Part shown: one piece after another, positions 1 through 40,672 of the stretch | Layout of the letters: the number at the start of each line of letters is the position of its first letter | Position numbering within the stretch: position 1 is the first letter of the stretch | From: a virus | Virus record (IMG/VR): IMGVR_UViG_3300019758_000005 | Coordinates: 1 to 40,672 of that record | DNA length: 40,672 nt | Reading direction: 5' to 3' (one strand) | Made by a program: the position numbers and the translations under genes | Notes under the pieces: model-generated | Seen by the model: only the letters and a program-made list of their open reading frames with translations | The model's database searches: none | What the model was told of the DNA's origin: nothing

Positions 1-123
1 ACGCAATGGCCTCCAGATAGATACCGTTCAGTAATATGCCCACGCTTACATGGCTTTCCAGTAAAAAAGAATTTTAGATTTTGTTCTTTTGCTTCTTTCT
101 TGGATATAATATTCATTTTGATC
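1..123. repeat. Terminal overlap, left copy (identical to 40550-40672)
   Basis: Read base by base: acgcaatggcctccagatag...attcattttgatc occurs at both window ends. The overlap cuts through the N-terminus of the HNH gene (ATG at 116 equals ATG at 40665). It therefore looks like a circular or permuted-genome assembly overlap rather than a functional terminal repeat. Confidence 0.9.
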
Positions 124-221
124 ACCCTTTATCATTAGGTTGTTATCAGAAGTATGTGGAAGCAGTTGATAAGACTGTTTTCGGCCGCTAAACCTATCCA
201 CTTGGTTATATTAACAGTTTC

Positions 222-1097
222 TTAGCTAAGTTTCCAGAAGCTGCTTTCATTACCCCTGTAAAGTTCAATATTAACGCCCTTAAGCTCAGGGATTGCTTTG
301 TAATTTACACTCCCTTTGCGGATAACCTTAGTCAACTTGCGTCCATTAATCTCGCTGTCACGTTCGCCGCAACGCTCGACTAATTCAGCTAGAAGTTCTT
401 TTTTCTTTGTTTCTAGCTCTTTTATGGTATCGCCAATACTTTTGTATTCATTGGCAATTTCCACAATTAAGCGGTCGGTCTGGCCTTTATGCTTAGGCTC
501 AAGATACCGTAAAGCGTTTGGCATTTCACGCTCTATTAGGTAAGCATCGTAAAACTCTTTAAGCTTTGGAATATTTTCATCAAGCCACTGTTGGTTTAAA
601 TGATCCGTTTCGATTTCGTCACCATGCGGTGCCCACTGGTAAAACTCGACATATTCACGACTGGCACATGCCATTTCGATTTGCGTTTGCGCCATGTAGT
701 GAGGTTGGTCGTGTAGAGTCTTAAATACAGGTGGGTTTTTATCGCGCTGGCCATACGGACATTTAATTTCAGCCACGCCTTTATCACCAATAAGGCCATC
801 GGGTGAAGCGCCTAGCCAATCGTATGTAGGATGCACGAAAAAGCCGCACTCTTCTACAGGTTGATCTAGGTGAAACATTTCCATTTGCTTGGTTGCGCCC
901 GGCTCGTTATGGGTGCCCCATTCCGTCGCAGGGTTGCCAACGAATTCACGCTCTGCATCGTAATAGGCTCGCACCATTTCACGCATTACGTCTGCGGGTT
1001 TCTTAAACGGGCTAAGGCCAAGAATTGCGCCTACATTTGAGCCTGTTATGCGCTCTTTACGTTGTTGGAACCACTCATTGGATCTCTGCTCAATCAT
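222..1097 (-). CDS. YqaJ-like recombination exonuclease (lambda Exo-type PD-(D/E)XK)
   Basis: 291-aa ORF. EWFQQRKERITGSNVGAILGLSPF at the N-terminus and ASPDG...AEIKCP downstream match the YqaJ / lambda-exonuclease pattern. RBS GGAGAG upstream. Lies in a Sak4-SSB-Exo module. Confidence 0.85.
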   Translation of the reverse strand: MIEQRSNEWFQQRKERITGSNVGAILGLSPFKKPADVMREMVRAYYDAEREFVGNPATEWGTHNEPGATKQMEMFHLDQPVEECGFFVHPTYDWLGASPDGLIGDKGVAEIKCPYGQRDKNPPVFKTLHDQPHYMAQTQIEMACASREYVEFYQWAPHGDEIETDHLNQQWLDENIPKLKEFYDAYLIEREMPNALRYLEPKHKGQTDRLIVEIANEYKSIGDTIKELETKKKELLAELVERCGERDSEINGRKLTKVIRKGSVNYKAIPELKGVNIELYRGNESSFWKLS

Positions 1098-1110
1098 AAA
1101 ATACTCTCCT

Positions 1111-1130
1111 AAAAAAGGGGCCGAAGCCCC
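1111..1130 (-). terminator. Intra-operon hairpin terminator/attenuator between the SSB and exonuclease genes
   Basis: On the minus strand: GGGGC-UUCG-GCCCC followed by six U. Confidence 0.55.
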
Positions 1131-1145
1131 TGTGTTAATTAGCGA

Positions 1146-1673
1146 CTAAAAAGGTACGTCGTCGTCCGTTGCTTGGCTAGGCTGCGCCGCTTGCTGCACT
1201 GGCTGCGGCACCGAGTCTTTGCTGGCTACTGAGCGGATACAGTTACCATCGTTAGTGGTGCCGTCATTGTTTTTGATATGGTATTCACCAACTTTAATAA
1301 TCATGGGCTTCATACCTAGACAGCCTAAAAGATTCTCTTGGCTTGGTGCTTGACCGCTTACCATGAGCTTTCCGCCTGCGTTTAAATCGATATTTGCAAG
1401 CATGCGCTTCGCTTTGTCCGCCTTAGAAATATCAGCATCGTATACACGTAATGTTTGAAATACCTTCCGGCCCTTCAATTCCTCAGGCTTTAAAATATCC
1501 CAACGGACTTTTATCTCTTGAGGGCCATTATTAAAACCATCTTTAATGGTGGCCTCTTCAATTAATGCAAGACACTCAGTGCCTTCTTTGATTAGTTCAA
1601 AGTCACCGCCGCCCATTTCAAAAGTACCGGTTGCTTGAATTGTGCTGTTGTCGCTTAGATTCCAGAATGACAT
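1146..1673 (-). CDS. Phage single-stranded DNA-binding protein
   Basis: 175-aa ORF ending in the acidic SSB tail DDDVPF (E. coli SSB ends DDDIPF). Sits between the Sak4-like ATPase and the exonuclease, as phage gp2.5/DUF669-type SSBs do. Confidence 0.7.
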   Translation of the reverse strand: MSFWNLSDNSTIQATGTFEMGGGDFELIKEGTECLALIEEATIKDGFNNGPQEIKVRWDILKPEELKGRKVFQTLRVYDADISKADKAKRMLANIDLNAGGKLMVSGQAPSQENLLGCLGMKPMIIKVGEYHIKNNDGTTNDGNCIRSVASKDSVPQPVQQAAQPSQATDDDVPF

Positions 1674-1684
1674 ATTACTTTCCT

Positions 1685-2527
1685 TTATTGTGGTTGTGTA
1701 GTTGGTTGGTTAAAAAATGGAATGTATTGCAAAAGCGGGTTTTCGCCCTTCAATACCTTAATTTCTTGTGGCATGTTGTAGCGGTTTTTTGCATCAACAT
1801 AGCCGGTTGTGCCATCGGAGGACGTTATCAAATAACGGTCGCCAGATGTTGTAACTCGTGCAGCCTTAGTTTGCTGGCCTTTATTGTTAGACTCGGCACC
1901 CGTTAGGTATCGCTCTTCTTTGATATAAAGAACAGCATCCGAGCGGCTAACATAAAGCTTTTTGCTGCGGTCGTGCATGCCCAAAGAATATGTGCTGTAT
2001 TCGCTCATCTCTTCTGGCGAGGTTTTAACTTTATGAATACCAGTATGACTTAAAAAGATAACAGCCATACCTTTCTTGCGTAAGAACTCAGCTGCGCGAA
2101 TCAGGTTTGAATGCATCCCCATTGATACATCATAGCCTTTGTGAAAGCCGCCCGCTGCATTGCCGATAGAGTCCGCACCCTTATCATCAAAAACAACAAC
2201 TTCTTCTTCAAATAAATCATTAAGAGAAGTTACTGTATCAACTATTACGGTTTTATAGTCATGCTTTTCTTGAATAAGCATGCGCAATTTATCCATGATC
2301 TCAAGTGATGGGCGGTGTCCGGTTTTCTTATCGGCCTTGCTCAACTGCTTTAAGAAAGCTGGCTTTACTTCTGACGTTTCAAAAACCGTCTTTGCATTCT
2401 CAGCTTGGATAAAAATCGGGTTAGGGAATAATCCAGCTAGTGAGGTTTTACCAGCACCTGGGAATCCCACAATTGTGATGATCGGTGCTTGTGGCCCGCT
2501 ATCGTCTAGTTCATCTAATAAGCTCAT
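1685..2527 (-). CDS. Sak4-like RecA-fold ATPase (ssDNA annealing/recombination)
   Basis: Walker A GFPGAGKTS near the N-terminus, with size and context typical of phage Sak4/AAA_24 proteins. Start moved from TTG 2599 to ATG 2527, which has RBS GGAGACGAG. Confidence 0.75.
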   Translation of the reverse strand: MSLLDELDDSGPQAPIITIVGFPGAGKTSLAGLFPNPIFIQAENAKTVFETSEVKPAFLKQLSKADKKTGHRPSLEIMDKLRMLIQEKHDYKTVIVDTVTSLNDLFEEEVVVFDDKGADSIGNAAGGFHKGYDVSMGMHSNLIRAAEFLRKKGMAVIFLSHTGIHKVKTSPEEMSEYSTYSLGMHDRSKKLYVSRSDAVLYIKEERYLTGAESNNKGQQTKAARVTTSGDRYLITSSDGTTGYVDAKNRYNMPQEIKVLKGENPLLQYIPFFNQPTTQPQ

Positions 2528-2567
2528 TGGCTCGTCTCCTTTTGTGTTGTCGTTATCGACAGGAGCA

Positions 2568-2596
2568 AATCTACGCGTTTGAATTTTAAGTGTCAA
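2568..2596 (-). promoter_or_regulatory. Leftward sigma70-type promoter (TTGACA-N17-TAGATT)
   Basis: On the minus strand the -35 TTGACA is at 2596-2591 and the -10 TAGATT at 2573-2568. It lies upstream of the Sak4-like gene. Confidence 0.7.
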
Positions 2597-2622
2597 CAAT
2601 TAATTTTCATTTAATTTATTCT

Positions 2623-2651
2623 TTGCACTAATCTATATCTGATAGTAGTAT
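2623..2651 (+). promoter_or_regulatory. Rightward sigma70-type promoter (TTGCAC-N17-TAGTAT) with an overlapping palindrome
   Basis: -35 at 2623-2628 and -10 at 2646-2651. The inverted repeat CTGATA-gtag-TATCAG (2639-2654) covers the -10 hexamer. Confidence 0.6.
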
Positions 2652-2690
2652 CAGCAAGCGTTTTAGTATTTATACAAAAGGAGAGAGTAA

Positions 2691-4949
2691 ATGACAGATC
2701 ACAGCGACTACATAGAAGCTGGTTTAAGAGTTTTCGGACTGTACGGCGTAAAGGATGAAATGTGCGAATGCGGAAACCCAGATTGCAAGGCTTATTTCAA
2801 GCATCCGCGCACCTCAGCATGGCAACATACCCCGCAATGGTCGGACGAACAAATTGAAATAATGGAGGAAATGGATTATTTCAAAAGCGGCTTTGGCGTT
2901 ATTGTTTCAGGCTTATTGGTTGTGGACGTTGACGCAAGAAACGGTGGCGTGCCGTCTTATGAAAAACTAACAGCATTAATTCCATCTATTAAGGATAGCG
3001 GCTTTATAGTTGAGACAGGTAGTGGAGGCGGATCAAAGCACGTTTATTTTTCATTGCCCGAACCAATAGCTATGGTGCAGACGCACAAAGAATTTGAAGG
3101 CATTGATTTCAAGACAAGTGGCTTTGTGGTTGGTTCTGGCTCCATCCACGCGAGCGGCAACCTATACGAAACCCTAGTTGGCGAACCATCAGAAATAACA
3201 CCAGCGCCGCAAGCATTGATTGAATTGCTACGTAAGCCAGAACGCCACAGGGCGATTATTGACGGAACCGCCATAGACGTGGCAGATAGTGACCTACGTG
3301 AAATGTGTGCACACATTAACCCTAGCTGTGACCACGAGACGTGGATTCGCGTTGGCATGGCTTTGCATCATGCAACGCAGGGTAGCGGCTTATCATTGTG
3401 GGATGATTGGAGCGCCGGCGGGGATACTTACCCGGGTTACGAGCAGCTGGATAAACGCTGGCAGTCATTTGGCAAATCCAGTAATCCCGTATCGCTTGGC
3501 ACACTTATGCACTACGCCCGTGAGGGTGGTTATGTTGAGCCGGTCGATTTTGTACCATCCGTAACATTTGATATGCCAGAAACGCCAGTTGACGACGTGA
3601 CGATTGATCTATTACGCCCGCCTGGCTTTGTCGGCGACTTATGCGCTTGGATTAATGGCCAGTCGCTTTACCCGCGCGAATCCTTGGCGGTGGCCGCAGC
3701 ATTAACAGCTATTAGCAACATGGCAGGTATGCGATACCGTGACGAGTTGGACGGTATGACCCCAAATATTATTGCGTTTTGTGTTGCTGGTTCGGGTACG
3801 GGCAAAGAAGCCATTGGTAAGGCATTCGCAGAGGTTATGCGCCTAGCTGATTTATCCCCTGCTTTGTATGGCGCGTTTAAGTCTGAGCAGGAGTTATACC
3901 GTAACTTATTACGCCATCAGCCTGCGTACTATTCAATTGACGAATTAGGCATCCAGCTAACCAAGATTAAAAACGCAATGTCACGCGGTGGCGCGTCCTA
4001 CCTTGAAGGTTTGCTTGGTGCGGTTATGTCAGTTTACTCGAAAGCTGATTCATTCGTTCCGGTGACTGGCGACTTAAAAGAAGAAATTCGCGCACAGCTT
4101 GGCAAGGAATACGGGGCAATCAATAAACAACTAGACGATGGCCGTGGCAATACCGACCTGTTAGAGCGCAAGCTCAAAACGGTTGAGCGCCAGTTGAGCA
4201 CGATTGATCAGGGGATTGATTCGCCTTATTTGTCGATTATTGGTTACACGACGCCAGCTACGTTCGACGGTCTGTTTGACTTCGAGCAAGCAACAAACGG
4301 GTTTTTATCGCGTGCGATGATATTTAAGGAGCTGGAAAACAACCCGAAGCGCAAACCTAACTTTAAAAAACTACCGATGACCGAGCAAATGCAGAACACT
4401 TTGTTTACGTTACGTCATGGCGGATCGTATAGCGTTGTGCAGGATGCCCGTATTGAGCACACAGCGCAAAAAGTGGGCGTGCCGACGACACCGGAAGCGG
4501 CGGAACTGCTTGACAAGGCTTATAACGAGTTTTGGACAATAGCGGAGCAGCACAAAAACCAGACAGGACTAGAGGCTATTCCACGGCGTGGTTATGAAAT
4601 GGCGGCAAAGGTTAGTTTGATTCTGGCATTGCCTGGAGGGTTACGCACCGAGGAGCACGTTAGATGGGCCGTAGCGCTTGCTAATCGCGATATACAGGAA
4701 AAGCTAAAGCTTGCTTATACAAACAGCGCAGAGAGCGACACAGACCGCCTAGCGGCTAAGATCATGTCTTTGGTTAGCCATGATCACAGCGAGACGCTAG
4801 GCGTTATCCGTAACCGTTGCCGCTCGTTTGACAAGGGGCAAGTTGATGCGGTGTTGAATAAACTTGTCGAAGCTGGGCAGCTTATATGTGAGGAAAGCGA
4901 AACGGAAAGCAAGCGACAAGGGACGGTTAAGAAATACAAAGCGGCCTAG
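2691..4949 (+). CDS. Bifunctional primase-polymerase with C-terminal P-loop helicase-like domain
   Basis: 752 aa. AEP prim-pol motifs (LLVVDVDARNGG, GGGSKHVYF), a PriCT-2-like segment (HETWIRVGMALHH) and a P-loop (VAGSGTGKEA). RBS GGAGAGAG. Confidence 0.85.
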   Translation: MTDHSDYIEAGLRVFGLYGVKDEMCECGNPDCKAYFKHPRTSAWQHTPQWSDEQIEIMEEMDYFKSGFGVIVSGLLVVDVDARNGGVPSYEKLTALIPSIKDSGFIVETGSGGGSKHVYFSLPEPIAMVQTHKEFEGIDFKTSGFVVGSGSIHASGNLYETLVGEPSEITPAPQALIELLRKPERHRAIIDGTAIDVADSDLREMCAHINPSCDHETWIRVGMALHHATQGSGLSLWDDWSAGGDTYPGYEQLDKRWQSFGKSSNPVSLGTLMHYAREGGYVEPVDFVPSVTFDMPETPVDDVTIDLLRPPGFVGDLCAWINGQSLYPRESLAVAAALTAISNMAGMRYRDELDGMTPNIIAFCVAGSGTGKEAIGKAFAEVMRLADLSPALYGAFKSEQELYRNLLRHQPAYYSIDELGIQLTKIKNAMSRGGASYLEGLLGAVMSVYSKADSFVPVTGDLKEEIRAQLGKEYGAINKQLDDGRGNTDLLERKLKTVERQLSTIDQGIDSPYLSIIGYTTPATFDGLFDFEQATNGFLSRAMIFKELENNPKRKPNFKKLPMTEQMQNTLFTLRHGGSYSVVQDARIEHTAQKVGVPTTPEAAELLDKAYNEFWTIAEQHKNQTGLEAIPRRGYEMAAKVSLILALPGGLRTEEHVRWAVALANRDIQEKLKLAYTNSAESDTDRLAAKIMSLVSHDHSETLGVIRNRCRSFDKGQVDAVLNKLVEAGQLICEESETESKRQGTVKKYKAA

Positions 4950-4983
4950 CCGCTTCCCTTCATTAAAAAATGTGTTATATTGG

Positions 4984-5012
4984 CTGAAAGCCGCATGGAT
5001 AGTGGCTTTCAG
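4984..5012 (+). terminator. Hairpin downstream of the primase gene (possible terminator)
   Basis: 9-bp stem CTGAAAGCC/GGCTTTCAG with an 11-nt loop. The trailing sequence is only moderately T-rich (gcttatta). Confidence 0.4.
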
Positions 5013-5018
5013 GCTTAT

Positions 5019-5350
5019 TAAATAGCTTAAATAGTATAAATAGTAGAAAGCTTACTATTTATTAGGGCCAGTAACGGCGCGACCTCTAGCAAGATTTCAG
5101 CATTAAATAGCTAAATAGCAACCGACCTCTGAAACACTATATGAAAATATGGTGTTTTTTGCGTTTTAAATCTCTCTACTATTTAATATTTAACTATTTA
5201 ATAATATATATCTAATAATATATATATAAAAGAATAATAGAATCAGTACCTTATAGGTAAGTAAGTACTAACTACTAAATAGTAGAGGTTTACTATTTAA
5301 TAGACCCCACCAAAAAATGTAATTAATTTGATAATCTCCTCAATAAATAG
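5019..5350. repeat. Iteron field, TAAATAG(T/C) in both orientations, with an AT-rich core (candidate replication origin)
   Basis: Forward copies at 5019, 5028 and 5037 (9-bp phasing), 5104 and 5112, 5276, and 5344. Reverse copies (CTATTTA) at 5055, 5179, 5194 and 5293. A TATATATA-rich stretch lies at 5196-5240. Confidence 0.6.
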
Positions 5351-5387
5351 TAAGATATAACGACTAACTAAATAATAGGTGTGTTTT

Positions 5388-5990
5388 ATGTCAGGCAATT
5401 GCTATGCGGTTTTATTTAATAACGGTGTTTGCAAGCTAGGTAGAAGTGAAAATATAGCTAGCAGGATTTCAAGCCATGTAAAAAGCGGTGAATCAATGGG
5501 TTTAAGTGTCGAGCTTATAGTCATTACTCAGTCAGTTGAAAACGAGAAAATACTGGAGTTAAAGCTTTTATCTAAATTCAAAGGTGAGTCAAACACAAGA
5601 GGTGTTGAATACTTCGAGAATATTGAAAAAGATATGGTGATTAACGCTTTCATGGATCTTGGTGTTGTTTTCTACCCAATCAAGGAAATTAAGAGCGTAA
5701 ATGCTAGTGGCATTGTATGTACGATCCCTAATGGATTTATCCGAGGCGGGGATGAGTCAAAATACATTGACGAACTACAGTTAATCTCATTAAAAACAAA
5801 AATAAAGGAATTCCTATCGGCATCAAACCTAACGACAGGATTGATAACCAACAGACTAAGAAGAAAATCAAAAACCATGGTGTTAAAAGCGTTGTCGGAA
5901 CTAGAACGATGTGGAGCCATAGCCTGCGATAAGCATATCCACCCAACAAAGAAAATAGAAATAGCAACATGGCATCTAATTGATAAATAA
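5388..5990 (+). CDS. T5orf172 / GIY-YIG-like domain protein with C-terminal winged-helix-like region
   Basis: YAVLFNNGVCKLGRSENIASRISSH ... LELKLLSKF ... GVEYFE fits the T5orf172 pattern. The gene is visibly more AT-rich than its neighbours. ATG 5388 preferred over GTG 5379. Confidence 0.6.
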   Translation: MSGNCYAVLFNNGVCKLGRSENIASRISSHVKSGESMGLSVELIVITQSVENEKILELKLLSKFKGESNTRGVEYFENIEKDMVINAFMDLGVVFYPIKEIKSVNASGIVCTIPNGFIRGGDESKYIDELQLISLKTKIKEFLSASNLTTGLITNRLRRKSKTMVLKALSELERCGAIACDKHIHPTKKIEIATWHLIDK

Positions 5991-6050
5991 TCCTTGACCC
6001 CATCGCCCTGTTTTATATACTCAGTGGGCGAACTAACAAAAACGGAGAGA

Positions 6051-6434
6051 ATGATGAAACTACAAGACCTGCTAAGACACATTGCAGATAATGTTGAGAA
6101 TGGCCGCGAGAGGTTGAGCGGATTAATATGGAGCGGCCCGAATGCGGTTCGCAGGGTTTTAACAGAGCCTGAGTGTTTCTCACTAGCACCCCGCACTCAC
6201 GATGTAAACGGGTTTACTGTGCCAGCGCCGGAGGTGGAGGCTCTAACGAAAGGCCAAAAATACTTTTTTGGATACGGCAAACTAGAAGAATGGTTTGGTT
6301 GGTATTTCTGGAGAGATGATTGTATGGATAGAAGAATGCTAAATGGCAAAAACGTATTCTTAACCCCAGAAGCCGCAATCGCAAACGCTAAAGCCATGTT
6401 AGGCATTGACCCATACTCGGAGGGCGAGAAATGA
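6051..6434 (+). CDS. Hypothetical protein
   Basis: ORF with RBS GGAGAG and ATG 6051 (the track start at 5994 is TTG). Its stop overlaps the next ATG (ATGA). Confidence 0.6.
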   Translation: MMKLQDLLRHIADNVENGRERLSGLIWSGPNAVRRVLTEPECFSLAPRTHDVNGFTVPAPEVEALTKGQKYFFGYGKLEEWFGWYFWRDDCMDRRMLNGKNVFLTPEAAIANAKAMLGIDPYSEGEK

Positions 6435-6583
6435 ACAAGCAGATATTAGTCGATGCTTTGGAAGTAGTTAAGCTGGCAATTGAATCTGGCGACACAGAAT
6501 TTCTACAGGAATTAATCTTCACACTTCAATCGCAAGCATGGGATGAGCAAAATGAACCACACGCGCACCATAATCGCCGCTAG
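6431..6583 (+). CDS. Small hypothetical protein (50 aa, below the track cutoff)
   Basis: ATGA overlap with the upstream stop. Hand translation: MNKQILVDALEVVKLAIESGDTEFLQELIF... Confidence 0.4.
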   Translation: MNKQILVDALEVVKLAIESGDTEFLQELIFTLQSQAWDEQNEPHAHHNRR

Positions 6584-6722
6584 CGGGCTTTCAACTAAAG
6601 AGATAGGCAAACGTACTGGCATCCTTCGTTCGATCATTGACGGGGCATACAAGGGCACTGGGCGCGACTTTACGCCGCAGGAAGTGGGGAAGATTGAGCG
6701 GGCATTAGGAGTTAAGCAATGA
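6543..6722 (+). CDS. Small HTH DNA-binding protein (59 aa, below the track cutoff)
   Basis: Hand translation contains the HTH-like segment LSTKEIGKRTGILRSIIDG. Its stop overlaps the methyltransferase ATG (ATGA). ATG 6552 is an alternative start. Confidence 0.5.
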   Translation: MSKMNHTRTIIAASGLSTKEIGKRTGILRSIIDGAYKGTGRDFTPQEVGKIERALGVKQ

Positions 6723-7150
6723 AGAACAGGAATATAAGTCATAGTGACAACTGGGCAACACCTAAATCACTGTATGACGAGCTTAATAGTGAATTTATCT
6801 TTGACTTCGACCCATGTCCATTAAATACAGGAGATATCACTCCAGAAGAAGACGGTCTTTTAATTGAATGGGGCCAAAGTAATTTTATTAACCCGCCTTA
6901 CAGTCGAAAACTAAAAGAGGCATTTGTAGAAAGAGCAGTTGAGTTTAAAGAATTGGGGCGACTTTGTGTCTTGTTATTGCCTGTTAGTACTAGCACAAAG
7001 TTATTTCATGATGTTATTTTACCAAACGCCGATGATATTAGATTTTTGCGTGGGCGAGTTAAGTTTGAAGGAATAAATACAAAAGGCGAGCGTTCAAAAG
7101 GTGCGGGTATGCACGATTCTATGATTGTAGTAATGGATGGCAGAGTATGA
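6719..7150 (+). CDS. Phage-type DNA N6-adenine methyltransferase
   Basis: DNWATPKSLYDEL, FDFDPCP, the catalytic NPPY motif (FINPPYSRK) and LLLPVSTSTKLFHD match the phage Dam family pattern. Confidence 0.85.
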   Translation: MKNRNISHSDNWATPKSLYDELNSEFIFDFDPCPLNTGDITPEEDGLLIEWGQSNFINPPYSRKLKEAFVERAVEFKELGRLCVLLLPVSTSTKLFHDVILPNADDIRFLRGRVKFEGINTKGERSKGAGMHDSMIVVMDGRV

Positions 7151-7521
7151 CCCTAACCCAACTAATCAAATACGCCGACATTAGCCTTGCAGATATGGCA
7201 AAGCTGATCGGCGCAACACATGCACAAATGAAGGCCCGTGCTAATGGCGACAAGCGAGCACTAACGCTGAGCCAGCAAGAGCAGTTAAGGGCCATATTGA
7301 TCGACGAAGAAGAGGATGAAAACGACGGCTTGGATTGGGCAAAGCTGGCGGATAAGTATGAGCCACCAGCGCCAAAAGGTGCCGAGTATTGGGGATATGG
7401 CAGTTTCTACAAAATCGCAAGGGGCCGCGTGTGGATTTACGTGGATTGCGAGTGGATTAAATCAAATAAGACTGAGCAGGCCGTGAAGGGGTATGCGAGG
7501 GTTGAGGAGAAAGCACAATGA
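7147..7521 (+). CDS. Hypothetical protein with HTH-like N-terminus
   Basis: ATGA coupling to the upstream gene. N-terminus reads LTQLIKYADISLADMAKLIGATHAQM. Confidence 0.55.
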   Translation: MTLTQLIKYADISLADMAKLIGATHAQMKARANGDKRALTLSQQEQLRAILIDEEEDENDGLDWAKLADKYEPPAPKGAEYWGYGSFYKIARGRVWIYVDCEWIKSNKTEQAVKGYARVEEKAQ

Positions 7522-8000
7522 AACCAACTAAAGAGCAGTTAGTAGATCAGAAGTGGTGGGATGAGAACTCAAAAGGGTATGATTGTGTTTTTTACCTTGA
7601 AAGAAATGACGAATACCTATTTGCTGATGATAATGGAGAAGGCAGCAACTTTAGATTAATAGCGGGCGGGGCAGGATGGGAACCACTAGCCAAACGCCCA
7701 GAGCCAGAAAATAAGAAAATATATTGGGTTGCTAAAGTAGATTGCTACGGGACACCGTGGAACACAGATGGGCCGCACGAATCCTATAGTAAAGCTAATG
7801 AAGGGTGTGAGCTATTAAAGCAGGTAAACAAAAAAGATAAATACATTGTCACAGAGATGACGTTCAAAAAAATCAAAACCCAGCGCGAGGAGTTGATTGA
7901 CCTTATTTATATGAGCAGTGAAATAGAGCTAGATGCGGCGGCTGCGACGGCTAGTATTATTTTGGGTAAGTACGATTTAACTGAAAAGGATGACAATTAG
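7518..8000 (+). CDS. Hypothetical protein
   Basis: 160-aa ORF, translationally coupled (ATGA) to the upstream gene. Confidence 0.6.
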   Translation: MKPTKEQLVDQKWWDENSKGYDCVFYLERNDEYLFADDNGEGSNFRLIAGGAGWEPLAKRPEPENKKIYWVAKVDCYGTPWNTDGPHESYSKANEGCELLKQVNKKDKYIVTEMTFKKIKTQREELIDLIYMSSEIELDAAAATASIILGKYDLTEKDDN

Positions 8001-8010
8001 CACGCGGCTA

Positions 8011-8038
8011 TTGACACCCGCATTCAGGGTGCTAGTCT
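8011..8038 (+). promoter_or_regulatory. Sigma70-type promoter P1 (TTGACA-N16-TGcTAGTCT), GGTGCTA family
   Basis: -35 at 8011-8016 and -10 at 8033-8038, preceded by GGTGC. Same architecture as 8946, 21730, 35390 and 36380. Confidence 0.65.
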
Positions 8039-8075
8039 AAACGAATCACCAACTAGTAGGAGGTGCAGGCAGTAC

Positions 8076-8111
8076 CCGCCAACCACATGCGTGAGCAGCT
8101 GGGGCGGTTTT
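8076..8111 (+). terminator. Imperfect hairpin plus T4 about 40 nt downstream of P1
   Basis: CCGCC(aa)CC ... GGGGCGG followed by TTTT. The loop is large, so this is only a candidate attenuator. Confidence 0.35.
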
Positions 8112-8268
8112 AGGTATTCAGCGGGTATCTTTAGTTGAAATTAAGCTTGAATTCGAATATATAGCTTGATAGTAAATTCCGCTGAACTTTACAAGTCGAT
8201 ATCGGGAAAAGTAGGTAGTATCGGGCGTGATCAGAATGGAAAGTAACGCACTCCATTTGCCTGCTTTT

Positions 8269-8293
8269 CGCCAATATCAATTTGGCGGTTTTT
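8269..8293 (+). terminator. Hairpin plus T-run immediately before the RBS of the 8312 gene
   Basis: CGCCAA-tatcaat-TTGGCG followed by gTTTTT. Confidence 0.5.
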
Positions 8294-8311
8294 ATTAATA
8301 GGAGAGCAAAG

Positions 8312-8635
8312 ATGATAACCACAATAAGAGAGCTGTCAGATCAGACTGGCATCCCATCTGGAACCATTCATGCAAGAATAAAAGTTTACCCGATAAATAC
8401 AGAAGCTACCCGTCAAGGCTGTAATGAGCTTGTTTACCCTGTTGGCACATTAGAGGCATGGCATGCAAAAGTTGACAATATTATTTCAGGTTCTACTCGG
8501 TCGCTCACTGGCTTTATTAAGGCTGGCGCATGGGCAAAAAAGAAAGGCAAACCATTAGAAAGTAACCCGTATTGTTATAACACCGAGATTAAGCAGTACT
8601 GCGCATGGGCTGCAGGCTGGCATGATGCAAGATAA
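8312..8635 (+). CDS. HTH domain fused to an Rmf/CrpP-like C-terminal domain
   Basis: N-terminus IRELSDQTGIPSGTIHARI is HTH-like. C-terminus AWAKKKGKPLESNPYCYNTEIKQYCAWAAGWHDA follows the ribosome-modulation-factor / CrpP pattern (G..NPY...W..GW.DA). RBS GGAGAG, ATG 8312. Confidence 0.6.
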   Translation: MITTIRELSDQTGIPSGTIHARIKVYPINTEATRQGCNELVYPVGTLEAWHAKVDNIISGSTRSLTGFIKAGAWAKKKGKPLESNPYCYNTEIKQYCAWAAGWHDAR

Positions 8636-8648
8636 TAGGAGAGATAGA

Positions 8649-8891
8649 ATGTTAACAGTAAGAGTGAAAATTATAGATTACGACAAAGCTAGTAATACAT
8701 GTACAGCTCAATCACTTAACGGCGATATTTTTGAGTTAGATCCGTTTGTTGGTTGTGCTATTAGTATGACAGATGACGACTACAAGAAAGGTAAAGGGTT
8801 TGATATTGTAGGGAGGAGTTACTTGCTTACTGAATACACAGTTTACCGAGATAACGTGGTGCCTGACGAGGGAGGAATGATAGCTATATAG
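8649..8891 (+). CDS. Hypothetical protein
   Basis: RBS AGGAGAG, ATG 8649 (the track start at 8622 lacks an RBS). Confidence 0.55.
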   Translation: MLTVRVKIIDYDKASNTCTAQSLNGDIFELDPFVGCAISMTDDDYKKGKGFDIVGRSYLLTEYTVYRDNVVPDEGGMIAI

Positions 8892-8945
8892 CATTTCAAC
8901 TAGCAAGGGAATTCAACAAAAAAAAGATGCCCCAAAAAATAATAC

Positions 8946-8973
8946 TTGACGCACCCGCAAGAGGTGCTATCTT
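8946..8973 (+). promoter_or_regulatory. Sigma70-type promoter P2 (TTGACG-N16-TGcTATCTT), GGTGCTA family
   Basis: -35 at 8946-8951 and -10 at 8968-8973. The spacer shares CCCGCA and GGTGC with P1. Confidence 0.65.
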
Positions 8974-9001
8974 TACATAAACACACAAAAGGAGAGTACA
9001 A

Positions 9002-9172
9002 ATGAAATTCTTTATATTTATTATTTTAATACCAATGATTGCAGGCTTTGTTACGGGTCAGAATGGAGCTTCTTATTTTGTATTAGACGAGCTACCAATG
9101 GCTTTAGCTATAAATATTCCAATATGTATTATTTCTAATCTATTCTATTGGTCGACAGGAGAGTACAAATGA
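9002..9172 (+). CDS. Small membrane protein (56 aa, two hydrophobic segments; below the track cutoff)
   Basis: Hand translation: MKFFIFIILIPMIAGFVTG...MALAINIPICIISNLFYW. RBS GGAGAG. Its stop overlaps the next ATG (ATGA). Confidence 0.55.
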   Translation: MKFFIFIILIPMIAGFVTGQNGASYFVLDELPMALAINIPICIISNLFYWSTGEYK

Positions 9173-9681
9173 AAATACCAATGTACATGCTAATCATCTG
9201 GGTTGCGGTCGTATTCGGCGCGTTTACGTATGACGCGTTCGGTGACGAGGTTGAATTCCGTGCTACGGATATGACTTACACATGGGGAGAGAATCACAGC
9301 TTCCCTGTCACGCTTTACCAAGTTGGCTATACCAAGTACGTCACTAATGATGTGGGTTTGCGCATAATGGCAGGCGAATCAACCAAGGCAAGTGACGGGC
9401 ATACATTTAGCTCGCAAATGACACACTTCTTCACATTTAACGTGCATCGTCGTGTGCGCTTGAGTCAAAATATTAGCTTTCAGTATGGTGTTAACTATTC
9501 TGAGTATAAAGAACATGGCAAGCCGGACACTGGCACAGGCTATGCGGTTGCTGTGCAGTACAAACTTAATCCTAGTGTTGCGTTGAAGCTGTCTTATGAT
9601 GAGTACTATGAGAAATACAGTGAGCACTACGGCTTAGAGGAAACAAAAGGCTTGGGCTTGTCAGTTGTGGGAGTGTTCTGA
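9169..9681 (+). CDS. Outer-membrane beta-barrel protein (OmpX/Ail/Lom-like size) with signal peptide
   Basis: Signal-like N-terminus MKIPMYMLIIWVAVVFGAFTYDAFG, alternating hydrophobic strands, and a C-terminal beta-signal ending in Phe (GLGLSVVGVF). Start set at ATG 9169 with RBS GGAGAG. Confidence 0.65.
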   Translation: MKIPMYMLIIWVAVVFGAFTYDAFGDEVEFRATDMTYTWGENHSFPVTLYQVGYTKYVTNDVGLRIMAGESTKASDGHTFSSQMTHFFTFNVHRRVRLSQNISFQYGVNYSEYKEHGKPDTGTGYAVAVQYKLNPSVALKLSYDEYYEKYSEHYGLEETKGLGLSVVGVF

Positions 9682-9727
9682 TGAATTCTAATGCGGCTAT
9701 ATTTAAGATGATGAGAGGAGAGAGCAA

Positions 9728-10351
9728 ATGAAATACAAATGTATTAAAAGGCAGCCAGCTTGGGAAAACGTAAAAGTAGGCGAAGTCTATGAAGGCGAGG
9801 TATTAGACGGCCTACTTAAAATAGATGATGGTAGCTACTATGTAAAAGAGGGCTTCTTCGTGGCGGCAGAACCAGAATGGCTACCAAATCCAATGACAGG
9901 TGAGTGTCCTGTGCCTGATGGACATGATGTTGAAATAATGTTGAAAAATAATGTAAGGCATCGAGACAATGATCCAGAAGGATGGAATTGGAAAGCTATT
10001 GGTGATAAAGCAATTGCTCAATTCATAGACTGGACAGCATTCAGTCAGCAGCAAGCCAAGCCAACCCCAAACCAACAACCAGCACATGAATTCCTAGAAA
10101 AAGCACTAGGGCACATGCAAGACCGTGCGACCACATACGACTCAGCGAAAGGTGAGCGCAGCATGGGTAAAACTGTTGCTATGTTCAACTCTATGTATGA
10201 GCAAGAGCTAACAGAAGAGCAAGGCTGGGCGTTTATGTGCTTGCTTAAACTGGTTCGTACAAGTCAAGGCGATTTCCGCGCTGACAATTATGAAGATTTA
10301 GCGGCGTATGCTGGCCTTATGGGTGAGTCTGCTAGCCAAGGGGGTGAGTGA
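9728..10351 (+). CDS. Hypothetical protein with DUF6378-like C-terminal domain
   Basis: C-terminal DRATTYDSAKGERSMGKTVAMFNSMY...MCLLKLVRTSQGDFRADNYEDLAAYAG resembles a conserved phage domain recalled from memory. Not verified. Confidence 0.5.
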   Translation: MKYKCIKRQPAWENVKVGEVYEGEVLDGLLKIDDGSYYVKEGFFVAAEPEWLPNPMTGECPVPDGHDVEIMLKNNVRHRDNDPEGWNWKAIGDKAIAQFIDWTAFSQQQAKPTPNQQPAHEFLEKALGHMQDRATTYDSAKGERSMGKTVAMFNSMYEQELTEEQGWAFMCLLKLVRTSQGDFRADNYEDLAAYAGLMGESASQGGE

Positions 10352-11841
10352 TGATATGCCCATCATGCGAGTCAGACAACCTGAAAACACACTCAGCAAA
10401 CCCGCCACGATGGATATGTGGCGACTGCTCAAAGACAACGCGCAAGCCGTTAGACGGTTATCAGTTCCCCGTAGTAGAAAAAACCAGCGACCGCTTCGTA
10501 ATTACATGGGCGCAGAACGCAACGGCCCCACACGCAAGCACACTGCGTACGCTTAAGCAGTATTGCAAGCACAACAGGGCTCAGTTATTGGTCATACCAG
10601 GTCGTTACCGTAATGCCACTAGCGTATGGACTAAGGCGCAAGAAGATCAAGATTGGTGGGATAAAGAGCTAACGCCACACCTGCTAGGCCATGAGCTTGA
10701 GCTTAACCGTAACTTAGTCGTTGGCGGTGATGTGAGGCTAACACCTACCGCGGCGAATCCATTACAGGGCATGAAGACGATTAGCGGTCATAAGTCATAC
10801 ATTCTAGGCCATCCACAGATTGCATTCGAGACAGTGGCAACGCCTCAAAGTAAGCTGGCTAAGATTGTGACGACTACTGGCGCAATCACTAAGATGAACT
10901 ACAGCGACACAACGGCTGGCAAGAAAGGCGAGTTCCATCATGAGCTAGGCGCAACACTGGTTGAACTGGATGGAAGTAAGTTCCATATCCGCCAGCTTAT
11001 TGCTAACGGGCACGGGGTTATCTATGACCTAGACAAACGCTATGATGGCAAGACAATCAAATCTAAGCAGCGTGCTGAGTTCTTTGTGTCTGGTGATTTC
11101 CATGGGAAGTATCTTGACGAACAAGTAAAGGCAGCTTGGTGGACTGGTAAGGACAGCCTGTTCAACCTAATCAAACCAAAGGCGCAAGTGTTTCATGATG
11201 TGTTCGATGGTTATTTTGGTTCGCACCATCACAGGCACGACCCGTTTTTAGGTGTAAAGAAGCATTTTAAGGGTGAAAACGATGGCCAAAACGAATTAAT
11301 CGACACATTACAGAAACTTGATGACTGCTTATTAGCTGATAAAAACTACATTACGAAGTCAAACCATGATGAACACTTAGACCGCTGGCTAAAAGAAACA
11401 GATTGGCGCAAAGATCCGGCTAATGCTGAGTTCTACCTTGAAACGGCGCTAGAGATAGTTAAGGTCATCAAGCACGGTGGAAGCTTTGACCCGCTGGAGT
11501 ACTGGGCTAATAAGTCGGGACTGGCTAAGAAAGCTATATTCCTCAAGCGCAGCGACACGGTAAGCGTCAAGGATTACGTGTTGTCAATGCATGGGGACAA
11601 AGGCAGCAATGGCGCTCGGGGTTCACTCAAGGGCTTTGATGCTATCGGTTCGCGTAGTGTTACAGGCCATAGTCATTCACCAGGAAAAGAAAAAGGCGCT
11701 TGGCGTGTTGGTATTAGTTGCATTTATGGTTTAGAGTACGCAGTAGGTAGTCCGTCTAGCTGGATGCAAACGGGCGTTATTGGATATGCTAACGGCAAGT
11801 GTTCGCTGATTAGTTGTATTGATGGCAGTTACCGCGCCTAG
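10348..11841 (+). CDS. Zinc-ribbon plus calcineurin-like metallophosphoesterase (possible nuclease)
   Basis: N-terminal CPSC...CGDC. The C-terminal half carries ordered MPE motifs: SGDFHG, HDVFDG, SNHDEH, MHGDKG, TGHSHSPG. Confidence 0.65.
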   Translation: MMICPSCESDNLKTHSANPPRWICGDCSKTTRKPLDGYQFPVVEKTSDRFVITWAQNATAPHASTLRTLKQYCKHNRAQLLVIPGRYRNATSVWTKAQEDQDWWDKELTPHLLGHELELNRNLVVGGDVRLTPTAANPLQGMKTISGHKSYILGHPQIAFETVATPQSKLAKIVTTTGAITKMNYSDTTAGKKGEFHHELGATLVELDGSKFHIRQLIANGHGVIYDLDKRYDGKTIKSKQRAEFFVSGDFHGKYLDEQVKAAWWTGKDSLFNLIKPKAQVFHDVFDGYFGSHHHRHDPFLGVKKHFKGENDGQNELIDTLQKLDDCLLADKNYITKSNHDEHLDRWLKETDWRKDPANAEFYLETALEIVKVIKHGGSFDPLEYWANKSGLAKKAIFLKRSDTVSVKDYVLSMHGDKGSNGARGSLKGFDAIGSRSVTGHSHSPGKEKGAWRVGISCIYGLEYAVGSPSSWMQTGVIGYANGKCSLISCIDGSYRA

Positions 11842-11847
11842 TGCGCT

Positions 11848-11918
11848 TATGTACATATTCTGGTACTATTTATACATTAGTACTGGGATATGTACATTTT
11901 TTGGGGTTATTTATACAT
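11848..11918 (+). repeat. Two 30-bp imperfect direct repeats upstream of and overlapping the terS start
   Basis: TATGTACATATTCTGGTACTATTTATACAT at 11848-11877 and TATGTACATTTTTTGGGGTTATTTATACAT at 11889-11918. They match at 25 of 30 positions with 41-bp spacing. Confidence 0.8.
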
Positions 11919-12348
11919 GACTAAAAAGCTAACCCAAAAGCAAGAGAATTTCGCCCGATTATTTGTTGAATTGGGCAATCAATCCGAAGCTTATAGGCAA
12001 GCATACGAAACAACAGCAGGCCATGAAACCGTTAATGTAAGCGCCTGCAAGCTACTTAAGAACGCTAACGTAGCCCAAAGGGTATCTGAGTTAAGAGAAA
12101 ACATAGCAATGAAGCATGAAGTCACCGTTGACAGCCTCCTGAAAGAGCTAGAAGAGGCGCGCACAATCGCATTGACCTGTGAGACACCTCAAAGCTCTGC
12201 GGCCATCTCAGCGACAATGGGGAAGGCTAAGTTGTGCGGGCTGGATAAGCAGATTATTGATCATACTAGCTCTGATGGTAGTATGAGTCCTAAAGCCGCA
12301 AGCGATGCAGTACTAGACGCGCTCAATAAAAAATATGACTCCGAGTGA
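11917..12348 (+). CDS. terS: Terminase small subunit
   Basis: KLTQKQENFARLFVELGNQSEAYRQAY fits the Terminase_2-type N-terminus, and the gene lies directly upstream of the large subunit. The start is uncertain (ATG 11917 or ATG 11890). Confidence 0.75.
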   Translation: MTKKLTQKQENFARLFVELGNQSEAYRQAYETTAGHETVNVSACKLLKNANVAQRVSELRENIAMKHEVTVDSLLKELEEARTIALTCETPQSSAAISATMGKAKLCGLDKQIIDHTSSDGSMSPKAASDAVLDALNKKYDSE

Positions 12349-13726
12349 AATAGCGGACAATCGAACCGATCTATTGACTTTTGTTAGAACCATGTTCAAA
12401 GCTCGAAAGGGCTTAGACTTGGTTGACAATTGGCATCAAGAGGCAATATGCCAGGCACTTGAAAAAGTAGTGCTAGGCAGAACTAAGCGCCTTATTATTA
12501 ATATCCCGCCTCGATCTGGCAAGACAGAGATAGCTGTAATTAATTATATAGCTTGGTGCATGGGCAACTTCCCAGACTCCGAGTTCATTCACGCATCCTA
12601 TTCAAAGCGCCTTGCAACCAGTAACGCCTATAATGTCCGCGCAATAATGCAGCATGAGAAGTTTACAGAGATATTCTCACACACTGAAATAAAAGCAGAC
12701 AGCTCAGCTAAAGACGAATTCAGAACGGCTCAGGGCGGCATTGTTTACGCAACCGGTGCAGACGGTACTATCACGGGTTATGGCGCAGGTAAGATGCGTG
12801 ATACGTTCGGCGGGGCTATTATCATAGATGACCCACATAAAGCAGGCGAGGCTAACAGCGACACTATGCGCCAGAACGTGCTTGATTGGTTTAGCACTAC
12901 GATGGAAAGCCGGAAGAATAAACCCGATACGCCTATCATCGTTATCATGCAGCGACTACATGAAGACGACCTGAGCGGTTTCCTATTAGCAGGTGGTAAC
13001 GGCGAAGAGTGGGAACACTTAAACATAAGTGCCGAGGTTGACGGCGAATCATTCTGGTCTCAACAGTTTCCATGGGAAGAATTAAAGCGTAAAGAAGCGG
13101 CTAACTCCTACGTTTATGCTGGCCAGTATTTACAACAACCTGCACCTATTGGCGGTGGCATATTCAAGGACGCATGGTGGCAGTATTACACTGTCAAGCC
13201 TCAATTCGAGTGGCGTGCAATCTATGCGGATACAGCGCAGAAAACAAAAGAGCATAATGACTTTTCAGTATTCCAATGCTGGGGCAAGACAAAAGATGGC
13301 AAGGCGTACTTGCTTGATATGATTCGTGGCAAGTGGGAAGCGCCTGAGCTATTACAGCAAGCCCGTGCATTCTGGTCTAAGCATAAGAATTCAACCGATA
13401 CCGGCGCACTTCGAGCTATGAAAATTGAGGACAAGGTGAGTGGTACAGGCTTGATACAAACGCTGGGGCGTGAAGGCGTCCAAGTGAAAGCGGTTCAGCG
13501 TAATACTGATAAGCTAACCAGGGCAATGGATGCAGCCCCTAGCGTGGAGGCTGGCTTTGTTTATATCAGCACTGATGTGCCTGATATTACTGATTTCTTA
13601 CGAGAACATAGTCAGTTCCCTAACAGCAAGCACGACGACACGGTAGATCCATGCGTCGATGCTGTCAGTGATATGTTAGTGACTGGCAAGCGAGTCGCCC
13701 CGATTGCGTTTAGTTGGGCGAATTAA
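12335..13726 (+). CDS. terL: Terminase large subunit
   Basis: 463 aa. Walker A PPRSGKTE, Walker B AIIIDDPHK, and a C-terminal nuclease acidic motif HDDTVDPCVDA. Confidence 0.9.
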   Translation: MTPSEIADNRTDLLTFVRTMFKARKGLDLVDNWHQEAICQALEKVVLGRTKRLIINIPPRSGKTEIAVINYIAWCMGNFPDSEFIHASYSKRLATSNAYNVRAIMQHEKFTEIFSHTEIKADSSAKDEFRTAQGGIVYATGADGTITGYGAGKMRDTFGGAIIIDDPHKAGEANSDTMRQNVLDWFSTTMESRKNKPDTPIIVIMQRLHEDDLSGFLLAGGNGEEWEHLNISAEVDGESFWSQQFPWEELKRKEAANSYVYAGQYLQQPAPIGGGIFKDAWWQYYTVKPQFEWRAIYADTAQKTKEHNDFSVFQCWGKTKDGKAYLLDMIRGKWEAPELLQQARAFWSKHKNSTDTGALRAMKIEDKVSGTGLIQTLGREGVQVKAVQRNTDKLTRAMDAAPSVEAGFVYISTDVPDITDFLREHSQFPNSKHDDTVDPCVDAVSDMLVTGKRVAPIAFSWAN

Positions 13727-13871
13727 ACAAAGGCCGCAATACCCGCCCATCATGCCACTCGCAGCCATACTCAAGCCAGCGCACTACCTGCGTGCGACTA
13801 ACTCCTATTGAGCGGGCAAACTTTGATACGTTGCCCGCGTGGTTTTGGGTTATGTGCTGGGATAGGGTCAT
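13710..13871 (-). CDS. Small Cro/YdaS-like HTH protein (53 aa, below the track cutoff)
   Basis: Hand translation: MTLSQHITQNHAGNVSKFARSIGVSRTQVVRWLEYGCEWHDGRVLRPLFNSPN. Its ATG immediately follows the upstream stop (TAAATG). Its 3' end overlaps the terL 3' end by 17 nt. Confidence 0.6.
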   Translation of the reverse strand: MTLSQHITQNHAGNVSKFARSIGVSRTQVVRWLEYGCEWHDGRVLRPLFNSPN

Positions 13872-14123
13872 TTAATAACCACCTAATTTTTTGGCTTGCT
13901 TGTATTGAGATGTAACTCTGTTTACGTCTCGCCTAGCAGAGCAGGATTTACAACAGTCGCCAAGTCCATGCAATTGCTCTTTTGTGCATTTGCATTTTTC
14001 TCTTGCATCTAACACCATTTTTTGTGTTATTAATGAGCTGTAGTGCTTTAAAGTTAAAAGCTCTTGACTGTAGTGATCGGCATCGTTATCAAGCTTTACG
14101 CTTCCGATAAAATGAAAGGCCAT
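13872..14123 (-). CDS. Cys-rich small protein (83 aa), unknown function
   Basis: Track ORF containing KCKCTKEQLHGLGDCCKSC. Its start overlaps the upstream stop (TAATG). Confidence 0.55.
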   Translation of the reverse strand: MAFHFIGSVKLDNDADHYSQELLTLKHYSSLITQKMVLDAREKCKCTKEQLHGLGDCCKSCSARRDVNRVTSQYKQAKKLGGY

Positions 14124-14290
14124 TATCGGCCAACCATTTTGCTATGTTCTTCGTAAGCTTTCTGCCCTTCCAGTAGATCATTAAATGCATCTACAAGATT
14201 CTGGTTTGGATTGGTATTCCTAACCAAGGCCAGTGCGTTAATATAATCTTGCTCGAAAGGTGTTTTGTTTTTTGGTAGGTTGTTGTTCAT
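14123..14290 (-). CDS. Small hypothetical protein (55 aa, below the track cutoff)
   Basis: Hand translation: MNNNLPKNKTPFEQDYINALALVRNTNPNQNLVDAFNDLLEGQKAYEEHSKMVGR. A strong RBS (AGGAGG) lies 6 nt upstream. Confidence 0.55.
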   Translation of the reverse strand: MNNNLPKNKTPFEQDYINALALVRNTNPNQNLVDAFNDLLEGQKAYEEHSKMVGR

Positions 14291-14334
14291 GTTGTGCCTC
14301 CTAGGCGTTTTGTTTGTTTCGTTTCGATGTAGTA

Positions 14335-14362
14335 ATAATACAATACTGTGTTATTTATACAA
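14335..14362 (-). promoter_or_regulatory. Candidate promoter of the minus-strand cassette (TTGTAT-N16-TATTAT)
   Basis: On the minus strand the -35 is at 14362-14357 and the -10 at 14340-14335. The -35 overlaps the TATTTATACA box at 14352-14361. Confidence 0.4.
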
Positions 14363-14423
14363 GCATTAATTTCAATTTATTTTGGTATGTTACAATTAAC
14401 CCAATTATCTACAGGGCCAACTA

Positions 14424-15833
14424 ATGAGCGTTTCCACTACACATCCGAACTATAATGATTTCGTGCCAATCTGGAAGCGCACCGGCGATTGCGCAGAGGG
14501 CGAGCCTCGCATCAAAGCTGGCGGGGCATTCTACCTGCCTGCTGAATTCTCTAATGATACAGAGCGCTTTAACTACTATTTACAACGCGCCTATTTCCTT
14601 GGTGCGACTAAACAAGCCCTAGCCTCAATCGTGGGCATGGTCATGCGTAAGCCTGGTGAAGTTGAATTGCCGCCACGCCTTGAAGAGCTATCCGAGAATA
14701 TAGACGGTTCCGAGCGTTCTATTAATCAGATGGCGAAGTATTCAGTGACTGAGGTAGGCATTAAAGGCCGCATTGGCTATCTTGCGGACTATCCGCCGGC
14801 ACCCGAGGGCATTAGCAAAGAACAGCAGCGCTTAGGTGGCTATCGTCCGTATATGAAAGCTTATACGGCTGAATCCATTATCAATTGGCGCGAAGAGGTC
14901 ATCAATGGCCGTAATATGCTAACAATGGTTGTGCTTAAAGAACAGGTAGAAGACAACGATCTAGACGAGTTCGCCCACAAATTTGAAGATCAATATCGAG
15001 TATTACGCCTGCGTGATGGCGTTTACACTCAACAGCTATACGATAAAGACGGCACGGCAGGCGAGGAGCTGGTAGTGCGCCAAGGCGGTAAGCCGATGGA
15101 TCACATTCCCTTCTATTTCGCAGGTGCTGAAAATAATCAGCCTGATTGCGATATGCCTTTGATGTATGAGATTGCCACGCTTGATTTGGCTTACTACCAG
15201 ACAACTGCTGACCATCGTGAGAACTTGCACCAGCAGGGGCAGATTACCGTAGGCGTGGCCACAGAATACGATCCAGAAGTATGGAAAGAAGCCAACCCTA
15301 GTGGTTTCAAAGTTGGCGCTCGCACAGTTACAAATCTTGGCCCAGGGGGTTCATTCTCGTCTGTGTCAGTGCCGCCAATTACTGGCATTAGTAACGAACT
15401 TGACTACCTAAAGCAGACCATTATCGGCGCAGGTGGTAAGATCATCCAGAAGAGTGGTCAAGCTGAAACAGCAGAAGCTACTCGTATTAATGCCAGCGCT
15501 CAAAACAGTATGCTTGAAACGATGGTTGATAATATCTCAGAGGCCATGCGCTTATGTTTGAAGGAATTAGCCGCATTCATGGGTGAAACTGGCGAAGTGG
15601 TATTTGAGCTAAACAAAGACTTCTTTGATGACTCACTCGATGCAAACGTGATCAACGCAGTAACAAGTATGCAAGCCGCTGGCGTTATTGCTAAGCGCGA
15701 CACTCGTTACATGTTACGTCAAGGCCGTATTGCAATCGAGGAGGGGCGCACGGATGAAGATATTGATCTTGATATTGCCAGTGAGGTTGCACTACCTGAT
15801 GAACCTTCCGAGGCTTCTGCACCGCTAGAATAG
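14424..15833 (+). CDS. Portal protein (DUF4055-like N-terminus)
   Basis: 469 aa in the position after the terminase genes. The N-terminal YNDFVPIWKRTGDCAEGEPRIK..YLP pattern is recalled from DUF4055-type portals. Confidence 0.7.
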   Translation: MSVSTTHPNYNDFVPIWKRTGDCAEGEPRIKAGGAFYLPAEFSNDTERFNYYLQRAYFLGATKQALASIVGMVMRKPGEVELPPRLEELSENIDGSERSINQMAKYSVTEVGIKGRIGYLADYPPAPEGISKEQQRLGGYRPYMKAYTAESIINWREEVINGRNMLTMVVLKEQVEDNDLDEFAHKFEDQYRVLRLRDGVYTQQLYDKDGTAGEELVVRQGGKPMDHIPFYFAGAENNQPDCDMPLMYEIATLDLAYYQTTADHRENLHQQGQITVGVATEYDPEVWKEANPSGFKVGARTVTNLGPGGSFSSVSVPPITGISNELDYLKQTIIGAGGKIIQKSGQAETAEATRINASAQNSMLETMVDNISEAMRLCLKELAAFMGETGEVVFELNKDFFDDSLDANVINAVTSMQAAGVIAKRDTRYMLRQGRIAIEEGRTDEDIDLDIASEVALPDEPSEASAPLE

Positions 15834-15899
15834 CTATGTTATTATTAGTGTATAAGACATGGCAGGTGCCATGTCAAGCATTATTTATCAGGGGATAAA

Positions 15900-16550
15900 A
15901 TGCCATTACAAATTGAACACGAAGGTAAACAATTAACCGTTTACACGCAAAAAGAATTAGATACCGAAGTTGCTGGACTTAAAACAACCAATGCCAACTT
16001 AAAAGCAGAGAAAACCGCCGAGATCGAAAAGGCGCGTGAAGCAAACGAACAAAAGCTAGCAGCAGAAGAAGCAGCAGCAAAAGCGCAAGGCGATACAGAA
16101 GCGCTTAAACGCATTTCTGAGCAGCGCGAGCAAGAAGCCAAAGCCAAGCTAAACGAGTTTAAGGCCACTATTCAAGCCGAGAAAGTAACCAACATGATTA
16201 ACAAGGTTACTGATACATTAGGTGCGACTGGTCAGAAGAAAGAAGATTTAGAGGTGCTAATTAAAGCACGTTATGAATTCGGATATGACATGGACGCACA
16301 CGCTGCCACCGTACGAGGCGAGGGTGTGTCAAGTGTCGACGATGTTATAAAAGTCATCAAAGAGAGTGGGCGTTATGATGCTTACTTGCCAGGTGACGGT
16401 TCCACAGGCGGAGGTTCGCAGGGGAACAATGGAGCGGGTGCTTCCACACGTAAATTTAGTGATTACACAAGTAATGAGCTGGTCGCGCTTAAACGCACTG
16501 ATCCGGCTGCATATGAAAAACTACGAAGCACCGCTTCACACCTAAACTAA
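15900..16550 (+). CDS. Scaffolding protein
   Basis: 216 aa, rich in Ala/Glu/Lys with coiled-coil character (KAEKTAEIEKAREANEQKLAAEEAAAKAQ). Lies between the portal and major capsid genes. Confidence 0.7.
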   Translation: MPLQIEHEGKQLTVYTQKELDTEVAGLKTTNANLKAEKTAEIEKAREANEQKLAAEEAAAKAQGDTEALKRISEQREQEAKAKLNEFKATIQAEKVTNMINKVTDTLGATGQKKEDLEVLIKARYEFGYDMDAHAATVRGEGVSSVDDVIKVIKESGRYDAYLPGDGSTGGGSQGNNGAGASTRKFSDYTSNELVALKRTDPAAYEKLRSTASHLN

Positions 16551-16560
16551 GGAGCCACTA

Positions 16561-17571
16561 ATGGCAACAACGCAATTAATAGACGTTATTGACGTAACAG
16601 TCTTTCAAGATTTACCATCTGTTAACTCTCCGGAGAAAACAGCTTTTTATGAGTCGGGCGTAGCCGTTCGCACTCCGTTACTTGACAATCTAGCTAACGC
16701 AGCAGGTAAGAAAGCCGAGCTACCATTCTGGACTGACATCGACGCATCTATTGATGCAAATATTTCAAGCGATGATCCAGCAGTATTGGCAGCCGCTCAG
16801 AAGATCGAGCAAGGCGAACAAATCAGCCGCAAAGCGATGTTAAACAAAGGCTTATCAGCTTCTGATTTAGCAACTGAGTTGGCCATGGGCGAGAACGCCA
16901 TGCAGCACATTCGTAACCGTGTTGACACCTACTGGACTCGTCAATGGCAGCGTCGCTTGATTGCAGCTTGTGATGGCGTACTAGCTGACAACATCTCAAA
17001 CGATGGCGGTGACATGGTTGTAGACGTAGCTTCTGAATCAATCGCTGGCCAGTCTGCTGCGACTAAATTCAGCCGTTCTAACTTCACTGCTGCTGCGTTC
17101 ACTTTAGGCGATGCGTTCACTAATACCGGTGCAATCGCTGTTCACTCTCAAGTGTACAAGCAAATGGTTGACGCTGATGACATCGACTTCATCCCTGACT
17201 CACAAGGTCAAATGACTATCCCAACTTACATGGGCAAACGTGTAGTAGTTGACGATGGCATGACTGTTACTGCTGGCTCAACTGATGGCTTCAAATATAC
17301 AACTGTATTGTTTGGCGCTGGCGCATTCGGTTATGGCGAAGGTATGCCAGAATACCCAGTTGAACTACAACGCTCAGAAGCAGGCGGCAACGGTGGTGGT
17401 ATCTCTACCCTATGGACTCGTAAGACCCAAATCTTGCATCCGTTCGGTTTCCAGCATACTGGCACTCCAGCTGGTGACTCGTTCACAATTGCTGAGCTTA
17501 AACTTGCAACAACTTGGAATCGTGTTGTAGACCGTAAGTTAGTACCGTTGGCGTTCTTAATCACCAACTAA
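16561..17571 (+). CDS. Major capsid protein
   Basis: 336 aa, directly after the scaffold gene and followed by a strong terminator. RBS AAGGAG. Confidence 0.75.
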   Translation: MATTQLIDVIDVTVFQDLPSVNSPEKTAFYESGVAVRTPLLDNLANAAGKKAELPFWTDIDASIDANISSDDPAVLAAAQKIEQGEQISRKAMLNKGLSASDLATELAMGENAMQHIRNRVDTYWTRQWQRRLIAACDGVLADNISNDGGDMVVDVASESIAGQSAATKFSRSNFTAAAFTLGDAFTNTGAIAVHSQVYKQMVDADDIDFIPDSQGQMTIPTYMGKRVVVDDGMTVTAGSTDGFKYTTVLFGAGAFGYGEGMPEYPVELQRSEAGGNGGGISTLWTRKTQILHPFGFQHTGTPAGDSFTIAELKLATTWNRVVDRKLVPLAFLITN

Positions 17572-17579
17572 TTAGAATA

Positions 17580-17600
17580 GCCCCCGCAAGGGGGCGTTTT
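17580..17600 (+). terminator. Rho-independent terminator after the capsid gene
   Basis: GCCCCC-gcaa-GGGGGC followed by gTTTT. Confidence 0.8.
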
Positions 17601-17610
17601 AGGGTAAAAC

Positions 17611-17808
17611 ATGGCAGAATTAAACAAAGATGGCCTAATAGTAGGTCAAGAAGTAGATTTTACAACCATCATGCGAATTAACCGCGAACGCAAACAAGAG
17701 GGCGTAAAGAATGACAACACTGATAAGCCCGACCTATGCGACGCCGGAAACTCAGATCTACCAGTCGTACAAAAAACAGCACGACCGAAAAAGACGAAAA
17801 AGTCATAA
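17611..17808 (+). CDS. Small basic hypothetical protein (65 aa)
   Basis: Track ORF with a weak RBS. Its last 98 nt overlap the next ORF out of frame, so its reality is uncertain. Confidence 0.35.
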   Translation: MAELNKDGLIVGQEVDFTTIMRINRERKQEGVKNDNTDKPDLCDAGNSDLPVVQKTARPKKTKKS

Positions 17809-18340
17809 CCCTGGTTTTATAGTTAGTTATCCATACGTCACAAACTTCGTTCCAGGCTACTTAGATCCTGAAAACTGGGCTGTAGCTGACCCTGATGGCT
17901 CAGTTATCAATACAGAAATAGATAACCCGAGTGATTCAAATATCGCTGGATTGTGCAGTATCACCAGTGGGAACTTAACAATACTCACAACCTTCAGTTC
18001 TTTTAATTCTCTTTCTGGTGAAAAAATATATATGTGTCTCATTGTCAAGAATATAGATGCTGAAAATATATTTGTTCGATTCCAGAGTGATGCAGGAATA
18101 GCCGATCAAACTCAGGTGAGCTTGACGACACTATCAAAAGTGACAGGTGGATCAAATATACTGACCCAAGATCTATCAAATGGGTTTAGCTTGTTGCAGA
18201 TTGAATATGTGACTATTAGCGACTTAATAAACGCGGATGTCTTGGTTTATTTAAATGGAGATGGAGGTTCTGTTTATTTACAAGCTGCATTTTTCGGAAA
18301 GGCTGACGACTTCCCAGCTAACGTGATGCCAACGCTATGA
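17711..18340 (+). CDS. Structural protein with jelly-roll-like domain (paralogous to the insertion in the 25900 gene)
   Basis: GEKIYMCLIVKNIDAEN, DLSNGFSLLQIEY and YLQAAFFGKADDFPA match GDKVYMSILVKPEDTSG, DLDNGFLLWECFY and YVQATFFGKADDWPA in ORF 25900-27036. ATG 17711 is the only start in this frame (RBS GAGGG). Confidence 0.6.
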   Translation: MTTLISPTYATPETQIYQSYKKQHDRKRRKSHNPGFIVSYPYVTNFVPGYLDPENWAVADPDGSVINTEIDNPSDSNIAGLCSITSGNLTILTTFSSFNSLSGEKIYMCLIVKNIDAENIFVRFQSDAGIADQTQVSLTTLSKVTGGSNILTQDLSNGFSLLQIEYVTISDLINADVLVYLNGDGGSVYLQAAFFGKADDFPANVMPTL

Positions 18341-19149
18341 GAGTGCCATCAATATTACAAGGGCTACCTGATGACCTGCTGACCAGTTATGTGGTTGAAA
18401 AGAGACTGGTTAAAGTCTACTCAGAAGACTATCTGTCTCTAATATCGAAAGGTCAGATAGCTGGCCACAAAATGCTCTATGTGAATTCAAACGCTGAGAT
18501 TATAGGTGCCACTGAAAAATTAATTTGGCCGTTTGATAGTGCTTACGTTTACAATGACACGCCAGCTACATTGTATTTATCCAGTACTAGCGCTGGGGAT
18601 GCTGGTTCTGTATTAATTGAATGGCTAGACTCTGATTATAAGCAGCAAACATCTGTAGTTGCTCTCAATGGCCAGACACCAGTGGCGTTTGCACTGGGCG
18701 TAGGGTTAAGGGTTAACAAATGCAGAGCCATCGGTTCTATAACTCCAACAACTGGCGACGTTTATATCTCGAGAGAGAATAATCACACTGCTGGTGTGCC
18801 CAACAATACGGCCTCAATACTTAGTGCGTTTAAGGCAACATCACAAACCAGTAACCTTGCTGCATTCACAGTGCCAGCGGATAAAACTTTATTTGGTGTA
18901 ACCGGTTACTTTAGTGCGCCAAAGGGCAGGGACAACGACTTCTACTGGAACGTTAGAAACCCAACACTTGGCATTCCGCCAACTCGCACAAACGTGGTTA
19001 GCGTGTACCAAAGTACAATAGAAGTTGATTTTGCTTTGACTGCTATTCCAGAGAAAACAGACGCTTATTTTTCAGCCAATACTCAGACATCTAGTGGCCG
19101 TGTTAGTTGTCGAGTTGTTGGTGTACTGGTTGATAACGAATATTTATAG
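18337..19149 (+). CDS. Hypothetical virion protein
   Basis: 270-aa ORF, ATGA-coupled to the upstream gene, inside the head/connector block. Confidence 0.6.
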   Translation: MRVPSILQGLPDDLLTSYVVEKRLVKVYSEDYLSLISKGQIAGHKMLYVNSNAEIIGATEKLIWPFDSAYVYNDTPATLYLSSTSAGDAGSVLIEWLDSDYKQQTSVVALNGQTPVAFALGVGLRVNKCRAIGSITPTTGDVYISRENNHTAGVPNNTASILSAFKATSQTSNLAAFTVPADKTLFGVTGYFSAPKGRDNDFYWNVRNPTLGIPPTRTNVVSVYQSTIEVDFALTAIPEKTDAYFSANTQTSSGRVSCRVVGVLVDNEYL

Positions 19150-19156
19150 GTGATAT

Positions 19157-19582
19157 ATGGCACTAATAGGCTACGTAACAACAGAAGCATATGAGGCGGC
19201 GGCAGCGGCTAGGGGTATCACCCTAACCAAAGACTCGGCGCAAATGCTTACGCTTGCACTTGACTATATGCAATTGCAATCATACAAAGGTGAAAAAACA
19301 GACCCTAATCAGTCTCTTGCATTTCCCCGCGACGGCAGCACAGAGATTCCACCAGACATTATTGGGGCGCAAATACAGGCGGCTGTAATTTATGACCAAG
19401 GCGGCGACCCTATTGGCACAGTCGGCCCACGAGTAATTGAGAACACCGTACACGGCGCAGTGACACAGCGCTTTAGCGACTCAGGCACAAGCACGCCAAT
19501 CTACCGCAAGCTTAATGCAGCTTTGCGACCGTTCTTATCGAATGGTGGCTCAGGACTGCAAATGGTGGCTACTCGTGGCTGA
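19157..19582 (+). CDS. Head-tail adaptor (gp6 / DnaT_2-like)
   Basis: The ALDYMQLQSYKGEKTDPNQSLAFPRDG pattern (..LaFPR.G) is typical of gp6-like connectors as I recall them. Position is consistent. Confidence 0.5.
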   Translation: MALIGYVTTEAYEAAAAARGITLTKDSAQMLTLALDYMQLQSYKGEKTDPNQSLAFPRDGSTEIPPDIIGAQIQAAVIYDQGGDPIGTVGPRVIENTVHGAVTQRFSDSGTSTPIYRKLNAALRPFLSNGGSGLQMVATRG

Positions 19583-19922
19583 TTTCTATGACAATATGCA
19601 AGGCGTGGCCACTGAGCTTTTGACTGAGTTTAATCAAGGCTCTATGTCATACAATTACATTACGGGCGGCACAAGCCCGTTTGATGGGCCTGCTACAGCT
19701 ACAGCGGTTCCATTTAAAGGCACTGCTACTGGTGTTGCGTTTAAATACCGTAATGACCTTGTGACGGCTTCTGATATTGAAATTACGGCGGCTGTGTTTG
19801 ATCCTGCACCACTACCTAATGGCACTGTGACTATTGACGGAACAGAGCGCCAAATCCTATCAGTGATGGCAATCCCCGCCGCTGGCACCCCTTCCATATA
19901 TAAAATATTTGTCAAAGGCTAA
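19575..19922 (+). CDS. Hypothetical head-tail joining protein
   Basis: Track ORF 19515-19922. GTG 19575 is preferred (RBS GGTGG, overlaps the upstream stop). ATG 19542 and ATG 19596 are alternatives. Confidence 0.5.
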   Translation: MADFYDNMQGVATELLTEFNQGSMSYNYITGGTSPFDGPATATAVPFKGTATGVAFKYRNDLVTASDIEITAAVFDPAPLPNGTVTIDGTERQILSVMAIPAAGTPSIYKIFVKG

Positions 19923-19937
19923 TCTTTGGGCTAGTAT
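19909..19937 (+). promoter_or_regulatory. Sigma70-type promoter (TTGTCA-N17-TAGTAT) inside the late block
   Basis: -35 at 19909-19914 and -10 at 19932-19937. The inverted repeat AGTATC-atggac-GATACT (19933-19950) overlaps the -10. Confidence 0.5.
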
Positions 19938-19967
19938 CATGGACGATACTGACTAAAGGAGAGTAAA

Positions 19968-20291
19968 ATGGCAAAACTAACACGCGAACAAGTAGCACAG
20001 CTTAGTGATGTAGAGCTTAATCGGGGTATAGCTTGGTGTTATCCAACAGATGGGTGCGTATGGAATGATGGTTTCTTTCATTACTGCTCATTAAAAGGTG
20101 CATTGAATTACCTAGCCGACTACAACCTGACTATGCCGCTGGCGGTTAAGTATAGACTTTGTATACAACCAGCAAAAGCAAGCCCTGACGCATGGCTTAG
20201 CTATGATAAACACGGCGCATCATCATTTATGCGTGCAAACCCACTACGCGCAATCTGCGAAGTACTGTTAATGATAGCTATGGAGAAATAG
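19968..20291 (+). CDS. DUF2591 / phage ABA-sandwich-like protein
   Basis: N-terminal LSDVELNRGIAWCY and the overall size resemble that phage family, from memory. Confidence 0.45.
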   Translation: MAKLTREQVAQLSDVELNRGIAWCYPTDGCVWNDGFFHYCSLKGALNYLADYNLTMPLAVKYRLCIQPAKASPDAWLSYDKHGASSFMRANPLRAICEVLLMIAMEK

Positions 20292-20293
20292 AC

Positions 20294-20521
20294 ATGACTC
20301 TAACAACTATCGAAGGCATATTTGAATCAAAGACTCAATTCACCCTTATAACAGGCTCAAAACCAAGTAAGATATTAATGGACAAAGCCACTTATAATTT
20401 GTTTTACGCAAATGAGCTATCACTGAACCCAGAATCAGTAATGTATAAGGATTATACCAGTGGGTCAATCTTGGTTTTCGGCATGCCCATTTATAAATCA
20501 GACAGGAGCTGCATATTATGA
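20294..20521 (+). CDS. Hypothetical protein
   Basis: 75-aa track ORF, tightly packed with its neighbours. Confidence 0.5.
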   Translation: MTLTTIEGIFESKTQFTLITGSKPSKILMDKATYNLFYANELSLNPESVMYKDYTSGSILVFGMPIYKSDRSCIL

Positions 20522-20724
20522 CCACATTCTGGCCAAAACGAGACGAAGACGGGCGACATATTAGCGAGCCAAAACCACTATCCGAACTAATAGCAAAACT
20601 CGACCCTGATGTTGTTGAGCGGGCGCGGGCGGATGTTGATAATGAATTGAAGTGCGCCAAGTGCGATGGGTATCAGATAATTGCATTAGATGGCGAAATA
20701 TACAATTGCGAGTGCACAGAATGA
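20518..20724 (+). CDS. Small protein with C-terminal Cys cluster
   Basis: 68 aa ending CAKCDGYQ...YNCECTE. ATGA coupling on both sides. Confidence 0.5.
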   Translation: MTTFWPKRDEDGRHISEPKPLSELIAKLDPDVVERARADVDNELKCAKCDGYQIIALDGEIYNCECTE

Positions 20725-21746
20725 CAATCAACCTAGACCTAATCGCAAGCCGCCAAGAGTCCGCAATGTTGCGCGCATTCACTCAGGCCATTAGCGATAT
20801 AAAAAACAGCACTAAGCTGTCCGAATTAGAGCGCCTTATTTCGGACAATGATATTGATGGAGCCATTCGCCTACTTGGCCTAGAACCCGCATCTTTTGAG
20901 GGTTTAGAGGAGGAGATATACCAAGCCTATCGTACAGGAGGGTTGACAGGAGCGGCCCAAATTTGGTCTGTTCCAACCCAGATTGGGACTCTTTCTATGA
21001 ACTTCAATATTTCAGCGCCCGCAGCTGTTGAATGGGTACGCAATCAGTCTAGCCAATTTATTACTGAGATGGCCGAAGGCCAGCAACAACTTGTTCGTGA
21101 AGTGATAGCTACCAACTTAGACAAGGGCATCAATCCTAGACAGTCTGCACTTGACCTAATCGGGCGCGTGAACGACGCAGGCAAGCGTACAGGCGGTAAC
21201 ATAGGGCTAACAACACAACAGGCCGGATGGGTTAGTAAAGCCCGTGAAGAGCTACAGAGCATCGATAAGAACTATCTATCCCGTGACTTGCGAGACAAGC
21301 GGTTTGACTCGCTAGTGCAGAAAGCCATTGCTGATGGTAAGCCACTAACCAAAGCGCAGATTGATAACGCTATTACTCAAATGCAGAACAAGACCTTGAA
21401 GTACCGCGGTGACGTTATTGCGCGTACTGAGTCTATCAATGCACTGCGTGCTGGCCAGCATGAATCGCTAATGCAGGCAGCCGACAAGGGCGACGGCTCG
21501 CGGGATGATGTTAAGCGTTTTTGGGATGCCAGTGGTGATAAGCGCACACGACTAGACCATTTATTAATGGAAGACCAAGAACGCACTGGTGATGCACCGT
21601 TTACGTTCCCTGATGGATCACAGGCACGATTCCCTGGTGACAACAGTCTAGGCGCACCAGCCAAGCAGCTTATTCAGTGCCGTTGCCGTGAGCGCATAGA
21701 GATTGATTTTATAGGTCGACTGAAAAGAATTGACGGGTTTAGGTAG
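20721..21746 (+). CDS. Head morphogenesis protein, MuF / SPP1 gp7 family
   Basis: C-terminal FWDASGDKRTRLDHL...FTFPDG...PGD...LIQCRCRE matches the MuF signature (..H.nCRC). Start set at ATG 20721 (ATGA overlap). Confidence 0.75.
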   Translation: MTINLDLIASRQESAMLRAFTQAISDIKNSTKLSELERLISDNDIDGAIRLLGLEPASFEGLEEEIYQAYRTGGLTGAAQIWSVPTQIGTLSMNFNISAPAAVEWVRNQSSQFITEMAEGQQQLVREVIATNLDKGINPRQSALDLIGRVNDAGKRTGGNIGLTTQQAGWVSKAREELQSIDKNYLSRDLRDKRFDSLVQKAIADGKPLTKAQIDNAITQMQNKTLKYRGDVIARTESINALRAGQHESLMQAADKGDGSRDDVKRFWDASGDKRTRLDHLLMEDQERTGDAPFTFPDGSQARFPGDNSLGAPAKQLIQCRCRERIEIDFIGRLKRIDGFR

Positions 21747-21758
21747 TGGTGCTAGGCT
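21730..21758 (+). promoter_or_regulatory. Sigma70-type promoter P6 (TTGACG-N17-TGcTAGGCT), GGTGCTA family
   Basis: -35 at 21730-21735, inside the end of the MuF gene. -10 at 21753-21758, just after its stop and preceded by GGTGC. Confidence 0.5.
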
Positions 21759-21782
21759 GGGTTAAACCATTGGAGTAACGAC

Positions 21783-22238
21783 ATGACAACCCTAGCCTAC
21801 AGCCGCAAAGAAAACGTGATAGCCGTTGATAGCCGATGCACTAGCGGAGGCATAGCGATTAGCAATAAATCAAACAAATGGATAACCAAGGGGCAGAACG
21901 TTTATTTCTTCTGCGGTGATGTGGCAGACGTTGAGCGATTAGTTGACCTTATCGAAGATGGCATAGAACAGCTAGATGAAGGCGAGCACCTAGATGCCAC
22001 CGTTATTCTGGCGCTACCTGAGCCAATGACTTTTTACGTTGATGATTCTATTATCAAGACCTATAAGCTGCATTATGATGATTACACAGCTTATGGCACT
22101 GGCGCACCTTGGGCTTTATCCGCATTTGATCACGGAGCCACCGCTAAAAAGGCCGTCGAATACGCCATGACCCGCGACATATACACAGGCGGCAAGGTGG
22201 TACAATATGACCTAACAAAGCAGAGGTTTAAGAAGTGA
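21783..22238 (+). CDS. HslV / proteasome-beta-like N-terminal-Thr hydrolase
   Basis: Starts MTT. Collinear by eye with E. coli HslV: VIAVDSR, SNKSNKW, FFCGDVADVE, YGTGAPWA, RDIYTGG. RBS GGAG. Its stop overlaps the next GTG start. Confidence 0.75.
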   Translation: MTTLAYSRKENVIAVDSRCTSGGIAISNKSNKWITKGQNVYFFCGDVADVERLVDLIEDGIEQLDEGEHLDATVILALPEPMTFYVDDSIIKTYKLHYDDYTAYGTGAPWALSAFDHGATAKKAVEYAMTRDIYTGGKVVQYDLTKQRFKK

Positions 22239-22645
22239 CCTTCACCGCAAGTATAGACAAATTCATTGCCAAGTCTGAGGCTAAGCTCGAGGCCGTAGTC
22301 AAGACTGCTGTGCAAGATACAATCAACGAAGCGCAGACAATAGACGATAAGGGCGGCTTTATGCGGTTCGACACTGGCTTTCTTGCTAATAGCGGCATGG
22401 CTTCTATTGGTACATTGCCAGTTGGCGAGAGCAAAAACCCAGGTATTCAGCTACCAGAATGGAATCCACAATCAATAGCAGCTGCATTATTACAATGGGA
22501 CTTAAACAGCCCTTTCTATTTTGGATGGGTTGCAAACTACGCCAGAGCGCGTGAAAACAAAGACGGATTCATGAGACGAGCGGCGCAGAATTGGCCGCAG
22601 CATGTTAATAAGGCAGTGGCTAAGGTTAAGGCGGCGAGTAAATAA
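22235..22645 (+). CDS. HK97 gp10-like tail completion / head-tail joining protein
   Basis: FIAKSEAKLEAVVKTAVQDTINEAQ...DTGFLANSG fits the gp10 family pattern. GTG start with RBS AGAGG. Confidence 0.6.
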   Translation: MTFTASIDKFIAKSEAKLEAVVKTAVQDTINEAQTIDDKGGFMRFDTGFLANSGMASIGTLPVGESKNPGIQLPEWNPQSIAAALLQWDLNSPFYFGWVANYARARENKDGFMRRAAQNWPQHVNKAVAKVKAASK

Positions 22646-23037
22646 TGCAAACAAACTCAGATATATATCAAGCGTTTATTGAGAAAATCAACACAGCCTT
22701 CGGCAATGATTTCAGAATTAGCTATGAGGGCTACAGTTTTACGCCCCCAAGTAATGGTATTTGGCTAGAGCTTAAACACTTTCCGAATACTGGCATTGAT
22801 CAATCTTTGTCCAGCAATACGGTATTAGCTCAAGGTTTATTCCAAGTAACTGCAAAGAGTCGCAAGGAGAAGGGCATCAAGCATATTTACAATACATGCA
22901 ATTTGGTACAGGCTGAATTTCCAAAGAACACAATAATCGCTGGCACATGCCGAGTGAGTGCTGTACCTTACCAGTCTAGCCCACTAACAGAAGACGACCG
23001 CATATCGGTTGGGCTTACCATTCCCTACTCTGAATAG
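22645..23037 (+). CDS. Tail terminator-like protein (DUF4128-like)
   Basis: 130 aa immediately upstream of the tail tube gene. The IYQAFIEKINTAF... pattern resembles DUF4128 / gpU-type proteins, from memory. Confidence 0.5.
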   Translation: MQTNSDIYQAFIEKINTAFGNDFRISYEGYSFTPPSNGIWLELKHFPNTGIDQSLSSNTVLAQGLFQVTAKSRKEKGIKHIYNTCNLVQAEFPKNTIIAGTCRVSAVPYQSSPLTEDDRISVGLTIPYSE

Positions 23038-23090
23038 CTAGCTTTAATTATGGTATCATTGGCTTACATTTAAACCAATGAGGAAAACCC

Positions 23091-23549
23091 ATGGCTGAAC
23101 TATTAAAGTCCGGCGTTGGTGCTACGTTTAGCATCGTTGCCGGCGAACCTGCTACCTATGACGATACCGGCTTTGCTGCTCTAACATTCGCAGAAGTTGG
23201 CGAAGTTATTTCTATTGGCGCTTACGGCGGCACAGCAGAAGTCCTAACTCAAACACCTGTCAAGTCTGGCATCATCAAGAAAGTAAAAGGCTCCACTAAC
23301 TACGGCTCTCAAACGCTACAGTTCGGCCTTGAGACTGATACCGGCCAAGCTGCCCTACAGTCTGGCTTTGATGGCGCTAACAAAGACGCAATCCACAGCG
23401 TTAAGCTTGAATATTCTGACGGCTCTGTACGTTATTACACCGGCCTTGTGACTTCTTTCGAGTTCCAAGAAATTAGTGCAAGCTCGTTCGTAAACGCCGC
23501 TTCGACTATTGAAGTGAACAATTCAGTTGTAGACGTGGTACCTGCATAA
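23091..23549 (+). CDS. Major tail tube protein
   Basis: 152 aa, in the position before the chaperone pair and tape measure. No sheath gene is present. Confidence 0.7.
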   Translation: MAELLKSGVGATFSIVAGEPATYDDTGFAALTFAEVGEVISIGAYGGTAEVLTQTPVKSGIIKKVKGSTNYGSQTLQFGLETDTGQAALQSGFDGANKDAIHSVKLEYSDGSVRYYTGLVTSFEFQEISASSFVNAASTIEVNNSVVDVVPA

Positions 23550-23550
23550 T

Positions 23551-23931
23551 ATGGATTTATCTAGTCTAGCCCTTGAGCAAACCGCTGAAATGATTCTAAA
23601 AGATCCAGTGTCCGGTGTGGATACCGACGCCGTGATTGTTTTATACGGCAAAGACTCAAAACAGTATCGTGACGCTTTTGCAGTACAAGCAAAGAAAGCC
23701 GCAGCCATGAAAGCAAGCGATAGCGATTATCAGGAAAAGCTCTCGGAGCTAGGCTTAGATATTTTCATCAAATGCACCAAGGATTGGCGCAATGTAGGAC
23801 TAGACGGGAAAGAGCTAGAATGCACGCCTGAAAACGTGGCAATGATGTACAAAGACGAGCGCTTTGTATGGATACATAATCAAATTAGTGCCTTCATGGA
23901 GAAGCGCGCAAATTTTATGAAGCGTCCATAG
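23551..23931 (+). CDS. Tail assembly chaperone (G-like)
   Basis: 126 aa between the tube and tape measure genes. Carries a slippery heptamer near its 3' end. Confidence 0.7.
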   Translation: MDLSSLALEQTAEMILKDPVSGVDTDAVIVLYGKDSKQYRDAFAVQAKKAAAMKASDSDYQEKLSELGLDIFIKCTKDWRNVGLDGKELECTPENVAMMYKDERFVWIHNQISAFMEKRANFMKRP

Positions 23932-24278
23932 AGGCGCTTTTAAACTGGGCAAAAATGGAGGCGTTTCTTGATACAACTCCAAACGAGGCCAAAATATGCA
24001 GGCGTGAACAAGGTGGATTAAAGTCCAACCCAAAAGGGCCATTGGCTTACCTGATTGATACGTTTAACGAGCTTGGCCAAATTGTTTCAGGCGATGGCGG
24101 TCAACTAAGGCCGCTTAACTGGTCAGACTTGGCTGGGTATTGCCAAGTGACCGAAACAAAGCTTGACCCGTGGGAATGTAAAACCCTAATAGATATGTCA
24201 GTCACTTATTTGTCTTCACATTTTAAATACAAAGACCCGCGCAGTCTAGCGCCTATAGCTGGAGAATTTAATGGCTGA
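23551..24278 (+). CDS. Tail assembly chaperone GT-like frameshift fusion product
   Basis: A -1 slip at 23910-23916 joins the G frame to the frame of track ORF 23955-24278. This is the conserved arrangement upstream of tape measure genes. Confidence 0.55.
23910..23916 (+). promoter_or_regulatory. -1 programmed frameshift slippery site A_AAT_TTT
   Basis: In the G frame the codons are GCA AAT TTT. The -1 frame is open from 23889 through 24278. Confidence 0.6.
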
Positions 24279-25899
24279 TATTGCAGAGTTAGGTTTAAAG
24301 ATAAACAGCCAACCAGTTGAACAAGCTGGTGCAAAGCTAAAGAATTTCGGCAAGATTGCGAGTGATACAGAGCGCAAGGTACTGCAGTCCACTAATGGTA
24401 TGGCCACTGGGTTTAAGTCGTTTAACACGTCTGTTAAGTCCGCCGCACCAGTTGTTACTACGTTTGAAAAAACCGCAAAGACGGCCGCCACTACAAGTGG
24501 TAACTTCTCTAATAGCATTCGTCAAATATCACTACAGCTTTCACAGGTAGCGCAGCAAGGTGCCGTGACCGGTGACTTCTTCCGCGCGTTTACTGTCCAG
24601 CTTCCGGATTTACTCCTAGGCTTTGGCACACTTGGTATCTTGATTGGTGCAGTGGCCGGCGCACTGGGCGGGCCGTTGATTGATGCGCTAACAGGTTCAA
24701 GCAAGGCGATTAAGAATGTAGACGAAGACATTGCAGACTTAACAGATGGCTTTGAGGAGCTAACAGACGCGCAACGTGCTTATGTTCTTTTGTCGTCTGA
24801 AATAAAGCAAGCTGACTTGCAAAAAGAATTCGACGATATAGCGCAAGAAGTAAAGACCGCTGCTGATGAATTAAAGGTGCTTGAGCAGGGCTTTAGACTT
24901 ATATCTCGTGGCGATAGAACGCAGCGGGTTACTGTGGCTGCGGATGCAGAAGACATTCAAGAAGCCGAGCTTGCACTGAAAAGACTTAGTGCGGTTCGTG
25001 ACAATATAAGCTTAAAGCTTGAGCGTGAGATAAAGCTACAAGATGAATTAAAAAACGCCACTGATTTAACAACTCAGGCAGCGCTTGAAGCCAGCCGTGA
25101 ACAATCAAGGACTGACCTACTTAATCAGCTTGAGAATGCAACAGACGCCATACGTACAGCAGGTAGTACACAAACAGAGATAGCAGTCCGCGCGGCCAGT
25201 GAGCGTAACTCTATTTTGGCAGCTGCTTATAATCAGGACTTGATTAGTTTTGCTGAGTACCAAGAGCAGCGTGTTCAAAACCAGTTAAACCTACAAGCCG
25301 AACTAACAGAGATTGACGAGAAAGCGCAACAACAACGCACACAGATACTAACAGCAGGCCAAGAGGCAGCTTTATCAGCCAGTGGTCAGCTATTTGGGAA
25401 TCTTGCGGCCATTGCAAAAGAAGGCGGGGAGGATCAGTTCCAAGAGTATAAAAACCTTGCGAGCGCTCAGGCTGCTATTGCTGCATCATTGGCAGCTATT
25501 AAGGCATTAGCGGAGGGTGGCCCGATACTAGGGCCAGCTTTGGCTGTATCTATTGGTGCCGTTGCTGCAATCCAGATTGCCAAGATACAAGGTCAAGAAT
25601 ACCAATCTAGCCGCGCAAGTGGGGGGCAAGCTAAAGGCCGTGTATTAGTTGGTGAGAACGGGCCAGAAATATTAAACATGGGTAACAGCACTGGCTCTAT
25701 TACTTCAGCTGCTGGCACGAAACAAGAGTTAGGTGGCCAAACCGTCCAACAGGTATTTAACATATCACCTGGACTATCCGGTGCAATCCAAGCCGAAATG
25801 CGAGCTATGTTACCATTGATAAAACAAGTTGCCATTAGTGGCGTATCAAGCGATATAAGAAACGGCGGCTCGACCGCCAAGGCCGTGGGGATTAGATAA
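24271..25899 (+). CDS. Tape measure protein
   Basis: 542 aa with coiled-coil and Ala/Gly-rich hydrophobic segments (LGILIGAVAGALGGPLI, GPALAVSIGAVAAIQIA). Position is canonical. Confidence 0.85.
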   Translation: MADIAELGLKINSQPVEQAGAKLKNFGKIASDTERKVLQSTNGMATGFKSFNTSVKSAAPVVTTFEKTAKTAATTSGNFSNSIRQISLQLSQVAQQGAVTGDFFRAFTVQLPDLLLGFGTLGILIGAVAGALGGPLIDALTGSSKAIKNVDEDIADLTDGFEELTDAQRAYVLLSSEIKQADLQKEFDDIAQEVKTAADELKVLEQGFRLISRGDRTQRVTVAADAEDIQEAELALKRLSAVRDNISLKLEREIKLQDELKNATDLTTQAALEASREQSRTDLLNQLENATDAIRTAGSTQTEIAVRAASERNSILAAAYNQDLISFAEYQEQRVQNQLNLQAELTEIDEKAQQQRTQILTAGQEAALSASGQLFGNLAAIAKEGGEDQFQEYKNLASAQAAIAASLAAIKALAEGGPILGPALAVSIGAVAAIQIAKIQGQEYQSSRASGGQAKGRVLVGENGPEILNMGNSTGSITSAAGTKQELGGQTVQQVFNISPGLSGAIQAEMRAMLPLIKQVAISGVSSDIRNGGSTAKAVGIR

Positions 25900-27036
25900 A
25901 TGGCAGACTTTCCAAATATTGAACCGGATTTAGAAGAGATTGGTTTGATTGCTAATAATCAGATTTATGATTCAATCCTAACTGGCCAAGTTCAAACAGC
26001 ATCATTAAGCGGTGCGAAATGGACGTGCACACCAACATTCAGTAACCGCAACGGCAAAGAAGCGCGTGATTTACGTGCATTTATCTTTGGGCAGAATGGT
26101 GTGTCTGGCCGGTTTAATTATTATCCTGCCTCAATAGATAACGTTGGCACACATGCTGGGCTGGGTGTGGTCGATGGAGCTGGGCAAACTGGAAGCACAT
26201 TAGAGACTACGGGATGGGATGCTGATCAGCCTCTGTTGTTTGCTGCTGGTGATTACATAACCGCAAACGGCGAAATGAAGATGGTGACTGCTGATGTACC
26301 AGTGGGGCAGGATTATATTGAGTACGATGAAACTAATTACATGCCTAGTCCGTTTGATCCGAGTGGTTGGACTGATGGCGCTAACGGCACAGTTGACAAC
26401 GTGATTATTGCCAATCCCTCTGGGGCGGATGTACTAGGATTAGCAGAACAAACAGACGTTGGCACTTTTACTTTTCAGGATAGTTTTTCTAATGATCTGG
26501 CAGTAAATATTGGCGATAAAGTATATATGTCAATATTAGTAAAACCAGAAGATACAAGCGGCACTTTTGACATAGTTATGGTTATGGGGGGCACCGCTGT
26601 GCCAACTAGAACGTTAAGATTTAACGCTAAAACAAATACATTTATATCTAGTAGCATGACAGGTTACAAAACCACAGACCTAGATAATGGTTTTTTATTA
26701 TGGGAGTGCTTTTACACAGTCCCAGCGAATGATTCTGATATGTTTGCACGGTACACATTTATTGAGAACGGCGGCGGCGCTGATGCGCCAATAGGTTCTA
26801 AATGCTACGTACAAGCCACATTCTTCGGCAAAGCCGACGACTGGCCAGCTAAGCTACGCGCAAACGCAATCATACCAATCACGCCGCCTATGCGCACAAG
26901 TCCAGCTGATGGTGCATTGATAGAGGCTAGCAATCCCTACTTCCAAGGGCGCTTAGAATCGGATGACATGAGCCGTTTGCAGGTAAGCTCGCCAGTTATC
27001 TATAACACAACGCTTTCGATCGTGGAGGCGTTCTGA
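25900..27036 (+). CDS. Distal tail protein with an inserted jelly-roll-like domain
   Basis: First gene after the tape measure. Residues ~138-318 (nt 26311-26853) are paralogous to the C-terminal domain of ORF 17711-18340. Confidence 0.6.
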   Translation: MADFPNIEPDLEEIGLIANNQIYDSILTGQVQTASLSGAKWTCTPTFSNRNGKEARDLRAFIFGQNGVSGRFNYYPASIDNVGTHAGLGVVDGAGQTGSTLETTGWDADQPLLFAAGDYITANGEMKMVTADVPVGQDYIEYDETNYMPSPFDPSGWTDGANGTVDNVIIANPSGADVLGLAEQTDVGTFTFQDSFSNDLAVNIGDKVYMSILVKPEDTSGTFDIVMVMGGTAVPTRTLRFNAKTNTFISSSMTGYKTTDLDNGFLLWECFYTVPANDSDMFARYTFIENGGGADAPIGSKCYVQATFFGKADDWPAKLRANAIIPITPPMRTSPADGALIEASNPYFQGRLESDDMSRLQVSSPVIYNTTLSIVEAF

Positions 27037-27584
27037 TGGATGCGGCAGTTATTACGGCGCTGGAAAGTGAGCACTTCGACATTCGGTTTTTAGTTAAATT
27101 CGAGTTAGATAGTGGCACGCTTTTCTATACCACTAATCCGAATGGCGCTACCTTCGACGGGGATGATTATACCTTTCTTGGTGCTATTGGCTCGCTATCA
27201 GATTCAAAGGAAACCGACCAGTTAGACCCTAGTGAGTATCAAATAGGCATCGGTGGTGCTGACCCTACAATCTTGGCTCTATTCCTTAGTGAGCCAGTAA
27301 TTAATCGCAAGTGTTCAATAATAACCGTGGTTTACCAAAATGGTATACTTATCGGAGAAATGACACGGGTTGAGGGCTTTATGCAACCGGCGACTATATC
27401 GCAGGGAAAAAGCTCATTAATAACTATACCCATCAAAGATGATTTAGCGGATTGGGATCGTAATATTGAACAACTATACACAGATGCAGCACAAAAACGA
27501 ATCAATCCTAATGACAATTGCCTCGAGCATGTTAGCGAACTTGCAAGTAAAGAAATCCGCTGGCCCGCAGCTTCTTTCTTTTAA
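27036..27584 (+). CDS. Minor tail / tail-tip protein (DUF2163-like N-terminal pattern)
   Basis: FLVKFELDSGTLFYTTNPNGATFDGDDYTFLGAIGSLS resembles the GTA g13 / DUF2163 pattern, from memory. ATGA coupling. Confidence 0.5.
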   Translation: MDAAVITALESEHFDIRFLVKFELDSGTLFYTTNPNGATFDGDDYTFLGAIGSLSDSKETDQLDPSEYQIGIGGADPTILALFLSEPVINRKCSIITVVYQNGILIGEMTRVEGFMQPATISQGKSSLITIPIKDDLADWDRNIEQLYTDAAQKRINPNDNCLEHVSELASKEIRWPAASFF

Positions 27585-27594
27585 GGGGGTTTAA

Positions 27595-30500
27595 GTGGGT
27601 TTATTTGACAAGGTAGGCGACCGTCTTAGTGATGCAAGAGCCACGCTAGGCGATGCGCTAGATCTTATCGCCCCAGTTACATTTGGGGTTATAGATGCTC
27701 TTGAGTATTTGGGTAATGAGTTAGTAAAGGCATTAACTCCAGATATTGACTACTCAGACCGCAAGGTCAACACCCGCGGCCCTGCTACGCCTAGGCGTAT
27801 TATTTACGGCGAGGCTCGTGTAGGCGGCCAAGTTATATTCACGGACTCAACCGGCGACGATGACAGAAACCTTAGAATGGTTATTGCATTTGCTGGCCAT
27901 AGCTGTGAAGAAATTGGCGATATTTATATCAATGACGACTTGGTTACAGATCCTAAGTTTGACGGCCTTGTCTCTGTGTTCAAACAGCCTCAAACTGGCG
28001 TTAATGAAACGCTTAACTTTGCCAACGAGTATGCAGGAAGAACGAACTATCTTTATGAGCAGATAGCCTATGTATTCATAGTTTTCAAATATGATCAAGA
28101 AGTGTTTGCCGGTGTGCCGAATGTTACGGCTATCGTTAAGGGTAAGGACACCATCTACGACCCGCGCACTGGGCAGAGTGGCTACACTGATAACGCCGCT
28201 TTGTGTATGCTCGACTTCTTGCGTACTGAGCGCAAGCTTTCCGACGATTTAATTGATATGACCTCTTGGGCTAATGCCGCTGATATCTGTGACGAACAAG
28301 TCGCAGCCGTTAACGGCGGGACTGAGCCACGCTTTACGCTTAACGGTACGTTAATCCGCAACGGTTCTAAGCTTCAAGCACTGACTAAAATGGCGGTGAA
28401 TTCTGGCATCTACCCCGCTCGTGAAGAAGGTATATATAAAGCTGTGCCGCTTGTTTATACTGCGCCCGCAGTTGATGCCGTTGTCGATGAAACAGATATT
28501 ATTGGCGACATCCAGATAACAACCGGTAACGGCAAGCAAGACAAAATCAATACTATTGTTGGCACCTATATCGACGCAGCCACTAATTACGAGCAAGTCG
28601 AATACCCATCTATTCAAACGCCAAACTACGAGACAGAAGACCGTGAAGTGCTACAGCAATCGGTTGATTATCAGCTAGTAAATAGCGGGACACAATGCCG
28701 CCGGTTATCGAAAATAGCATTAGAGCAATCACGTCGAGGGATTACTGTTTCATTTAATGGCCGTTATCGGGTGTTGCAGTATCCGGTTGGTAGCAGGATT
28801 AAACTGAATTATTCAGCATTCGGCTGGACTGAAAAAATATTCCGAGTGGTTAGCCGTACTGTTAGCCCACAGTCTGGTGTTAATGTCATTCTAAAAGAAG
28901 ACGACCCAGCTATCTATTCATGGGAAGAAGGCGACGCACTGGCTACAGTCGTGCCGCCATTCTTAAACCTGCCTAATCCTAATGTGGTTGGTGCACCTTT
29001 TGACTTGGAAGTCACTGAGACACTCTACCAAGCGAACACACAAGCCGCCGTTAAGGTTCGAGCCGCTTTTACTTGGTCAGCTAATGACGCATCTATCCGC
29101 CATTATGAATTAGAAGGCTCATATCAGGGCGGGCCATATCGGGCCTTGAGTTCGTTTATAGCTGGCAATGAATTCAAGTTTGACGATTTACAAGTTGGTA
29201 CATGGGTGTTTCGTGTTCGTGGCGTTAATAGTATTGGGGTTAAATCGCCTTATGCTGTGCTTGCCTATAATATGCTTGGCAAAACCGCCCCGCCTAGTGA
29301 TGTGACAGGCTTTAAAGGAACTGTGCGCCCATTCGGGATTGAGATAAGCTGGGATGAAGTACCCGATTTAGATATTGATTTATATGAAATTCGTTTAGGC
29401 CTAAGTTGGGATACCGGTACAGTATTGCAGCGTATGTCTGCTTTGAATTGGTCGTGGGAAACCCGCCCGACTGGCACAGAACGCTTGTTTATTAAAGCCA
29501 TAGACACCAGTGGCAACTATTCACAGAACGCCAGTGAGGCGCAGATCGTAATACTTGCACCTAAAGCACCATCACCGGTTAGTGCGACCGTTATTGATAA
29601 CAATGTGGCTCTTCGTTGGATTGATGCTACTAGCTCATTCAGTATTGCCAAATATGAAGTTCGCAAAGGTGAGACGTTTGAATCCAGTGCTTTGCTTTAC
29701 GAGGTAACTGGCACAGGCAAACAAGTACAAGAAGTTGCCAAGGGCACCTATACTTATTGGGTGCGCGGTATCGACATTAAAGGCAATGCTGGACCTGCTG
29801 CGGGTGCCACTGCAAACGTAGACCAGCCGCCTGATTTTGTGTTGCAATCCGATGCTAATCTGGACTTAACGACTGCCACAGTCGTAAATATGGCCGATAC
29901 GATTAGTGCGGGTATTACGATTGATAATGACACCATAACGATTGATAACGATGCTATAACAATTGATAGCGATGTCATGAGCGTGTGGGTTGGCCCCTGT
30001 AACACTACTGAGACATGGGCGGAGCATTTCGAGAAATTGCCGGGCTACGTTTTGCCTACAACTATCGATAACGACACAATAACAATAGATAACGATACGT
30101 TACTAATTGATAACGATTATCAATCTATTCAGCAATTGCAGATTAACAACGGTTTTAATAGCTACTTACAACCAACGCCTGCCAGTGCAAGCTTGGAAGT
30201 AGTAGAAGACTATCAGGGAATTCTGGCGCTGTCTCGAATTCAAGTAACGCCAGATGTCGAGGTATTATCAGGCGCACCAACTGCGACTTATACGACCAGC
30301 TATTCGACTGATGGTATTACTTACACAGACGTAGCAGGAACCGAGGCGGTAGGTATTAATTTCCGCTATGTGAAAGTAAGGGTTGATATTACCAGCACGT
30401 CCGAGCTTGACCTTCTGCGAATAAACCACCTTCGTGTTAGACTTGACGTTAAATTAAAGACTGATGCAGGGCGTGTTGTTGTGTCGTCTACAGGTGGCAC

Positions 30501-30693
30501 ACCGATAACTTTTAACGTGCCATTTGTTGATATTCAATCAATCACTGTGGCGGCCAATGGGACTACATTTAGAAATGCAATATATGATTTTATTGATACC
30601 CCTAACCCTACAGGGTTTGATGTGTATCTATTCGATGAGAACGGCAACGAGCTATCTAGCGGCGAAGTGTCATGGCAAGCGAGGGGCGTGTAA
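27595..30693 (+). CDS. Host-specificity / central tail fibre protein (J-like, Phage-tail_3 type) with FN3-like repeats
   Basis: 1032 aa. PRRIIYGEARVGGQVIF near the N-terminus is typical of J-like proteins. Three FN3-like segments fall at about residues 460-730. GTG start with RBS AAGGGGG. Confidence 0.8.
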   Translation: MGLFDKVGDRLSDARATLGDALDLIAPVTFGVIDALEYLGNELVKALTPDIDYSDRKVNTRGPATPRRIIYGEARVGGQVIFTDSTGDDDRNLRMVIAFAGHSCEEIGDIYINDDLVTDPKFDGLVSVFKQPQTGVNETLNFANEYAGRTNYLYEQIAYVFIVFKYDQEVFAGVPNVTAIVKGKDTIYDPRTGQSGYTDNAALCMLDFLRTERKLSDDLIDMTSWANAADICDEQVAAVNGGTEPRFTLNGTLIRNGSKLQALTKMAVNSGIYPAREEGIYKAVPLVYTAPAVDAVVDETDIIGDIQITTGNGKQDKINTIVGTYIDAATNYEQVEYPSIQTPNYETEDREVLQQSVDYQLVNSGTQCRRLSKIALEQSRRGITVSFNGRYRVLQYPVGSRIKLNYSAFGWTEKIFRVVSRTVSPQSGVNVILKEDDPAIYSWEEGDALATVVPPFLNLPNPNVVGAPFDLEVTETLYQANTQAAVKVRAAFTWSANDASIRHYELEGSYQGGPYRALSSFIAGNEFKFDDLQVGTWVFRVRGVNSIGVKSPYAVLAYNMLGKTAPPSDVTGFKGTVRPFGIEISWDEVPDLDIDLYEIRLGLSWDTGTVLQRMSALNWSWETRPTGTERLFIKAIDTSGNYSQNASEAQIVILAPKAPSPVSATVIDNNVALRWIDATSSFSIAKYEVRKGETFESSALLYEVTGTGKQVQEVAKGTYTYWVRGIDIKGNAGPAAGATANVDQPPDFVLQSDANLDLTTATVVNMADTISAGITIDNDTITIDNDAITIDSDVMSVWVGPCNTTETWAEHFEKLPGYVLPTTIDNDTITIDNDTLLIDNDYQSIQQLQINNGFNSYLQPTPASASLEVVEDYQGILALSRIQVTPDVEVLSGAPTATYTTSYSTDGITYTDVAGTEAVGINFRYVKVRVDITSTSELDLLRINHLRVRLDVKLKTDAGRVVVSSTGGTPITFNVPFVDIQSITVAANGTTFRNAIYDFIDTPNPTGFDVYLFDENGNELSSGEVSWQARGV
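29914..30120 (+). repeat. Two clusters of three 7-aa (21-nt) repeats, TIDND-type, inside the J-like gene
   Basis: 29914-29976 encodes ITIDNDT ITIDNDA ITIDSDV. 30058-30120 encodes TTIDNDT ITIDNDT LLIDNDY. Codon choices differ between the units. Confidence 0.85.
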
Positions 30694-31571
30694 TGGCTGC
30701 TGATTTTAATAAGCCCACAATTACTGGCGATGCGTATGTAGACGTACTTGGCGAAATACGCGCCCAGTTTGAAGTCGTTAGTACTATGTCATACGGTGAC
30801 GCGCTTAATACCAAAGTTGGCGCTGTACAATTCTTGGATGGTTCTTTACAGAAATGGAGCGGTTCCAGTTTTGATGTTGTACCAGTATCAATCACAGGTG
30901 GCGGCACAGGGGCAAGTACTGCTGCCGGTGCTCGAACTGCTTTGAATGTAAATGAGAAAGGAACATTAGCCGCACAGGTTCGCAGTAATGCAGAATCGGA
31001 TGCTTTGTATGTGCCGCAATCGCGGACTATTAGCACGGCTGGCGCATTAAATGGCGGGAACTCGCTTGACAGCAATATCAGCTTAACCGTGAATAGCGCA
31101 ACGACTAGCCAGCAGGGTGTTGTGCAGTTGTTTAACGGTCTTAATAGTACTAGCACCACTCAGGCTTTGACTGCGGCTCAGGGGAAGGTTTTGAATGATA
31201 TACAATATAGTCAAGCATCAAATATTGTATACCTTTTGGATTTTGCTTCCGTAACTATTGATTACCAAGAAGCTACAATATCAGCTAGTGGGACACTTAC
31301 AGGTGGCGATGCAAAAATAGTAAAAGTCGGGAATATGGTGACTATTAGCGGTAAATTCTTGCATTCAAGTTCAACTTTGCGGGCTAGTAATACAGGTGCC
31401 ATTCCCTCATGGGGCCGCCCTGATTCAGATGGCGCTCTAAACTGCTATGTGTTCGAGGATGGCTCAAATACAGGTCGGCGTGTCTTTGTGAATAGTAATG
31501 GCCAAATATCTTTCTTTTATACGGCCTCTGTGACGGATACGCTTGGCTTTACAATCTCTTACACAATATAG
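30693..31571 (+). CDS. Tail fibre protein
   Basis: Start at ATG 30693 (TAATG overlap, RBS GAGGGG). GGGTGASTAAGARTALNV and SQQGVVQL...TTQALTAAQGKVL motifs are common in phage fibres. Confidence 0.7.
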   Translation: MAADFNKPTITGDAYVDVLGEIRAQFEVVSTMSYGDALNTKVGAVQFLDGSLQKWSGSSFDVVPVSITGGGTGASTAAGARTALNVNEKGTLAAQVRSNAESDALYVPQSRTISTAGALNGGNSLDSNISLTVNSATTSQQGVVQLFNGLNSTSTTQALTAAQGKVLNDIQYSQASNIVYLLDFASVTIDYQEATISASGTLTGGDAKIVKVGNMVTISGKFLHSSSTLRASNTGAIPSWGRPDSDGALNCYVFEDGSNTGRRVFVNSNGQISFFYTASVTDTLGFTISYTI

Positions 31572-31579
31572 GAACCAAC

Positions 31580-32365
31580 ATGGCAATACAAACATTAAAC
31601 GTAGGCTCAGGCCCAGGCGCTGGAGACGGCGAAGGGCTACGAAGCTCACAGGTAAAAGTAAACTCAAATTTTGCAGTGGCTGAAAACGCTGCTTCAAAGA
31701 TTGTGCAGGCATCTAGTGCGGATACGACTGCTGACAAAGTTATGATGTCAGACTACGCATGGCGAGGCGCTCAACTAGGTGATTATTTCACCTACGGCGG
31801 AACGGCTAATGCCATTACGCTAACCAGTGCCAACCTAAAAGCAGGTGGCACGCTTATAGCTGGCATGAAGTTTAGGTTTAAAGCCACTACCACAAACACC
31901 GGCGCAACTACTATTGCAGTTGATGGCGGCTCAGCTACGGCTTGCGTTACTCCGACAGGCGTTGCGTTACCGGCTGGTTTTATTCGCACGGATGTGATTA
32001 CAGAGTGCGAGTATGATGGTTCGAGTTTTGTTGTTAGTCGCAAAGTTGAAAGTGGTAGTAATGCAAGCGGGGACTGGACGAAGTGGGAGGATGGAAGCCT
32101 CTCTATGCGCGTTTCTGGTACTAGCAATCTAAATATTACAAGCGCGTCAGCACTTGGCGGTTTTTATGGTGATATACTAGGCATTGCGTTTCCAGTCGCT
32201 GTTGTAGGCACTCCATCCATATCCCCATCTGGGAATGATTCATGCGGTGATGTAGGAGCTGCTTCATATACAACAACCACTTTTTCCCTTAGATTTAGGA
32301 CTGTATCTAGCTCTAGCGCTGTACCAGTTAGTAAAGCCGCGATAATAACAGGCAAATGGTACTAA
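31580..32365 (+). CDS. Second tail fibre / receptor-binding protein
   Basis: N-terminus LNVGSGPGAGDGEGLRSSQVKVNSNFA matches the common fibre N-terminal pattern (G.GD.lR....kvN.Nf). Confidence 0.6.
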   Translation: MAIQTLNVGSGPGAGDGEGLRSSQVKVNSNFAVAENAASKIVQASSADTTADKVMMSDYAWRGAQLGDYFTYGGTANAITLTSANLKAGGTLIAGMKFRFKATTTNTGATTIAVDGGSATACVTPTGVALPAGFIRTDVITECEYDGSSFVVSRKVESGSNASGDWTKWEDGSLSMRVSGTSNLNITSASALGGFYGDILGIAFPVAVVGTPSISPSGNDSCGDVGAASYTTTTFSLRFRTVSSSSAVPVSKAAIITGKWY

Positions 32366-32389
32366 CACTGCGCTACCTAGGATACGCCT

Positions 32390-32755
32390 TCATAGGCGTA
32401 TTCCTGCTTGGGCTGCTTGTGGCTGGTTTTGGGTATGTTGTGGCGAAGTGGTTAGACGGTCAAAGCCGAGGCCTACAACTGCGGCAAGTAAAACAAGAAG
32501 CACACCGCCGGAAACCTTCCAATATGCGTTATTGGTAGCCTGGTTCTTCTCCAAATCTGTGACACGGGGAGCAATCTGATCTAGTGTTTTATCTATCTTG
32601 TCAAGCATTTTGTCTTGTGACTTGCGCATCAAGCTCACTTCATCTACAACTTTCGTAAAATGCAAGTCTGTCCGCTCATTGCTCTGTCTTATACTTTCGT
32701 GTATTACAATCAAGTGGTTGTCCAATTCTCTTCTCGTTACGTGTTCGGGTTCCAT
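32390..32755 (-). CDS. Membrane-anchored coiled-coil protein (XhlA-like topology)
   Basis: Lone minus-strand ORF with a coiled-coil N-terminal part and one C-terminal TM (VSGGVLLVLLAAVVGLGF). ATG 32755 preferred over TTG 32758. Confidence 0.5.
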   Translation of the reverse strand: MEPEHVTRRELDNHLIVIHESIRQSNERTDLHFTKVVDEVSLMRKSQDKMLDKIDKTLDQIAPRVTDLEKNQATNNAYWKVSGGVLLVLLAAVVGLGFDRLTTSPQHTQNQPQAAQAGIRL

Positions 32756-32843
32756 CAAACATGCCTTAAAAATTAGTGTATATTGTAACCTTGATTATAC
32801 ATTAAACAATCGGTAAACAGTACCAAGTGGGTAAGGATGTGAC

Positions 32844-33197
32844 ATGGGCGACATAAGTAAGGATTTTAATAGATCGGAATTTGAGTGCAACTGCGGTGAA
32901 TGCGGGCTTGATACAGTGGACGCTGCCTTGCTGGCGCTATTACAGGATGTGCGAGACAAGTTTGGGCCGTTGAAGGTAACTAGCGGGCATCGTTGTGAGG
33001 ATTATAATAACTTTGTAGGCGGCAGTAAGAATAGCTACCACTTGCAAGGACGTGCTGCTGATATTGTACCGCTAAAGGCTGATATAATCGAAGTGGCAAA
33101 TTACATTGAATCAATCAACCATCAAGGCGGTATGGGCGTTTATGACACGTTCGTTCATCTTGATACACGATCATATAAAGCCCGGTGGAGGGGTTAA
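32844..33197 (+). CDS. Endolysin, peptidase M15 family (zinc D,D- or L,D-peptidase)
   Basis: SGHRC...NSYHLQGRAADI...FVHLD supplies the H..D..H zinc ligand pattern of M15 endolysins. Confidence 0.85.
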   Translation: MGDISKDFNRSEFECNCGECGLDTVDAALLALLQDVRDKFGPLKVTSGHRCEDYNNFVGGSKNSYHLQGRAADIVPLKADIIEVANYIESINHQGGMGVYDTFVHLDTRSYKARWRG

Positions 33198-33199
33198 TT

Positions 33200-33382
33200 A
33201 TGGAATACTTGAACATTTTACTAGCAGTAATAGGCGGTGCGTCTCTAATCCTTAAAGGCTTAGAAATGATCGCAGGCATTACGCCAAGCACTAAAGACGA
33301 CATCTATGTCAGCAAGGCCAAGAAATACGTTGGCTACGCTGCTGCGTTCCTTGAGAAGATTTCGCTTGGCTTGAAAAAGTGA
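33200..33382 (+). CDS. Holin candidate
   Basis: 60 aa with an N-terminal TM (LNILLAVIGGASLIL) and a charged C-terminus. RBS GGAGGGG. Lies between the endolysin and spanin genes. Confidence 0.6.
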   Translation: MEYLNILLAVIGGASLILKGLEMIAGITPSTKDDIYVSKAKKYVGYAAAFLEKISLGLKK

Positions 33383-33582
33383 AAACCCTAGCACGGCTAA
33401 TCAGTGTACTGCTCTCAATGTGGGAGCAGTACCAAGCCGAACGAAAGGCAAATAAACGGGCGAGGGAACTGGATGCGTTACGCAAAGAACCTGTTAATTG
33501 GTATCGTAATCATTTTGGCGGGGTGCGTGACGTGCCCAACAAAGCCGATGATGCCGATAAAGCCAATACTAAGCCCGACTGA
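33379..33582 (+). CDS. i-spanin candidate (unusually short, 67 aa)
   Basis: GTG start overlapping the holin stop (GTGA). N-terminal hydrophobic segment LARLISVLLSMW followed by a charged helix. Contains the start of the o-spanin frame. Confidence 0.5.
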   Translation: MKTLARLISVLLSMWEQYQAERKANKRARELDALRKEPVNWYRNHFGGVRDVPNKADDADKANTKPD

Positions 33583-33673
33583 ACAAGAAGACGGCTCCCT
33601 GCTGTTTAGCAGGGATGATGCCGTAAAGCTGGGGGTTTATGTTATTGAGTTGGAGTCTGGTTACGAGCCATAA
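33473..33673 (+). CDS. o-spanin lipoprotein
   Basis: MRYAKNLLIGIVIILAGC provides a lipobox (LAGC), followed by a Pro-rich mature part. RBS GAGGGA. Overlaps the i-spanin gene in another frame. Confidence 0.7.
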   Translation: MRYAKNLLIGIVIILAGCVTCPTKPMMPIKPILSPTEQEDGSLLFSRDDAVKLGVYVIELESGYEP

Positions 33674-33818
33674 ACGAAGCACAAGCCGCCACAACCTGCT
33701 CGCTTGCATCATACTTAGGTTCGCCTAAGCTTTCCTGATAACTCTGTTCATGCGTCCATCCAGTCGCGACTAGGCACAATGCTAGCGCCCATATTGCTGC
33801 TATGTTGGCGTAGGTCAT
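33642..33818 (-). CDS. Small hydrophobic-N-terminus protein (58 aa, below the track cutoff)
   Basis: ATGA coupling to the upstream minus-strand ORF. Hand translation: MTYANIAAIWALALCLVATGW... Overlaps the o-spanin 3' end by 32 nt (convergent), so it is uncertain. Confidence 0.35.
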   Translation of the reverse strand: MTYANIAAIWALALCLVATGWTHEQSYQESLGEPKYDASEQVVAACASFMARNQTPTQ

Positions 33819-34105
33819 TTTTCTAGCTCCGTTAGTAGTGAGTCTGCTAATACTTCCGACTCACTAGCTATTAGTTGGTTTGAAATTGTAGGGCCAGATG
33901 CGCATATGCCCTGCATAGCCATAGAAGCTATACGCTTACGCTCACCTTTTACAATAATAGCGTCAAGTTCTGGATCACCTGTTTCAGGTACGCCCATTTG
34001 TAGGCAGAATTGTTCGCGTTTTGTTAGGCCGTTACATATAGGTTTCATGTTAACCCCATCTATCTGCTCACCTATAGGCATTGCTGGCATATCTGCGTTG
34101 TTCAT
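33815..34105 (-). CDS. Hypothetical protein
   Basis: 96-aa track ORF, ATGA-coupled on both sides. Confidence 0.55.
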   Translation of the reverse strand: MNNADMPAMPIGEQIDGVNMKPICNGLTKREQFCLQMGVPETGDPELDAIIVKGERKRIASMAMQGICASGPTISNQLIASESEVLADSLLTELEK

Positions 34106-34449
34106 TTTAATAGCTCCGGATTTTCGTGAATGTTGCCGATGACTTTAATAAACTCACTACCTATTCCGCAATGCCTATCTGACTCTACGCTCCTCAAGTT
34201 AAAGCCAGCACCCTCAAACTTAACCAAGCATAATCCAAGCAAGTTATGGTCTACAATATCAACATCGTAAATCTCAACTCCATTTGCGTCTTTTAGGCCG
34301 GTGTATTGCATTAGATTGCACTCATTGATTTTGTAAGAGATATCAGTCCCTTGCTCAAAATAAACCTCATCATGCATCCAGTCTATAACGCAAACATCCA
34401 TGATTGTTTTTGTCATAGGATGTATGCCTTTAAACTTAATCTCTCTCAT
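34102..34449 (-). CDS. YopX family protein
   Basis: MREIKFKG start and C-terminal VIGNIHENPELLK are hallmark YopX features. Start moved to ATG 34449 (RBS GGAG, ATGA overlap). Confidence 0.75.
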   Translation of the reverse strand: MREIKFKGIHPMTKTIMDVCVIDWMHDEVYFEQGTDISYKINECNLMQYTGLKDANGVEIYDVDIVDHNLLGLCLVKFEGAGFNLRSVESDRHCGIGSEFIKVIGNIHENPELLK

Positions 34450-34667
34450 TCCATATTCTCCAATTCGTGCGCGTAGTAGTCGTCCATTAATTCGTTGTGC
34501 TCTTTCTCGGTCAGATGCCAATCAAGAAGACCGGATTCGTCATACAATTTATATTCAATCTGCGCTGGCCATTGGTCTTCTTCGTATGACCACTGAATTT
34601 CAGGCTCGTAGTGTGTAACCACTACCGTTACAGCTTCGCCTCGGATTATTGTGCTGAATTCGGTCAT
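34446..34667 (-). CDS. Hypothetical protein
   Basis: 73-aa track ORF in a coupled chain. Confidence 0.5.
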   Translation of the reverse strand: MTEFSTIIRGEAVTVVVTHYEPEIQWSYEEDQWPAQIEYKLYDESGLLDWHLTEKEHNELMDDYYAHELENME

Positions 34668-34897
34668 AGCTCACCTCGTGCTTTTGCTAGTGCCTGCTTG
34701 CATCGGCTAATTAGTAGACCATCACCATCATCATTAAAATCAGGCTGGCGCTCAATCATGGACAACGCTTCTTCTAGTGTGCTTACCAATGCATCATGGC
34801 AATTAATGGCATGGGCTGCGGCTTCGTCTTGCTCGTCACTGTATCCATGATGAACAACGTCAATTACTGGCAAATCAAAAATATCACTCATTTTCAT
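34664..34897 (-). CDS. Hypothetical protein
   Basis: 77-aa track ORF in a coupled chain. Confidence 0.5.
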   Translation of the reverse strand: MKMSDIFDLPVIDVVHHGYSDEQDEAAAHAINCHDALVSTLEEALSMIERQPDFNDDGDGLLISRCKQALAKARGEL

Positions 34898-35163
34898 GAT
34901 TTATTCTCCAAATCTGCCAACACACAAGCCAAGCTAGTCATGCAGTCATTCACTGCCTTTTCATCATAATGACGGTCGAAGTCTAGTAGCCATTCTGTGC
35001 CATCATTAAACGACATAAACGGGGCTTCGCGTTCAAGCATCCAAACGAATAAACGGTTGCCGTCGGCGCTTACGTCATAATCCACTAACATGTTTTTATT
35101 GCGGTGAATCTGGATGTCAATAACCAGTTCCATGAGCTGGCGTTGGATTAGTTCTTTACTCAT
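34894..35163 (-). CDS. Hypothetical protein
   Basis: 89-aa track ORF in a coupled chain. Confidence 0.5.
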   Translation of the reverse strand: MSKELIQRQLMELVIDIQIHRNKNMLVDYDVSADGNRLFVWMLEREAPFMSFNDGTEWLLDFDRHYDEKAVNDCMTSLACVLADLENKS

Positions 35164-35303
35164 AACAGCGCTCCGATAGCCTGGAAGTAATTACGAATAG
35201 CCTCTTTCTCGGTTGATCCTGAAACTATAACCCGTGAAAATCTATGGTTTGCTTCAATATAAACTCGACCGTTCTTACTATATGTTTTATAGGGTTTCAT
35301 CAT
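35160..35303 (-). CDS. Small hypothetical protein (47 aa, below the track cutoff)
   Basis: RBS GGAGAG and ATG 35303. Hand translation: MMKPYKTYSKNGRVYIEANHRFSRVIVSGSTEKEAIRNYFQAIGALL. Its stop overlaps the next ATG. Confidence 0.45.
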   Translation of the reverse strand: MMKPYKTYSKNGRVYIEANHRFSRVIVSGSTEKEAIRNYFQAIGALL

Positions 35304-35389
35304 CGCTCTCCTTTGAAGTGATAACCGAAGCTTAGCAAAGAAAAAAAAGGTTGCAAGTATTATTTTCCTAAATAAATGTAAAAAAATAC

Positions 35390-35417
35390 TTTACATAATA
35401 TCTGTGGGTGCTATAGT
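35390..35417 (+). promoter_or_regulatory. Sigma70-type promoter P4 (TTTACA-N16-TGcTATAGT), GGTGCTA family
   Basis: -35 at 35390-35395 and -10 at 35412-35417, preceded by GGGTGC. Its leader shares ACACACAAAAGGA with the P2 leader. Confidence 0.65.
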
Positions 35418-35455
35418 TACATTACTGAAACGAAACACACAAAAGGAAAGAGAAA

Positions 35456-35638
35456 ATGAACCAAGCACAAATTGAACTAGCAAAAATTATCGGTGACGAA
35501 GCAATCGCAACTATCGCTAAAGCACAAGGTGCAACAATTGAAGAGGTTACAACGGCAATACAAGAAGGTAATAAAGTAGTAACAGATCAATTTAAAAAAC
35601 TGATTGAACTAGGAATTAAAACGGTGGCGGCTCTATGA
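35456..35638 (+). CDS. Hypothetical protein
   Basis: 60-aa ORF, the first gene downstream of P4. Confidence 0.5.
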   Translation: MNQAQIELAKIIGDEAIATIAKAQGATIEEVTTAIQEGNKVVTDQFKKLIELGIKTVAAL

Positions 35639-35925
35639 GTCGCATTAGCTGGGGTGTTAATGGTTATGGTGAGCGCGCCTATATTTGCGAGTACTGCGAA
35701 TTGTTTTTTTGGATGGTTGATCCAAATAAAATAAAACACACCTGCGATACGTCAAAAACTAGGTATCACAATAGGGGTGTGATATGCCCCGATGCTGAAA
35801 GGGAGCGAAAATATCAAAGATTAATAAAAGCTAATAAAAACGGCGATAGTTTCGAGATTCAGGAGCATATAAGCGTTGAAGATTTCAACAAAAATGCGAA
35901 ATGTTTTGATGACCTTAATGATTAG
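35635..35925 (+). CDS. Hypothetical Cys-containing protein
   Basis: 96 aa with CEYCE...HTCD...CPD. ATGA coupling. Confidence 0.5.
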   Translation: MSRISWGVNGYGERAYICEYCELFFWMVDPNKIKHTCDTSKTRYHNRGVICPDAERERKYQRLIKANKNGDSFEIQEHISVEDFNKNAKCFDDLND

Positions 35926-35932
35926 GATGAAC

Positions 35933-36115
35933 ATGACCCAAAGCAGACAAAAGCAGTACTACAGACTAAAAAACTGGACAATGACACTTTATGACGAGAA
36001 TGGGACGGCCTATCTGGTAAATCCCAATCAGGTAATGCTAAAAAAGGAGCAACCAAATGACCCCACTAGAGCAGAAACTAACAGAACACAACGCACAGCT
36101 AAGGAAAGACCTTAA
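35933..36115 (+). CDS. Hypothetical protein
   Basis: Track ORF 35876-36115 trimmed to ATG 35933, after the upstream stop. Its 3' end overlaps the next ORF by 59 nt. Confidence 0.4.
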   Translation: MTQSRQKQYYRLKNWTMTLYDENGTAYLVNPNQVMLKKEQPNDPTRAETNRTQRTAKERP

Positions 36116-36296
36116 ACTGGCAAAGACGCAACTTGGTAACATGCGCTCGCTGTGTTCGATCCAAAAGCACGCTATTGATATTCGAGGGGCCGCTCTGGTT
36201 GAATGCCTGCCATTCGTGAAGTCATACCTGGGCGATGATCACCCAATTGTAAATAATGCCAAGGGGGCGATTGACATACAGGTTAAGCCAGGTTAA
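36057..36296 (+). CDS. Hypothetical protein
   Basis: 79 aa with RBS AAGGAG. Confidence 0.5.
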   Translation: MTPLEQKLTEHNAQLRKDLKLAKTQLGNMRSLCSIQKHAIDIRGAALVECLPFVKSYLGDDHPIVNNAKGAIDIQVKPG

Positions 36297-36331
36297 CATC
36301 AATCCTGACTTTAGATAGTCACTCTCCTTTT

Positions 36332-36361
36332 CCCGCTGCGGTTCGCCAAAGCGGGTTTTTT
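36332..36361 (+). terminator. Rho-independent terminator
   Basis: CCCGCT...AGCGGG stem followed by TTTTTT. Confidence 0.7.
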
Positions 36362-36379
36362 ATGTCTCGAATAAAGTTC

Positions 36380-36407
36380 TTGACGCGCCCAGTGGAAGTG
36401 CTAATCT
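36380..36407 (+). promoter_or_regulatory. Sigma70-type promoter P3 (TTGACG-N16-TGcTAATCT)
   Basis: -35 at 36380-36385 and -10 at 36402-36407, preceded by AGTGC. Confidence 0.65.
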
Positions 36408-36433
36408 TAGGCGGTCGATTATAAAAGGAGACG

Positions 36434-36652
36434 ATGATGAAATTCAAAGAGCAACGAGGAAACGTATTTGTATTTGATGGCGGATATGCTGGTGGTGAAT
36501 TGGAGTTAGTCGGCTCTCATGGGTGCTATAAATTCAAAGACATACATATAAACATTAACATGAGTATTTGGTGTTTTGACATAATGAAATACACCGACAT
36601 ACAAACAGCAGTAAACCTAATGCAGATTTTGATTAAGGAGGGGTTGGTGTGA
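36434..36652 (+). CDS. Hypothetical protein
   Basis: 72 aa with RBS AAGGAG. Confidence 0.5.
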   Translation: MMKFKEQRGNVFVFDGGYAGGELELVGSHGCYKFKDIHININMSIWCFDIMKYTDIQTAVNLMQILIKEGLV

Positions 36653-36798
36653 ATACCACAAAAGAGCAGACAGACTTTGATACATGGTCATTTAATCAAT
36701 GTGTTGTACTTGGGCATAAAATCAAAAGCGTAAAAGACGAATCTGGCAAGAATATATATTGGATTAATACTACTACGAACGAGGTGTATGAATTATGA
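36649..36798 (+). CDS. Small hypothetical protein (49 aa, below the track cutoff)
   Basis: GTG start with a strong RBS (AAGGAGGGG). GTGA and ATGA overlaps with its neighbours. Confidence 0.45.
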   Translation: MNTTKEQTDFDTWSFNQCVVLGHKIKSVKDESGKNIYWINTTTNEVYEL

Positions 36799-37169
36799 AT
36801 ATCACAAAAGAGCAGATTAAAGAGTGGTTGGAGCAAAATATCCCATTCACTAAGAAGGGTAATTTTATCTTAACACTAAAAGAAGGGCATGAAATTATTG
36901 AGCAATGCTTCAACGACCTAGCGCCTAAGTGGGTTAGTGTTGATGATGAATTGCCAGAAGGAAGCATGGCCCATGTATTGGTATTTTGCGAAGGTGGAAA
37001 TATAGATAAATCTTTTTACTGTACTGATAGGGAATTTCTTTCAAAAGGACTAAGCTCAGGGTGTTACAGTAGAAAAAGACACGGTAAAAATAGCGGTTAC
37101 TTTGATTTGTCGCATAAACATGGTTATAAAATAACCCACTGGATGCCACTGCCAGAACCACCAAAATAA
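36795..37169 (+). CDS. DUF551 domain protein
   Basis: WVSVDDELPEGS...VLVF...ITHWMPLPEPP is the DUF551 signature. Confidence 0.7.
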   Translation: MNITKEQIKEWLEQNIPFTKKGNFILTLKEGHEIIEQCFNDLAPKWVSVDDELPEGSMAHVLVFCEGGNIDKSFYCTDREFLSKGLSSGCYSRKRHGKNSGYFDLSHKHGYKITHWMPLPEPPK

Positions 37170-37174
37170 CCCAC

Positions 37175-37198
37175 AGCCGCTACTAAGCGGCTTTTTTA
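37175..37198 (+). terminator. Rho-independent terminator of the rightward small-ORF operon
   Basis: AGCCGC-tactaa-GCGGCT followed by TTTTT. Confidence 0.8.
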
Positions 37199-37205
37199 CG
37201 CCTAT

Positions 37206-37247
37206 AAAAAACCCCAGCGTAAACTGTAAACAGTAAAGAGGCTGGGG
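37206..37247 (-). terminator. Distal minus-strand terminator of the leftward replication operon
   Basis: On the minus strand: CCCCAGC...GCTGGGG followed by TTTTTT. The loop is large (22 nt). Confidence 0.5.
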
Positions 37248-37272
37248 GCGTATTAAGCGTATTCTAACACAT

Positions 37273-37302
37273 AAAAAACCCGCCTTTCTTTCGATTGGCG
37301 GG
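37273..37302 (-). terminator. Proximal minus-strand terminator of the leftward replication operon
   Basis: On the minus strand: CCCGCC-12 nt-GGCGGG followed by TTTTTT. Confidence 0.7.
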
Positions 37303-37445
37303 TAAACCTGAAATTTGAGGTGGTTAGTTCCAATATAGAACCATCTATAGCCTATGGTTTGTATTGCCTAGGCAGCTGTCAAGGGCCGCCTAGATTCGCT
37401 AACTAAACCGAAGAGATGATTCAGTTAGATATTACATCAACAAGC

Positions 37446-37670
37446 TTAATTGATCTGGTTACTTAATGCAACCACTTTTTCAACAAACCTACGCAAACGA
37501 ATATTAGCCGCTCGTCTTGCTGCCCCTGCTTTCTTGTACTCGACTGGCTCAAGGTCATAAGCCTCTTGCCATGTGCGTTCATAGCCTTCGCGGGCTTTCT
37601 GCTTATACTGGATAGGTAAGCGGTTCATTTGCTCTTGTATCCACTTTACATCCAGCTTATGCACGCTCAT
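37446..37670 (-). CDS. Hypothetical protein
   Basis: 74-aa track ORF, the last gene of the leftward operon. Confidence 0.55.
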   Translation of the reverse strand: MSVHKLDVKWIQEQMNRLPIQYKQKAREGYERTWQEAYDLEPVEYKKAGAARRAANIRLRRFVEKVVALSNQIN

Positions 37671-38097
37671 TCAAGTAATCCTCAAACGCAAGCATTGCAC
37701 CTTCCCAGCCTAGGGCGACACAACCAAAAAAACCCAATTCTATTTGGGTTTCTAAAAAATCAATCTGGTCATCGCCTATTTTTGATTTAGTGTGATCCTT
37801 TCTTTTTAGTTCACAATAGAAAGAGCCAATCACAATATCGCTTGCACCTGGTACCATTCCTTCCATCTTTTCACGTCTTACCTGTTGAGCTGTCTTCTTG
37901 CCTTCATTTCTAATATGCGTGGCAATCTTTCCCCATGTATCAGGGTACTTTGAGCGGATAGTATTAATGAACGTAATTTGCTCGGCTGACTCTTTGGGGC
38001 ATTCGCCCCTGTATGACGTATCCCCATATACGGGGACGGTTTTAGGTAGTTTCAATGTCTGGCTCCTTATCGGCTGGCAGGTTGTGTCCGAAGGCAT
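37657..38097 (-). CDS. VRR-NUC domain nuclease
   Basis: GMVPGASDIVIGSFYCELKRK ... QIDFLETQIELGFFGCVA fits the PD-(D/E)XK VRR-NUC pattern. The true start may be TTG 38055 (RBS GGAG). Confidence 0.7.
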   Translation of the reverse strand: MPSDTTCQPIRSQTLKLPKTVPVYGDTSYRGECPKESAEQITFINTIRSKYPDTWGKIATHIRNEGKKTAQQVRREKMEGMVPGASDIVIGSFYCELKRKDHTKSKIGDDQIDFLETQIELGFFGCVALGWEGAMLAFEDYLNERA

Positions 38098-39886
38098 TGT
38101 AATATTTCTTTGCCTTGTTTCTTTGGTAAGTTATTGTTCTTGGTGGACAGCCTTTGTCTTTGTTTTCGATAAACATATCGACAGTAGGGCAAACCTTACC
38201 ATTAAAGTAGGCTTTGCTAAAGTCTTCGTAGAGGTTGCGCAAAAACTGGATATGGCTATCAGGGCTGTACCAAATATCAAAGGTGGCGTATTCCGTTACA
38301 TAAGTTGCCTTTAAAGTCTCATTACCAGCCTTTGATATATGCTTTACCAGCGCAAATGCTTTTACCTCGTCAGTGCTGCGCGTGTGCGGATCAGCTTTCA
38401 TGCGCTTGAATTCTAGTTGTAGCTTTTCAGAAGGGTCAACCAGTTCGGCTTTGCATTCTTCGCAATACCTTGCAGCTATATCATTTTCATGGCCGCACTC
38501 GTGGCATTCTTTTATTGACCAGCGATGTTCACAGCGATTAGAAACGCCTTTGTGCAGCGAGTACCCAAAGCACCGACGCCCATAATGAGCCGGGAACGGC
38601 GTGTCATTTTCCGCCATGATCTTATTGCCAGCTAAATCAATAAAATCCCCGTCTCCGTCAATGCCAAATTCATCAGGGTTTTTACGCATACCGAAAGTGT
38701 TGATTGTCGAGCAAAGTGGACACGGCACATCCATTGGCTCGCCTTTTTTGTTATGCCTAGCTTGGATGATTGGCGAGAATAAATCGTCCTCCAGTTGGTG
38801 GCGCTCGATATTTCCCGCGTAATCTAAAACCAAGCAATCAGATTTTTCAGGGTGCAAGCGCATTCCACGACCAATGATTTGCTGCAAGAGGCTGGCTGAT
38901 TCGGTTGCGCGCAATATTGCGATAACGTCAACATGGGTAAAATCTACACCTGTAGTCATTGTTGCAACATTTACTAGGTACTTGTATTTTCTATCTTTGA
39001 AGTCATTAACAATCTTCTGCCTTTCTGCCTTAGACATATTTATGTCACCGCCAATAATTCTACTATTATCCTTTGGCAGGGATTCCATGCACTCCTGAGC
39101 GTGCTGCACGGTTGCCGCGAATATCATTACTCCCATTCGTCCAGAGCTGTGTGCTACAACGTCTTTAATGATCTCATACGTTTTGCGACCCTTACCCTCA
39201 AAAACTTGCTCATATTCTTTTTCAGTGTGGCGTTTAATGCCACTGGTATCGTAGCTTTCAGCGTGATTGGGATCGGCGTGCGGTTGCGTTAGAAACCCCT
39301 CTTTTATTAATTGATTTGCTGTAATATCATAAACACATGTATGAAAGTACGGGTCTTTTGTTTGATCTTGATCAACTGGACGACCATCTGCCCAATATCG
39401 AAAAACATAGCCATCGTTTAATCGGTAAGGTGTAGCAGAAAGACCACAAACTCTAATGCTTGGATTCCCCTCCTTTAGATCTGAAATAACTGTTTTAATA
39501 GTATTTGTAATCTTATGGCATTCATCAATAATTACACCAGCGAACTCGTGCCCCATTCTTTTTGCTATCTTTTTAAAGGTTCCTTCTGTAGCAAAAACAA
39601 CTTGATGCCTTAATGATTTTCCTATCGATGCGCTATATATTGAGCATTCATAGCCAAGTGCTTTATATTTTTCTGCATTCTGCTCTACCAATTCTTTTGA
39701 TGGGGCTAAGCACAATATACGCTTCCCTCCGCTTAGGTCATGCAAGGTCTTTGCAATCATGGAAATTATTATGCTCTTGCCTGCACCAGTTGTCGCTGAG
39801 ATTAAGCATGGCTCAATAGACTTCCTAAGCCAGCTCATAACAGAATCATGCGCTTCTTTTTGGTAGTACCTTGGTGTTATCTTCAT
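38042..39886 (-). CDS. SF2 DEAD/DEAH-type DNA helicase with C-terminal zinc ribbons
   Basis: YYQKEA, Walker A ATTGAGKS, DECH box (VIIDECHK), helicase-C motifs (QIIGRGMR), then CPLC and CHECGHEN...YCEECK. Confidence 0.85.
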   Translation of the reverse strand: MKITPRYYQKEAHDSVMSWLRKSIEPCLISATTGAGKSIIISMIAKTLHDLSGGKRILCLAPSKELVEQNAEKYKALGYECSIYSASIGKSLRHQVVFATEGTFKKIAKRMGHEFAGVIIDECHKITNTIKTVISDLKEGNPSIRVCGLSATPYRLNDGYVFRYWADGRPVDQDQTKDPYFHTCVYDITANQLIKEGFLTQPHADPNHAESYDTSGIKRHTEKEYEQVFEGKGRKTYEIIKDVVAHSSGRMGVMIFAATVQHAQECMESLPKDNSRIIGGDINMSKAERQKIVNDFKDRKYKYLVNVATMTTGVDFTHVDVIAILRATESASLLQQIIGRGMRLHPEKSDCLVLDYAGNIERHQLEDDLFSPIIQARHNKKGEPMDVPCPLCSTINTFGMRKNPDEFGIDGDGDFIDLAGNKIMAENDTPFPAHYGRRCFGYSLHKGVSNRCEHRWSIKECHECGHENDIAARYCEECKAELVDPSEKLQLEFKRMKADPHTRSTDEVKAFALVKHISKAGNETLKATYVTEYATFDIWYSPDSHIQFLRNLYEDFSKAYFNGKVCPTVDMFIENKDKGCPPRTITYQRNKAKKYYNAFGHNLPADKEPDIETT

Positions 39887-40665
39887 AATAAGCTCTCAAC
39901 GCTACTGCCTTTTCTTAGATTGGCGTCCGCCCATATTGGTCGTAAATTAGTTAGGCAATTAATTACAGCTGGGTCGGTAACACCATTTTTTAAGTGCTCA
40001 GCTATTGGTATTATGTGATCTATGTGCCATTCTTTTCTGTTCTCCCAGCTCATGCCTTTTAAAAATTGGCGCTCTATGTGCGTTTTTAAATCCTCGCAGG
40101 TATACCCAAGCAGGGCCTCATACTTTTCGCGCCCACCCTTCCAATTGGTTAGTATTCGTTTTAGTGATCTACGAATAAACATGCTTTCTGGGTTCGCATT
40201 ATTCCACGCTGATGAAGCTGCCGTTGCTTTCTCCGAATTCGCTTTTCGCCAAGCCGTGTTGGATGCTTTTCTTTTTTCTGGATTCGCTTTATTCCATGCT
40301 AAATTTCTTGCTCTTGATCTTTCCTTGTTAGCTTCATACCAAGCTGCCTTGTTCGCCTTCACCTTCTCAGGGTTGGCAGCTTTCCAAGCTGCCCACTGAG
40401 CAATTGCTTTCTCTGGGTTCGCTGCCAGCCAACAAGCTTTGCTAGCTTTTATCTTTTCTGAGTTTTCTTTTCGGTATTTTGCAGCGGTAGATTTTGCTTT
40501 ATCTGGATTCGCAGCGCGCCACGCTGCACTTTTTGCTATTGCGCATTCAACGCAATGGCCTCCAGATAGATACCGTTCAGTAATATGCCCACGCTTACAT
40601 GGCTTTCCAGTAAAAAAGAATTTTAGATTTTGTTCTTTTGCTTCTTTCTTGGATATAATATTCAT
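39883..40665 (-). CDS. HNH endonuclease with an N-terminal Cys/His cluster and eight 15-aa tandem repeats
   Basis: C-terminal EWHIDHIIPIA...NLRPIWADANLRKG is an HNH motif. N-terminal CKRGH...HCVEC. Central repeats are of the AW.KANPEK.KA type. Confidence 0.8.
   Translation of the reverse strand: MNIISKKEAKEQNLKFFFTGKPCKRGHITERYLSGGHCVECAIAKSAAWRAANPDKAKSTAAKYRKENSEKIKASKACWLAANPEKAIAQWAAWKAANPEKVKANKAAWYEANKERSRARNLAWNKANPEKRKASNTAWRKANSEKATAASSAWNNANPESMFIRRSLKRILTNWKGGREKYEALLGYTCEDLKTHIERQFLKGMSWENRKEWHIDHIIPIAEHLKNGVTDPAVINCLTNLRPIWADANLRKGSSVESLL
40183..40530 (-). repeat. Eight tandem 45-nt (15-aa) coding repeats within the HNH gene
   Basis: An aromatic residue (W49, Y64, W79, W94, W109, W124, W139, W154) recurs every 15 residues, followed by an ANPEK-like motif. 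Confidence 0.8.
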
Positions 40666-40672
40666 TTTGATC
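40550..40672. repeat. Terminal overlap, right copy (identical to 1-123)
   Basis: See the left copy. Identity was checked over all 123 bases. Confidence 0.9.

Follow-up and report, generated by a model that had tools for sequence, protein, structure and literature searches.

An uncultured, marine-type phage with a genome of 40,672 bp (40.7 kb), analyzed over its whole length and referred to below as the window, encodes a predicted eight-stranded outer-membrane barrel within a cassette that lies ahead of the terminase genes. The cassette consists of a conserved promoter, a slot holding variable small ORFs, the conserved barrel gene, a DUF6378 gene, and a T5 A1-like gene, in that order; we have high confidence in the structural identity of the barrel and the anatomy of the cassette, taken jointly.

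Organization and promoter of the cassette

All genes of the cassette are on the plus strand. ORF1 (9002–9172) codes for a small membrane protein of 56 aa and is an optional member, and ORF2 (9169–9681), the barrel gene, codes for 170 aa from an ATG at 9169; the two overlap in the sequence ATGA (9169–9172). A TTG at 9148 was considered as the ORF2 start and rejected, as the homologues begin at the ATG that is preceded by a ribosome binding site (RBS). Most relatives have an acidic ORF of 53–56 aa downstream of the barrel gene, and comparison with them shows that it is reduced here to a 16-codon remnant (9681–9731) that retains a start overlapping the barrel stop codon and the ATGA overlap with the gene that follows; L009 and L010 carry this remnant too. 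The DUF6378 gene follows (9728–10351, 207 aa; Pfam PF19905, E = 1.4e-10) and then the T5 A1-like gene (10348–11841, 497 aa; PHROG 1745), which is the final gene ahead of the terminase genes. The DUF6378 gene is translationally coupled to the upstream genes, the coupling extends into the T5 A1-like gene, and a terminator scan of the region gave no terminator-like site after 9681. A preliminary description of this DNA gave the positions, lengths and ATGA overlap of ORF1 and ORF2 correctly; the transcription unit is larger than the two genes to which it was confined there.

The cassette is headed by a sigma-70-type promoter, P2 (8946–8973, plus strand), with a −35 hexamer TTGACG (8946–8951), a 16-nt spacer, and a −10 hexamer TATCTT (8968–8973) that is extended by a TG at 8965–8966 (TGC TATCTT); a 5-bp hairpin lies within the spacer (8951–8967). 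A generic promoter scan of the region returned 11 sites against 9.0 ± 2.9 expected, which is not above chance, and P2, proposed at these positions from its hexamers, is taken as real because it is kept across relatives and not because of the scan. The −35 hexamer and the TGn-extended −10 hexamer recur with this spacing ahead of the cassette in 11 of 14 loci, counting the window (the others being L001, L002, L003, L004, L006, L008, L009, L013, L016 and L019), with divergent spacer sequences in three. Promoters resembling P2 are also present at 8011, 35390 and 36380 of the same genome, and P2 belongs to the type that heads non-structural gene blocks. We infer early expression of the locus from one property, the sigma-70-like character of this promoter.

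The predicted barrel and its family

Structural modeling confidently predicts that ORF2 is a Sec-exported, eight-stranded outer-membrane barrel of OmpX/Ail/Lom size. Residues 1–25 (9169–9243) form a putative signal peptide, recognized by inspection as an n-region (MK), a 17-residue hydrophobic core, and A-F-G before D-E, and the predicted cleavage site is kept in the homologues (T-F-G, A-Y-S); the protein contains no Cys and thus no lipobox. AlphaFold2 places a helix at residues 5–20 apart from the barrel, with low pLDDT, and models the mature part (residues 26–170, which with the stop codon occupy 9244–9681) as a closed barrel of eight strands (pLDDT 86), and the structural matches begin at residue 25. 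Strand 8 ends the protein at residue 170 with ...GLSVVGVF, a terminal Phe beta-signal, and among close homologues the C-terminal residue is F in 10/12 and L in 2/12. With VIA-align the model matches NspA (Z 18.6, rmsd 2.2 over 142 of the 145 mature residues), the OprF N-terminal domain (Z 17.2), OmpW (Z 17.0), OmpA (Z 16.2), PagL (Z 15.1) and, more weakly, PagP (Z 9.0), the small-barrel matches overall having Z 16–18.6 and rmsd 1.9–2.5 over 122–145 residues. A designed eight-strand transmembrane barrel superposes at rmsd 1.4, and Foldseek returns OmpA, OmpW, Ail and OmpX (E = 1e-6 to 1e-4). The preliminary description had proposed such a barrel, with its signal peptide and C-terminal Phe, and had suggested structure prediction as a check; the closed eight-stranded model agrees with it in each respect.

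Sequence comparisons place the protein near the small bacterial barrels. ORF2 scores below the Pfam cut-offs for PF13505 (18.0 bits vs 28.7) and BBP2_2 (23.2 vs 23.7), and PF13505 is matched by 20 of 34 family members, with a best E of 4.4e-13. In the suggested profile search against OmpX, Ail and Lom, the family profile has a weak match to OmpX in the PDB (E = 7.7e-4), which ORF2 also resembles by protein-language-model features, and there is no match to PF06316 (Ail/Lom), either for ORF2 at E ≤ 1 or among the 34 members. Neither ORF2 nor these members match the PagL and PagP families in Pfam, and PHROGs, PADLOC and NCBIfam give nothing usable for the products of ORF1 or ORF2. With NspA, the OmpA and OprF N-terminal domains, OmpW and OmpX (clan MBB, PF13505) the protein shares the fold, signal peptide, C-terminal Phe and polar interior; it differs from these bacterial barrels in its sub-threshold Pfam scores, the restriction of its family to phage-like contigs, the very short loops L1, L3 and L4, and the absence of an OmpA-like periplasmic peptidoglycan-binding domain. 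Only D120, E157 and T159 are invariant across the 34 members, Y113 is also conserved, and the strand alternation pattern indicates that all four point into the barrel interior. This pattern of conservation looks, from the alignment, like that of a structural core and unlike that of an external binding site.

The barrel family includes 11 close homologues, with 49 representatives in a wider set, and within the clade the gene is fixed and intact, with 51–95% identity and 45 invariant columns. Primase, terminase and portal genes mark all contexts that were read as phage-like, and a search of 185,579 species genomes gave one match, in a MAG labelled Coxiellaceae, where it lies on a phage-like contig of 35 kb. 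Megablast of positions 8600–10400 and tblastn of the barrel found no match in 50,697 deposited phage records, and Pseudoalteromonas phage PHS21, a cultured relative by TerL, has no synteny upstream of the terminase genes. By sequence comparison, this is a compact and distinct barrel family in phages of about 40 kb that are without visible lysogeny genes; as the preliminary description observed, the present genome has no visible lysogeny module, and no integrase was found in it.

The variable slot and its 18-nt junctions

The 56-aa protein encoded upstream of the barrel has the two hydrophobic segments attributed to it at the outset (Kyte-Doolittle maxima 2.9 and 2.0), and AlphaFold2 models helices at residues 4–21 and 24–51 with low confidence (pLDDT 64); the first helix may act as a signal peptide that is cleaved (V-T-G before Q, and A-T-A before H in L013). 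Its four homologues have 71–93% identity and are all 54–56 aa long. The gene lies upstream of a barrel gene in every context retrieved, and is missing in most barrel-carrying relatives. It is optional and exchangeable with unrelated small ORFs, and the earlier view of the two genes as a dedicated pair is not supported. Predicted complexes of the mature barrel and the 56-aa protein scored 0.00 in each of two runs, under the threshold, which is evidence neither way. A feature-based atlas search with the 56-aa protein gave scores of only 0.83, the level of chance, and neither this product nor that of a 70-aa gene found in the slot of some relatives has sequence similarity to named families in Pfam, PHROGs, PADLOC or NCBIfam.

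The genes of the slot meet at a short repeated sequence. An exact 18-nt repeat, AGGAGAGTACAAATGAAA, is present at 8990–9007 and 9157–9174 and no other exact 18-mer occurs twice in the genome outside the 123-bp terminal repeat; it had been described as a 17-mer, and the duplication at both genes stands with the length corrected. The first copy contains the Shine-Dalgarno sequence GGAGAG, a 5-nt spacer and ATG AAA, the second encodes the ORF1 C-terminus (G-E-Y-K-stop) together with the RBS and start of the barrel gene, and a third copy with two mismatches (9716–9733) precedes the DUF6378 gene; all three are on the plus strand. GGAGAG with a 5-nt spacer and ATG is found ahead of at least nine genes in this phage, and part of the repeat identity arises because this is its usual RBS.

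Several slot architectures are found among the relatives: promoter-barrel (L019), promoter-70-barrel (L006), promoter-56-barrel (the window and L013), promoter-56-70-barrel (L009), and promoter-81-barrel (L008), the numbers being ORF lengths in aa. The small ORFs, which are present or absent according to the relative, include unrelated ones. In relatives and metagenome contigs the junctions between variants coincide exactly with the 18-mer: a sequence identical to the second copy links the 56-aa and 70-aa genes in L009, the first copy runs directly into barrel codons 3–9 in a contig from run X2, and 191 other letters separate the two copies in a contig from run X3, which is the exact unique length of the 70-aa gene. 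The original suggestion that the duplicated initiation region marks where genes were joined is therefore well founded, the barrel or another gene being found at exactly this point, and these comparisons show in outline that insertion, loss and replacement of small genes take place precisely at this stretch of some 18 nt. The junctions contain GAATTC and GTCGAC sites, which were considered as marks of engineering; this was rejected, as the natural relative L009 has the same GTCGAC.

The design of the junctions can be read from the gene 3′ ends, which have the form GGA GAG xxx AAA TGA and give C-termini G-E-x-K. The last five codons of each gene hold the RBS and start of the next, and a near-identical stretch of about 18 nt recurs at every boundary because the gene ends carry these signals. 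Since the RBS and start lie within the end of the upstream gene, translational coupling survives each swap and an inserted gene is expressed at once. The exchange would probably rely on annealing recombination encoded by the phage itself, whose genome has a RecE-like exonuclease gene and a Sak4-like annealase gene; annealing proteins of the Sak4/RecE-system kind recombine short, diverged sequences (PMC5499656, PMC5928155). The arrangement is reminiscent of morons and linker-mediated exchange (PMC3594210) in being an accessory block with its own promoter, present or absent by genome, and with short conserved boundaries. It departs from them in that it does not look like a self-contained promoter-gene-terminator unit, the barrel gene being fixed in the clade, and in having as its exchange site an RBS and start that are in frame with the upstream gene's end. 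The locus is a clean natural example of phage gene exchange at the RBS and start codon, and its junction design may help in phage engineering and in the annotation of small accessory genes.

Possible roles of the locus

Lambda provides a known phage outer-membrane barrel, Lom, and others have lately been catalogued in huge phages, with roles that are mostly unproven; a family with a conserved host-type promoter could provide a simple way to ask if virulent phages use barrels to remodel the outer membrane. By analogy with other phages, the role we tentatively favor is that of an early accessory envelope locus, most likely for exclusion or 'lytic conversion'. The barrel would be made early, with the host Sec and BAM machinery still working, and would insert into the infected cell's outer membrane, where the altered surface would exclude further phages or the binding of progeny to debris; the small inner-membrane proteins would be independent envelope-directed additions and not partners of the barrel.

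Two phage proteins offer precedents for exclusion at the cell surface. Lambda Lom is reported to mask the receptor LamB, in work referred to by a survey of huge phages (10.64898/2026.10.24.761521), and T5 Llp, an early product of a virulent phage, blocks the receptor FhuA (PMC9586334; 10.64898/2026.03.26.714494). As with Lom, ORF2 encodes a phage barrel of eight strands with a signal peptide and a similar size, and is an accessory gene under a host-type promoter of its own, and the related Ail and OmpX are among its structural matches. It differs from Lom in that neither it nor its 34 family members match PF06316, in the lack of a visible lysogeny module, and in its position in a coupled operon before the terminase genes, with no terminator after it, and not in the tail-fibre region; the tail-fibre genes of this phage lie at 30672–32365. 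The likeness to Llp is that of an envelope protein which a virulent phage makes shortly after infection and which changes the outer membrane (PMC9586334), and the present phage has a T5 A1-like gene in the barrel operon; Llp, however, is a small inner-leaflet lipoprotein, and ORF2 is a barrel with neither Cys nor lipobox. The likeness to both is thus one of logic, and ORF2 is in neither family. Huge phages commonly encode eight-stranded outer-membrane proteins (10.64898/2026.10.24.761521), and these are also phage barrels from aquatic settings for which receptor interference has been proposed; that survey covers genomes >200 kb, compared with 40.7 kb here, and the likeness is by description and not by sequence.

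Several observations sit poorly with exclusion. The conserved residues point into the barrel interior, as described above, the barrel gene is not adjacent to receptor-binding protein genes, unlike T5 llp, which lies beside one, and distant family members occupy other contexts: in L020 the gene converges on lysis genes, and in L022 it is flanked by head genes.

An extended form of the exclusion reading would have the locus act as an array of exchangeable parts in a virulent phage, the early barrel masking the receptor, swappable inner-membrane proteins blocking entry, and shuffling at the 18-nt sequence keeping the coupling. The 56-aa and 70-aa products would, like T4 Imm, P22 SieA and HK97 gp15, be small inner-membrane proteins, probably from an early promoter, a likeness of size and topology only and without sequence similarity. 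This fuller scheme is a possibility that we regard with some doubt. We note that soluble-looking ORFs also occur in the slot, and 'envelope locus' may overstate its coherence.

A doubtful alternative is that the barrel serves envelope maintenance or host physiology in the manner of OmpA or OmpX, affecting outer-membrane stability, vesiculation, adhesion or small-solute entry, with no role in exclusion. Its nearest folds are the structural and surface barrels NspA, OmpW, and the OmpA and OprF N-terminal domains, and the conserved polar interior is like that of OmpA/OmpX-type barrels; such an interior itself argues against solute entry, eight-stranded barrels with a packed polar core being poor channels, and the missing peptidoglycan-binding domain and the lack of any neighboring gene suggestive of transport or metabolism also count against the proposal. 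It is consistent with the many such outer-membrane proteins, of unknown role, that huge phages express (10.64898/2026.10.24.761521).

An accessory function in lysis is unlikely, and among the roles first proposed lysis is the least likely because the genome has a complete cassette at 32844–33673, composed of an endolysin gene (32844–33197), a holin candidate overlapping its end (33185–33382), an i-spanin gene (33379–33582), and an o-spanin gene with the lipobox L-A-G-C (inside 33404–33673). Under this explanation the barrel and one or more small inner-membrane proteins, antiholin-like or resembling a spanin without a lipoprotein, would time lysis or disrupt the outer membrane. The 56-aa protein is of holin or antiholin size and has the two-helix layout, and in L020 the distant barrel gene adjoins and converges with an M15 endolysin gene and two small ORFs; against this, the 56-aa gene is 23 kb from the endolysin gene and the rest of the lysis cassette, most barrel-carrying relatives are without it, and the promoter type is that of non-structural gene blocks. 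ORF2 was also considered as an o-spanin and rejected, as it has no Cys or lipobox and the genome has its spanin pair at 33379–33673.

The slot could instead be a recombination hotspot whose small ORFs, the 56-aa gene included, are passengers without selected function, as might be suggested by its highly variable content of unrelated ORFs and by the decay of the acidic ORF, which in the window and in L009 is a scar of 16 codons. The conservation of the barrel across the clade runs counter to this, as do the kept length, invariant core and pN/pS of 0.33–0.47 of the 56-aa ORF, and we consider such neutral cargo improbable. A PagL- or PagP-like enzyme that modifies lipid A and so alters LPS, the likely receptor, would fit the structural matches to those two proteins, and is very improbable and rejected for PagL in particular, the catalytic residues not being conserved: no His or Ser is invariant across the 34 members, H93 is lost in the distant ones, sequence matches to the two families are lacking, and non-enzymatic barrels outscore PagL.

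The barrel protein and its family

ORF2 (9169–9681) encodes a cysteine-free 170-aa protein ending in Phe, with a predicted signal peptide of typical form and a small-x-small cleavage site ahead of D26. The AlphaFold2 model, built on a 12-sequence alignment (pLDDT 86), has an N-terminal helix followed by eight strands, and with the structural matches it bears out the proposal of the preliminary description that this is a signal-peptide-bearing eight-strand barrel with a C-terminal Phe. In an all-against-representatives structural search, NspA is the top match, at Z 18.6 with an rmsd of 2.2 over 142 residues; next come a designed 8-strand membrane barrel, the OprF N-terminal domain, OmpW, and OmpA, and PagL is matched at Z 15.1. 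The Foldseek matches are OmpA, OmpW, Ail, and OmpX.

At the sequence level ORF2 falls under all Pfam cut-offs; PF13505 is matched by 20 of 34 barrel-family members, and the family profile matches OmpX weakly. The protein is similar to lambda Lom in fold and in logic, as a phage outer-membrane barrel, but falls outside Ail/Lom in a sequence membership test and constitutes a separate family. There are 11 close homologues (51–95% identity) and 49 family representatives at E ≤ 0.001, with phage-like genomic contexts in all that could be read. Among 185,579 species genomes the sole match is on a 35-kb phage-like contig binned in a MAG, and the deposited phage genome collection has no match to the barrel. 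The family is phage-borne and is one of its own among uncultured phages. Phage-encoded outer-membrane barrels are already known and this is a further example, distinguished by a genome that is small and apparently virulent, by the conservation of its promoter, and by a swap-tolerant junction.

Only D120, E157, and T159 are invariant across 34 diverse members, with Y113, Y147, K149, and F45 nearly so. The pattern of alternating lipid-facing positions places D120, E157, T159, and Y113 on the barrel interior near its outer mouth, and the conserved residues look like an OmpA/OmpX-type polar core, not an active site. Loops 1 and 4 have three residues each, loop 2 is variable, and insertions occur in the turn that links strand 5 to strand 6.

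A variable slot with an 18-nt junction

ORF1 (9002–9172; 56 aa) is joined to ORF2 by an ATGA overlap, both ORFs being present as originally described. It has four homologues of 54–56 aa with an invariant core, a pN/pS of 0.33–0.47, and a structure model of low confidence. The first hydrophobic segment has possible cleavage sites (V-T-G, V-T-A, or A-T-A preceding a polar residue) and could be a cleavable signal peptide; the product is then a processed single-pass protein, and otherwise a two-helix hairpin. The gene is real yet optional; wherever found it is upstream of a barrel gene, and it is missing from most barrel loci. In related loci on other contigs, the slot between promoter and barrel is empty (L001, L002, L004, L016, L019) or contains a 70-aa membrane protein (L006), the 56-aa gene as in the window (L013), both the 56-aa and 70-aa genes (L009–L012), an 81-aa Cys-rich, soluble-looking ORF (L008), or other short ORFs (L003). 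Because of these varied contents, the 56-aa and barrel genes are best described as neighbours in a variable slot, and not as the dedicated pair initially proposed.

The repeat spanning the RBS and start codon of both genes is exact, as had been noted, but is 18 rather than 17 letters long (copy 1, 8990–9007; copy 2, 9157–9174). It is the sole exact 18-mer occurring twice in the genome, terminal repeat aside, and a further copy, differing at two positions, precedes the next gene (9716–9733). The usual RBS of the window phage is GGAGAG with a 5-nt spacer, and in all arrangements the upstream gene ends in G-E-x-K or G-E-x-Q plus stop, codons that double as the GGAGAG, spacer, and ATGA of the next gene. 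In L009 the same 18 letters end the 56-aa gene at its join to the 70-aa gene.

Contigs from two public sequencing runs, X2 and X3, derive from relatives of the window genome and show exchange exactly at the 18-mer. An 85-nt X2 contig passes from the promoter through copy 1 directly into barrel codons 3–9, an exact loss of the 167-nt unit. A 1,072-nt X3 contig matches the window to 9007 and resumes at 9157, with 191 different letters between; counted between these landmarks, the unique part of the 70-aa gene in L009 (360–550) has exactly this length. A second X3 contig passes from the end of the 81-aa gene into the 56-aa gene, with the join at 8989. These junctions bear out the earlier suggestion that the initiation region was copied as the genes were assembled, and sharpen it, in that the RBS/start region is the recombination site. 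Exchange there would be performed by the phage's own annealing recombinase, for which the encoded Sak4-like annealase is the candidate, as the known activity of such proteins suggests (PMC5499656, PMC5928155), and the junction would permit small-gene swaps without loss of expression.

Most relatives also have an acidic ORF of 53–56 aa 3' of the barrel, often together with one of 95 aa. In the window, L009, and L010 the acidic ORF is reduced to a 16-codon scar (9681–9731 in the window) by an in-frame deletion that keeps both overlapping start/stop junctions. The barrel's function, whatever it is, therefore does not require this ORF.

Promoter P2 and the gene neighbourhood

Promoter P2 (8946–8973) heads the two ORFs, as first described, with a TTGACG -35 hexamer, a 16-nt spacer, and TATCTT with a TG extension. 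Of 13 related loci, 10 have a promoter with these hexamers and this spacing at the head of the cassette; the spacer sequence diverges in L002, L004, and L016. A generic scan for promoters found no excess over chance in this region, and it is conservation across related loci, not the scan, that argues for P2. The spacers of P2 and of a second promoter, P1, each contain a GC-rich hairpin of 5 bp closed by a 7-nt loop (GCACC/GGTGC at 8951–8967 and CACCC/GGGTG at 8014–8032, respectively). Substitutions among close relatives are confined to the loop, and the hairpin is missing in more distant relatives; its role may be that of an operator, or of a weak terminator serving the upstream gene. Promoters resembling P2 are found at 8011, 35390, and 36380. 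The leader following the second of these (35390–35460) closely resembles the P2 leader (…AACACACAAAAGGA…), which suggests a repeated promoter-plus-leader unit.

The window's clade keeps the order primase, small genes, a gene with a ribosome modulation factor (RMF)-like C-terminus, promoter, barrel cassette, DUF6378, T5 A1-like gene, and terminase; more distant barrel members adjoin lysis genes (L020) or lie among head genes (L022). The RMF-like gene (8282–8635) encodes a 117-aa protein whose N-terminal part matches a winged helix and whose C-terminal part matches RMF, both below Pfam cut-offs, and its conserved end (…W-A-A-G-W-H-D-A) lies directly 5' of the cassette promoter in many relatives. 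An 89-aa ORF (8622–8891) sits between this gene and P2 in the window; in most relatives it is missing and the promoter directly follows the RMF-like stop. Contigs from X2 and a further run, X4, omit about 290–307 nt here, and L002 has a homologue of the ORF at a different place. L016 (CAXBML010000029.1; 35 kb), binned into an 'uncultured Coxiellaceae' MAG, has the RMF-like gene, promoter, barrel, and A1-like gene in the phage-clade order; it is therefore probably a phage contig, and its binning does not reliably indicate the host.

Genome, host and possible function

The window is a complete 40,672-bp virus record with direct terminal repeats (an exact 123-bp repeat, 1–123 and 40550–40672). 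Alongside a lysis cassette and genes for the terminase, portal, and tail, it encodes a RecE-like exonuclease, SSB, Sak4-like annealase, primase-polymerase, and helicase. Genes for replication and recombination occupy the minus strand at both ends, and circularising the genome would bring them together as a single block. No integrase or repressor was found among the ORFs examined, in keeping with the earlier remark that no lysogeny module is visible, and the phage is apparently virulent. The lysis cassette (32844–33673) is complete. It begins with an M15-type endolysin of 117 aa, whose end is overlapped by a holin candidate of 65 aa; an i-spanin-like ORF of 67 aa is in turn overlapped, in another frame, by the 89-aa o-spanin ORF, which has an L-A-G-C lipobox. 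Just upstream of the cassette is a minus-strand 122-aa ORF with a C-terminal membrane anchor (32390–32758). The spanin pair with its lipobox points to a Gram-negative host, probably a gammaproteobacterium; TerL is 67–70% identical to those of Pseudomonas, Yersinia, Pseudoalteromonas, and Idiomarinaceae phages.

The predicted barrel would be exported and depend on the host BAM machinery, which, together with the host-type promoter and an operon shared with a T5 A1-like gene, suggests early expression. Among envelope proteins that phages produce in lytic growth, the best precedents are exclusion factors: T5 Llp blocks FhuA (PMC9586334; 10.64898/2026.03.26.714494), and lambda Lom, itself an 8-stranded barrel, reportedly masks LamB, according to work cited in a study that identified 1,603 barrel proteins among huge phages (10.64898/2026.10.24.761521). 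On these precedents, exclusion or lytic conversion is the role that we tentatively favour. A role in maintaining the envelope or changing the surface is less likely. We consider an accessory part in lysis somewhat less likely again, as it does not fit the layout of this phage, whose complete lysis cassette makes a lysis role of the barrel locus unlikely. That the genes of the locus are neutral cargo is improbable, and an enzyme is very improbable, H93 varying among the 34 diverse members, which argues against a PagL-like identity.

The whole stretch is present in one run, which may be where this DNA came from and is labelled as a microbial-mat metagenome, and its relatives are found in runs labelled as marine or outdoor metagenomes.

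Follow-up and report, generated by a model that had tools for sequence, protein, structure and literature searches.

A cassette of exchangeable small genes at the terL-portal junction of an uncultured phage, with a layout resembling that of acr-aca operons

The window, that is, the whole 40,672-nt stretch of viral DNA analyzed here, carries between terL and the portal gene three small minus-strand genes that probably constitute an autoregulated accessory cassette. A promoter block and a gene for a small helix-turn-helix (HTH) protein, designated mini-HTH, were found together in seven independent metagenomic loci (the window, L004, L006/7, L008, L009, L010 and L013) among billions of sequences. 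As the original prediction had it, the architecture is that of a small HTH regulator accompanied by small cargo genes, and the comparison of loci bore this out, with the promoter and the HTH gene staying constant while unrelated genes are exchanged. From this layout, our best reading is that the cassette would work like an acr-aca operon, a claim that concerns the operation of the unit and includes neither membership in an Aca family nor an anti-defence function.

Organization and coding capacity of the cassette

The three coupled ORFs of 55, 83 and 53 aa proposed earlier were recovered at the same coordinates when these were re-derived. Gene orfA (14290–14123, minus strand) codes for a soluble orphan cargo protein of 55 aa with a pI of 5.6, orfB (14123–13872, minus strand) for a basic orphan cargo protein of 83 aa with a CxC-x10-CCxxC cluster, and orfC (13871–13710, minus strand) for the 53-aa mini-HTH protein, the predicted autorepressor of the cassette promoter. 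Gene terL (12335–13726, plus strand) flanks the cassette on the orfC side, and the portal gene (plus strand, ATG at 14424) on the promoter side. Both junctions, TAATG (14125–14121) and TAAATG (13874–13869), are present as described, and so are the 17-nt overlap between the 3′ ends of orfC and terL and the AGGAGG ribosome binding site of orfA (14302–14297, minus strand), situated 6 nt ahead of the ATG in an A/C-rich leader (14291–14325, minus strand) with a weak 4-bp hairpin over this site. The cysteines of the OrfB cluster (C44, C46, C57, C58 and C61) are invariant in three known homologs. The position of the HTH gene as the last of the operon holds for the window, but L004, L009 and L013 contain more small genes downstream of it.

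Synonymous substitutions have approached or reached saturation between the window and either L004 or L008 (dS 0.5 to >1.5, with dN 0.1–0.3), and the three genes show dN/dS values of 0.06–0.5 (0.23–0.5 for orfA and 0.06–0.28 for orfC; for orfB, dN is 0.17 and dS is saturated). Because dN/dS is low while dS approaches saturation, orfA, orfB and orfC are, as judged from their sequence evolution, real genes and not chance ORFs. Orthologs of orfA occur in L009 (96 %) and L004 (56 %). The G+C content falls to 0.39 over the cargo, with flanks of about 0.48–0.50. The cargo proteins have mixed pI values (4.2–10) and no TM-like segments were found in them; the AF2 model of OrfB is unreliable (pLDDT 57). 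A terminator scan detected no minus-strand terminator 3′ of orfC, and neither an integrase nor a CI repressor was found among the window ORFs listed or scanned. The leader had no match in Rfam and its predicted folding was not significant (MFE -4.4 kcal/mol, z -1.4), so that an Aca2-like structured UTR is unsupported here.

The cargo appears to consist of orphans throughout. OrfA, OrfB and the cargo proteins of the other loci had no match in Pfam or PHROG, and OrfA and OrfB had none among PDB sequences or PADLOC models. Of the original prediction, the architectural part is strongly supported; the anti-CRISPR or anti-defence function is a conjecture, and no cargo protein resembles a known anti-defence protein. 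No match was obtained either for OrfB in IMG/VR, for the junction and cassette in nucleotide searches of a phage collection, or for the HTH profile and a promoter 21-mer in JGI metagenome contigs. The lone GTDB match of this 21-mer (L011, a Roseiflexaceae MAG) lies within a gene for an 1822-aa repeat protein and was discarded as due to chance.

The mini-HTH protein belongs to an uncatalogued family

OrfC had been described as a textbook HTH protein of the Cro/YdaS type; an HTH is indeed predicted, but the Cro/YdaS label is backed by sub-threshold scores only. These were 16.9 bits against YdaS_toxin (gathering threshold 30) and 13.8 bits against P22_Cro (gathering threshold 30.2), with residues 11–34 giving sub-threshold matches to HTH_8, YdaS and HTH_29; a YdaS match at E<0.01 appeared in just 6 of 28 family members. 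The AF2 model, of medium confidence (pLDDT 70), comprises helices at residues 3–10, 12–22 and 26–35 plus a beta-hairpin, and the family profile predicts the same core. A Foldseek search with this model against PDB and BFVD returned non-significant, generic HTH matches only, including Aca1 (7vjm, E=8), and for this reason no family was assigned from the fold.

The family amounts to about 126 representative clusters sharing the signature MxLxxHIxxxHxGN...RWLxxGCxWxxGxV (full consensus MxLxxHIxxxHxGNxSxFARSxGVxxxQVxRWLxxGCxWxxGxV). It had no match in Pfam, NCBIfam or PDB, the solved Aca proteins included, and by these profile searches it is uncatalogued in curated family collections; no solved Aca chain in PDB was found by the family profiles. 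ORF84 of Erwinia phage Midgardsormr38 is a true member (hhalign 98.5 %), and another member, P0026, had no match in the phage collection. Across the seven loci, the OrfC-type proteins are 77–96 % identical and their helix 3 is almost invariant, which makes covariation between recognition helix and operator uninformative. In the wider family, the partner proteins are larger (about 160–207 aa) and equally uncharacterized.

A near-invariant promoter block with a candidate operator

The promoter TTGTAT-N16-TATTAT predicted earlier on the minus strand (14335–14362) was confirmed in its letters, position and conservation, but was not called by a simple sigma-70 scan, because its -35 hexamer fits at just three of six positions. 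This hexamer is TTGCAT in five of the six related loci and TTGCTT in L013, as compared with TTGTAT in the window. The promoter lies inside a conserved 44-nt promoter/leader block (14362–14319) in which six loci differ by one base at most, beside HTH genes whose third-codon positions are 45–87 % identical, dropping to 45–60 %, with dS up to >1. It is this conservation that argues for a real promoter, whose activity and timing we infer. The distance from the block to the first cargo ORF downstream is fixed in every locus. Two stretches are invariant in all seven loci: a 25-nt core, CACAGTATTGTATTATTACTACATC (14326–14350, minus strand), which covers the inner operator, the -10 and the start-site region, and an A/T-rich sequence upstream of the -35 hexamer, AAAATAAAT (14375–14383, minus strand), which from its composition and position may act as an UP element.

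The spacer and the -10 are spanned by a 22-bp quasi-palindrome, AATAACACA-gtat-TGTATTATT (14334–14355), with a 9-4-9 geometry and arms complementary at eight of nine positions. By itself it is modestly unusual, as 2.6 % of block shuffles equal it and nine such 22-mers exist in the window; the motif wATAAnnnA-N3-4-TnnnTTATw, in turn, has a single match in the 40.7 kb, which is the 14334–14355 site. The outer left arm is degraded in L013. The family members of Midgardsormr38 and fHe-Yen8-01 have perfect 9-3-9 palindromes at the equivalent place in their promoters, and those of ENT47670 and PSTNGR2lys have related palindromes over the promoter spacer and -10. We thus consider the inverted repeat in the core promoter a candidate operator, as in Aca-regulated operons.

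Cargo is exchanged between fixed anchors

At least five mutually unrelated cargo sets are situated between or after the promoter and HTH anchors, and about 15 orphan proteins have been found beside the mini-HTH. The pair of 55 and 83 aa is present in the window, L004 and L009, with an extra 70-aa gene in L004 and another one, different from it, in L009; L006 carries a single gene for 49 aa, L010 genes for 53, 58 and 49 aa, and L008 genes for 77, 71 and 71 aa, while L013 has genes for 60 and about 54 aa upstream of the HTH gene and for 95, 71, 75 and 42 aa downstream. At the terL-portal junction itself, the cargo differs among the window, L004, L006, L010 and L013. Related phages had been proposed as a comparison for this junction, and they showed either no insert or other genes: among those bearing a related TerL, fEV-1 and PHS21 lack it and 1N2-2 has different small ORFs. 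This variability fits an accessory region (bioRxiv 10.1101/2023.04.06.535777).

On its terL side, the cassette is bounded by a conserved junction, the last ~34 nt of terL (…VAPIAFSWAN*; 13693–13726, plus strand). Homology of the window with L006 and L010 ends at about 13692, and only the terL tail is kept, the rest of TerL being from another family (Terminase_6 type in the window, Terminase_3 in the relatives). In L008 and L009 the cassettes are away from the portal junction and the promoter block comes after a terminator hairpin. The 350 nt ahead of the L008 cassette contain no ORF, and a search there for tRNAs and Rfam elements found none. The location of these two loci outside the terL-portal junction indicates a portable transcription unit.

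Proposed operation and alternative explanations

On balance, we favor a self-contained and portable unit for the expression of accessory genes, which would be autorepressed and whose cargo would act early on the host. A host-type (sigma-70-like) promoter, assisted by the A/T-rich upstream element, would fire at DNA entry and drive a short operon for small soluble cargo proteins and the 53-aa HTH protein; as the latter accumulates, a dimer would bind the quasi-palindrome that spans spacer and -10, turning its own operon off. Shutting off the operon would be important because, without a terminator, transcription would meet terL and the late operon head-on. Cargo could be exchanged between phages through homology arms, provided by the near-invariant promoter/leader at one end and by the HTH gene with the terL end at the other. 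The cargo would most likely be early anti-host factors, for counter-defence or host take-over, and we only tentatively assign it to anti-defence specifically, at somewhat short of an even chance.

The same regulatory logic might instead serve host take-over or other fitness factors, such as metabolic modifiers or proteins that inhibit transcription, replication or division of the host. This is unlikely, yet consistent with every cargo protein being an orphan devoid of an anti-defence signature, with several of them being basic, with the cysteine cluster of OrfB, suggestive of binding to Zn or nucleic acids, and with the larger partners of the wider family, which likewise have no assigned function. 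Conserved host take-over functions, however, usually stay within a phage lineage, and fast, wholesale replacement of cargo in close relatives is linked most frequently to genes in an arms race.

A toxin-antitoxin, abortive-infection or superinfection-exclusion module, with the HTH protein as antitoxin or regulator and its neighbor as toxin or exclusion factor, is very improbable. Type II toxin-antitoxin loci, too, typically have a palindromic operator under autoregulation, the YdaS_toxin model is the one weakly matched by 6 of the 28 family members, and the cassettes of Midgardsormr38 and PSTNGR2lys occupy the lambdoid Q-holin moron slot. But a cognate toxin would need to co-vary with its antitoxin, whereas the partners here change completely beside an HTH protein that stays 77–96 % identical; moreover, 53 aa leave no space for a toxin-binding domain besides the HTH, PADLOC gave no match, the cargo lacks the TM segments suggestive of membrane exclusion proteins, and the phage bears no sign of lysogeny among the ORFs listed or scanned.

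It is scarcely probable that the HTH protein is a general phage regulator, either a Cro-like switch or one acting on a divergent portal or late promoter, with incidental neighbors. The cassette promoter and the portal start do share a divergent region of 133 nt, whose portal-proximal part is conserved in all the terL-portal loci, and the sub-threshold matches to P22_Cro and YdaS point the same way. Against this, the promoter-HTH unit of L008 and L009 is away from any portal gene, the insert is entirely missing from close TerL relatives, CI and integrase genes were not found among the ORFs listed or scanned, and the presence of the operator motif just once in the 40.7-kb genome argues that there is no regulon. 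Finally, the idea that the invariant block is kept because it codes, on the portal strand, for a small hydrophobic peptide (14314–14424, ...FRFDVVIIQYCVIY...), open with VVIIQYC in all seven loci, has a negligible probability, given that its length (26–59 codons), start and ends vary by locus, with a truncation in L009, that conservation is at the nucleotide level and includes every wobble position next to real genes with dS >1, and that in every locus the block lies equally far ahead of the first cargo ORF.

No approach has yielded new anti-CRISPR and anti-defence proteins as productively as guilt by association anchored on a regulator, and to our knowledge no anti-defence biology has been described for this uncultured phage lineage. 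The mini-HTH, together with its well-defined predicted promoter and operator, provides a new anchor missing from Pfam, NCBIfam and PDB, to which about 15 orphan proteins are already tied. If the Aca-like reading is true, these would represent anti-defence families not described before, and many more could be mined with the anchor; if the cargo is not anti-defence, the locus would be an ordinary accessory region of a phage, if a well-delimited one. In either case, the cassette illustrates clearly how, in nature, cargo is exchanged at regulatory arms that stay fixed, and its predicted autorepressor is located at a point where transcription left uncontrolled would run into the packaging/late operon.

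Comparison with known systems

The mini-HTH recalls the Cro/YdaS proteins (PF14549, PF15943) in its size class of about 50–65 aa and its predicted three-helix HTH followed by a beta-hairpin, but it scores well under their gathering thresholds and has a family signature of its own. Instead of a CI partner in an immunity region, its neighbors are terL and the portal gene, and no divergent CI-type repressor appeared among the ORFs listed or scanned. Its partners are also unlike the conserved, co-varying toxin expected of a type II toxin-antitoxin system.

Small cassettes with distant relatives of the mini-HTH occupy the Q-holin slot of Erwinia phage Midgardsormr38, Cronobacter phage ENT47670 and Providencia phage PSTNGR2lys; as lambdoid morons do, they have their own promoter and run antiparallel to the late operon. 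The window phage, unlike the carriers of lambdoid morons, shows no lysogeny genes among the ORFs listed or scanned, and the rationale of expression in the prophage state is thus inapplicable. The hypervariable cluster of small genes between terL and portal, of G+C content below that of its flanks and of varying content between the same core genes in relatives, resembles the phage accessory regions described by Silas et al. (bioRxiv 10.1101/2023.04.06.535777), but differs from them in bringing its own near-invariant promoter, predicted operator and regulator, and in occurring also outside the terL-portal slot (L008 and L009).

The reference for the favored reading are the acr-aca operons, with Aca1 to Aca14 as their regulators (for instance, Aca1 of Pseudomonas phage JBD30 and Aca2 of Pectobacterium phage ZF40). 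They differ from the cassette in several respects: none of its partners is a known Acr, or was recognized as a validated anti-CRISPR by the Pfam and PHROG comparisons or, for OrfA and OrfB, by PDB sequences; no sequence relationship of its HTH protein with solved Aca proteins or with any curated family could be detected, and comparison with PDB chains, Pfam and NCBIfam placed this protein in none of Aca1–Aca14; the cassette runs antiparallel to terL and overlaps its 3′ end; further cargo may follow the HTH gene; and no structured 5′-UTR motif was detected. That the mini-HTH should be a new Aca-like regulator family, and the 44-nt block a portable expression dock, with its conserved ends as recombination arms for the swapping of counter-defence genes between phages otherwise unrelated, is a doubtful, if attractive, proposal.

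The operon logic is nevertheless closely similar. The acr-aca operons combine a strong early promoter with small, fast-evolving and unrelated cargo and a small HTH regulator in last position (PMC9410906, PMC13551039), and the cassette likewise joins small unrelated cargo genes to a small regulator, OrfC, which by prediction is a DNA-binding protein of the kind (HTH or RHH) found among Aca proteins. Like them, it is inserted inside a morphogenesis module, and its repression could have the same rationale of avoiding harmful read-through (PMC9410906, PMC13551039). As Aca operators (IR1) sit within the core promoter (PMC9410906), so does the inverted repeat at 14355–14334, the predicted operator of the cassette. 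And, as in acr-aca operons, the regulator is the conserved anchor (77–96 % identity) around which the small neighbors vary.

The Cassette Genes

The cassette consists of three minus-strand genes, orfA (14290–14123, 55 aa), orfB (14123–13872, 83 aa) and orfC (13871–13710, 53 aa, HTH), flanked by the plus-strand genes terL (12335–13726) and portal (DUF4055; 14424–15833). Re-examination of the sequence bore out the original prediction in its details: the junctions TAATG and TAAATG, the ribosome binding site AGGAGG (14302–14297), the 17 nt shared by orfC and the 3′ end of terL, and a TTGTAT-N16-TATTAT element (14362–14335). The three ORFs are also conserved as coding sequence in related contigs, with low non-synonymous divergence from their orthologs and synonymous sites near or past saturation (dN/dS of 0.23–0.5 for orfA and 0.06–0.28 for orfC; dN of 0.17 with saturated dS for orfB), and all five cysteines of the orfB product are invariant. 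They are real genes. The window's own contig is publicly annotated with orfA and orfB and without the HTH ORF (13710–13871), which was evidently missed on account of its overlap with terL, so protein databases probably under-count the family of this small protein, hereafter mini-HTH.

A hairpin with the sequence GGCC-gataat-GGCC, ahead of a T-rich run (14118–14131, minus strand), spans the TAATG overlap of the orfA stop and orfB start; it is kept in the related metagenomic locus L009, was picked out as resembling a terminator, and could alter translational coupling or reduce expression of orfB and orfC. The orfB product (region 13935–13960) has the motif C-x-S-C-x-A-R-x-D-V, preceded by a Cys pair, in common with an unrelated 71-aa cargo protein of another related locus, L008 (720–935; BLASTP E=0.04); the two may have a Zn-binding knuckle in common, by distant relationship or by convergence.

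Constant Anchors and Changing Cargo

Homologs are rare: a database of 5.8 billion proteins contained one cluster for orfA (its own) and two each for orfB and orfC. Seven loci were collected from the contigs of these cluster homologs and then with probes of the promoter 21-mer and the HTH profile. All seven independent loci have a promoter/leader block and a 53–55-aa HTH protein (77–96 % identity), and differ in the genes around it. Genes for 55 and 83 aa precede the HTH gene in the window (none downstream), in L004 (70 aa downstream) and in L009 (a different 70 aa downstream), the first two lying between terL and portal and the third not at portal. The terL-portal junction is also occupied in L006/L007 (49 aa upstream, none downstream), L010 (53, 58 and 49 aa upstream, none downstream) and L013 (60 and about 54 aa upstream; 95, 71, 75 and 42 aa downstream). 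In L008, not at portal, the HTH gene follows genes for 77, 71 and 71 aa and ends the operon, with more same-strand small genes after an 85-nt gap. The cargo sets of the seven loci showed no mutual relationship by BLASTP; the cargo proteins matched no Pfam or PHROG family, and for those of orfA and orfB neither PDB sequences nor PADLOC models gave a match. A terminator hairpin, instead of a portal gene, precedes the promoter block of L008 and L009; therefore, the promoter-HTH unit, constant while its cargo varies, is a portable transcription unit rather than part of the portal promoter region.

Upstream of the L008 cassette, positions 1–350 are ORF-free, contain the T-arm-like motifs GGTTCGAATCC and GGTTCAACTCC, and terminate in a strong terminator hairpin; neither ARAGORN nor Rfam identified a tRNA or RNA element there.

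The Promoter Block and Its Candidate Operator

An alignment of all seven loci revealed three minus-strand elements invariant in 7/7: AAAATAAAT (14383–14375), the TTG of the −35 (14362–14360) and CACAGTATTGTATTATTACTACATC (14350–14326). A 44-nt stretch (14362–14319, minus strand) was identical in six loci except for one base. The block might be kept because of a short opposite-strand ORF, although this is disfavored, since the length and ends of that ORF differ among loci and it is truncated in L009. Third-codon positions of the HTH gene were only 45–87 % identical in the same locus pairs in which the block is near-constant, which indicates direct nucleotide-level selection on the block.

The candidate operator, AATAACACA-gtat-TGTATTATT (14355–14334), is a 9-4-9 quasi-palindrome with arms complementary at 8/9 positions that spans the promoter spacer and the −10 hexamer. 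The quasi-palindrome alone is only modestly unusual, arising in 2.6 % of block shuffles. Nothing else in the 40.7-kb window matches wATAAnnnA-N3-4-TnnnTTATw, and no second copy of the promoter 21-mer was found there with up to three mismatches.

In L008 (400–443), the right half-operator (ACAGTATTGTATTATT) has an inverted second copy, AATGATACAAAACTGT (14/16), across the −35, which suggests a second binding site peculiar to this locus. On the plus strand of the window, the RBS hairpin in its complementary form, together with the TTTGTTTGTT that comes after it (14294–14308), scores as intrinsic-terminator-like on the late-gene strand; this site, between terL and portal, occurs only with the orfA/orfB cargo type, and transcription reading through from terL might pause or end there before it reaches portal.

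The Mini-HTH Family

A HMMER search of 1.84 billion representatives gathered 126 clusters (E<=1e-3), mostly of stand-alone proteins of 50–70 aa with the signature MxLxxHIxxxHxGNxSxFARSxGVxxxQVxRWLxxGCxWxxGxV. No Pfam or NCBIfam model describes them, the only matches being sub-threshold (YdaS, HTH, Cro), and for the Cro/YdaS family the orfC product scores under the Pfam thresholds. The AF2 model of the orfC product (pLDDT 70) has three helices and a beta-hairpin; it had no significant Foldseek match in PDB or BFVD, and neither the narrow nor the broad HTH profile found a solved structure, Aca proteins included. Some proteins from this search (P0012, 272 aa; P0014, 264 aa; P0038; P0048) are made up of 3–4 tandem copies of the entire domain, which is uncommon for an HTH of Cro size.

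The family is also present in cultured phages. Its members lie antiparallel between Q and holin in Erwinia phage Midgardsormr38 (ORF85, 68 aa, and the HTH ORF84; hhalign 98.5 %) and Providencia phage PSTNGR2lys (159 aa, HTH, 207 aa), in the Q-holin slot of Cronobacter phage ENT47670 (63 aa, HTH), in a same-strand gene row in Yersinia phage fHe-Yen8-01 (162 aa, HTH, 186 aa), and before a Rha-like protein in the early region of Klebsiella phage LASTA. A palindrome with ATAA...TTAT arms occurs just upstream in 4/5 of these operons: TATAAACCA-ttt-TGGTTTATA in Midgardsormr38 and TATAATCAA-tat-TTGATTATA in fHe-Yen8-01, both on the spacer/−10 of a TTGCA-type promoter, ATAAACC-ttttt-GGTTTAT in ENT47670, and two tandem copies of ATAAAG-N7-CTTTAT in PSTNGR2lys; a search upstream of the LASTA gene gave no repeat. 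This family-wide arrangement, equivalent to the candidate operator of the window, is the strongest in-silico support for the predicted autorepression.

The modules of fHe-Yen8-01 (L017, 2011–3218) and PSTNGR2lys (L018, 2022–3281) are of similar size (~160 aa, mini-HTH, ~190–207 aa), with overlapping stops and starts and partner proteins that match nothing in Pfam or PADLOC; they may be a distinct conserved system controlled by the same HTH family.

The terL-portal Junction

The window, nearly an entire 40.69-kb metagenomic viral contig, encodes a Prim-Pol primase, a Sak4-like annealase, SSB, a RecE-like exonuclease and a helicase, besides a long plus-strand block of structural genes; no integrase or CI-type repressor appeared among the ORFs listed or scanned. 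Deposited phages included no nucleotide-level relative. The best portal match, to Oceanospirillum phage GJ44, is at 36 %, and TerL shares ~70 % identity with its counterparts in Pseudomonas phage MR14, Yersinia phage fEV-1 and Pseudoalteromonas phages PHS21 and SL25. The presence/absence comparison foreseen in the original prediction showed that in fEV-1 and PHS21 the portal gene directly abuts terL, and that Idiomarinaceae phage 1N2-2 (L003, 1911–2484) carries there three unrelated, co-directional plus-strand small ORFs. The junction thus seems to be a hot spot for accessory genes across unrelated portal lineages. Phage 1N2-2 has only the TerL type in common with the window phage.

Toward terL, L006 and L010 are homologous to the window over orfC and the terminal ~34 nt of terL (…VAPIAFSWAN*), the homology ending at about 13692; the remaining TerL belongs to a different family (Terminase_6 in the window versus Terminase_3 in the relatives), and the last ~18 residues of TerS switch along with it. 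Comparison of 12290–13726 with L010 (4085–5338) and L013 (4757–6010) showed a non-orthologous swap of TerL (463 aa versus 408–417 aa) between otherwise syntenic relatives. The swapped segment runs from the last ~18 TerS residues, so that the TerS tail co-varies with TerL type, to ~12 codons before the terL stop, and the chimeric TerL retains the end overlapping orfC. G+C is 0.39 over orfA and orfB versus about 0.48–0.50 in the flanks. No minus-strand terminator was found after orfC, and cassette transcripts would therefore continue antisense into terL.

Proposed Regulation and Comparison with acr-aca Operons

Promoter timing and strength, HTH binding and repression, and cargo function are inferred here. 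An early host-type promoter would drive the cargo and HTH genes; an HTH dimer would then sit on the palindrome over the −10 and switch the operon off, which would restrict cargo dosage and keep the operon from interfering, head-on or by antisense transcription, with terL and the late operon. Cargo would be swapped through recombination at the conserved arms. It most likely serves counter-defense or host take-over, and its wholesale turnover between close relatives favors arms-race genes. A toxin-antitoxin module is unlikely, because the partners do not co-vary with the HTH.

The cassette qualifies as a phage accessory region and would work in like manner to an acr-aca operon. Comparative data support and much strengthen the acr-aca-like layout originally proposed, the anti-defense function being more conjectural. 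The HTH protein had no detectable relation to Aca1–14 in the libraries searched (PMC13551039), nor was the cassette associated with a validated Acr, the defining feature of Aca. In Aca operators IR1 is positioned within the core promoter (PMC9410906), and the arrangement of palindromes in the mini-HTH operons agrees with this rule. We consider the mini-HTH proteins a candidate new family of Aca-like regulators with a portable promoter and predicted operator.

Follow-up and report, generated by a model that had tools for sequence, protein, structure and literature searches.

Proteasome-like proteins encoded by phages have been named and described by bioinformatics as the PPH family (Fuchs et al. 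2021, PMC8665760). Its members have ∼140 residues and no propeptide, lack helix H2 and the C-terminal S12/H5 elements, and are carried by tailed phages and prophages, chiefly of Proteobacteria (PMC8665760). In the analysis of Fuchs et al., PPH radiates from the BPH cluster, no co-occurring AAA+ interactor was found for the new homologs, and the missing H2 and compact size perhaps make classical double rings impossible (PMC8665760). Like PPH, BPH and Anbu are proteasome-like subunits that stand alone, no ATPase partner being known for them, but they are cellular and longer; the pore loop of BPH is long and acidic, and Anbu has a long C-terminal helix (PMC8665760; both compared here by description only). 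Our literature search found no experimental work on any PPH member, only annotations and the 2021 bioinformatic description; for an HslV-family protein of a jumbo phage, perhaps not a strict PPH, GFP localization to the phage nucleus is on record.

We analyzed a PPH-like gene in the IMG/VR virus record IMGVR_UViG_3300019758_000005, using as the window the whole stretch of 40 672 nucleotides, which by its gene content is the genome of a siphovirus. The 151-aa product belongs to this already described and widespread family and is not new as a kind, an assignment made through PHROG 1040 and the published family features, with the representative WP_042125023.1 compared by description only. It shares with the family a length of about 140–150 residues, the absence of a propeptide, the MTT start, the intact Thr1/Asp/Lys/Gly site, the loss of H2 and of the C-terminal S12/H5, and the lack of an associated AAA+ gene. 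Nothing essential differs: the protein is at the long end of the range, and its gene lies in a late block of connector genes instead of an early region. A preliminary description of this DNA had stated that no characterized phage system of either kind was known to it, which holds for experiments but not for the family as such, since PPH has been named and described (PMC8665760) and is routinely annotated in phage genomes. That description had treated an already characterized, common family as the outcome that would remove its case, and what we found comes close to this, the family being described although not characterized.

The open reading frame proposed earlier is a genuine gene on which strong purifying selection acts (dN/dS 0.02–0.08 against orthologs), and its reported position downstream of a MuF-like gene is correct (Table 1). 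The MuF-like product matches PHROG 3517 (E = 8.9e-97) and scores 29.1 bits against Pfam Phage_Mu_F, slightly under the gathering cut-off; its true start is the ATG at 20721, not the mechanical GTG at 20652, as indicated by an ATGA overlap and by gene calls in relatives. On the other side, the TGA stop of the PPH gene does overlap the start codon, GTG, of the gene that follows (GTGA, 22235–22238), here identified as Neck1-like through PHROG 169. The three small ORFs upstream of MuF gave no matches in NCBIfam or PADLOC, and their presence differs between relatives.

Table 1. Positions of the PPH gene, its predicted active-site codons and neighboring features in the window
Feature	Position	Strand	Remarks
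PPH-family proteasome-beta/HslV-like Ntn hydrolase gene	21783..22238	+	151 aa, MTT start
Shine-Dalgarno GGAG	21772..21775	+	7 nt before ATG; read from the sequence directly
Thr2 codon, predicted N-terminal nucleophile (Thr1) after Met1 loss	21786..21788	+	
Asp16 codon, equivalent of proteasome Asp17	21828..21830	+	HslV Asp17 in register
Lys32 codon, equivalent of proteasome/HslV Lys33	21876..21878	+	HslV Lys33 in register
Gly45 codon, equivalent of proteasome oxyanion-hole Gly47	21915..21917	+	GxxxD spacing as in beta subunits
Gly105-Thr106-Gly107, equivalent of proteasome Gly128-Ser129-Gly130 / HslV G-S-G	22095..22103	+	Aligned to HslV and beta5 GSG
Asp132...Thr135-Gly136-Gly137 (RDIYTGG), equivalent of proteasome Asp166/Ser169/Gly170	22176..22193	+	Aligns with beta5/beta5i RDxYSGG
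Putative promoter of the preliminary description, TTGACG-N17-TGc-TAGGCT	21730..21758	+	Letters present; function unsupported
MuF-like minor head / "head morphogenesis" gene, upstream neighbor	20721..21746	+	341 aa from ATG 20721
Neck1 / tail-completion-like gene, downstream neighbor	22235..22645	+	PHROG 169, E = 5.1e-18
Three small ORFs (107, 75 and 68 aa) between head-closure gene and MuF	19968..20724	+	Variable connector-region island
Scaffold gene	15900-16550		

The promoter that had been proposed for the gene found no such backing. Its −10 element TAGGCT agrees with the consensus at only three of six positions and the site was not called by a consensus scan, and promoter-like sites between 14 000 and 27 000 show no excess over shuffled sequence (19 vs 21.9 ± 4.2 expected). 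In the close relative L116 an upstream ORF overlaps the PPH gene, so that there is no space for a promoter of its own there.

Several lines of evidence agree on the fold. PHROG 1040 ("peptidase HslV family") matches over the full length (E = 2.9e-27), whereas Pfam Proteasome (PF00227) reaches 23.9 bits against a gathering cut-off of 22.4 and covers residues 3–62 only. When the family profile was compared with the PDB, it aligned collinearly and over its full length with beta5i (E = 1.8e-12). Foldseek, run on an AF2 monomer model (pLDDT 97.1, pTM 0.91), returned 690 PDB matches at E ≤ 1e-3, the best being 20S beta5/beta5i (E ∼2e-9, TM(query) ∼0.68). The collinearity with Escherichia coli HslV that had first been noticed by eye was borne out by hhalign (probability 91%, E = 1e-6), which places the motif pairs listed then in register at Thr1, Asp17, Lys33, the GxxxD glycine and G-S/T-G. 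The Ntn fold and the catalytic register on which the preliminary description had staked its case were thus recovered, and the protein is almost certainly an Ntn hydrolase of the proteasome-beta/HslV superfamily by identity and fold.

Conservation across the family is concentrated on the active site. In the A2 alignment (121 homologs), M1, T2, K32, G45, G105, G136 and G137 are invariant (T2, which aligns to Thr1 of both beta5i and HslV, in 121 of 121), and D16, S/T106, G107 and D132 are kept in at least 90%, with D16 invariant in A1. Position 106 is Ser in most homologs and Thr in this protein. All canonical active-site residues are therefore kept, and the protein is predicted to be catalytically competent. 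DSSP assigned helices in the AF2 model to residues 47–58 (H1), 108–116 (H3) and 121–129 (H4) only; H2 is therefore missing, there is no helix beyond H4, and an insertion between S3 and S4 over the active site, as in connectase, is absent from the model.

The protein shares features with the 20S beta subunits and with HslV. With 20S beta5/beta5i (MEROPS T1; PF00227) it shares the catalytic set, including a C-terminal RDxY[ST]GG motif of the 20S-beta and not the HslV type, and the hydrophobic residue at the S1 floor, but it is ∼50 residues shorter, lacks propeptide, H2 and the C-terminal H5, and comes from a phage that encodes neither alpha subunits nor partners for a 7-fold heteromeric ring. 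With HslV (ClpQ) it shares the MTT N-terminus, the exposure of Thr1 by Met removal (predicted for PPH), a compact single-domain subunit, and Asp17, Lys33 and G-S-G in register; it differs in lacking H2 and an adjacent hslU, in its beta-type C-terminal motif, and in being 25 residues shorter (151 vs 176 aa), a deficit that had been estimated correctly before.

Homologs are numerous and distant. They occur in at least 135 GenBank phage records, form ∼2200 clusters at 50% identity (E ≤ 1e-10) and are encoded in 113 IMG/VR stretches, mainly in phages and prophages of Proteobacteria, including those of Vibrio, Pseudomonas, Salmonella and Shewanella. The homologs listed have 138–199 aa, mostly 138–160 aa, and in nearly all of 150 listed representatives the profile match begins at residue 1, which implies that there is no propeptide. 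A near-DNA search of GenBank phages gave no matches, and there is therefore no annotated close relative among them; the window adds to the family a divergent member that is at most 37% identical to the GenBank phage homologs. A scan of bacterial genomes with A1 found nothing and one with A3 found 16 loci only, and copies in prophages or as orphans are found in Pseudomonas, Pseudoalteromonas and Halomonadaceae. Around the orphan copy in Pseudoalteromonas lie genes for secreted PKD-domain proteins and for endonuclease I, which offer no functional clue. PADLOC gave no matches for the PPH protein or its small neighbors, and thus no evidence for a link to a defense system. The locus reveals no new kind of system; its interest is that of the family, a predicted catalytically intact proteasome-like enzyme that is present in thousands of phage lineages.

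The genomic context identifies the connector genes (Ad1, Hc1, MuF, Neck1 and tail terminator) as an insertion hotspot. Within the lineage of this phage, the PPH gene occupies three different slots, which in relatives are filled by genes for HNH endonucleases, endonuclease VII/HNH, a DNA methyltransferase or an esterase-like protein. At least 10 related loci, L120, L133 and L134 among them, have the head/connector module without the gene, and in one relative that shares the module the 32.5 of 37.1 kb covered (87.5% of the contig) contain no PPH homolog. The close relatives L110/L111 have a MuF that is 85% identical and a PPH that is only 48% identical, a disparity that indicates mosaic exchange.

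Across the family, only 10 of 43 non-redundant viral clusters have a recognized structural gene within six genes of the PPH gene, an undercount in that structural neighbors were sought with local HMMs seeded from this window. MuF lies within three genes in 7 of the 43 clusters, against ∼4 expected for a genome of ∼60 genes. All seven cultured phages that we viewed in detail carry the gene in early, replication or other accessory non-structural regions, and a non-structural position in cultured phages is also supported by PMC4936722. An early region holds the gene in KPP10/PAK_P3, OP1/Xp10 and SPN3US (gp1), and relatives of Vibrio phage K44 have it in the structural module. Other lineages have the homolog in the order portal–PPH–MuF–scaffold–MCP or portal–MuF–scaffold–PPH, and the genes that it adjoins or lies near include MuF-type genes of two PHROG families, 3517 here and 241 in L014, L052, L067 and L068. 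The PPH gene is probably accessory and not an obligate morphogenesis gene. Its location in a structural operon, which had suggested a capsid protease, is explained by the insertion hotspot in the connector-gene block, a result that steers further work toward host-directed or accessory roles and away from head maturation.

A virion maturation protease, recruited to proheads to trim or degrade scaffold, capsid, portal, MuF or tape measure in place of the canonical enzyme, was one of two readings offered by the preliminary description. The late structural operon would suit it, with the gene placed between MuF and a neck gene to which it is translationally coupled, and so would the slight excess of nearby MuF genes and the portal-proximal or scaffold-proximal orders of other lineages, which correspond to the classic protease position. 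It was also correctly observed that a scaffold gene is present and that a canonical prohead protease is not found in the window. However, the head module is of the SPP1/P22 type, with the order portal–scaffold–MCP, a capsid protein of 336 aa and a separate scaffold of 216 aa. Heads of this type assemble without a protease, and the lack of a prohead protease is therefore normal here. Relatives with the same module but no PPH gene, the endonucleases and methyltransferase that fill its slots, and the non-structural position in cultured phages all speak against this reading, and shared insertion hotspots can explain the weak MuF enrichment. Against the prohead protease families S78, U9/U35, S14, S49 and S77, the protein gave no Pfam or PHROG match, its only matches being Proteasome and PHROG 1040. 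What it has in common with the canonical enzymes (HK97 gp4/S78, U9/U35, ClpP-like S14, S49 and T4 gp21/S77) is the genomic setting alone, a morphogenesis operon here and in a few lineages, sometimes directly after portal; those enzymes are herpesvirus-like Ser or ClpP Ser proteases, whereas PPH is an Ntn Thr enzyme of unrelated fold that is not co-inherited with the head module and usually lies elsewhere in the genome. Not supported by head-module type, family gene contexts and relatives without the gene, a maturation protease is very unlikely. A virion-linked role may still apply in some lineages, given the late-operon location, the coupling to the neck gene and the adjacency to MuF or portal in several unrelated lineages. 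A separate proposal would make the protein a cargo that works with, or is delivered by, the MuF/portal-associated minor head protein, being packaged and then ejected as an early effector. MuF domains carry effector or toxin domains, packaging would fit late expression, and the association extends to both PHROG families of MuF-type genes. Yet the enrichment near MuF is weak, the surroundings of MuF and portal are a hotspot for insertions in their own right, most homologs lie far from MuF in early regions, and the two genes have had different histories in the close relatives L110 and L111, so that we consider this cargo role just as improbable as head maturation.

The other reading offered earlier involves the host. 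PPH would form HslV-like rings that dock onto host HslU (ClpY) and redirect ATP-dependent degradation or, in a decoy variant, merely titrate HslU. HslV depends on HslU, being a weak protease by itself, and hosts among the Proteobacteria such as Vibrio, Pseudomonas, Salmonella and Shewanella usually encode HslU. The detectable homology to HslV with its active site in register fits this proposal, as do the distribution of homologs mainly among phages and prophages of Proteobacteria and the outcome of a scan of window ORFs, in which no AAA+ unfoldase (hslU) or other peptidase was found. In the AF2 model, however, H2 is absent from the H1/H2 face, which is the docking face for HslU in HslV (PMC8665760). 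The best structural and sequence matches are to 20S beta5 and not to HslV, the C-terminal motif resembles that of beta subunits, the score for the NCBIfam HslV equivalog NF003964 is 16 bits where the cut-off lies at 137, and Fuchs et al. reported no co-occurring AAA+ interactor (PMC8665760). The decoy variant conflicts in addition with the invariant catalytic residues and the strong purifying selection. An HslU partner is thus a weakened proposal and, on balance, unlikely. A further alternative, which we judge quite unlikely, is a specific enzyme that uses Thr1 chemistry for ligation, transpeptidation or removal of amide or acyl groups instead of degradation. The superfamily offers precedents, connectase being a specific ligase and BPH and Anbu lacking clear general protease activity (PMC8665760), and the missing H2 and compact size may rule out classical double rings; on the other hand, the model lacks the connectase-like insertion, the protein is closest to beta5 subunits, which are catalytically active, and the gene neighborhood gives no hint of a defined substrate.

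The reading that we favor, with a probability of roughly 0.6, is that the product is a catalytically competent Ntn peptidase of the cytoplasm, encoded by an accessory gene that is transcribed together with the late genes. Methionine aminopeptidase removes Met ahead of Thr. Judging from the conserved residues and from the chemistry of 20S and HslV, the host enzyme would strip Met1 and leave Thr2 with a free alpha-amino group as the nucleophile, Asp16 and Lys32 would serve as the proton relay, and Gly45 would form the oxyanion hole, while Thr1 would be held in place by Gly105-Thr106-Gly107, Asp132 and Thr135, the arrangement found in active beta subunits. The gene would be carried on a long rightward late transcript, making a promoter of its own unnecessary, and would be translated from its own GGAG site, with the GTGA overlap coupling the Neck1-like gene translationally. 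As probable optional cargo outside the conserved head-tail machinery, it occupies a place where sister phages hold other genes or nothing. The product would act as a soluble peptidase in the cytoplasm of the infected cell, probably as a self-assembled oligomer and with no ATPase encoded by the phage. Its targets would be particular host or phage proteins or peptides, of the kind involved in host takeover or counter-defense, and not the capsid; for the cytoplasmic peptidase, such a host-directed role is a tentative proposal that we hold at somewhat less than even odds. We infer the activity, oligomeric state and substrate of PPH, and since BPH and Anbu show no clear proteolysis in vitro and connectase acts as a ligase (PMC8665760), "peptidase" may be wrong in detail.

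More speculatively, PPH proteins could be "viral proteasomes", self-assembling Thr-protease particles that work independently of an ATPase or with one of the host and are directed against specific host proteins. Where the gene lies next to MuF or portal, the capsid would perhaps take up such particles and release them into the next cell at ejection, and this phage would then carry a packaged or late-acting form. We regard this extension as improbable. Targets in such a scheme might for example be immune sensors or effectors that respond to late structural proteins.

The homology of the window protein to the proteasome-beta/HslV group is real on every test run. The protein scores 23.9 bits against Pfam Proteasome (PF00227; gathering cut-off 22.4) and matches PHROG 1040, 'peptidase HslV family', over its full length (E = 2.9e-27). 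Single-sequence phmmer against the PDB picked 20S beta5/beta5i at both protein ends, with pairs that include TTLAYSRKENVIAVDSRCTSG with a 22-letter segment and AMTRDIYTGGKV with AAHRDAYSGGSV, and a profile of 121 homologs matched beta5i collinearly (E = 1.8e-12) and E. coli HslV with an hhalign probability of 91% (E = 1e-6). In the hhalign alignment, the motif pairs proposed in the preliminary description fall in register with HslV at Thr1, Asp17, Lys33, the GxxxD glycine, and G-S/T-G. The structure search it had proposed was run with Foldseek on an AlphaFold2 model (121-sequence alignment; pLDDT 97.1, pTM 0.91) and returned 690 PDB chains at E ≤ 1e-3, beta5/beta5i on top, as well as 49 viral predicted structures. 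The homology call of the preliminary description was right. The C-terminal motif RDxY[ST]GG is nevertheless of the 20S-beta type, not the HslV type, and therefore 'proteasome-beta-like' is a more exact label than 'HslV-like'. Assignment as an HslV orthologue was rejected (NCBIfam equivalog: score 16 bits, cut-off 137).

Across the 121-sequence alignment, M1, T2, K32, G45, G105, G136, and G137 are invariant, and T3, Y6, D16, R18, D49, S/T106, G107, and D132 are ≥90% conserved, so that no catalytic residue of an active beta subunit is missing. Values of dN/dS of 0.02–0.08 against orthologues of 81–97% identity indicate strong purifying selection on the gene.

The protein belongs to PPH, a phage-borne family of proteasome-like Ntn hydrolases of ∼140 residues with no propeptide, known from Caudovirales and from their hosts, almost without exception in a prophage context, and lacking helix H2, the C-terminal S12/H5 elements, a co-occurring AAA+ partner, and an informative genomic context (Fuchs et al. 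2021, PMC8665760). Every testable PPH feature is present in the phage-encoded window protein, including its length and MTT start. Its modeled helices lie only at residues 47–58, 108–116, and 121–129, so H2 is predicted to be absent, with nothing helical after H4.

The family is large. By tblastn, homologs of ≤37% identity occur in 135 GenBank phage records, among them Pakpunavirus/Nankokuvirus, SPN3US-like jumbo phages, phiCbK-like phages, Xanthomonas OP1, and Vibrio, Shewanella, and Rhizobium phages, and many already carry the labels 'peptidase HslV family', 'proteasome subunit beta', or 'nucleophile aminohydrolase'. A profile search of a 5.8-billion-protein set gave 916 clusters, and an exhaustive search across 1.84 billion representatives yielded 327 clusters at E ≤ 1e-30, rising to 2,187 at 1e-10 and 7,201 at 1e-3, with matches beginning at residue 1 in nearly all cases. 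The suggestion that no such phage system had been characterized holds in part: the family is already described, but no experimental characterization of its members was found in the literature searched. Authors reporting on a jumbo-phage HslV-family protein have speculated on an anti-defence role (bioRxiv 10.1101/2023.02.24.529968). Microbacterium phages Lifes and BarnCat carry 'protease'-annotated genes at ∼4.6–4.9 kb, in the actinobacteriophage head module, whose match is restricted to the C-terminal third of the window protein (residues 96–151, 44% identity); these may be distant proteasome-like or AAH-type relatives in a structural context.

The open reading frame, its start, and the overlap of its stop with the start of the next gene are as first described, and so is the MuF-like upstream neighbor (PHROG 3517, E = 8.9e-97; Pfam Phage_Mu_F 29.1 bits, slightly below cut-off). 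The MuF start is almost certainly the ATG, not the mechanically called GTG, because the ATG overlaps the stop of a 68-aa gene as ATGA and relatives have 341-aa gene calls. Downstream lies a Neck1/tail-completion-like protein (PHROG 169), and beyond it come the tail terminator, major tail protein, chaperones, and tape measure. The PPH gene is positioned within an operon and translationally coupled. The letters of the promoter proposed to precede it are present, but the site was not called by our scan and its −10 matches consensus at only 3/6 positions. Promoter-like sites in 14000–27000 were not enriched (19 found vs 21.9 ± 4.2 in shuffled sequence), and the homolog in the close relative L116 has a 99-aa ORF overlapping its start, so a dedicated promoter would not fit there. 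The gene would be expressed as part of a long rightward late transcript.

Coordinates of features in the window
Feature	Position	Strand	Remark
DNA transfer protein (PHROG 1745)	10348-11841		497 aa; just upstream of small terminase gene
Gap between large terminase and portal genes	13727-14423		∼700 bp
Hairpin GCCCCCGCAAGGGGGC, then GTTTT	17580-17599		perfect, GC-rich; 9 nt past major capsid protein stop
209-aa protein	17711-18340		just after capsid gene
Connector block Ad1/Hc1/MuF/Neck1/tail terminator	19150-23040		
68-aa gene	20518-20724		
MuF start, mechanical call	20652		GTG
MuF start, preferred	20721		ATG
Promoter letters TTGACG-N17-TGc-TAGGCT	21730-21758	+	
PPH-family gene	21783-22238	+	151 aa; MTT at N-terminus
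Shine-Dalgarno GGAG	7 nt 5' of PPH start codon	+	
GTGA overlap	22235-22238		PPH stop TGA, next gene start GTG
Distal tail protein	25900-27036		

Despite this position, the evidence says that the product is not a head-maturation protease, one of two roles first proposed for it. The head module runs TerS, TerL, portal (DUF4055), scaffold (PHROG 206, 216 aa), and major capsid protein (PHROG 247, 336 aa), an arrangement we take to be of SPP1/P22 style, in which the scaffold is a separate protein and a delta domain is lacking. Such assembly proceeds without a protease, and therefore the missing prohead protease needs no explanation; no other peptidase was found among the window ORFs scanned. In the cultured phages examined, homologs lie mostly outside structural modules: amid NinG, DnaD, and DnaB (Shewanella 3/49), amid helicase, ligase, and DprA (KPP10), in the early arm, close to the p7 transcription inhibitor (Xanthomonas OP1), in the early/DNA-metabolism region (VpV262), as gp1 beside tRNAs (SPN3US), in small genes after the lysis cassette (HHBS14_1), and between NinG and terminase (phiAH14a; PMC4936722). 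When 77 IMG/VR loci were collapsed to 43 clusters (60% identity), a recognizable structural gene lay ≤6 genes away in only 10, an undercount given that the local HMMs were seeded from the window.

Relatives of the window lineage, gathered via MuF alignment, share the order portal-scaffold-MCP...Ad1-Hc1-MuF-Neck1-terminator-MTP, with MuF inside the connector block and not beside the portal. Within this order the position of the PPH homolog varies among three slots (Ad1|Hc1, Hc1 to MuF, and MuF|Neck1), and it is missing from the module in L119, L120, L127–L129, L132–L136, and L140. It was also not found, even at E ≤ 10, in IMGVR_UViG_3300025889_000038 (37,124 bp; MuF 59% identical; order Ad1-Hc1-MuF-Neck1) by six-frame hmmsearch of 32.5 kb of that contig (positive control, the window, 6e-49). 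Other cargo in the slots includes HNH homing endonucleases (L127, L128, L132) or endonuclease VII/HNH (L131) between MuF and Neck1, a DNA methyltransferase between Neck1 and terminator (L116), and an esterase/lipase-like gene between Hc1 and MuF (L119). Still other relatives among L115–L141 have reverse-strand small ORFs or nothing there. The connector-gene block is thus an insertion hotspot, the PPH gene being one cargo. In L110 and L111, MuF is 85% identical to that of the window (20721–22238 compared) whereas the adjacent PPH homolog is only 48% identical, a signature of mosaic exchange with its boundary between adjacent genes. The distribution of the PPH gene is accessory and mosaic; its structural-operon position as a hotspot effect is the main contribution of this genome.

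We regard the gene as encoding a catalytically competent PPH-family Ntn hydrolase. By established proteasome/HslV chemistry, methionine aminopeptidase would remove Met1, Thr2 would act as nucleophile with an Asp16/Lys32 relay, and Gly45 would form the oxyanion hole. Its distribution suggests an optional fitness factor whose targets, inside the infected cell, would be proteins or peptides of host or phage and not the capsid. A specific non-degradative reaction is possible by analogy with connectase, a member of the same superfamily. Since no AAA+ unfoldase was found among the window ORFs scanned, any ATPase partner would come from the host, but partnership with host HslU, the other role first proposed, has a low probability given the predicted loss of H2 from the H1/H2 face, the beta-type C-terminal active-site motif, the very low HslV equivalog score, and the lack of AAA+ co-occurrence in the 2021 survey (PMC8665760). 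The invariance of the catalytic residues and the low dN/dS contradict the idea of a catalytically dead decoy. A MuF-linked or packaged-effector role draws on several unrelated lineages in which the PPH gene adjoins the portal or a MuF-type gene of another family (PHROG 241): portal-PPH-MuF-x-scaffold-MCP (L052), portal-PPH-MuF (L067), portal-MuF-scaffold-PPH (L068), and PPH-MuF (L014). However, MuF lies ≤3 genes away in 7 of 43 non-redundant clusters, against ∼4 expected by chance in a ∼60-gene genome; this weak signal is plausibly another hotspot effect, and we give such a role little credence. The question of interest is the function of the family, the window gene itself being recognizable as a PHROG-annotated accessory gene.

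In Pseudomonas prophages, the gene next downstream of PPH encodes a PF18894 'putative phage metallopeptidase'. After it come TerL, a DUF4055 portal, and MuF in the Pseudomonas sp. RGM2987 prophage (L094, 7926–13351), and terminase and portal genes in phiAH14a (genes 56–61, with a small M48 peptidase gene nearby; PMC4936722); PPH and PF18894 may be a recurrent peptidase pairing. In another viral lineage (L069–L071) the PPH gene is directly upstream of a homolog of the window's PHROG 1745 DNA transfer protein, or one gene upstream in L070. An orphan copy in Pseudoalteromonas denitrificans DSM 6059 (L092, 7980–8417) has a non-phage chromosomal context of large secreted PKD-domain proteins and an endonuclease I gene, in agreement with a remark on Pseudoalteromonas by Fuchs et al. 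(PMC8665760).

The window appears to be a siphovirus genome of ∼40 kb, complete or nearly so; related metagenomic contigs measure 39–43 kb, and GenBank phages held no near-DNA relative. It encodes a RecE-like exonuclease, SSB, Sak4-like annealase, primase, helicase, methyltransferase, and endonuclease VII; the ORFs scanned did not include an integrase. The terminase–portal gap has no ORF ≥90 aa on either strand; in the close relative L001 it holds a 68-aa reverse-strand gene. The hairpin after the capsid gene resembles a terminator, either intrinsic or attenuating, and terminator-like sites in 14000–27000 exceed shuffled expectation (23 vs 12.6). A domain of ∼170 residues is common to the 209-aa protein and the C-terminal portion of the distal tail protein (33% identity, E = 2e-17; it ends in FFGKADD[FW]PA), and thus one module occurs in both a head-proximal and a tail gene; in relatives it lies in a 525–570-aa protein encoded after the tape measure.
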